From: Bugula neritina
Taxonomy: Eukaryota > Animalia > Bryozoa
Length of the DNA stretch: 64,000 nt
Assembly (NCBI GenBank): GCA_964035545.1
Contig: OZ037770.1
Location: 2,542,001 to 2,606,000, forward strand
Reading direction: 5' to 3'
Positions 1-64,000 of the stretch are shown here, piece after piece. Numbering within the stretch: the first letter of the stretch is position 1; each line of letters begins with the position of its first letter. Made by a program: the position numbers and the translations under genes. A model generated the notes under the pieces. That model was given only the letters and a program-made list of their open reading frames with translations, ran no database searches and had not been told where the DNA came from.

Positions 1-752
1 ATAATTATACTCTAATTTCACTATAAAACGGTTTTAATAAATTTGCGCTAGAGTCTTGTAGACAGAATTTCATAGTTGCAAACCAAATTGCTTATACGGC
101 GAACTATAGCAATTTATTGAAAAGCCATTTTTTAGCAAATATATTTTGCATTGTTATAAAGACATAAATTTTTTGTAGGTTTTGAATTTAAATATAAATG
201 TTGAAAGTTGAATAAAAATGAAGTGAACAAATAATTTTTGGCTGTTTATGCTGAGTATTAAAACAGACAGCTGTTATAGTGCCTGCTAAACACACAAACA
301 ATATTTGAAATTGCAGTTTACTCTTTTATTTTCTCCTCCTAGCCTTGCAATATATTGTTAAGTTAATATTTCTCTGAAACAAAGCTAAAATAAATGCTTA
401 ATTCAACTGTTTTGATAAACTGTAATGTGAATGATTTTGGTTTTGTGCATTTTTTAAAAAAAGTTATCTTGATTTTTAATAAACCAGAAAAGGGCAGCAA
501 AAAATATTTTTATATCTTCAAGTTTTACAACATAATAATAATAATAATGGTATTTTGATGCTGATAACAATAATAGTTATATTAATATTTATTTATGTAT
601 ATATTTATATAATAAATGAATGTGTAACAAGCTAGTGCAAAGAGAATATAACAAAGAAAGAGGCATATGGCAGTGATAATTCACTGCAGGTTGCGTGAAG
701 TTTGAAGGTCTTTGAGAAGCAAGAATTGCTATACAACCCCAGAGCAGAATCA

Positions 753-1025
<273 letters not shown>

Positions 1026-1026
1026 C

Positions 1027-2830
1027 TCAAGTGGAAATCTCTTCGCTACTGCCTTAAGAATCATGGGTAATAAAAATCGGTCAGAAGTATTGAGATAGCA
1101 TATATTCACTATTAAATGACAGATGTCTGCCTAATATAGCTATATATACCAACAAGATTTAAACATATTATAACATTCAACAGTTATAGCTCAAACTACC
1201 TCCATTTACAGCATATATAATAAACTTTATTGTACTTTCACATGAGCACTCCTTGACAATTGGAAGAATATTGAATTTATATATTAGACTATTGTCTTCC
1301 TGTTTTTTTCTAATTGACTGAAGCTATAGACAGTATACCTTAAATAATTTTCACACAATGCAAAAACTGTGACACACAAACCTCTCAGGTAGAGTAGATA
1401 ATTTACAGCCCATCATATTCAACTCTTTAAGTGATGTGAGTGATGACACAACTTCTGGTACAGTGTTGAGAGGATTCTCTCCTATGTCTAGTTTCTCTAA
1501 CTGAGTCAGCTGACATAGACTGTAATATAAAGTGTATGTAATACATAATCTTATAAAGCGTATCATAATAATGTATACTTAATATGTTACTTTTGTATAC
1601 AACAAGAAAGGTATAGAAGACATAAACTTATGGCAATGAGACACAAAGTGTTCACGGTACCTAGGTGAAAGTCTCTTGGCTACTGTATTAACAATCATGG
1701 CTAATAAAGATAGGTCAGAAGTATTGAGATAGTATATAATCACTATTAAATGACAGATGTATCTGCTTAATATAACTATATACCAACAAGATTTAAACAT
1801 ATTATAGCATTTAACAATGTTATTATATAAACTCTCACCATTTACAGCATATATATACTAAACTGTAATTATACTTTCACATGAGCACTCCTTGACAATT
1901 ATAGGAATAATTGAATTTATATTTTAGACTATATTGTTTGCCTGTTTTTTTCCAATTGGTAAAGCTATAGACAGTATACCTTAAATAATTTTTCACATAT
2001 TACAAAAACTTGTGACACACAAACCTCTCAGGTAGAGTAGATAAGTTACAGTTTGACATATTCAACTCTTTAAGTGATGTGAGTGATGACACAACTTCTG
2101 GTACTGTGTTGAGAGGATTCCCTCCTATGTGTAGTTCCTCTAACTGATTCAGCTGACATAGACTGTAATATAAAGTGTATGTAATACATAATCTTATAAA
2201 GCGTATCATAATAATGTATACTTAATATGTTACTTTTGTATACAACAAGAAAGGTATAGAAGACATAAACTTATGGCAATGAGACACAAAGTGTTCACGG
2301 TACCTAGGTGAAAATCTCTTGGCTACTGTATTAACAATCATGGCTAATAAAGATAGGTCAGAAGTATTGAGATAGTATATAATCACTATTAAATGACAGA
2401 TGTATCTGCTTAATATAGCTATATACCAACAAGATTTAAACATATTATAGCATTTAACAATGTTATAGTGTAAATTCTCACCATTTACAGCATAAATATA
2501 CTAAACTGTAATTATACTTTCACATGAGCACTCCTTGACAATTATAGGAATAATTGAATTTATATTTTAGACTATATTGTTTGCCTGTTTTTTTCCAATT
2601 GGTAAAGCTATAGACAGTATACCTTAAATAATTTTTCACATATTACAAAAACTTGTGACACACAAACCTCTCAGGTAGAGTAGATAGTCTACATCTCCCC
2701 ATATTCAACTCTTTAAGTGATGTGAGTGATGACACAACTTCTGGTACTGTGTTGAGAGGATTCCATTCTATGTCTAGTTTCTCCAACTGAGTCAGCTGAC
2801 GTAGACTGCAGTATAAAGTGTGCGATATGT
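1027..2830. repeat. Tandem 643-bp intron+LRR-exon duplication (about 3 units)
   Basis: Exon starts at 1382, 2025 and 2668 (period 643); introns nearly identical; a diverged partial unit at 1027-1380. Confidence 0.95.
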
Positions 2831-3641
2831 GTAGTACACTGTATCATAGTAACATATGCTATATACACAAGGAAAAACATGCAATAAATAAACTTATTGC
2901 AAAAAGCAACAGTAAAATTTTTATATTAAACTCAGTTGTAAGGATAAGATGTACTCTGTGTGCATTAGAGCAGTGAGCTTTGTTTTTTAAAGTTAAGCTG
3001 TCAGTTTAGTAGATAAGACGTGTTCACTCTACAGTACTATGAAAGTTGATATAATGACATTGTATTATAGTGTATCTCGATAGTTGGTGACATAAAGTGC
3101 CTTCCTTATAATCTTATATAATATCTGTAACTTTTGTACTCATAACTACATAAAACAGTCATGCTCTATGATTGATCATATGAAGTAACAGTTCAGATAC
3201 TGTGACACTTTTTTAGTTCCTACATCTGAAACAGCTGCAGTGTAACGGACACAATGTTTTACATATTGCTATTAGCTGTATACTGTATGATAATAATTTG
3301 ACTAAAATTATACTTTATATTACAGTTATATATAATACATAGTAAGACATTGTACAAATAAAAAATAATGTCATTTACCCTCTAAACGGTTGCTGTAATA
3401 AATACTCACTTATCTAGACTCGCTCTGTCAGTCAGCTTAGAAACATATAGATGCAGGGCTTTACCAGCAATCACTCCGATGTTATTGGGAATTTTCCCTT
3501 CTAGTTTGAGATGTGTGATGTCATAACTCCCAACTTCATTTTTCACTTCAGCACTAGTATATGACTTGGTATTAGACGTCCGTACATCTAACCAGTTTGC
3601 AGGAGGCTGTCCAGAATGTCTGAACCAGATTTTCATCTTCT
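1382..3641 (-). CDS. Leucine-rich repeat protein, partial (exons 3410-3641, 2668-2805, 2025-2162, 1382-1519; continues left of the last exon seen)
   Basis: Three 138-bp GT-AG phase-2 exons, each encoding two 23-aa LRRs (e.g. LTQLEKLDIGENPLNTVPEVVSSLTSLKELNMMGCKLSTLPER). The leader exon MKIWFRHSG...SLD ends in a phase-2 GTGAGT donor, compatible with the first LRR exon. Confidence 0.85.
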
Positions 3642-4479
3642 CTGTAACATTATACAGTGTGATTATTACACAGTGCTAGCAGGTGGTGTCTCTTATTCTG
3701 ACACCTGCCATCTACTGATTGAATATATAAATCAATAGTTAGGTTTCAGCCACCATATAGATACTTGTATATAGAACTAAACTACACATTCTTTGATGGC
3801 AGCTTCAGGTTTAACATAAGATGAAAGTAAAGTATCTAAGTTCCTAAAACTAACTGCATCCTGTATAATCTTTGGAGCTACTCCAAACTCTTGGTACCAT
3901 ATATTTTCCTAATTCTTGTTAAATACATAATTAGAATAAAAACTAAAAGCTTCTTTTAAGATCTCTAAAATTATGCTGATTGTGTTACAATATGAAAAAC
4001 ATCTCAAATCACTCTTTTTATTTATTACATACAATAACGGATCTTAAAAGAATATTTTGAACTTTCGCAATATTTTAAAATACTCACCACCAGTTGCCAT
4101 GGTTACCAAATTTCTTTACATTTGAGTCATTTTAATGTGTTTCAGTTTAGAATTGGCAGCTCCACCTACAACAGATATGAACTATAAAAAATACATTTAA
4201 CTATTCTCTTTTGCTTATTTCGATTTATATTATAAACTAATGGTGCATTTCATTACTTGAAACGACACTGTGTCGAGTTAATATGGAACTTACTTAGTAA
4301 AATACTATATATATAGACACACAGATACGCTAATGGATAGTGTACTGCAAAATCTTGATATATATCATAATATATGTAATAACACGGTACATAGAATTGG
4401 TATGTCAAATTTTATTACGAAAATATTCAAGTCAAATTATATTACACGTAATATAATTTGACTTGTATATTTTTGTTCT

Positions 4480-5075
4480 TGTTCTTCTGCAATCCTCTTG
4501 ATGGTCCTGTGTTTCTCTCTACAATTCTATTGCTGCTCAGAGCGTAAGTGGTGCGAAACCTCATAGCGATTCCCCACTTGCCAGAAAACTGCTCTACCGC
4601 TGCTAACCTAAACACCATGGAATTGTCTATGAAAAACTTGTAACATGGCCCTGGCTCAACAACAACACTTTGTGATTGAGCAAAAATATGCTCTGCATAC
4701 ATGGCCTGCAGTCGTCGTCATATGGCAAACATTGATGGACCACAGTCTATCATCGACAAGAAGCGTCGGCCCTAGTAGTGAGTCACATCAATGGCAACTC
4801 TGTTCCAGTAGTTTTTTACTGAGAAGTTTCTTGTTCACACAAAGCTTTCAGATCACAAGGCAGAATCAATTCTCAAAGATGCCTCGCACCCAGTGAGCTC
4901 AGTCTTTACTTGATATCAAAAACAGATCCCCACAAATCTGCCTAGCAAGATACAGAATTGTATCAAAGCCATGTGGTGAGAAAAATGTGCGGCCTAATAA
5001 ATTGAATCCTCGATACTTTCACCAGTGGCCAGTGCTACAGTCACATCTGCACTAGGACTTCCTGTTTCTGTGTCT
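4480..5075 (-). mobile_element. Degenerate Gypsy integrase fragment from a different family
   Basis: Hand translation gives WNRVAIDVTHY*GRRFLSMIDCGPSMFAI...NRIVERN(H)RTIKR, an rve core, with stops and frameshifts. Confidence 0.75.
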
Positions 5076-5079
5076 GTTT

Positions 5080-8000
5080 CCTGTTGATGGCATAATATGG
5101 CGTCTCCAGAAAAGTGGTGTACTCCACAGGGGCAAAAAGTCACAGTGAAATGTTGGGGGACGTGTATTCGTAGAGTTTGAGTGCGGAGAATGTACGTCGA
5201 CACTCGCTACGTTTCCTGTGGATGTCCTGTCCAATAATGACCTGTATCAGAGTTCGGGTTTGTCTGGTTGTCCAAGTCGTCTGTCGTAGTAAAGCTAGGA
5301 GTAACTCCAGTTTTTTGGTCTTGTCCAGTTGTATAGCGTAGTCATCAGGGGTGGTTGTCGGCTGTTCCGTCTGCGGCGTCAGGTGTACGTCAGATAACAT
5401 GTCAAGTTCAGCTTCAAATATGTTGTCCCAGTGTGTAGTGGGAGTGTCGAGTAGAGCTTGTATCTTGGAAGATACAGGTACAATGTCGCATGCAACAGAG
5501 TATTCGAATTCAAGCATAATTTTCTCAAATCACACTCCCTGTTGGAGACTCCACCCAGTCAGTACGACACTGTGACTGAGTTGGCAACCAACAACCTCCT
5601 GGTTTTCAAAAACCATTCGAGTGATTGCTCAACTCAAAGTCGCCAGTGAAATCATCTAACATCAGCAGTCCAACTTTATCATTATGACAAAGTGAGACTG
5701 AAGTCGGCTACTAGAATAAATTGTTTAATTATTGCTCACACCCACCTGCTCAGCGGCGACTTTATCCGTCAGCATTTCCGTGTTTCTTACCGGGTCGGTG
5801 TTTGATCCGGTATGAAAACTAAGTCAATATTTCAAGCCAGCGCGCTACTTGGCTAAATGGCTCAGCCTGTTGACACAACCATATCAAGGACGCAGGGTCT
5901 GTTCGTAATCTGACCGCACGCCCACACAGATATGGTCTAAAGTGTTTGACCGCCTTGACTACTGCCAGGAGCTCTCTCCTGGTTGTACAGTAGTTCTTCT
6001 CAGGGGGGCGATAGAGCTTTGCTATAGTAGGCCGCCAACACCTCGCAGCCATCTTGGATCTGAGATAGCACAGCACCTACATTGTGGTCACTGGCATCAG
6101 TATCCTAAATGTACTCTTTTGCCGGATCAGAGTACGCCAAGATGGGCGCCCCCACCAACTAATCCTTGAAGTGGCCAAAATGCCTGCTGTTCTGCATAGG
6201 TCCACTGCCAGCGTACTCCCTTTGCTGTCAGCCGCTTTAGCAGCTGAGCAATTCCTGCAAAGTCAGGTATGTACTGTTGGTAGTACCCTACCAACCCCAG
6301 GAACGCTCAAAATTCAGGAAGGTCGACAGGGACGGCCAGTCCCTCACAGCTTGTACGATCTCCGGGTTGGTGGCGTCTCTGTCTAGACCAACTACGTGGC
6401 CCAAGTAATTAACCTCCTGTTGCGGTAATGCACACTTAGAGGGCTTGAGCTTCAGACCAGCAGCTCAAAGGCTGTCAAACACTTCTCTAAGCCAACTGAC
6501 ATGAGTGCCGAAAATGGAGGAGATGACAATGATATCATCGAGATAGATGAGCAAGGTCTTCTAGTGTAAACCGCTCAGGACCTGCTCCATGAATCCCTGG
6601 AAGGTGGCCGGCGCAGACGTAAGTCCGAACGACAGCACCTTCCACTTCCAGAGCCCGTCTCGCATAATAAACGCTGCCTTGTGCTGTGCATCAGGATTCA
6701 AGGGCACCTGCCAATACCTGCTTAGCAAGTCCAGCGTACTGACTAACTTGCTACCAGCTAAGGCATTTAGCAACTCATCGATCCTAGGAAGAGGGTAAGC
6801 GCCCTGGATGGTCACGCTGTTCAGTTTGCAATAATCCACGCGAAACTTCCAGCTCCCATCCTTTTTTTAAACCAGGACAACTGGAGAGCTCCAAGCACCA
6901 TAGGCTGGCTCAATCAGGTCCTGGTTCAGAAAGTCTTGCACCTACCAGCTCACTTCTTTTTTTTCTCAGGACCTAGCCGACGGGTCAACTGCCTAATAAG
7001 GACTGTCCTCACCGCCAGGAGTATCTCATGACAGACAGCCTTAGCCAGGCCCATGTCATTGCCGCCACAACTGAACACGTCTCTGTAATCAGAGAGTAGC
7101 TGCACCACTACCAGGTGTTCTCGCTTACTCTCACAGCTATCACAGGCATCGCCATACAAATCTACCAAGTTTTCCGGCACTGTTCCCCCGCCGTTCCTAG
7201 CGGGTACTCCCTGGGCTTCATCCACCGTTTCCAGGGTGAGCCCGACATCCTGCTGTTCAGAATGGAACTTCTCTACTAGTGACCCAGCCAACAATTCCAA
7301 CGGCTCCGTGAAAGGGTTTACACACTGGACCAGGAATTTCCCCTGTTTATCCAGCCTATTTAGGCTGTTGGCGAGCTGGACGCTCTCCAGTGCACTTTTC
7401 ACCACTCTTGAGTCGGAGATTTTTCTACAGTTCACTCTGCAGCGGGCTGTAGTCCGGGAGCGCCCAGGTACAGTACAGCGCCGCACCACCTGCACTCCCC
7501 CCAAGGGCCTGCCAAACCGGTCCACACAAATAGCTCACGCCCGGTCATCATCTCCGAGACTTGTTGAAGTCGATGTGGCACTTGTGTCGCTTCAGAAATG
7601 GCATTGACGATGACGGTCTCACTGATCACCTGATCACGGACTCTACCAGTCAACTCTATCACGTCATAGAAAGTAATACACGACCCCTCTGCTAACGTGC
7701 TGTGTTCCCCCCCCCATATGGCTCCAGCTTCGCCTGGTCCCAGGTACTGAAGGTGTCAAACAGACGCCGACACAGGAGATTTTTGGTGCACGCTGTATCC
7801 AACAGGAATGTTGCAGCTTTGCAGGCAACTTTACCGGGAAGAAAATAACTGCTTCCATATAGCTGGGCGCTCACTGAGCGGTTCATCTCTGGAGGTGACA
7901 CCCCATGTGCATAGAGTTGGGAATGCACCTGCCCTTTCCAGTTGCGGGGGGTTTGTCGATGTGTAATGAGCAGCTGAGTTACATCTCGGTCTTGCTTGCA

Positions 8001-9528
8001 CACAGGCGACCGAGTGAAAGCTCGGTCCTGCTCTCGTGTGGGCAACCGAGGGAAATCTTGGTTCTGCTCCCACTCGTCATACCTCTCCTCCTCAGGTAAA
8101 CCTTCAAAGCGGTTTTGAGTGGCCAAGCCAAAGGTTTAGGCGGGCCTTGCGGTCTGCTGACTTTCCGTGGGGCTTGCCTTTCTGGCGAAGGCAGCCTCTT
8201 CACTTATTGGGTTTGGGCCTTGGCCTCGGAGGGTTAAACCGAGACCCACAGTCAGCGAAGTCTACCGCTGGCCGTTGTTGTTTAACTGCCTCTTTCTACC
8301 ATGGGAGCAAATTTGTCCGAAGTGCTCTCCACTACCACAGCCTCAGCATTCGGGGGCTTGCCTGCCGACGACAACTGTTGGCGACCTTGTGGGTCGCTCA
8401 GTTGTCGACTGTTGGCGCAGATGCCTGATCTCGACTAACAGCTCACGAACCAAGCTTGTGGTAAAGCTAGTAGGCTCGTCGGCTGCTGCCGTGGCGACAT
8501 GTACAACCGACTTGGATGACGACGTCGACACGTCGTCGTTTTCCTCCACTTACTGTACTGTCGTCCCAGCTCAGCGCGTACTGTCCGCGTGAAAATATGC
8601 ATTCCCAAGCCTGAAAGCTCGCCCTATAGTCTCAACCTCGGCCACTAGCAAGTGTTGCTTCAGGCCTAGGTTGTTGACAGACTGGAGGAAATAATCTAGT
8701 GCCAGACTCTGTCGGCCATTTGCAGGCAAGTCTCCACAGGCAACTTGTGCTAGCCGCTCAACTACGGTCGCGTGCTCTCTCAAAATAGTTTTAGGATTTC
8801 TCCTAAGTCCTTGGAGTTGCACACGCGCATCTTGAGTGGTGAGCCCAAACCGGGCTCTCAACACCCTAAAGATGTCGCAGACATCCTGACCAATCTCATA
8901 AGGTTTAGTCGGTTCCGTCAGGCACAACCGCAGCTGTATCAGAGTAACCCTGACAGGCTATCCACAGATGGCTGCCACATTGCTCCACATTCTCTTCTCC
9001 TGAGAAGATAGAAGCCTGCAAGTGGTACCTGTCCATAGGCAGCGCTGGACCGCCTATGTCATCCTCCATAGCCGCCGGCTCAACTCGCTTTTCATGGGGT
9101 ACGTCCTCTTTGTCGGCCATCTTTCCTCACTCCTTAACTAGGAGCATTAACTTTAAATTTATCCTACTGCTGCCACCACTGTTGTAAAACTGTGCATTCA
9201 CTAATTGCTGGGTATTTAAAGTAATGTAAAACTGCCAAGTTAAAGAGATTATTATGCGTTTATTTAATACAATATTTACACAAGTAAAACTGTACAATAC
9301 TTAGAAGACAAGTTACATAATTGCAGACAGAATACACACAACCTATTGTTAGCTAATGCACTGCCTGACTGCCGGCTATCCAAGCGTGCTTGCTATCTTC
9401 TAATTGATTAGTCCTGTCTTTGTTAGTAGCGTAGTAAGTACTGTCAGGCCGAATATAGGAAGGCCCGCTAATAGAAAAGTAGCAGGAGAGCTGTTCTTTT
9501 GATAATACTACTATACAAAATCTCTACA
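5080..9528 (-). mobile_element. Gypsy/Ty3 LTR retrotransposon A (decayed; 5' LTR ~9180-9528, gag, PR, RT, RNase H, integrase deleted, ORF3 remnant, no 3' LTR)
   Basis: PBS 9161-9178 (reverse complement TGGTGGCAGCAGTAGGAT); gag from 9120; LLDTAC protease; RT (YPLPRID, FGLTSAPATFQ); RNase H (NYCTTRRELLAV); homologous to elements B and C. Confidence 0.92.
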
Positions 9529-12500
9529 GTTGCATTTGGAAGTAGCGCAAAATTTTTGCGTAAGGGTTAACATCAAGTAAAACATCTCAAATAAATGCTC
9601 TAATAAAAGCGGTATTAAAACTGTTGAAAAGATGTGATGAAGACATAGGGTTAAAAAATATTTCAAAATTATATTACAAAGATGCTTGTCTAAATATAAA
9701 ATATTTTAAATTAACTTTGCATAAATACTGAACTTTGCTTTTGTTTTAATTTTTTTCTTTTAAAGAAATTTTAGCCATGACGTAAAACTATGTAAAGCAT
9801 TAGCATTCCTTTAAACAAAATGTAGCACAAGCTCCTCAACTACTGTACACTCTGTCTCTAACTACTCTAACTACTGTACACAGTAGTATTTGATATTAAA
9901 GTTGAAAGGTCAACAGCTATAAAGTGCATGGTCATGACAGACAGGACAACAAATAAATCATAAGACTTATATCAAAGTTGCCATTTAAGCATTGCTCAGC
10001 AACCGAAGCCACAAAAATTTGTTCAGTAGCATATTTCCTTCAAAGTTTTTCATGTTGGGAGGACACAACTCGCATTTATGCAGAAGATCTTGAGGACAAA
10101 TATTATATAGGCAAATGCGGCTTTATAATAATGGTTTGTCTCAACTACTTTTCAAGACAACAAAATATTAACGTTAACTAATCTCATCTCATGCAGTGTT
10201 TCAAAATTCAATAACTACCATACAAATAAATCTTAATGGCTCTACAATTTTAAAGAATGTCTTCAGATAGAAGCATGTTTCAATAACTTTGTTTGATAAA
10301 CTGTGAATAAGGTAAACCAGATGCATATTACAGAAATAAACGGAATCCTTACCAGCTGTCTTAGCTTTCTCCCATATGGAGGCGTTTGACTGGAGTCAGA
10401 GCTGAGAAATGGTGACTCGTTGACTGCTCAGAGATGTGTGATTGAGATGTGACCAGCTACTGAGTGTTGAAGATAATGATTGGTTGCTGAGACTAACTTG
10501 TTGTAGAAACATGCTTCACCCTCGTGATTCTTATCTTTAATATTCAATAACACTCTTGTTTGTTTAAAGTCTCAATCACTGTGAGAAACTGTTGGTAAGA
10601 GACTTGTTATAGCTGGGTTAAAAACTGTGTCCTTCATCAAACTGATAACACAGTGCGAGATCCTGCATGTGACAATGTATGCTTCTAGTCCTATCTAAAC
10701 TAAAGCAACTTGCAATACATCACAACACATGTGTGTATTTTAGAAAAACGCAACCATAGCTACTCTAGTCAAGTATTGGACTGCATGTTTTTATTCACCA
10801 ATTGTGTTTCAACACAAACTGTTAATAGCAAAATAATGCTAAGAAAAGGGCTGATTTTATAAGATACCTGATTAGTGTTGTAAAGTTCATTTAAAATTAA
10901 CAAAACTTGCAAAATATGGTTGCTCTTAACAGCTTACTATTGTAGGTTTGAACTTGATCATTTAAAATTCTGTGGTATAAGAATGTATAATATTTTATGA
11001 ATATGATCTACTGTTAGTATAATTGGTTTTGGAAAACTGAAACCTCGCAGAACAAAGTATTTATGTGCAATCTTGACATAAAATATCCTTTTCAGATGTT
11101 CCTTCTGTTGCTTTACCTAACTTCTATGAAGAGGAAATAAACAAAGACTGACAATAGCTATAAAGAAGACATTAAAAGCCACTACACATCAATATTACGA
11201 TGACATGGTAAAAGCTGGTGAAGAGGCTGTGTTATAGATGGGAAATTTTATTGCAGTTAGCAAAAGAAGTGCAGCAAAGCATAACGTATTAGTTGCTTCA
11301 GCTGAAATTTAGTCCCATATGCTGTCAAATTTTATAAAGGAATTCAACTGATTAGTTTTTTACCTGTGCTTAAATGGGTTTTATTATTCTTTGAGCAATT
11401 GTAGCAAGAGTAGCAAAACGCTGTGTAATAATAAACCTACTTATAGGCAGTGAGCATCAACTGTGTTGTCAGTAATAAACATGACTGGCTGTATAAAAAA
11501 CTTATAAACGTTGAAACATTTTGGCTTTTAGCCAATATTGTAAAGGTGGGTTATGCAACTATAAAACTCCTACTCAAGTGGTAGTCTAGGATGGACAGGG
11601 CTGAGCTGATAATATTACAAGAGGTTTTAATCCTAAACTGAAGGATATCTAAGAATGTGCCAGTTATTGAACCTGACTCAATGCATGCTGTTAGGCTAGA
11701 TTAATCTCTCTTAAAAACTATTAAACCATATTGATGCTCCCCTAACCTTTTCCAATATGACAGCTGATAACAATGTTATACAGTTACTGATACAGAAAAC
11801 ACCACCAGTTAAGTTGCGTTTATACCTCTGCTGAAAAAAATACCGAGTTTAAGTTAATAACGTTGACTAAATAACGATGTTTACGAGGAGTTATTACTCC
11901 TATTCTGAAAACGGCCGATTAAGTTATCACAATAAAAAGTTTCTACGAGTGGCTTTTACAATGCAATGCAACTCGGAGAAATTTTAACCGGGCCAAATGG
12001 AATTTCTGACCGAGAATTGTGAAGGTATAAAGGTAACTTTAGAGAATGTCTACATCAGATCTACTTTCTCACATACATATTTTCAGAAATTATTAAGTTT
12101 AATTGCAGATCGCACACACCCCAACTTGTTGTCATGTTTTATTATACAAAATTGAAATTAACAAGTATAATTATACGTAACTATATTAGAAATGTGGTAG
12201 CAATTAGTGTTTTACTACTGCACAGATAGCATACCATCATTTACTGTAGTATTATTATAAATAGACTATAATATTTCAGTTTGTACTATATAAATATTAT
12301 ACTGTGAGAGTGTTGAACACATGACAACGAGTTACCTAACGATCTCTAACATTCATTGTTTAGAAAAGATCTCAGCCCTAAAAATATAGTTCTTTTATAT
12401 AACTTAAAGTTAGAATGCTTTTTTTGCCAGTTTTTTAATTTTTGTTGCGTTTTGTTGAATTTTTTCATTTATGAATGTGTAAAATGATTCAACAAGGTCA

Positions 12501-13189
12501 CTGCTAAAAAGTAGTGCAGCTACAGTTTGTAACACAAAACCTGCATCCAGTGAAATACTAGATTGTTGCCCTCTGAAATAAACAATTCCATGCAGTCGAT
12601 TGCACCATAATCCTCATAATATTTGCACACCTGATAGATTATAAAGCTAATGGCATATGATGGTGATAAGAATAGCTGTAATGTTCAATTATGAACAAAT
12701 AAACCAAGTAAGGGAGACGTGGTAAGGCCTCCAGTCTAAGAATGGTTCTAATATCTAATCATGGGCTACACTGCTTACTCATGAAAACTTTAAACAGCTA
12801 CCCTCCTCTTTTGTTATCTTAAGCTATTTCTACATGCAACTTATGTTTTCGAACTCAAAGTAATAAGTCATCAACGTTGAAATTATTACACATGACATTA
12901 TAGCCTAGATACTATGAGAATTGCGCATGTAAACATGGATCACAACTGACAAAGGAATAAAGTTATAAATGATCACCTGTTAATGAAATGTATTTGATTC
13001 GCTATATTGAAAATATCACTAATAATGCAAATTACTCTGCCAACTGTTCATGTGAACATGGATCACAATTGAAGCATTAATAAAGTTAAATTGTCATCTT
13101 TTTGTGAACTATAATTTTCATCACATTCTGCGTGGTAACATCTTCACAAGAATAGCTTGTGCATTATACTGTCCATAGTATATATATTA

Positions 13190-15585
13190 TAGTCTACACA
13201 GTGTATAGTATGTATTCTACACAGTGTATAGTATATAGTCTACACAGTGTATAGTATGTAGTCTACACAGTGTATAGTATATAGTCTACACAGTGTATAG
13301 TATGTAGTCTACACAGTGTATAGTATATAGTCTACACAGTGTATAGTATGTAGCCTACACAGTGTATACTGTATAGTATGTAGTCTACACAGTGTATAGT
13401 ACATAGTCTACACAGTGTATAGTATATAGTCTACACAGTGTATAGTATGTAGTTTACACAGTGTATAGTATGTAGTCTACACAGTGTATAGTATGTAGTC
13501 TACACAGTGTATAGTATATAGTCTACACAGTGTATAGTATGTAGTCTACACAGTGTATAGTATGTAGTCTACACAGTGTATAGTATATAGTCTACACAGT
13601 GTATAGTATGTAATCTACACAGTGTATAGTATGTATTCTACACAGTGTATAGTATGTAGTCTACACAGTGTATAGTATGTATTCTACACAGTGTATAGTA
13701 TATAGTCTACACAGTGTATAGTATATAGTCTACACAGTGTATAGTATGTAGTCTACACAGTGTATAGTATGTATTCTACACAGTGTATAGTATATAGTCT
13801 ACACAGTGTATAGTGTGTAGTCTACACAGTGTATAGTTTATAGTCTACACAGTGTATAGTATATAGTCTACACAGTGTATAGTATGTAGCCTACACAGTG
13901 TACAGTATGTAGTCTACACAGTGTATAGTATATAGTCTACACAGTGTATAGTATGTAGTCTACACAGTGTAAAGTATGTAGTCTACACAGTGTATAGTAT
14001 ATAGTCTACACAGTGTATAGTATATAGTCTACACAGTGTATAGTATGTAGTCTACACAGTGTATAGTATATAGTCTACACAGTGTATAGTATATAGTCTA
14101 CACAGTGTATAGTATGTAGTCTACACATTGTATAGTATGTAGTCTACACAGTGTATAGTATATAGTCTACACAGTGTATAGTATATAGTCTACACATTGT
14201 ATAGTATATAGTCTACACAGTGTATAGTATATAGTCTATACAGTGTATAGTATATAGTCTACACAGTGTATAGTATATAGTCTACACATTGTATAGTATA
14301 TAGTCTACACAGTGTTTAGTATATAGTCTACACAGTGTATAGTATATAGTCTACACAGTGTATAGTATATAGTCTACACAGTGTATAGTATATAGTCTAC
14401 ACAGTGTATAGTATATAGTCTACACAGTGTATAGTCTACACAGTGTATAGTATGTAGTCTACACAGTGTATAGTATATAGTCTACACAGTGTATAGTATG
14501 TAGTCTACACAGTGTATAGTATGTAGTCTACACAGTGTATAGTATATAGTCTACACAGTGTGTAGTATATAGTCTACACAGTGTATAGTATATAGTCTAC
14601 ACAGTGTATAGTATATAGTCTACACAGTGTATAGTATGTAGTCTGCACAGTGTATAGTATGTATTCTACACAGTGTATAGTATATAGTCTACACAGTGTA
14701 TAGTATGTAGTCTACACAGTGTATAGTATATAATCTATACAGTGTATAGTATGTAGTCTACACAGTGTATAGTATATAATCTATACAGTGTATAGTATAT
14801 AGTCTACACAGTGTATAGTATGTAGTCTATACACTGTGTATAGTATGTAGTCTACACAGTGTATAGTATATAGTCTACACAGTGTATAGTCTACACAGTG
14901 TATAGTATATAGTCTACACAGTGTATATTATATAGTCTACACAATGTATAGTATGTAGTCTACACAGTGTATAGTATGTAGTCTACACAGTGTATAGTAT
15001 GTAGTCTACACAGTGTATAGTATGTAGTCTACACAGTGTATAGTATGTAGTCTACACAGTGTATAGTATATAGTCTACACAGTGCATAGTATATAGTCTA
15101 CACAGTGTATAGTATATAGTCTACACAGTGTATAGTATGTAGTCTACACAGTGTATAGTATGTAGTCTACACAGTGTATAGTATATAGTCTACACAGTGT
15201 ATAGTATGTAGTCTACACAGTGTATAGTCTACACAGTGTATAGTCTACACAGTGTATAGTATATAGTCTACACAGTGTATATTATATAGTCTACACAATG
15301 TATAGTATGTAGTCTACACAGTGTATAGTATGTAGTCTACACAGTGTATAGTATGTAGTCTACACAGTGTATAGTATGTAGTCTACACAGTGTATAGTAT
15401 GTAGTCTACACAGTGTATAGTATGTAGTCTACACAGTGTGTAGTATATAGTCTACACAGTGTATAGTATATAGTACACACTGTGTATAGTATATAGTCTA
15501 CACAGTGTATAGTATATAGTCTACACAGTGCATAGTATATAGTCTACACAGTGTATAGTATATAGTCTACACAGTGTATAGTATA
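13190..15585. repeat. 23-bp minisatellite TAGTCTACACAGTGTATAGTAT(A/G), about 100 units
   Basis: Direct tandem array with A/G variant units and occasional 16-bp units. Confidence 0.97.
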
Positions 15586-16053
15586 TGCAGTACATATAAT
15601 ATATATATATATATATAATATATGATACTTGGCTGTTATTGAGTTATTCGTGTTTTACCAAGTATGTAGCAACATAAATAACATATGTATTATATAATAT
15701 TGTATCAGCCATGTTGTGCATATTGTTATAGTTTGTTTAAAAGATAAAATATTCGCATGTAGGAATATTGAAATAAGCCAGTGAGCATATACCCTAGCCA
15801 CGAACACTGATATCTACTAATGATGTGCTTCTTATGATAATATTGAAATGCTATATTTGGGTTTATTTAGCAAAGATAAATTATATTTCTTATTGCACTA
15901 CTAATACTAAAACATAAATGGTTGTCACACAATAATAATATAAAGCTAAAAAATATCAGTTTTCGCTAATAAATGTAGAAAAAAACAGTGATATTTGTAT
16001 AACAATAAGCTAACAACTATTTAGATATCCCAAATGCTTTCCTCTGATTCACT

Positions 16054-16457
16054 TTAGAAGGAAAGACCACCAAGTCCCGGGACACCAAAGGTGTTTCCCT
16101 GTAGAATACAATAATGCAAAATATTAGTAAGTGAGTCAAAATATGGAAAAGAAATTGCAAAATAGAAATGGGCATGAAAAATATAATTTAGTACTACTAA
16201 AGCAATTCTTTTATAGCTTGCAATACCAAAATATTATAGCCATAACAATAAAAGTCCAAAATTTTGAAGTTTTAGGCCTGTTGATAAAATGTAGGATGAT
16301 CAGCAAATTATGAGCAGTACATTACATGTATATATTCTAGAAGTTACTTGAACTGTACTTACAAGGCCAACTGCAGTCCCAGTGTCTAATAACACTCCAT
16401 TACTCGAACTAACTTGGTGAGCGACGTTACTGCTATGTCCCCCACTGACAGCCACAT
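16054..16457 (-). CDS. Two orphan terminal exons of an unidentified gene (16363-16457, 16054-16098)
   Basis: TACAG acceptors and GTAAG donor; phase-compatible translation (D)VAVSGGHSSNVAHQVSSSNGVLLDTGTAVGL|GNTFGVPGLGGLSF*; AATAAA on the minus strand at ~15862-15867. Confidence 0.45.
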
Positions 16458-16559
16458 CTGTACAATAGAATTGAGGCTATATACATGTCTAACATATGAA
16501 TATATACATTCCATTAACCTAAACTGAGTTGTGAATAATTCATACTTAATTCATACTGT

Positions 16560-16862
16560 AAAATATTATACTATGTTATATTACATCATATTATACTATG
16601 TTATATTACATCATATTATATTATATTATGTCATTATATATTATATTATATTACATCATATTATACTATACTATATTACATCATATTGTATTATATTATA
16701 TTACATCATATTATTATATAATATATTATATCATATTATAGTATATTATATTACATCATATTATGCTATGTTATATTACACCATATTATAGTATATTATA
16801 TTACATCATATTATGCTATGTTATATTACATCATATTATACTATGTTATATTACATCATATA
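16560..16862. repeat. Degenerate (TATTA/CATCA) pentamer low-complexity tract
   Basis: Direct; a similar tract lies at 63360-63577. Confidence 0.85.
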
Positions 16863-17350
16863 ACAAAGGCATAATTAGAATAAAGAAGTAATCAATTCTC
16901 ACCAAATAAACTTCTAAGTGTCAAATAGCAAGTTACGTGGCAATTAACAACTTATGCTTGATCAGTAGTTTCACAGTGTAATTAAAATCACTCATTGATT
17001 CAAATCATTCTATATTAATAAAACGGTACAAAATTTTCTGTGATATAAAATCATATAATGAAGTATTATTATGTTATATGGCATGCCTCGGTTCCACTAC
17101 CCTGCAAATGCAGACATACTACGCATATATTGGCTATTGCATGATATCTTCTTGTAGCTGCCATTATTATAATGCGTGCACTTTATAAAACTTGTAGTTT
17201 TTGCTATTATATGTGCTGTTTTAAACATGTTCTTTATAATAAGGAGAATTGTTGACTATATGCTCAGTAAACTACATTACAACTACAGTAAACAGCATAT
17301 GTGTTACTTGTGTATATAATACGCCTATAGCATTTCTGCAACTACATATA

Positions 17351-17656
17351 TCCCCCTGTTCACACATTGCCGCATCGTACGAAGTAATGTAAAATATCAG
17401 CCATCTTTAATGTGTCCGGGCTGAAGTTTACAAAGTCCACTAATAGGTAATATATAAGACATTTCATTGGACAATTTTATCCAATCAGTAGACACAAAAG
17501 TTTTTCTGTCTAACAGGAACCCGCCGCAACTAATTTGAATCAAAGCAGTGCTCGATCCTAGCGTACCGTAGCACAGTACAGGAAGCTCAGACATTTGTAA
17601 AAGTGGCTGATACTTTACATTACGGCATACGATACGACAATGTGTGAACAGGGGCA
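17351..17656. mobile_element. MITE, PIF/Harbinger (Tourist)-like
   Basis: About 55-bp imperfect TIRs (CCCCTGTTCACACATTG...GTAATGTAAAATATCAGCCA / TGGCTGATACTTTACATTAC...CAATGTGTGAACAGGGG), followed by TAA; no ORF. Confidence 0.75.
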
Positions 17657-18349
17657 TAAGGGTGATTTTAAGACTTTTAAAATAAAAAAAAACCTCTAAC
17701 CAAAAGCCTGTGTAAGATTCTCTAATGTATAAAACCTTGAAACTTACATTTCGAGAAGATTTGAACTGCTGGATGTTACAGTAGTTGCGCACTAGTTGCC
17801 AGTTGCTAGTTGTCAGTTGCTAATTGCTATATATTTGTCATTTGACGGTTGCTAGTTGCCAGTTGTAATCTGCTAGCTTCCCGTTGTGGTTTCTACACCT
17901 AAATGATCCTTCAGCTGCAACTTTCAATGTTGAAGTTCCGATCAACTGCCTATTGATTTGTTACTCATCCTGTTACTATGCAGCTGTAACAACAACATAA
18001 TGACTTACTAATGTTATACACAAAGCACAGTGTGTAGAAGTTTTTACTAAGAAGAGTCACAGAGAAGTCTATTAAAAAGCAGCAAAACAGTCTACATTTG
18101 TATCAGCTTTCCATGTATAACCTGTTGAGAGTCAATAACATTTCTGCAGCACTAGAACTAGAGTGGCTTATAGGGCTATAGCAGTAGAGACTACAGTGGT
18201 TATTACTACAGTGGTTATTACTACAGTGGTTATTACTACAGTGGGTATTACTACAGTGGTTAGGAACAGACTCTGTAAAAGTTGGCTAATGAAAAGTTAT
18301 GTAGCATGCAACTCTAGTAATTCACCATTCTAGTAGACATAAAATTCTG

Positions 18350-18478
18350 CAGTAGTAGTAGTAGCAGCAGTAGCAGTAGTAGTAGTACTAGTAGTAGTAG
18401 TACTAGTAGTAGTAGTACTAGTAGTAGTAGTAGTAGTAGTAGCAGTAGTAGTAGTAGTAGCAGTAGTAGTAGTACTGA

Positions 18479-18549
<71 letters not shown>

Positions 18550-18676
18550 CTACTACTACTATTACTAGTAGTAGTAGTAGTACTACTACTACTACTACTA
18601 CTAGTAGTACTACTACTACTACTACTGCTGCTACTGCTGTTACTACTGCTACTACTACTACTACTACGACTATCAG

Positions 18677-18715
<39 letters not shown>

Positions 18716-18833
18716 GACTATCAGTACTACTACTACTGCTACTACTACTACTACTGCTACTACTACTACTACTACTACTAGTACTACTACTACTAGTACT
18801 ACTACTACTAGTACTACTACTACTGCTACTGCT
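18350..18833. repeat. Inverted (GTA)n/(TAC)n microsatellite palindrome
   Basis: Arm ~18363-18480 is the reverse complement of arm ~18719-18833, including rare interruptions (AGTACTGATAG / CTATCAGTACT). Confidence 0.9.
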
Positions 18834-21252
<2,419 letters not shown>

Positions 21253-21307
21253 CTGCTACTACTACTATCACCAATAATAGTGCTTTGTTATACTCATCCC
21301 ACACCTT

Positions 21308-24300
21308 TTAAACAGATACTATTTTCCCAACTCTGATATCCAGTCTGTTGGACAATAAAGGAAGTTCAGACGACGGACTTACTTCAGACTGAAAGTTTTT
21401 CTCTATATCTCCGTAATTCGTGTAGATCTTGTTCCCTCCGAATTCCTCCTTCCTTTCAATTAGCAACTCTGTAACAGGCAATCAGCAACTGCTTAATAGA
21501 CAATTGGCAACTCTGAGATATAACTCAAGTAATACATAATATATAACTCAAGTTATACATAATATATAACTCAAGTAACACATAATATATAACTCAAGTA
21601 ATACATAATATATAACTCAAGTAATACATAATATATAACTCAAGTTATACATAATATATAACTCAAGTAATACATAATATATAACTCAAGTAATACATAA
21701 TATATAACTCAAGTAATACATAATATATAACTCAAGTAACACATAATATATAACTCAAGTAATACATAATATATAACTCAAGTAATACATATTATATAAC
21801 TCAAGTAATACATAATATATAACTCAAGTAACACATAATATATAACCAAAGTAATACATAATATATAACTCAAGTAATACATAATATATAACTCAAGTAA
21901 CACATATTATATAACTCAAGTAACACATAATATATAACTCAAGTAACACATAATATATAACTCAAGTAACACATAATATATAACTCAAGTAATACATAAT
22001 ATATAACTCAAGTAATACATAATATATAACTCAAGTAACACATAATATATAACTCAAGTAACACATAATATATAACTCAAGTAACACATAATATATAACT
22101 CAAGTAATACATAATATATAACTCAAGTAACACATATTATATAACTCAAGTAACACATATTATATAACTCAAGTAACACATAATATATAACTCAAGTAAC
22201 ACATAATATATAACTCAAGTAATACATAATATATAACTCAAGTAATACATAATATATAACTCAAGTAATACATAATATATAACTCAAGTAATACATAATA
22301 TATAACTCAAGTAATACATAATATATAACTCAAGTAATACATAATATATAACTCAAGTAATACATAATATATAACTCAAGTAATACATAATATATAACTC
22401 AAGTAATACATAATATATAACTCAAGTAACACATAATATATAACTCAAGTAACACATAATATATAACTCAAGTAACACATAATATATAACTCAAGTAATA
22501 CATAATATATAACTCAAGTAACACATATTATATAACTCAAGTAACACATATTATATAACTCAAGTAACACATAATATATAACTCAAGTAACACATAATAT
22601 ATAACTCAAGTAATACATAATATATAACTCAAGTAATACATAATATATAACTCAAGTAATACATAATATATAACTCAAGTAATACATAATATATAACTCA
22701 AGTAATACATAATATATAACTCAAGTAATACATAATATATAACTCAAGTAATACATAATATATAACTCAAGTAACACATAATATATAACTCAAGTAACAC
22801 ATAATATATAACTCAAGTAACACATAATATATAACTCAAGTAATACATAATATATAACTCAAGTAACACATAATATATAACTCAAGTAACACATAATATA
22901 TAACTCAAGTAACACATAATATATAACTCAAGTAATACATAATATATAACTCAAGTAACACATATTATATAACTCAAGTAACACATATTATATAACTCAA
23001 GTAACACATAATATATAACTCAAGTAACACATAATATATAACTCAAGTAATACATAATATATAACTCAAGTAATACATAATATATAACTCAAGTAATACA
23101 TAATATATAACTCAAGTAATACATAATATATAACTCAAGTAATACATAATATATAACTCAAGTAATACATAATATATAACTCAAGTAATACATAATATAT
23201 AACTCAAGTAACACATAATATATAACTCAAGTAACACATAATATATAACTCAAGTAACACATAATATATAACTCAAGTAATACATAATATATAACTCAAG
23301 TAACACATAATATATAACTCAAGTAATACATAATATATAACTCAAGTAATACATAATATATAACTCAAGTAATACATAATATATAACTCAAGTAATACAT
23401 AATATATAACTCAAGTAATACATAATATATAACTCAAGTAATACATAATATATAACTCAAGTAATACATAATATATAACTCAAGTAATACATAATATATA
23501 ACTCAAGCAATACATAATATATAACTCAAGTAATACATAATATATAACTCAAGTAATACATAATATATAACTCAAGTAACACATAATATATAACTCAAGC
23601 AATACATAATATATAACTCAAGTAATACATAATATTTAACTCAAGTAATACATAATATATAACTCAAGTAATACATAATATATAACTCAAGTAATACATA
23701 ATATATAACTCAAGTAATACATAATATATAACTCAAGTAACACATAATATATAACTCAAGTAACACAGAAGAATAAATTAGCTATCACTAAGAATGTAGA
23801 CAGTATAGACAGAACGACAAAGCACCAGTGAGAGCTAACCGCCAGTGCCTACCACTGTTGTCCTTGACATTGAAGAGGACGTGCTTGACGAAGGCCAGAA
23901 CCCCGTTATCCGAGACGTTTCCGGGCTCACAGAACGCCATCTTTAGCTTCTTTTTCACTTGCGCAGCCGAGTCCAACAAATCTATTTTCGAGGAGTCGTC
24001 CGATGAGCTCATCTTAGCTCCAGCGAGTCCAGGAACTGAGAAACACACGAGATGATAGACCAAAGGCTAGATAAATGCAGAACTGAGGCTAAATAAGAGC
24101 AACTTGTAGAAAGTAGAGGGTTGGGGATCGATATTCAATAGAGACTAATACTGTGTAATTCAGGAAGAGAGATATTTATGTATACACATGCAAGAACTTT
24201 CGATCTTGGTTTGCGACCAGAAATATTTGGTCACGCTTTGGTGACTTTGATTCATGTAGAGAAGATAACTAACAATAGTAGTAACGATGAGCCAATAGAG

Positions 24301-24426
24301 CTGATAGAAAAATATGCATTCATAAGAGACATGCTGTCATTTCACTCTACATTTTAAATATATAAAAGTTTCAGTTTACTCAATGAAGATAGAAACGGGT
24401 AGTATTTGTATAGATGTGGTCGGATG

Positions 24427-24512
<86 letters not shown>

Positions 24513-27485
24513 ATGGCAAGAGCTTTGTAACTGCATAAAGCCATGGATCTATTAGGTTACTGAATAGGGAACATAACGGGAACCCCTCCCATTCTAATTG
24601 TCATACTGTAAAAAATTCACAGTACATTCTCAATTACTGCCTTGCTCACCAGTTCCAGGAGAAAATAGTTGAGGACCTACCCATAGGGTTCATGAGATGG
24701 GCCCTCTGCGCATAGCCCAGTTTGGGCAGATACTTTTCAGCAAATGTGAAAATCTTTCGCTGGTCTACTCCACCGAACTGTGCATCACACTTCAAATATT
24801 CTTCATCGAGCGCTTGTAGACCAGGGTACAGCATTCCTGTAAGGAGCCAACGTTATGCCATGACGTTATGTCACCGACTAACACAGCTATTTATTAAATC
24901 ATTACCCTTTCCAGTTGACCATAAAATGGCCGTAATATTTTAACCTGCATGTCTTGTATAATAAATAAGATTCTTTGACTTGATAATGAGTCAAACTACT
25001 TAGGACAGAGTCACATTGGCTCTTTAAGTTGAGTCAGTCAAACTCATAAATTACTCTACAGTCATGGTATTTACTCAACACTAGGAAGTGTAGCTGTCAT
25101 ATGCCTTCAAGCTAATTATTCTATCAGCAAAACTTTTATCATATTTATAAGGAAGTGGAGGAGAGCAAAGTTCTCTTTAATCATGTTTCTGAGATGTAGT
25201 TAGACAATCTAGATACATCTCACGGTGGCTGGTAAAAATGTCACAAGTGGCAAAGTAGGTAGAGATGGCACATTTTCAATATTATGGTTTGGGGTGAGAG
25301 CGGGGGGGGGGATGGGGGTTTGGGAAAATTTAACATCAGTTTGCCATTTTTACTTATTTTCTATTTGTACCATTATTACCTAAACCATACACTACAGTAC
25401 AATACACAATTAAATAACCTAGACATACACTGCAGTAAGAGACATATTATATATTATATTATATATTATATAGTGCAGCACTATCTCAATACGATATTAT
25501 ATTCTACATATTATATTACATTATGCTCAACTGTATTATATGTTATACTACACCAATATCTCATACCATAGCATATTATATCAGAGTATATAATACCATA
25601 TGAAGAACTATAAGAGTTTACCACTTAGCAAGGGATGATCAACCTGTTTAACCACCTCAGCGCCGGCCTTCTTCGCGTCGTGCTCAGTTACCATAGACGA
25701 CAGTCTGTAAATATGTATAGACATCAATGGATTGAAGCACACTAGCTGTTGAAATCAGTGTGGACAATAACACAAACTGCATACACAAACCACTATCTAG
25801 AGTATAAGCTGGTAGAGCTCATTGCATGTAGTATCATTACCTGTATACGTCAAGTGTGTACTCTCGACTCAGTTCGTAGTCGGTTCCCTTCACAAACTTG
25901 AGTTTCTCAAGTGGCACTCCAATGGACTTGAGCATGGCCTTGATGACTCTCTGGTAGTACTCACACCTCTTCTCAAGCAGCGACCACGGGGCCTTCATGT
26001 TGTCCAGGTAGGCGTGCAGGTCAGCAAACAGAATGGTTACCTGTAAGCATTCACGTGGTATGACATCATGTCGTCTGCATGTAGTCGTGTGACGCCATGT
26101 CGTCTGCATGTAGTCATGTGACGCCATGTCGTCTGCATGTAGTCATGTGACGCCATGTCATCTGCATGTAGTCATGTGACGCCATGTCATCTGCATGTAG
26201 TCATGTGACGCCATGTCGTCTGCATGTAGTCATGTGACGCCATGTCATCTGCATGTAGTCATGTGACGCCATGTCGTCTGCATGTAGTCATGTGACGCCA
26301 TGTCGTCTGCATGTAGTCATGTGACGCCATGTCGTCTGCATGTAGTCATGTGACGCCATGTCGTCTGCATGTAGTCATGTGACATCTAGTATAACAAGCT
26401 GTCTAGTATAACAAGGTGTCTGTGTGCAGTAAAGATTATTAAAAGACACTCTTTAAGTTTGAAACATACAGAATATTATATTTTTAATAAACATGAAAAT
26501 TATATCTACAAAAGGGCGAATGACAGACATCAAATTGCGACCAGCTTGTATGCAGATTTACTCGGGATAAGGAATTTGGAAAACACAGGAAACGGCATCT
26601 TTTTTTGTAAAAAGAGAAATTGATTGAATCAAATCGGGGAAAAGGTACTATTACGGAGGAACGAGCTAAAAGTGGACTGCGATATCAAACTAGAAACAAG
26701 AACACTTTCTAGACCTGCCATCAGAGGTCAAAGGTTAAAGCCTCACTGACTTCTTTCGCGGAGTCAACATATTATAAATATTACAGCTTGTTTCTTATAC
26801 CACAGGATTCAACTGCCTAACAACTTATGTCATTCAGTAAACCCTAAGCTTAGCGTCTGCTACCAAGTCTTACCTCACATCCTGCTTTGAGGAAATCGGC
26901 CAGCTTGGACATGGGCACGAAGTAGGCTATGTGCGGTTTGCCGGTAGTGGCTGTTCCCCAGTAGACTTTCAGGTCTCTTTCCTTCCACACTGCCTTGATC
27001 TTATCTTCCCCCAACACTTCCTGGTAACACAGTAACCTTGATGTCTACATACTCACTGATTGACTCACTCACTCACTCACTCACTCACTCACTCACTCAC
27101 TCACTCACTCACTCACTCACTCACTCACTCACTCACTCACTCACTCCCTCACTCACTCACTCACTCACTCACTCACTCACTCACTAACTCACTCACTCAC
27201 TCACTCACTCACTCAATCACTCACTCAATCTCTGACTCACTCACTCGCTCACTCACAATACTACATACATAAACTTCCAAGTTGGTGATGATTTAATATT
27301 CAACTAAAATGAAAATAAATAATGCGAAGGGAGTATTGAAATTACAATAGAGAAATTGCCCATTACCACACATACAGCTGCCTATGATGGCCAAGCATAC
27401 AAAGATATAGGTAATGGGTCACATGACTAACCTGTAGGTTTCTGCTTATCAGTGCATATTTTTCGTCCACAGAAAGACCAGCCAT
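21308..27485 (-). CDS. YARS1: Cytoplasmic tyrosyl-tRNA synthetase, copy 1, C-terminally truncated (possibly a pseudogene); exons 27432-27485, 26874-27020, 25841-26040, 25622-25704, 24681-24836, 23853-24035, 21383-21468, EMAP II stub 21305-21344
   Basis: Spliced [13 protein letters not shown]...[14 protein letters not shown]...[14 protein letters not shown]...[13 protein letters not shown]...[11 protein letters not shown]...KMSSS...GGNKIY; all introns GT-AG and phase-compatible; 303 codons. Confidence 0.93.
21518..23766. repeat. 23-bp minisatellite ATATAACTCAAGTAA(T/C)ACATAAT in a TyrRS copy 1 intron (about 98 units)
   Basis: Direct tandem array. Confidence 0.97.
26067..26385. repeat. 29-bp minisatellite CATGTCGTCTGCATGTAGTCATGTGACGC (about 11 units; about 4 units at 33672-33787)
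   Basis: Direct tandem array next to the exon 3 acceptor. Confidence 0.95.
27050..27255. repeat. (CACT)n microsatellite (paralog at 34398-34506)
   Basis: Direct. Confidence 0.95.
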
Positions 27486-27617
27486 GTTCGATTCAATTCC
27501 TGGAACCTAAAGCACAATAAATAATACACATAACACTATTGAAATAAATGAAATGCTTTAGTTACTCCTAGTTTAAGTGTAACTTTCTAATTCACGAATG
27601 GCTATAAAATATTATTT

Positions 27618-27745
27618 GGGAGCAGCTGTGGTCAAGGGGTTAGAGTGTTTGCTTAGTAAGCACGAAGTATGGGTTTGAACCTCAGTAAAGGACATTGATA
27701 ATGTAAGGAAGAGCATCCAGTCATAATTGCTCCTGTGCCTCATAC
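27618..27745 (+). mobile_element. tRNA-derived SINE fragment (paralog ~34874-35000)
   Basis: A-box-like TGGTCAAGGGGTTAGA and B-box-like GGTTTGAACC, followed by a GGAAGAGCATCCAG core. Confidence 0.55.
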
Positions 27746-29943
27746 GAATACTAGTAAAGGCAGTAGTTGTCCAGAAGCAACCTAGAGAGTTACACAAAGA
27801 GCTAGAGTGAATGGGAAACAATCATCATCATATTGGAATTATCTTCCCAGATGCTACACAATCATAGTAGAAGTTTTATTCACTAATATAAAATAAACTG
27901 ATTAGAATTCTAAACACATTTGCTTTAAGAGTGACATCACCAGAGGCACATAATTATACAATTTGAGCTTAAATCATTAACTTTAGATCGTATATATTAA
28001 CAGTTATAACATTATGCTCCCAAAAATAAAACACTCGCTTAAAGTAGACTTAACTAGTTACATTTAAATAAGCATAAAGTTATAGAGAAATATTTCAACA
28101 ACCAGCTAAGTACAGTTTCAGAGTTGTGTGCACATACATCTACTAAACTTAGTAATGGTAACCGTAGAGAATACTGATTATTGCTAACTTTTTTTACACA
28201 CTATTCTAAGATTGATAACAAGCTAGAGTAAGTAAGTAAGAAAATAGATAAAGTAGTTATACTAGAAACATCTAGAGCCAAAGACGCTTCGTACTGAGCA
28301 TTTGAAAAAATAGCCTAATTTCCACACATAATAATAAAGAGTAGTAAAATAATATGTAACTGAAAACTGAAGTTTGATCAGAACAGTGTTAAATTATGTA
28401 TCCAACATAATTACAAAACTCTTAAATTTTGTGTGGTAAAAAGGTTGCAGCATCAAATTCAAATTTACTATTCATCACCCAACCAAGAAATGGGGGAGAA
28501 AGGTGATAAAAAATTTTAATATCATTTTAATGTACATTAAATATAATTTGAATTTTAATTTTATGATAAACGAATGCCATTACTACTATCAAAATCTTTT
28601 TTATTTACTTCGATTGTAATCATGCTGTAAATATAAAACTTTTACAGATAATTTGGAAAACAAGGTAGAAGGAACAATTGAAAACAATTGTGGACAAAGA
28701 AAACTATAAATTCAATTTTGTTGATCATACAACTTGAAAGTTGTGCCGGAGTTGCAGCCTAAGCAGTCCTGCAGAATTTACGTCAGGCTTTTAATGGAAA
28801 AATAAACAATATCTAAATAGCAATCATCATCTAAGAATGGATTTTAGAACATTATGGTTATCTTAGTTTTTACTAGTGTCAACATTCATGTAAAACAAAA
28901 TTAAAATACAACTTGCGTTTACACAACATAATAAAAAAGGAGTAACTAAAATGAACACAGATATAATTATAAATAAATCAATTAAGAATATTGAATTTTT
29001 TTTCCAAGTAACTGAAAGAAGCAGTCAATTTTATTAAAGTAACAGCTCTAAATAAGTTTCTTTATTATAAACAAGACACACAAACCAAAGTAATATAATA
29101 GCAATTAGTGAAATCAGTGAAGTTTTAAAAAAAACCTAAAATTTAGCTACTCATTTTGCACACACATTTATAGCAAATTTGATAATTTTGTGTAACATGA
29201 GTTACAGCCACACTTTGCAGCTGTCATCGTCATACAATTAATTTCTAGGCACCTGAGTAACTTAGATTTAATTACAGTAGGTACATTGCAGTTAGAATAC
29301 AACATATAGGGATTCATAATCATATTGAGATTGCTAGATAAAGTCTAAGTAAGTGGGCCATTCACTAAAACAGCCATAAAAAAGTCATGGAATCTATCAC
29401 CATGTTCATGGTACTTAATATATCATTAGAAGTTGTGATCACCAGCAGGTATATCTGTCACCCTTACTATTTAAAACAATAATGATCTCAGAGTTTGACT
29501 GCTACATAAAATCAAAACTATGCTATACACTTTTGTTAATGATGGATGTTTAATTTTAACTCTAGTGTGAACAGAGCATAATAGTAAGTCAGTCTGTAAG
29601 TCAGTGTTGAAGTAAATGTAGCTATTTATAAAAATATTTCTAAGCTTATGGTGACTACAGTGAGGTTTATGATTTTATGTACTCATACTGTAAGTAATGA
29701 TCAAAGTGACACCCCAAGGCTGAATGTAATACCAACACTTAAGCGTGCATATGCTAAAATTTAAATACAATGAGCTTGGTGATTTATATTCACATGACTC
29801 ATATAACAATTTAATTTTACATCTCTAGTCAGTGAATAATCTACAGTTATAGAGATTATTTGTCAAGCTTCACAAGTTAGTCATATATATACAGATAGAA
29901 ATTAAATAGATTCTGTAATAAAAGATGAGATCTGCACAATATT

Positions 29944-30008
29944 TACTACTACTACTACTACTACTACTAGTAGTACTACTACTACTACTAGTAGTACTAC
30001 TACTACTG

Positions 30009-30047
<39 letters not shown>

Positions 30048-30230
30048 GTAGTAGTACTACTACTACTGCTACTACTACTACTGCTACTACTACTACTACT
30101 ACTACTACTAGTACTACTACTACTACTACGACTATCAGTACTACTACTACTACTACTACCAGTACTACTACTACTAGTACTACTACTATTGCTACTACTA
30201 CTACTACTACTACTGTTGCTACTACTACTA
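29944..30230. repeat. (CTA)n microsatellite with short inverted (TAG) segments
   Basis: Direct; source of the poly-Leu and poly-Val ORFs. Confidence 0.95.
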
Positions 30231-30270
30231 TCACCAATAATAGTGCTTTGTTATACTCATCCCACACCTT

Positions 30271-33200
30271 TTAAACAGATGCTATTTTCCCAACTCTGAT
30301 ATCCAGTCTGTTGGACGATAAAGGAAGTTCAGACGGCGGACTTACTTCAGACTGAAAGTCTTTCTCTATATCTTCGTAATTCGTATAGATCTTGTTCCCT
30401 CCGAATTCCTCCTTCCTTTCAATTAGCAACTCTGTAACAGGTAATCAGCAACAGGCAATCAGCAACAGGCAATCAGCAACAGGTAATTAGCAACAGGCAA
30501 TTAACAACTGCTTAATGGACAATTGGCAACTCTGAGATATAACTCAAGTAATACATAATATATAACTCAAGTAATACATAATATATAACTCAAGTAACAC
30601 ATAATATATAACTCAAGTAATACATAATATATAACTCAAGTAATACATAATATATAACTCAAGTAATACATAATATATAACTCAAGTAATACATAATATA
30701 TAACTCAAGTAACACATAATATATAACTCAAGTAATACATAATATATAACTCAAGTAACACATAATATATAACTCAAGTAATACATAATATATAACTCAA
30801 GTAATACATAATATATAACTCAAGTAACACATAATATATAACTCAAGTAATACATAATATATAACTCAAGTAATACATAATATATAACTCAAGTAATACA
30901 TAATATATAACTCAAGTAATACATAATATATAACTCAAGTAACACATAATATATAACTCAAGTAATACATAATATATAACTCAAGTAACACATAATATAT
31001 AACTCAAGTAATACATAATATATAACTCAAGTAATACATAATATATAACTCAAGTAACACATAATATATAACTCAAGTAATACATAATATATAACTCAAG
31101 TAATACATAATATATAACTCAAGTAATACATAATATATAACTCATGTAATACATAATATATAACTCAAGTAATACATAATATATAACTCAAGTAACACAT
31201 AATATATAACTCAAGTAATACATAATATATAACTCAAGTAATACATAATATATAACTCAAGTAATACATAATATATAACTCAAGTAATACATAATATATA
31301 ACTCAAGTAATACATAATATATAACTCAAGTAATACATAATATATAACTCAAGTAATACATAATATATAACTCAAGTAATACATAATATATAACACAAGT
31401 AACACGGAAGAATAAATTAGCTATCACTAAGAATGTAGACAGTATATACAGAAAGACAAAGCACCAGTGAGAGCTAACCGCCAGTGCCTACCACTGTTGT
31501 CCTTGACATTGAAGAGGACGTGTTTGACGAAGGCCCGAACCCCGTTATCCGTGACGTTTCCGGGCTCGCAGAACGCCATCTTTAGCTTCTTTTTCATTTG
31601 CGCAGCCGAGTCCAACAAATCTATTTTTGAGGAGTCGTCCGATGAGCTCATCTTGGCTCCAGCGAGTCCAGGAACTGAGAAACACACGAGATGATAGACC
31701 AAAGGCTAGATAAGAGCAGAACTGAGGCTAGATAAGAGCAACTTGTAGAAAGTAGAGGGTTGGGGATGGATATTCAATAGAGACTAATACTGTGTAATTC
31801 AGGAAGAAAGATATTTATGTATACACATGCAAGAAATTTCGATCTTGGTTTGTGACCAGAAATATTTTGTCACGCTTTGGTAACTTTGATGTGTGTAGAG
31901 AAGATAACTAACAATAGTAGTAGTGATAACTCAATAGAACTGATAGAAGAATATGCATTCATAAGAGACATGCTGTCATTTCACTCTACATTTTAAATAT
32001 AGAATAGTTTCAGTTTACTCAATGAAGATAGAAACGGGTAGTATTTGTATAGATGTGGTCGGATGTTATATAAATATTATATATAATGACAAGGTATACC
32101 GTAGGCCTATGGAACAACCGCTTTGTAACTGCTTAAAGCCATGGATCTATTAGGTTACTGAATAGGGAACATACCGTGCCCCCCTCCCATTCCAATTTTC
32201 ATACTGTAAATATTTCACAGTACAATCTCAATTACTGCCTTGCTCACCAGTTTTAGGAGAAAATAGTTGAGGACCTACCCATAGGGTTCATGAGATGGGC
32301 CCTCTGCGCATAGCCCAGTTTGGGCAGATACTTTTCAGCAAATGTGAAAATCTTTCGCTGATCTACTCCACCGAACTGTGCATCACACTTCAAATATTCT
32401 TCATCGAGCGCTTGTAGACCAGGGTACAGCATTCCTGTAAGGAGCCGACATTATGTCATGACGTTATGTCACCGACTAACACAGCTATTTATTAAATCAT
32501 TACCCTTTCCAGTTGACCATAAAATGGCTGTAATATTTCAACCTGCATGTCTTGAATAATAAATAAGATAATTTGACTTGATAATCAGTCAAACTAATTA
32601 GGACAGAGTTACATTGGCTCTTTAAGTTGAGTCAGTCAAACTCATAAATTACGCTACAGTCATGGTATTTACTCAACACTAGGAAGTGTAGCTGTCATAT
32701 GCCTTCAAGCTAATTATTCTATCAGCAAAACTTTTATCATATTTATAAGGAAGTGGAGGAGGGCAAAGTTCTCTTTAATCATATTTCTGAGATGTAGTTA
32801 GACAATCTGGATACAACTCACGTAGCCGGTAAAACTGGCACAAGTGGCAAAGTAGGTAGAGATGGCACATTTTCAATATTATGTTAGGGGTGAGAGCGGG
32901 AGGATGGGGGTTTGAGTTTAGGGTTTGGGAAAATTTAACATCAGTTTGCCATTTTTACTTATTTTCCATTTGTGCCATTATTACCTAAATCATACACTAC
33001 AGTACAATACACAATTAAATAACCTAGACATACACTGCAGTAAGAGACATATTATATATTATATTATATATTATATAGTGCAGCACTATCTCAATACGAT
33101 ATTATATTCTACATATTATATTACATTATGCTCAACTGTATTATATGTTATACTACACCAATATCTCATACCATAGCATATTATATCAGAGTATATAATA

Positions 33201-34742
33201 CCATATGAACAACTATAAGAGTTTACCACTTAGCAAGGGATGGTCAACCTGCTTAACCACCTCAGCGCCGGCCTTTTTCGCGTCGTGCTCAGTTACCATA
33301 GACGACAGTCTGTAAATATGTCTAGACATCAATGGATTGAAGCACATTAGCTATAGAAATCAGTGTGGACAATATCACAAACTGCATACACAAACCACTA
33401 CCTAGAGTATAAGCTGGTAGAGCTCATTGCATGTAGTATCTTTACCTGTAGACGTCAAGTGTGTACTCTCGACTCAGTTCGTAGTCGGTTCCCTTCACGA
33501 ACTTGAGTTTCTCAAGTGGCACTTCGATGGACTTGAGCATGGCCTTGATGACTCTCTGGTAGTATTCACACCTCTTCTCAAGCAGCGACCACGGGGCCTT
33601 CATGTTGTCCAGGTAGGCGTGCAGGTCAGCAAACAGAATGGTTACCTGTAAGCATTCACGTGGTATGACATCATGTCGTCTGCATGTAGTCATGTGACAC
33701 CATGTGGTCTGCATGTAGTCATGTGACGCCATGTCGTCTGCATGTAATCATGTGACACCACGCTGTCTGCATGTAGTCATGTGACGTCTAGTATAACAAG
33801 GTGTCTGTGCGCAGTAAACATTATGAAAGGGCACTCTTCAAGCTTGAAACATACAGAATATTATATTTCTCTTAATAAACATAAAAATTAATATATACAA
33901 AAGGGCAAATGACAGACATCAAATTGCGACCAGCTTGTTCAAAATAGTAAGTATGCAGATTTACTCTGGATTTACGCAGGCACGAGCTAAAAGTGGACTG
34001 CGATAACAAACTAAAAACAAGAACACTATCTGGACCTGCCATCAGAGGTCAAAGGTTAGAGTCTGACGGACCTCTTTCACAGAGTCAACTTATGACTCAA
34101 CTTCAAATATTACAGCTTGCTTTCTTATACCACATGATTTAGCTGCCTAACATCTTATGTCATTCAGTAAACCCTAAGCTTAGCGTTTGCTACCAAGTCT
34201 TACCTCACATCCTGCTTTGAGGAAATCGGCCAGCTTGGACATGGGCACGAAGTAGGCTATGTGCGGTTTGCCGGTAGTGGCTGTTCCCCAGTAGACTTTC
34301 AGGTCTCTTTCCTTCAACACTGCCTTGATCTTATCTTCCCCCAACACTTCCTGGTAACACAGTAACCTAGATGTCTACATACTCACTGATTGGCTCATCA
34401 CTCACTCACTCACACACTCACTCACACACACTACTCACTCACTCACTCACTCACTCACTCACTCACTCACTCACTCACTCACTCACTCACTCACTCACTC
34501 ACTCACGATACTATATAAAACATTATACATAAACTTCCAAGTTGATGATTTAATATTCAACTAAAACGAACATAAATAACGCAAAGGAGTATTTGAAATT
34601 ACAATAGAAAAATTGCCTATTACCGCACACACAGCTGCCCGTGATAGCCAAGCATACAAACATATAGGTAATGGGTCCCATGACTAACCTGCAGGTTTCT
34701 GCTTATCAGTGCATATTTTTCGTCTACAGAAAGGCCGGCCAT
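30271..34742 (-). CDS. YARS1: Cytoplasmic tyrosyl-tRNA synthetase, copy 2, C-terminally truncated (possibly a pseudogene); exons 34689-34742, 34204-34350, 33446-33645, 33227-33309, 32279-32434, 31492-31674, 30346-30431, EMAP II stub 30268-30307
   Basis: Same exon lengths and phases as copy 1; HIAY and KMSSS motifs intact. Confidence 0.93.
30537..31404. repeat. 23-bp minisatellite (same unit as 21518-23766), about 37 units
   Basis: Direct. Confidence 0.97.
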
Positions 34743-37700
34743 GTTCGATTTGATTCCTGGAACCTAAGCACAATAACTAATATACGTAATACCATTGAAA
34801 TACATCAAATGCTTTAGTTACTCTTAGTTTAAGTGTAACTTTCTAATTCACCAGTGGCTATAAAATACTATTTGGGAGCAGCCATGGTCTAGGGGTTAGA
34901 GCATTTGCTAGTAAACACAAAGTATGGGTTTGAACCTCAGTAAAGGCCATTGGTGATGTTAGGAAGAGCATTCAGTCATAATTGCTCTTGTGTCACATAT
35001 GAATAAGTCATTAGCACGTTTTAGCAAACACCAGTTTCTTCAGGAGTTTTTTCACAGGAATGGCGACTATCAACTTGAGATTTTTAATAAAATATTATTT
35101 TTTATGAGATATTACTTATGAAGTAAAACCAGCAAAGGTTTGGCTCTGGCTCTAAGTTTTTTTCCCACAATGTCTTATTTTAAGCAGCAACCCAAACTAG
35201 TAAAAACAGTAGTTGTCCAAAAGCAACCTAGATAGTTACACAAACAATCATAATATTGGAATTACCTTCCCCAATGCTATACAATTATAGTAGAAGTTTT
35301 ATTCACTAATATGAAACAAAACTGATTAGAATTTATTCTAAACATATTTGCTTTAAGAGGTACAAACAACATCACCAGGGGCACATAATAAACAGTTTGA
35401 GCTTGAGCCATTAACTTTATATCGTATATCTATAGAGAAATATTTCAACAAGCAGCTAAGAACAGTTTTAGAGCTGTTTTAAATTTTGTGCACATACATC
35501 TACTAAACTTAGTAATGGTAGCCTTAAAGAATACTGATTATTACTAACTTTTATTACACACTATTCTAAGATTGATAACAAGCTTCAAATACATGTTATA
35601 TGAGCTGAAAAGTAAGAAAATAGATAAAGCAGTTATGCTACAGCAAAAGATGCTGTTTACTAAGCATTTGAAAAAATAGCCTGATTTCCACACATAATGA
35701 TAAAATGCTGTAGTAAAACAATATGTAACTGAAAACTGAAGTTTGATCAGAACAGTGGTAAATTATGTATCCAACATAATTAATTTTGTGTGGTAAAACG
35801 GTTGCAGCATCAAATTCAAATTTATTATTTAAATTCATCACCCAACCAAGAAATGGCAGAAAAAGGTGATGAAAAATTTCAATACTATTTCAATATATAT
35901 TAAATATAATTTTAATATGTATACATATTCAATGTAAAGCAAAATTAAAACATAAGTCGAGTTTAAGCAACATAATAAAAATGAGCTGCTAAAACGAACA
36001 CATATATAATTATAAATAAATCAATTTAGAAGCTTTATATTGAATTGTTTCCAAGCAACTGAAAGAAGCAGTCAATTTTATTAAAGTAATAGCTGTAAAT
36101 AAATTTTACCCCCTTCCGTGACTCATTTATTATAAACAACGCTCACAAACCAAAGTAATATAATAGCAATCAGTGAAATCAGTAAAGTTTTAAAAACCTA
36201 AAATTTAGCTACTCATTTTGCACACACATTTATAGCAAATTTGATAATTAGGTTAATGGTTAGATTAGATCTTTCAATACCTAATTTTGTGTAACATGAG
36301 TTACAGGCACACTTTGCAGCTCTTACTATCATACAATTAATTCATAAAATTAATTTCTAGGCACTTAAGTGACCTAGATTTAATTACAGTAGGTATATTG
36401 CAGTTAGAATACAACATTCGAAATTTGAGGGACTCATATTAATATTTAATTTGCTAGATAAAGTCTAAGTGAGTGGGTCATTCACTAAAACATCCATAAT
36501 AAAGTCATGGACTCTATCACCATGTTCATGGTACTTAGTATATCATTAGAAGTTGTGATCACCAGCAGGTATATCTGTCACCCTTACTATTTAAAGCAAT
36601 AATGATCTCAGAGTTTGACTGCTACATAAAATAAAAACTATGCTATATACTTTTGTTAATGATGGATGTTTAATTTTAACTCTAGTGCGAACAGAGCATA
36701 ATAGTAAGTCAGTCTGTAAGTTAGTGTTAAAGTAAACGTAGCTACTCATAAAAATATTTCTAAGCTTATGGTAACTACAGTGAGGTTTATGATTTTATGT
36801 ACTCATACTGTAAGTAATGATCAAAGTGACACCCCAAGACTGAATCCAATACCAACACTGAGCTTGGTGATTTATATTCACATGAATCATGTAAGAATTT
36901 AGTTTTACATCTCTAGAGTCAGTGAATAATTTATAGTTTAGCTTCAAGCTAATACTTATAGACTGAAGTATTATTATTCTCAGTATAAGTATAGATTAAA
37001 GTCACCCTGCAATCACTGTGGTTATAATTATGGCATTATTATAGCTATACTTTCTCTGGAGCTGAGAGTTGGCAATCCCAAGTCAGTTTTACAAGCATCT
37101 TGTGATCTACTCGAATCCACATGAACAGTAATGAAAGTATAATAGTCAGTATGAGTATCACTTTTAATACTACTAGTAATAGTCACTAATACCAATAGTA
37201 ACTGTAAGTTGCTAGAAGTAGAAGTGAATGTTAAAGTCAAATTGTCGTTTTGACAATTACAATCACTGACTGAGTTTTGATAAATCAATGATACTAATAG
37301 TAATAGTAATACTAGTCCTATTACTAATACTAAATTTAATAGTATTACTAGTATTAAATTTAATACCAATAGTAGTACTCATGCTTAACACTGACAGGCT
37401 TAACAGCGTAAGTATATATACCAATGTCAATGTGAATATCCCTGGCTACAGGCTAAAACCATAGTCCATAGTGGTAGAGAGTATCAGTATAGCTCTCAGT
37501 CTCACTCTGAGAGGCAGTTAGTAATGGTAATACTAATAGTAATATTAATACTAATAATAATAGTAATAAATAGTATAAGTAGTACTATTACTATTAGTAT
37601 TACTATTAGTATTAGTATTACTAATTCATTAATTCACACTCACTCTGACTCTCGGAGTGAGACCCAATCCCATACTGACAGTGATACTCATACCGATAGT

Positions 37701-40571
37701 GATACTGATAGTATGACTATCACTGTATCAGTGATACAGTGATAGTCATGATTATGATACTGTAACTGATACTCATACTCACTTGCTATGACTCATAGTC
37801 ATAGTGATTAGTCATAGTCATACTGATAGTCATACTGATACTCATACTGTGAGCCAATGTAATACTAATAGTTTACAATAAAATCAATTTAAATATTATA
37901 AATAATTTTAAAACACTAAATTTAAGTGCATAATCATAATGAATAGAAATAATATTCATTTTATCTATGGATCAAAATGAATGAAATTTCGTCAGACTAT
38001 AAAAGCCAACGTCTACATGGCTTAGCGCGGGTCTACTGAATTGTCACCTTTTGGTTTGGGGGTTTCACACATTTTATTGAACCTAAATATCGAAACTCAA
38101 GCAATATTCTGCCTTCTGATCTCTCGCTGAACTCACAATAATTATTATTCGCCCGATTAAATAAGTGTCAAAACTCTATAGTAACCGGTCGAAATGAACG
38201 GAAGACTTCATTGAAAAAGTACTCGCGAGTACGGAGTTATGAGCAGTTGAAATAAGGCCAAGTTTCAAATACTGAAAAGACAACTACCAAATATTTGCTC
38301 CGTGTGCCCATTTGATGCGCAGCAAACGATATTATAGAATATAGACCATGCAGACTTGTTGAATAGAAAACATTCGAATAATTATCATAATTAATGCAAG
38401 AATATAAAAGCTTAATGCAGTGGTGGTTTAATATTATTGGTGCAGAGAGCCAAAAGTGTTGGTATCTAAATAAATGCATCGAGCAAAGTTCTCTCCCTTG
38501 CTTGTTGGCCCAATATTCGTGCAGGGTAGAATCTAAAAAAATCAATGAGCTTTGCTAGGTTGGGTAACTAGCATGCAGTTGGCATATCCATGAAGTAAAT
38601 ACAATGCCCCATATTGTTCATTTAGTGAGTATACTGAGCATGTGCTGTCATCTCACAGAGATATATGACGTATCTTCCGTGAATATTGGATGCTAGGGTT
38701 ATGAAATTATGTGATGACCGTGGAGCATGTTGTGCTGTAATGATCTTGTGAGTTCAGGCAACTAAGCAGAAAACATAATTCCTGGCAGCTTCTAGGAATA
38801 GAAAAGGCCTTCAATAGAATAAGTAGAATAACTTTATTGAGCTATATAAGTATTTACAATAGTGTCTATTTGTGGTGAGCTCCAGTTGTAGACTGGCTAA
38901 TAATTGTGAGCTCGCCTTTTTATATATCAGCAAAAAATTCCCTTTCTAAGACTTCGTCCAATCTTTGGTCGCAGTTCGGCGAAAGTTAAGAGTGGCAGAG
39001 CTGGACCGTGGTGAAGATCCCCATGTTCAGGCGCCCGGCATTTCGACTGTGCCGATCCTCGACTGAAGATTGGTTCACACGAGAAAGTAACAATAATATA
39101 TATAAAAAATGTGGACAAGGTAATTCTAAAAACTATCACAGTGCTACCCCCTCTTCCTATGCTTATACTTGGAGCTATGTCTATATGCCAGTATCAAGCA
39201 ATTCTATCATGGTCAAAGTGTATTATGGCATTCCTTTGTGCCGCGCTGGGTGCCTATTGCAGCCCCCACCACCAAAACCTACGAACCAATCAAACTCAAG
39301 CTTGCCTTTAGAAAGAGGAGCTTCTGAGCGCCCAGACACACTTGGCTCCTCGAATTATCACTAAGCTAACTAGTGTATAACCTTTATTGCCTTAACTACT
39401 TTTACTTTGATGTAATTTTACTTCATTTACGTTATAAATACACTGGTTCTGCTGCATTTATACTCAGTTAATCTTTCTCAGACTTCCACGCAAAGAGAAG
39501 TATGTTTTAGCATTGCAACACACACACAACTCACAATTGTAGGAGCTCGCAAAACTACAGCAATGTGAACTTTATCAACATTCCCTTACGGTGACTCGAC
39601 TAGCTACAGTGCTATTGCGCCATAGGCCTTGTCATTTTTTTTTATTTTCCTCAATTAGTTTTTTCCAGTTTGTGATAAAATAAAACAAACAAACCAACAT
39701 GATATAATATTGTCATTATACAAGTTTGCTTTTGATCTTGAATGAGGTAATCAGCTTTAATTTCAGCATTGTTTTTGTTTTATATAAAATATAACTGTGA
39801 ATAAACAAAATATAATAAAAGGAAACATAATTATTAAAATAAAACTTATGCTGTACAGCAGCTAAACTGTGGCATCATGCATTTGTTTTAGTAAAAGATA
39901 AGAAGCTTTTTAACAGACAATATTACACGACCTCTACGACGAAGTAGCACATCACTGTGTGTGTTACTCTGCAGAGGTGATAGTAGCACACCTGGAAAAG
40001 ATGAAACCCTGTATACAATACATAATATTAACGCAAGCTGACCAAGGCTGGGTCTTCCCCCCCTGACACATTCTCTGATGTAATAAATATAATAAACTCC
40101 AAACTTCATTATTTCTGTAATGCTTTATACACAATCAATGCAGCTTACAAAAAGCGAGTCGTAAGACAAACTGTCTATGTCCATTGTCCAGTATATTAAT
40201 ATTCAGTGTTTATCCACAATAGAGTTGTCTAATTACACTACATATGATACAGTGTGCAATAGAGTAACACACCTAAACCTTTACTCATTTGAGAACCACT
40301 TGATACCATTGTAATAGTACACAAATTAAAAACAATTCATTCACAAAAAATAAAATACAAAAGGAAACGTTTTGCTACTGCTTAATACATTATGATAACA
40401 GCTGCAGGGTGGCTACATATCATCATGGACTGAGGCTAAGTGCTGTTGAGACTCCATAAATGTTGCTTGGCATTGTGGGTAACATTAATGCATTGTGATA
40501 GAGCAAATGCACCAAGAGTAGCTTGTTATGCTCGTGATGAGGCATTATGGGTACTAGTCTGCAGTGATGCA

Positions 40572-62839
<22,268 letters not shown>

Positions 62840-63079
62840 CTGTAGTGATAAGAACACCAGCTAAATATTCCTAGTATCAGTTAAATATCCACTAGTTACT
62901 AATTACTAGTTACTAGCTAATAGTTACTAGCTCCTAGTTACTAGCTAATAGTTACTAGTTAATAGTTACTAATTGACACCAGAACTAGAGAAACTATATG
63001 CAAATATAACTACTCATATAGCAGTCATATTGATGCATATATATATATATATATCTACATATTACAGTTATATATATAA

Positions 63080-63129
<50 letters not shown>

Positions 63130-63577
63130 CAGTCATATGTATATATTACAACCATATGCTGGTGTGGGAATTCTAATTCAAGTACTGAGATAACATGAGG
63201 TGTGCTCATTTTCAAGCAGGGGTAGCATCTAGCCTAGATACCAAACACAGTTTTATAACAGGGGGAGCAACTAGTATACAGTATGATAAAGTATTAGGAG
63301 CTGAGTTCCACCAACTATTAGGAAGAGTAAATGTCATGCTATGAGGTGATTTGTATCATACAATATTATACTGTATTATATTGTACTATATTACATAATG
63401 TTATATTATATTTTATTGCATCATATCATATTATATTACATCATAATATAATATATTGCATGTATTACATCATATTATATCATATTTTATTATATCATAT
63501 TATACTATATTATATTACATCATATTATATTCTGTTATATTACATCGTATTATACTATGTTATGTTACATCATACTA

Positions 63578-64000
63578 TAGGGGTAACGGGGGCACAAAGG
63601 TCATAGGGGTACAAAAAGTCGGCCAAATTGTGAGAAAACTTATTTACTTAGAGTTGTGATTTTTTTTTCATAAAAAGATATTGACATAAATATTCAGCCA
63701 TTGTAGTTTCAACACTTGCAGAACATAAATGTTGAAAAGGTGAGTGAAAAACTGTTTTTACCTACTTTTTGTAAAATTTTTAACATGTCAATGAAGCTTT
63801 ATAACTTTTTACACTCAAAGGCAACAAGCCTAGATTTTACTGATATTGTTGCCATTGCTTGTCTCTACATTGCTCAACTAGTATAACAGCAAACTCTAAA
63901 ATAAATTTTCCTCTAGGCACATTTATGTTCAATTTGGCCATCCGGGGCACAATGGGCCACGCTGACCGGGGCACAATGGGCCACCTGATTATTGTACCCT
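63578..64000. mobile_element. Probable left end of a Tc1/mariner-pogo-like DNA transposon (cut by the window edge)
   Basis: TA followed by TAGGGGTAACGGGGGCACAAAGG, with repeated subterminal GGGGCACAATGGGCCAC motifs. Confidence 0.5.

Follow-up and report, generated by a model that had tools for sequence, protein, structure and literature searches.

A three-cassette leucine-rich repeat array in a predicted LRR-Roc-COR-caspase gene of the bryozoan Bugula neritina

Near the left end of a 64,000-base stretch of the Bugula neritina genome, three short exons coding for leucine-rich repeats (LRRs) are separated by introns that are almost the same, and the exons themselves differ mostly in codons predicted to lie on a binding face. 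To which gene do these exons belong, and what history has left them unlike between introns that are alike? As far as we are aware, bryozoan immunity is almost unknown, and the earlier note on this DNA had proposed that the exons belong to an animal receptor whose specificity arises by exon duplication or exchange under diversifying selection. We consider it likely that the three exons, here called cassettes A1, A2 and A3, are the sensor-arm part of one germline-encoded minus-strand LRR-Roc-COR-caspase gene, which is predicted and is a short member of its family. The window, that is the whole stretch analysed, corresponds to C6:2542001-2606000 (C6 being contig OZ037770.1). Genome searches covered the 216-Mb, 321-contig assembly, and domain searches were run exon by exon from the genome sequence.

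The cassette array and its predicted gene

The features are given below in the order of the minus strand, by window position unless a contig coordinate is stated; a slash marks an exon border.

3410-3636, minus strand: first coding exon, with the ATG at 3636, 75 codons plus 2 bases and donor AA/gtgagt in phase 2 (open frame and donor read from the sequence)
2806-3409, minus strand: intron between the first exon and cassette A3
2668-2805, minus strand: LRR cassette exon A3 (LRQLTQLEKLDIEWN... NMGRCR...), 138 nt
2163-2667, minus strand: intron 2, 505 bases, with 7/505 differences from intron 1 and no indel
2025-2162, minus strand: LRR cassette exon A2 (...LEELHIGGN... NMSNCN...), 138 nt
1520-2024, minus strand: intron 1, 505 bases, 91-93% identical to introns of the tandem paralog B
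1382-1519, minus strand: LRR cassette exon A1 (...LEKLDIGEN... NMMGCK...), 138 nt
1-1381, minus strand: first part of intron 0, which extends 567 bases past the window start to an exon of 2006 nt
C6:2539428-2541433, minus strand: LRR-tail/Roc/COR exon of 2006 nt, with acceptor ttttcag/G in phase with the cassettes and donor CCAT/gtatgt

Each cassette is bounded by an acceptor ending in cag and by the donor GAGAG/gtttgt, and its frame leaves one base over at the start and two at the end, so that the introns on both sides are in phase 2. The cassettes follow one another at a start-to-start period of 643 bases and code for 46 residues each, equivalent to two 23-residue LRRs (Pfam LRR_4, 30 bits), with PLNTVPEVVSSLTSL unchanged across A1, A2 and A3. 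A second GT lies 6 bases past each cassette donor and would give an alternative exon of 144 nt; judged from the sequence, the 138-nt form is favoured because it keeps the 23-residue repeat period and has the better AG/GT donor. Being symmetric (phase 2-2, 138 nt), the cassettes keep the frame in any subset. The earlier note had read three symmetric phase-2 exons of 138 nt, with two LRRs each, at a 643-base period, and the splice sites and frame bear this out; its hand counts of 7/505 intron and 11 to 15/138 exon differences, its motif strings and its invariant PLNTVPEVVSSLTSL are likewise correct.

The first coding exon matched no Pfam family. At least 34 places on contigs C6, C7 and C113, each immediately upstream of a cassette array, hold a copy of it conserved at 67-79%, and from this conservation we take the exon at 3410-3636 to be the first coding exon of the family. 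From this exon through the cassettes to the 2006-nt exon, splice sites and phases are in agreement. On the other side of the array, bases 1021-1381 of intron 0 resemble the cassette introns (introns 1 and 2 match them at about 88%), and 758-1025 is taken up by a (TA)n tract. A search of window positions 1-4500 with Rfam found nothing. As a side observation, the gene at this locus has three cassettes and carries both a Gypsy-type element and the (TA)n tract in its introns.

The earlier note had suggested extending leftwards in search of downstream domains, and this extension reaches Roc-COR and then a caspase. The 2006-nt exon codes for three further LRRs, a Roc GTPase and about 400 further residues, so that LRRs and Roc lie within one exon. 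Roc is recognised by PF08477 at 30.1 bits (cut-off 27) and contains the motifs GNTMAGKT (P-loop), DMGGQ and THKD; its residues G116, G121, K122, T123, D170 and G172-G173 are invariant across 20 relatives. It is also the one nucleotide-binding module found at the locus, with neither NACHT nor NB-ARC. The Pfam COR-A profile had no match at the ROCO-caspase locus, neither in the genome-wide search nor on the 2006-nt exon, and COR was therefore assigned by fold. An AlphaFold model of the product of the 2006-nt exon, built with 20 relatives (pLDDT 85, pTM 0.83), matched LRRK1 (2e-25), the LRR-Roc-COR crystal structure of Chlorobium tepidum Roco (CtRoco, 6hlu; 1e-21) and LRRK2, as well as the COR-only structure 3dpt (E = 3.5e-10, TM 0.60). 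The alignments with LRRK1, LRRK2 and CtRoco LRR-Roc-COR cover 660-720 columns at 12-14% sequence identity, and relatives at 36-39% full-length identity carry PF16095. The modelled fold thus places a predicted COR domain directly C-terminal of Roc.

The caspase lies in three open pieces at about C6:2528013-2529280, with PF00656 scores of 40.5 and 45.7 bits for the p20 pieces and 23.8 bits for the p10 piece. The genome-wide profile search matched C6:2528615-2528836 and 2529059-2529205 on the minus strand, and the His/Cys dyad is intact (THG and QACSG motifs). A degraded Gypsy-type element is located between the COR and caspase exons. All recognised exons are open and have intact splice sites. 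As read from the sequence, the gene order is first exon, three cassettes (six LRRs), 2-kb exon (three LRRs, Roc, COR), linker and caspase exons. That a single transcript would join all these modules and use the 138-nt donor is a prediction from sequence logic and from the gene models of other species.

Unlike predicted binding faces between near-identical introns

Selection was assessed on 134 canonical cassettes (124 distinct) from 17 loci. Along the cassette, it is only at codons 11, 13, 14, 34, 36, 37 and 39 that Shannon entropy rises from near zero; these are x5, x7 and x8 of LxxLxLxxN in both repeats together with x10 of the second repeat. In LRR structures, such positions lie on the concave face and its rim. 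By the Nei-Gojobori method, the seven variable codons have dN 0.62 and dS 0.26, a ratio of 2.4, or 4.9 against the framework dS, and the other 38 codons (the framework) have dS 0.13 and dN/dS 0.44. Parsimony counts on a FastTree tree give 2.5-3.9 per codon at the seven positions and at most 1.6 elsewhere, where it should be borne in mind that the seven codons were chosen from family variability and that these crude tree-based counts ignore recombination. Variation is restricted to seven codons of the predicted concave face and shows an excess of amino-acid-changing change. By these crude methods, sequence comparison points to diversifying selection at exposed LRR positions. The concentration of changes at exposed LxxLxLxxN positions, which the earlier note had seen in three exons, thus holds both locally and across 134 family cassettes.

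At the locus itself, the exon pairs among A1-A3 differ at 11, 12 and 15 of 138 bases, a divergence above that of the introns (Fisher p = 2e-6 to 2e-4). The excess sits in the seven variable codons, with 8-10 differences in 21 bases per exon pair (p = 1e-8 to 1e-11 against the intron), compared with 3-5 in 117 framework bases, where the difference from the intron (7/505) is not significant (p = 0.06-0.41). All 7 intron differences fall within 1671-1852, and the exon-adjoining intron bases on either side, 151 and 172 in number, are identical between introns 1 and 2. Codon 36 reads GGG, TCA and ATG in the three cassettes, and two bases differ in each of codons 37 and 39. Changes of 2-3 bases in one codon, between introns only 1.4% apart, are implausible as independent point changes accumulated over the intron divergence; it follows that the variable patches are old, whereas the identity of the introns is young.

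The same contrast recurs in the family, though not throughout it. Of the 25 sampled intron pairs that differ by 3% or less, 13 are plain block duplicates, their exons being as alike as the introns, 6 are like the present locus (both flanking exon pairs differing at 8 or more of 138 bases) and 6 are mixed. Equal divergence of exons and introns over a larger set, which the earlier note would have counted against its reading, is thus found in the 13 block-duplicate pairs but not in a recurrent second class.

These pairs also bear on whether positive selection is needed at all. The seven codons might simply be unconstrained or mutation-prone, and the contrast might be produced by intron-homogenising conversion alone. 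Conversion is clearly active in the family, and in half of the near-identical intron pairs, which are simple block duplicates, the exons show no excess; moreover, the codons were selected with the family variation already in view, and tree-based counts come out too high where there is recombination. Neutral codons, however, should have dN close to dS, whereas here dN exceeds the codons' own dS, the framework dS and the intron divergence. The codons also coincide with x5, x7 and x8, which LRR structure had fixed in advance, and tracts that end at both exon borders, leaving the identical intron bases described above, need either selection or homology limited to the exon. On this evidence we judge an origin without positive selection to be quite improbable, and diversifying selection on the binding face is the reading that we carry forward.

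Mosaic ancestry of the cassettes

About 76 kb to the right is a tandem paralog, B, which has the same plan as the present gene (A) and, in the matching introns, the same (TA)n tract and retroelement. The last 300 bases of the intron upstream of A3 are 96% identical to their counterpart in paralog B, yet A3 and the cassette in the corresponding position, B1, differ at 22/138 bases. Within paralog B, cassettes B1 and B4 have second-repeat residues in common (YMWDCKLSDLPE) between unlike introns. Between A and B, the caspase exons show a dS of 0.07-0.10 and the first exon one of 0.11, with higher values for Roc (0.39) and COR (0.77); omega is 0.19 in Roc and 0.26 in COR, and ranges over 0.19-0.5 for Roc, COR and caspase. 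By these sequence estimates, the A/B pair is a mosaic, all parts of which are under purifying selection.

Paralog B also helps to weigh whether gene A is a decaying copy, that is a shrunken, non-functional or dying family member whose three cassettes are the leftovers of a longer array. Sampled arrays of the family have 10-19 cassettes each, compared with 3 here; intron 0 resembles a cassette intron at first but is broken off by the (TA)n tract, as if a further cassette had been lost; and the degraded Gypsy-type element between the COR and caspase exons, like the one frameshifted cassette of the neighbouring paralog, would suit this reading. On the other hand, the recognised exons of gene A are open, their splice sites are intact and their phases match, the catalytic and GTP-binding motifs are present, and omega for Roc, COR and caspase stays at 0.19-0.5 between the two genes. 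The retroelement and the (TA)n tract occur in B as well, and so are old and tolerated in introns. Decay is therefore an unlikely reading of the locus, and a short family member is the one that we retain.

The cassettes themselves have relatives far away. A3 has its best match elsewhere in the genome at 95%, compared with 89-91% for its neighbours, and A2 at 94%, compared with 89-92%; whole exons are thus nearer to cassettes megabases away (94-95%) than to those next to them (89-92%). Half exons show 2-4 mismatches to distant cassettes and 5-8 to neighbours. The second variable patch of A2 is unique in the genome, and that of A1 has 15 bases in common with cassettes at C6:4630353, 4643196 and 4644589. 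None of the 134 cassettes supplies an exact donor, whether for a whole exon, for half of one or for a patch. For two of the patches the whole genome holds no exact donor, and relatives with a single mismatch exist for the A1 patch alone, at C6:4.63-4.64 Mb. A recent conversion is ruled out as far as extant donors among the sampled cassettes are concerned, since these include no identical copy. A simple crossover chimera of A1 and A3 is excluded as the origin of A2, which has changes of its own in both patches.

Taken from sequence comparison, the cassettes are frame-neutral exons, all equally long, whose histories are discordant with those of the introns. Old patches in a young intron context point to germline exon-level exchange or to intron homogenisation. 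In the course of events that we propose, the 643-base unit would have been duplicated recently, or the introns homogenised by unequal crossing-over or gene conversion; the old, diverged variable patches would have been kept, or imported by exchange with other cassettes that was confined to the exon; and diversifying selection would maintain the unlike binding faces. Two routes may fit, namely homogenisation of introns together with selection against homogenising the binding face, or exon-confined exchange. The latter would be natural because distant genes resemble each other in the exon framework alone. Both routes would be germline processes under diversifying selection. Of the receptor proposed in the earlier note, the receptor-like animal gene and the discordant histories of exons and introns stand; the diversity is old and reshuffled and was not made after the local duplication.

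A large family and its counterparts

The LRR-Roc-COR-caspase family is extensive, with more than 184 DNA matches to one unit, 351-356 first-look cassette candidates genome-wide, at least 34 first exons, 328 Roc-COR candidates and 177 caspase matches. The 2006-nt exon has 83 database relatives, of which the best, from JGI metagenome contigs, are 89% identical. The Bugula neritina model EB796_002463, which combines Roc-COR and caspase in one model, is 36% identical to the product of the 2006-nt exon and matches the assembly under study at only 85-90% identity, so that this assembly represents a related bugulid or another lineage and is distinct from GCA_010799875.2; a motif scan upstream of EB796_002463 on contig L061 found no cassette-type LRRs. 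In another cheilostome, Watersipora subatra, XP_067947674.1 (1419 aa; caspase 126.7 bits) and XP_067948342.1 have LRR, Roc-COR and a complete caspase in a single chain, and in the amphioxus Branchiostoma floridae XP_002614028.1 (1609 aa) has LRR, Roc, COR-A, COR-B and a caspase of 172 bits. One related protein ends in a CARD.

Domain order is shared by the models from Watersipora, Bugula neritina and Branchiostoma, the Watersipora proteins being 35-36% identical over Roc-COR. The Watersipora gene has its Roc-COR part in a single exon of about 2055 nt, which follows LRR exons of about 141-153 nt and is followed in turn by caspase exons, and because it shares this exon plan, sequence comparison indicates that the gene plan is older than the bugulids. 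Unlike the near-identical cassettes described here, its LRR exons have diverged from each other. The Watersipora and amphioxus models show the architecture that is predicted for the present gene, but they are automatic annotations and unstudied, and our literature search found no paper describing an animal ROCO-caspase architecture.

Among better-known proteins, MFHAS1/MASL1, LRRK1 and LRRK2 share the order LRR-Roc-COR with the predicted bryozoan gene, whose large exon resembles LRRK1, LRRK2 and CtRoco in its modelled fold. The Watersipora relatives are named 'MFHAS1 homolog' in RefSeq, and the nearest Atlas clusters are MFHAS1-like. The bryozoan gene differs from MFHAS1, LRRK1 and LRRK2 in having no kinase, in its C-terminal caspase, and in belonging to a massively expanded family with cassette-coded hypervariable LRRs.

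For the cassette organisation, the closest described system is that of the LRR-ROCO genes of the brown alga Ectocarpus, which have one exon per LRR and undergo exon shuffling (Zambounis et al. 2012, PMC3341825; also PMC11378527). The earlier note had drawn this parallel from the repeats, and with Roc-COR found downstream it is an apt one. In both, the LRR arm, which for the bryozoan cassettes is a predicted one, is N-terminal to Roc-COR and is encoded by frame-neutral repeat exons of equal length; they are also alike in that exons are duplicated and shuffled, that exposed LRR positions are under diversifying selection, and that gene birth and death run high. The alga's exons, however, are 72 nt long and code for one 24-residue LRR, whereas those of the bryozoan are 138 nt long, code for two 23-residue LRRs and are flanked by phase-2 introns, and the animal gene has a caspase after COR. 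Common descent of the cassette organisation is unlikely. The present gene is a ROCO member with exon-modular hypervariable LRRs, here in an animal and with a predicted caspase fusion, and is notable for the contrast between its introns and its binding face.

A comparable layout of LRRs, Roc-COR and effector or adaptor occurs in invertebrate LRR-Roc-COR-TIR/Death genes (PMC5094078, PMC9334734). Prokaryotic conflict systems of the form LRR-AP-GTPase(Roc)-COR-effector likewise combine fast-evolving N-terminal LRRs, a Roc-COR switch and a variable C-terminal effector (Kaur et al. 2021, PMC8195603). The bryozoan gene differs from both in that its effector is a caspase, predicted to be fused within an animal protein; for the bacterial set, the text consulted did not confirm a caspase in that position (PMC8195603).

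The predicted protein would work like the NLRs of inflammasomes and of plants, in that an LRR sensor, hypervariable on its concave face, is coupled to a nucleotide switch and to a protease as the cell-death output. Its switch, however, is a Roc GTPase with COR and not a STAND ATPase of the NACHT or NB-ARC type, and its caspase is fused and not recruited via CARD/PYD.

In the variable lymphocyte receptors (VLRs) of lampreys and hagfish, non-spliced germline LRR donor pieces are copied somatically into an incomplete gene. The bryozoan family resembles them in its many germline LRR cassettes, which vary at corresponding motif positions. Unlike VLR donors, the bryozoan cassettes read as ordinary exons with canonical acceptor and donor sites in complete genes, and as seen in the germline assembly they do not fit a VLR-like somatic assembly. 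The comparison is relevant to a combinatorial use of the array, in which cells would skip or choose the symmetric cassettes (by regulated skipping or mutually exclusive splicing) or exchange them somatically, so that one gene would give several binding faces in different cells or zooids. Any subset of symmetric 138-nt phase 2-2 exons stays in frame, near-identical introns could favour pairing or recombination, and the idea has been raised for the brown-algal ROCO genes (PMC3341825). However, the splice sites are ordinary ones inside a complete gene, unlike the donor cassettes of the lamprey, and the diversity seen is that of a germline assembly, which duplication and exchange explain. We hold combinatorial use to be very improbable; if true, an animal would here be generating diversity by a means other than V(D)J, VLR or Dscam. 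The preferred reading remains a germline-encoded receptor gene whose cassettes diversify by germline duplication and exchange.

In such a receptor, a ligand bound by the LRR arm would trip the Roc-COR switch, which would then activate the fused caspase. The chain could thus serve as sensor, switch and executioner in one piece for immunity, cell death or allorecognition, roles that its parts suggest by analogy. The locus offers a clean natural experiment, in which binding-face codons are unlike and introns near-identical, and it bears on how repeat receptors keep their diversity against concerted evolution. If the genes are expressed and work as their parts suggest, bryozoans carry hundreds of one-chain receptors. 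If this is true, they would represent a compact alternative to the NLR-adaptor-caspase inflammasome, in which a rapidly evolving LRR face and an LRRK2-type GTPase switch share one chain with a caspase, and they may be relevant to colony fusion and rejection and to the control of symbionts.

Gene B and mosaic divergence between the paralogs

To the right of the minus-strand LRR-Roc-COR-caspase gene predicted here (gene A) lies a tandem paralog, gene B, and as read from the sequence the two genes have the LRR-Roc-COR-caspase plan in common. The caspase end of gene B falls in the window. Its Roc-COR exon, which carries the GTPase domain and the dimerisation fold, is located past the window end, as are five cassettes and the first exon, and the gene reaches window-relative 79877.

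Gene B features (window-relative)
49792-50034, 50380-50604, 62553-62870, minus strand: caspase exons and linker exon, in the window
65431-67497: Roc-COR exon, past the window end
77498-77702: additional cassette, frameshifted

Along the gene, in the window and its flanks, A and B have diverged in a strongly mosaic way. The caspase exons show the lowest dS (0.07-0.10), and the other parts follow in ascending order: first exon 0.11, LRR tail 0.26, Roc 0.39, COR 0.77. Such a pattern suggests that segments of A or B were replaced from other members of the family.

Retroelements and tandem arrays

Each of the two COR-caspase introns, that of gene A and that of gene B, holds a degraded Ty3/Gypsy-type copy, and the equivalent position indicates that the insertion predates the segmental duplication. 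In a less decayed Gypsy-type element the open frames are long: one of 310 aa is gag-like, another of 488 aa covers protease/RT/RNase H, and pieces of integrase are present as well.

Repeats in the window and to its left
About 5000-9100 and 55000-61820, minus strand: degraded Ty3/Gypsy-type LTR retroelement copies, frames broken
C6:2531000-2537000 (C6, the contig OZ037770.1), beyond the left edge of the window: Ty3/Gypsy-type LTR retroelement sequence, likewise degraded, frames broken
42107-48500, plus strand: less decayed Gypsy-type element
13188-15586, 21518-23767, 30537-31402; 41278-41746, 49219-49811; 52236-54169: large tandem arrays

The arrays include two 23-nt satellites of ~100 copies apiece, one of which occurs again at 21.5 and 30.5 kb, and a (TA)n tract of ~1.9 kb. 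The caspase intron of gene B contains a 21-nt minisatellite, and in the matching intron of gene A there is a broadly similar short tandem repeat that reads VSSLYLV.

Possible second cassette donor and related receptors

All three 138-nt cassettes of gene A carry a second in-frame GT six bases past the preferred donor (GAGAG/gtttgt/gt, the slashes marking first the preferred and then the second donor).

Second in-frame GT
1376-1381, 2019-2024, 2662-2667, minus strand: one per cassette

Use of this candidate donor could yield a 144-nt cassette variant, two residues longer.

Outside the window, the database protein P0151 (1675 aa) combines HEPN_DZIP3, LRRs, Roc, COR-A, COR-B and CARD. Given this domain make-up, ROCO receptors with terminal death-fold or caspase modules seem to represent a broader, undescribed invertebrate group.

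Follow-up and report, generated by a model that had tools for sequence, protein, structure and literature searches.

Truncated aminoacyl-tRNA synthetases (aaRS) of animals are usually splice or proteolytic products, and the known natural synthetase genes cut down to their catalytic core are mainly old bacterial paralogs. Human mini-TyrRS (YARS1 residues 1-364) is derived from the full-length tyrosyl-tRNA synthetase and retains the whole anticodon-binding domain (to about residues 342-364) together with the ELR motif. Catalytic-core paralogs without anticodon binding include GluQ-RS/YadB, PoxA/EpmA and HisZ, as well as SLIMP in insects. Outside the synthetases, human SRGAP2C is a truncated partial duplicate of a dimeric protein that acts through its parent. 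Here we describe two tandem truncated TyrRS genes, copies A and B, in a window of 64,000 nucleotides from the bryozoan Bugula neritina (contig OZ037770.1, positions 2,542,001 to 2,606,000); coordinates without a contig name are positions in this window.

Both copies arose from the gene for the cytosolic tyrosyl-tRNA synthetase as partial, unprocessed duplicates. Like mini-TyrRS, they correspond to the N-terminal part of the enzyme without the EMAP II-like domain and keep the catalytic Rossmann fold with its HIGH-type and KMSKS-type motifs. They differ from it in being separate genes, in carrying EKR like their parent, and in ending at the equivalent of human residue 302, so that HPGDLK and the last helices are missing; neither the whole anticodon-binding domain nor ELR, which define mini-TyrRS in the vertebrate sense, was found in A or B. 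The resemblance to SRGAP2C lies in the history of the locus: a segmental duplication cut off the 3' exons while keeping the promoter and the dimerising N-terminal part, the truncated copy was duplicated again, and its product could pair with the full-length parent. The two cases differ in enzyme, phylum and age, and for A and B pairing and expression are predicted, the evidence of constraint being sequence divergence. The aaRS core paralogs, among which PoxA has been named (PMC3950694), likewise keep an active-site domain under selection without an anticodon-reading domain, but those families are old and diverged, and their new substrates are established, whereas A and B differ from their parent at 3-4 of 303 residues (about 2% of the coding DNA) and have no known new activity. 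Passenger unprocessed pseudogenes are also intron-bearing partial copies beside an expanding receptor family; they have lost the 3' part, lack a polyadenylation site of their own and contain expanded tandem repeats in their introns. Unlike these, A and B carry no lesions in 303 codons, and their omega is near 0.1 rather than near 1.

Structure and origin of the truncated genes

A search for a full-length YARS1 elsewhere in the genome, as suggested by the initial annotation, found an intact full-length cytosolic gene (the parent, P; C6:2516266-2522243, minus strand). P shares contig and strand with the copies and lies about 41 kb left of A. Homology searches were made exon by exon. In a profile search, PF00579 matched exons of A, B and P. 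Three other PF00579 loci were rejected as a second cytosolic TyrRS: the one on contig C4 is a mitochondrial-type TrpRS, and those on C101 and C199 contain 7 in-frame TAA each. PF01588, the EMAP II-like domain, had three matches in the 216-Mb genome, one in the parent (C6:2517396-2517596), two on contig C2 and none near A or B.

Copy A extends over positions 21308-27485 and copy B over 30271-34742, both on the minus strand. Each consists of seven intact exons with 12 intact GT/AG splice sites and a 909-nt open frame of 303 codons starting with ATG; no stop, frameshift or splice-site loss was found in the 303 codons of either copy. The 303 intact codons to ...FQSE, with HIAY and KMSSS retained, had been described before and were borne out in both. 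In copy A, exon 1 (27432..27485) contributes the ATG and 18 codons. Exon 2 (26874..27020) carries the HIAY motif and the A-private replacement L30W, and shares 40 of 49 positions with human TyrRS residues 20-68. Exon 3 (25841..26040) has EKR in place of ELR, as noted earlier, and the parent has EKR likewise. Exon 4 (25622..25704) is followed by exon 5 (24681..24836), which matches PF00579 and ends the Rossmann core, and by exon 6 (23853..24035), which aligns to human residues 216-273, KMSSS loop included, and begins the anticodon-binding domain. Exon 7 (21383..21468) ends with ...FQSE and keeps a GTAAGT donor. The exons of copy B, from 1 to 7, lie at 34689..34742, 34204..34350, 33446..33645 (with G108E private to B), 33227..33309, 32279..32434, 31492..31674 (with V240M and L260R private to B) and 30346..30431. 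Intron 6 of both copies contains a minisatellite of the same 23-nt unit, with about 98 copies in A (21518..23767) and about 38 in B (30537..31402), which is not present in the parental intron 6 (181 nt).

Downstream of exon 7, a 240-nt deletion common to A and B, flanked by two TCTG tetranucleotides (microhomology), joins exon 7 in frame to the 3'-terminal 66 nt of exon 8, with 12 nt of intron 7 in between; in both copies GAA>TAA closes the frame. The junction reads GAA-GTAAGTCCG(T/C)CG-TCTGAACTT. The resulting remnant occupies 21305..21382 in A (stop at 21308-21310) and 30268..30345 in B (stop at 30271-30273), both on the minus strand. Its 66-nt exon 8 piece encodes, in the native frame, the last 8 linker residues, the first 12 EMAP II residues, which are all that is left of this domain, the stop and the last codon; in A the old exon 8 donor AAG/GT comes after the stop. 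The initial annotation had rightly recognised that A and B have the deletion and the TAA in common and that further EMAP II exons are lacking, but its description of the junction as 38 nt followed by a 40-bp exon stub does not hold. It had also given the exon(s) with HPGDLK and the linker as absent. HPGDLK, the Pro-Asp element of the anticodon-binding domain, is indeed lost from both copies by the deletion and present in the parent; there, however, HPGDLK, linker and EMAP II start all lie within a single exon, of which the last 8 linker residues remain in the copies. In yeast TyrRS, G34 is read by Phe296, Pro320 and Asp321, and the tRNA is bound across subunits (PMC1934993). By our own placement, the Phe that stacks on G34 is probably F300 of exon 7, which the copies retain.

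The suspicion that the deletion might be an assembly artefact was not upheld: raw-read contigs of run X1, possibly the assembly's own sample, are identical to copy A over the junction (21324-21441), which therefore is not a consensus error. Since A and B differ at positions 3-15 nt from the junction, the deletion is older than the A/B split, and a recent conversion spreading it between the copies was rejected on the same ground. Contigs of X2 and X5 with GAA at the stop position were rejected as stop-less truncated copies because they depart from A at 21273, where the parental intron 8 diverges; they are more simply explained as parent alleles carrying a 9-nt stretch that the assembled parent lacks. 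A search of metagenome contigs with the deletion-junction pattern gave 0 matches.

The segmental duplication spans at least 21 kb and carried the promoter of P, exons 1-8 and the upstream neighbours. It broke in a (TAC)n microsatellite of the parental intron 8 and was followed by the 240-nt deletion, by GAA>TAA and then by an 8.7-kb tandem duplication giving A and B. The upstream region duplicated with copy A (27486..29852, minus strand, about 2.4 kb), the presumed promoter, ends with the tandem unit at 29852, and the (TAC)n microsatellite at 29944..30230 marks both where the segmental duplication broke on its left side and where units A and B meet. The rest of the segmental duplication (34743..63550) is in collinear order with the sequence on the right-hand side of P. 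Caspase exons lie in it at 49789-50553 on the minus strand, and an LTR retroelement that was inserted later interrupts it at ~41400-49680. Downstream of copy A, positions 20066-21250 form a dispersed repeat with copies on other contigs, and divergent contigs found there were therefore rejected as alternative haplotypes.

Substitution pattern in the retained exons

Joined into a coding sequence of 303 codons for the counting of substitutions, the exons of A and B show 24 differences, of which 17 are synonymous and 7 nonsynonymous; indels are absent and all splice sites intact. This exact recount agrees with the initial hand comparison. P was used as a third sequence to assign the changes to branches, giving synonymous/nonsynonymous counts of 9/4 for A, 8/3 for B and 5/0 for P, whereas under a neutral model with the intron-derived rate and spectrum each branch should have 9.0 synonymous and 25.0 nonsynonymous changes. 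Synonymous changes were as numerous as predicted by this model (17 observed, 18.1 expected), while finding 7 or fewer nonsynonymous changes among 24 has a binomial probability of 7.5e-6. Since the A/B split, amino-acid changes have accumulated at about one seventh of the neutral rate and synonymous changes at the neutral rate, for divergences of 1% nonsynonymous versus 9% synonymous. The Nei-Gojobori omega between A and B is 0.108 (bootstrap 95% CI 0.03-0.25), where an omega near 1 is expected of an unprocessed pseudogene. The purifying-selection pattern noted from the two copies alone is thus real, and it becomes stronger once P assigns the changes to branches, with omega about 0.1 on both copy branches. 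Among the synonymous changes of A and B, 12 are GC>AT and 5 AT>GC, a bias that equals the intron-spectrum prediction for derived mutations at a GC3 of 62%.

Constraint is graded along the gene. It is strongest in the Rossmann core (omega 0.045 for codons 1-213), weaker in the anticodon-binding remnant (0.25 for codons 214-303, exons 6-7) and absent in the neutral-looking 24-residue tail, where, in the read-through frame, all 3 differences between A and B are nonsynonymous. Taken together, exon 7 and the tail have 5 nonsynonymous to 1 synonymous change, and exons 1-6 have 5 to 16 (Fisher P = 0.015), a contrast that would also be expected from gene conversion with limited reach near breakpoints. 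The radical replacements L30W, L260R and G108E affect residues identical in human TyrRS.

As the catalytic-domain exons change almost only silently, the copies are probably translated. Our best reading, to which we give about half of our confidence, is that A and B are translated, constrained truncated paralogs; points against it are the radical replacements, the clustering of site patterns, the failure to see transcripts of the copies or a polyadenylation signal common to them (all treated below or above), and the prior that 3'-truncated passenger duplicates beside an expanding receptor family are pseudogenes. The initial annotation had proposed a catalytic-core-only paralog with a non-translational function. 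The selection pattern supports its first part, a catalytic-core paralog that appears to be translated. A non-translational or cytokine-like role finds no support: ELR, on which the cytokine-like activity of mini-TyrRS depends, is lacking in the parent as well, and the copies stop at human-equivalent residue 302, far before the end of mini-TyrRS.

Rival readings: gene conversion, recent decay or haplotypes

The main rival explanation, which we consider somewhat unlikely, holds that the duplication of neighbouring caspase-type receptor genes took A and B along as untranslated pseudogenes, and that the silent differences of the two copies were imported by repeated interlocus conversion from divergent alleles of the constrained parent; the copies' own neutral mutations would then be limited to the 7 amino-acid changes and to whatever changed in exon 7 and the tail. 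Some gene conversion among the copies is real, since the site patterns of A, B and P are clustered along the gene (P = 0.00035 in a runs test) and heterogeneous among introns (P = 0.0015). The longest identical tracts reach 160-220 nt for each pair of copies, and an intact donor with introns 93-96% identical is available on the same strand. Exon 7 and the tail, which look neutral at 5:1, are precisely the part cut off from long homology by minisatellite, deletion and breakpoint. The radical replacements at conserved residues, and the presence of parent mRNA only in run X7, also fit untranslated copies. In X1, the synonymous letter of A at 21422 was also found on non-A contigs, while the two exon 7 amino-acid variants of A are private to the A-type contig. 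The species, moreover, is reported to be highly heterozygous and has been described as oyster-like in this respect (PMC7576161).

Conversion, however, erases synonymous, intronic and nonsynonymous differences alike, and removing about 85% of the expected amino-acid changes would need nearly all of exons 1-6 of both copies to have been recently imported. Non-coding divergence gives no sign of this. Between P and B it amounts to 5.3% in the flank versus 4.8% in introns, and for A-B and A-P it lies at 4.3-5.2%; the intron values (4.3-4.8%) equal those of the flank (4.5-5.3%) and of the poorly convertible 3' edge, where divergence over about 200 nt is equally star-like. Such equal divergence of introns and flanks speaks against a wholesale homogenisation of the gene body, and homogenisation of the exons alone was rejected because synonymous divergence is undiminished. 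The donors would have to differ from the assembled parent by about 4-5% in introns and about 7% at synonymous sites, well above an oyster-like heterozygosity. No long tract identical to P was found, and the deletion, the TAA and the A/B-common indels across introns 1-5 were never repaired. The alternative raised at the outset, conversion from divergent functional alleles, is therefore weakened by the equality of intron and flank divergence, yet it is favoured by the clustering and by the intact donor about 41 kb away. Were conversion to explain the pattern, a low dN/dS (well below 1) would not prove function in young duplicates located close to their parent.

It is improbable that the signal records past constraint on genes now decaying, the copies having functioned (or served as conversion partners) up to very recent times or being segregating structural variants. 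The increase of omega toward the 3' end and the appearance of L30W, G108E and L260R would suit such a decay, as would the two exon 7 variants of A, which appeared on the reference-type X1 contig alone and were not seen in X2, X5 or X7. But truncation, deletion and stop are common to A and B and flanked by A-B differences, so that both branches were wholly spent in the truncated state, and 9% synonymous with 1% nonsynonymous divergence requires constraint for most of that time. Still less probable is a single truncated copy whose two haplotypes, A and B, were mis-assembled in tandem: high heterozygosity, unit lengths that differ chiefly by minisatellite copy number and a contig depth that did not discriminate one locus from two would allow it, but the A-B divergence (4.3-5.2% cleaned, 7% raw) equals that of each copy from the parent and exceeds ordinary heterozygosity by our own estimate, the unit junction (29852 versus the microsatellite at 29944) lies inside a 16-Mb contig, and the constraint signal and the truncated gene would stand with only the copy number altered.

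Expression and possible pairing with full-length TyrRS

In RNA run X7 (one 2016 sample, which may not carry A/B), transcripts of A or B were not seen and only spliced parent mRNA was present. At the diagnostic positions 21310, 21397 and 21411 all depth of the X7 contigs carried parent letters; these contigs, which can miss rare forms, gave no coverage over 21258-21304 and the deletion junction. No polyadenylation signal shared by A and B was found, the nearest ones lying 643 nt and 458 nt past the stop in non-homologous DNA. A protein-database word search with the 57-aa junction ORF of A returned no candidate from a collection seemingly without short exon ORFs, and therefore says nothing on expression; an exact-sequence look-up of the 96-aa ORF of A containing exon 3 returned no record.

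If A and B are translated, constrained paralogs, they would be transcribed from the duplicated housekeeping promoter and translated into a protein of about 327 residues, predicted to retain the Tyr-AMP active site and the dimer interface and to lack the G34-reading Pro-Asp element and the EMAP II domain. The enzyme works as an obligate dimer with tRNA bound across its subunits. Were a truncated subunit to pair with a full-length one, the active site of the truncated subunit would charge the tRNA that the parental anticodon domain holds. A damaged core would poison such a heterodimer, so that selection would keep the core while the C-terminal remnant decays; this is compatible both with a benefit of the copies and with their being merely kept harmless. 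A further and rather unlikely proposal is that the truncated copies are indeed expressed subunits of this kind, paired with full-length TyrRS and charging tRNA in their own site while the parent subunit reads the anticodon. If this proposal is true, the functions of a synthetase are naturally split between the products of two genes.

The case is young and datable, with about 2% divergence per branch and the parent preserved nearby. If expressed, the copies would provide a direct test of whether anti-poisoning selection on an obligate dimer preserves a partial duplicate, and would show how far a eukaryotic TyrRS works without anticodon reading. The tandem arrangement would also allow a bolder variant of the pairing proposal. 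The ends of B exon 7 and A exon 2 are both in phase 0 and lie 3.3 kb apart, and transcripts running from B into A could splice these exons together to yield a single-chain pseudo-dimer resembling the double-length TyrRS of trypanosomatids.

Two truncated TyrRS copies and their full-length parent

The minus strand bears two tandem, 3'-truncated TyrRS copies, designated A (21308-27485) and B (30271-34742), whose exon borders were determined by hand and by script. Each starts with ATG and consists of seven exons with GT/AG at all borders, which together encode 303 uninterrupted codons (909 nt) up to a final ...FQSE. The exons match Pfam PF00579 in a profile search, and their alignments cover residues 20-68, 69-134, 216-273 and 277-302 of human cytosolic TyrRS. 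HIAY and KMSSS are kept, while EKR stands where the human enzyme has ELR. These re-derived models agree with the initial annotation on the 303 intact codons, the motifs and the splice sites. Intron 2 contains a 29-nt tandem repeat (10.9 copies in A, 26067-26383; 4.1 in B, 33666-33785), which yields spurious ATG-started ORFs reaching into exon 3.

The full-length YARS1 that the initial annotation had proposed to look for was found by searching the whole genome assembly (216 Mb, 321 contigs). This third copy, P, lies on the same contig (C6) and strand, left of the window at about C6:2516266-2522243; some 41 kb separate its start codon from the 3' end of A. P has the same seven exons followed by further ones: exon 8 holds ALHPGDLK..., the linker and a 14-residue stretch together, and EMAP II exons (PF01588, E = 4.5e-21) follow downstream, up to a normal C-terminal exon. 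Other PF00579 loci were rejected as cytosolic TyrRS: the one on contig C4 is a mitochondrial-type TrpRS, and the class Ic synthetase genes at C101:16438-17103 and C199:10706-11554 each carry seven in-frame TAA codons.

Compared to P, both A and B lack 240 nt, the ends of the deletion falling at two TCTG tetranucleotides. Intron 7 (88 nt) has lost 76 nt and exon 8 its first 164 nt, leaving 12 nt of the intron and the last 66 nt of the exon in its native frame. Reading through exon 7 thus adds a short tail and then a stop, and the in-frame product of 327 aa described initially was reproduced from the junction sequence. The frame is closed by a GAA>TAA change two codons ahead of the old donor of exon 8, and would otherwise continue through a microsatellite into a long hydrophobic tail. 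Differences between A and B occur as close to the junction as 3 and 15 nt, indicating that the lesion is older than their split and was not recently copied across. An assembly artefact had been considered, but contigs of the public run X1 are exactly A-type across the junction, so that the deletion is present in reads. Just past the old donor, the 9 nt GGGATGAGT (21291-21299) occur in A, B and parent-like contigs of runs X2 and X5; they are missing from assembled P (near position 4030 of its locus), probably through a private deletion of that allele.

Constraint on the coding sequence and gene conversion

Recounting the A-B differences gave exactly the 24 sites reported initially, 17 synonymous and 7 nonsynonymous with no indels. 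Differences were then placed on branches with P as third sequence: 13 changes fell on branch A (9 synonymous, 4 nonsynonymous), 11 on branch B (8 and 3) and 5, all synonymous, on the P branch plus stem. In a three-way alignment of introns 1-5, raw per-branch divergence was 3.2%, 3.8% and 3.2%, or 1.9%, 2.4% and 2.4% after masking gap edges and hypervariable windows. A neutral model applying the intron substitution spectrum and rate to the coding sequence predicted that each branch would gain 9.0 synonymous changes and 25.0 nonsynonymous ones, 1.5 of the latter nonsense. For A and B together, synonymous changes matched expectation (17 versus 18.1), whereas only 7 nonsynonymous changes were observed against 50 expected. 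The ratio test alone, independent of the intron rate, gave P = 7.5e-6, and the A-B Nei-Gojobori omega was 0.108 (bootstrap CI 0.03-0.25). The purifying-selection pattern first noted between the copies is thereby upheld. No indel was found in the 909 coding nt of either copy versus 26 indel events in introns over two branches, a contrast that overstates constraint, given the concentration of intron indels in simple repeats.

Constraint is graded along the gene: omega is 0.045 for codons 1-213 (the Rossmann core) and 0.25 for codons 214-303, and all three A/B differences in the 78-nt tail are nonsynonymous. Exons 1-6 show 5N:16S versus 5N:1S for exon 7 plus tail (Fisher P = 0.015). Recent release of the copies from constraint is an unlikely reading.

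The main rival, which we consider possible but doubtful, is that A and B are pseudogenes whose silent-biased pattern was made by conversion, an alternative raised in the initial annotation. Site patterns among the three copies are indeed clustered (runs test P = 0.00035; among-intron heterogeneity P = 0.0015) and identity is unbroken over one or two stretches of 160-220 nt in each pair; some exchange among A, B and P is thus real. Bulk homogenisation, however, is not supported by the sequences. Synonymous divergence among copies is not reduced; P and B diverge equally in introns (4.8%) and over 6 kb of flank (5.3%), as A-B and A-P do in introns (4.3-4.4%) and further upstream (4.5-5.2%). An equally star-like pattern (a 5, b 1, p 6) holds for some 200 nt at the 3' edge, a stretch in which conversion is expected to be hindered. 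The species is reported to be highly heterozygous, "similar to the oyster dataset" (PMC7576161). For conversion to account for the missing amino-acid changes, exons 1-6 of A and B would need to be almost entirely recent imports from parent alleles, and these donors would have to match the divergence among the paralogs. Oyster-like heterozygosity would explain only part of the branches, so conversion is kept as main rival and not as best reading. On two counts A and B do not fit a pseudogene: their frame is retained without lesion and omega is well below 1.

Caspase exons co-duplicated with the TyrRS fragment (p20, QACSG active site; 49789-50553, minus strand, with a partner at window coordinates -13406 to -12771, negative values lying left of the window) show 14 differences over 414 nt, with equal numbers of synonymous and nonsynonymous changes (7 each). 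Strong silent bias thus does not characterise this duplication as a whole.

Expression and a possible role in the TyrRS dimer

Contigs of a public RNA run (X7) contain spliced parent mRNA. One joins exon 6, exon 7 and parent exon 8 (...ALHPGDLKAA...) at a depth of about 600, and a second, also at about 600, covers the end of exon 8 with GAA at the stop position and departs at the old donor. At the positions private to A, as at the stop shared by the two copies, the entire X7 depth has parental letters; the contigs of this run cover neither the junction nor the first 50 nt beyond the old donor. The parent is thus expressed and transcripts of the copies were not seen among these contigs. Contigs cannot prove absence, and the 2016 sample may not carry the copies. 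The parent mRNA differs from assembled P at two exon 7 positions (21398 and 21401), one of which would make Lys298 Asn (AAA>AAT); the differences reflect either a real allele, a sibling-type difference or contig error.

The data show the architecture, the order of events and the constraint; our best reading, held at about even confidence, is that A and B are translated and constrained. Each tRNA is bound across the eukaryotic TyrRS dimer, one subunit holding its acceptor stem and the other its anticodon, and in yeast Phe296, Pro320 and Asp321 read G34 (PMC1934993). The Pro-Asp element is the deleted HPGDLK. A truncated subunit could still make Tyr-AMP and dimerise; in a pair with a full-length subunit, a tRNA bound by its anticodon to the partner would enter the active site of the truncated one. 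A lesion in the core would thereby poison such dimers, and the enzyme is essential; this would account for a strongly constrained core beside an unconstrained tail, and the copies need not be beneficial. The label of mini-TyrRS in the vertebrate sense does not hold, since A and B are shorter, lack ELR and are separate genes. They resemble in kind truncated partial duplicates acting through a dimeric parent, and core-only synthetase paralogs. That A and B are haplotypes placed in tandem is very improbable, and would alter copy number only.

Origin of the copies and flanking DNA

The origin of the copies was traced by self-comparison of 102 kb. Window coordinates -24301 to -3032, which extend rightwards from P intron 8, align collinearly with 29944-63550. 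A segmental duplication of 21 kb or more, broken on the left within the (TAC)n microsatellite of intron 8, thus gave rise to the truncated lineage. The first 8.7 kb of this segment recur in tandem as unit A, in which 21254-29852 corresponds to 30217-36859. Intron 6 of the copies holds a minisatellite with a 23-nt unit, ATATAACTCAAGTAATACATAAT on the plus strand, 97% identical among copies (about 98 in A, 21518-23767; about 38 in B, 30537-31402). P intron 6 measures only 181 nt and lacks this array, which was therefore born in the truncated lineage and has changed length since.

An LTR retroelement of the Ty3/gypsy kind (41400-49680, plus strand; gag, protease, RT and integrase ORFs) lies in the B-side flank and is absent from the collinear parent-side flank, which places its insertion after the segmental duplication. 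With 96.1% identity between its terminal repeats (41746-52 versus 48912-49218), it is slightly younger than that duplication. Repeat arrays of about 21-nt spacing flank it (41278-41746 and 49219-49811), and further retroelement stretches lie at 5140-8927 and 55619-62592. Directly downstream of A, 18834-21250 consists of dispersed repeats with 82-97% identical copies on four other contigs (C2, C4, C5 and C7); the segmental duplicate thus borders repeat DNA on its left side.
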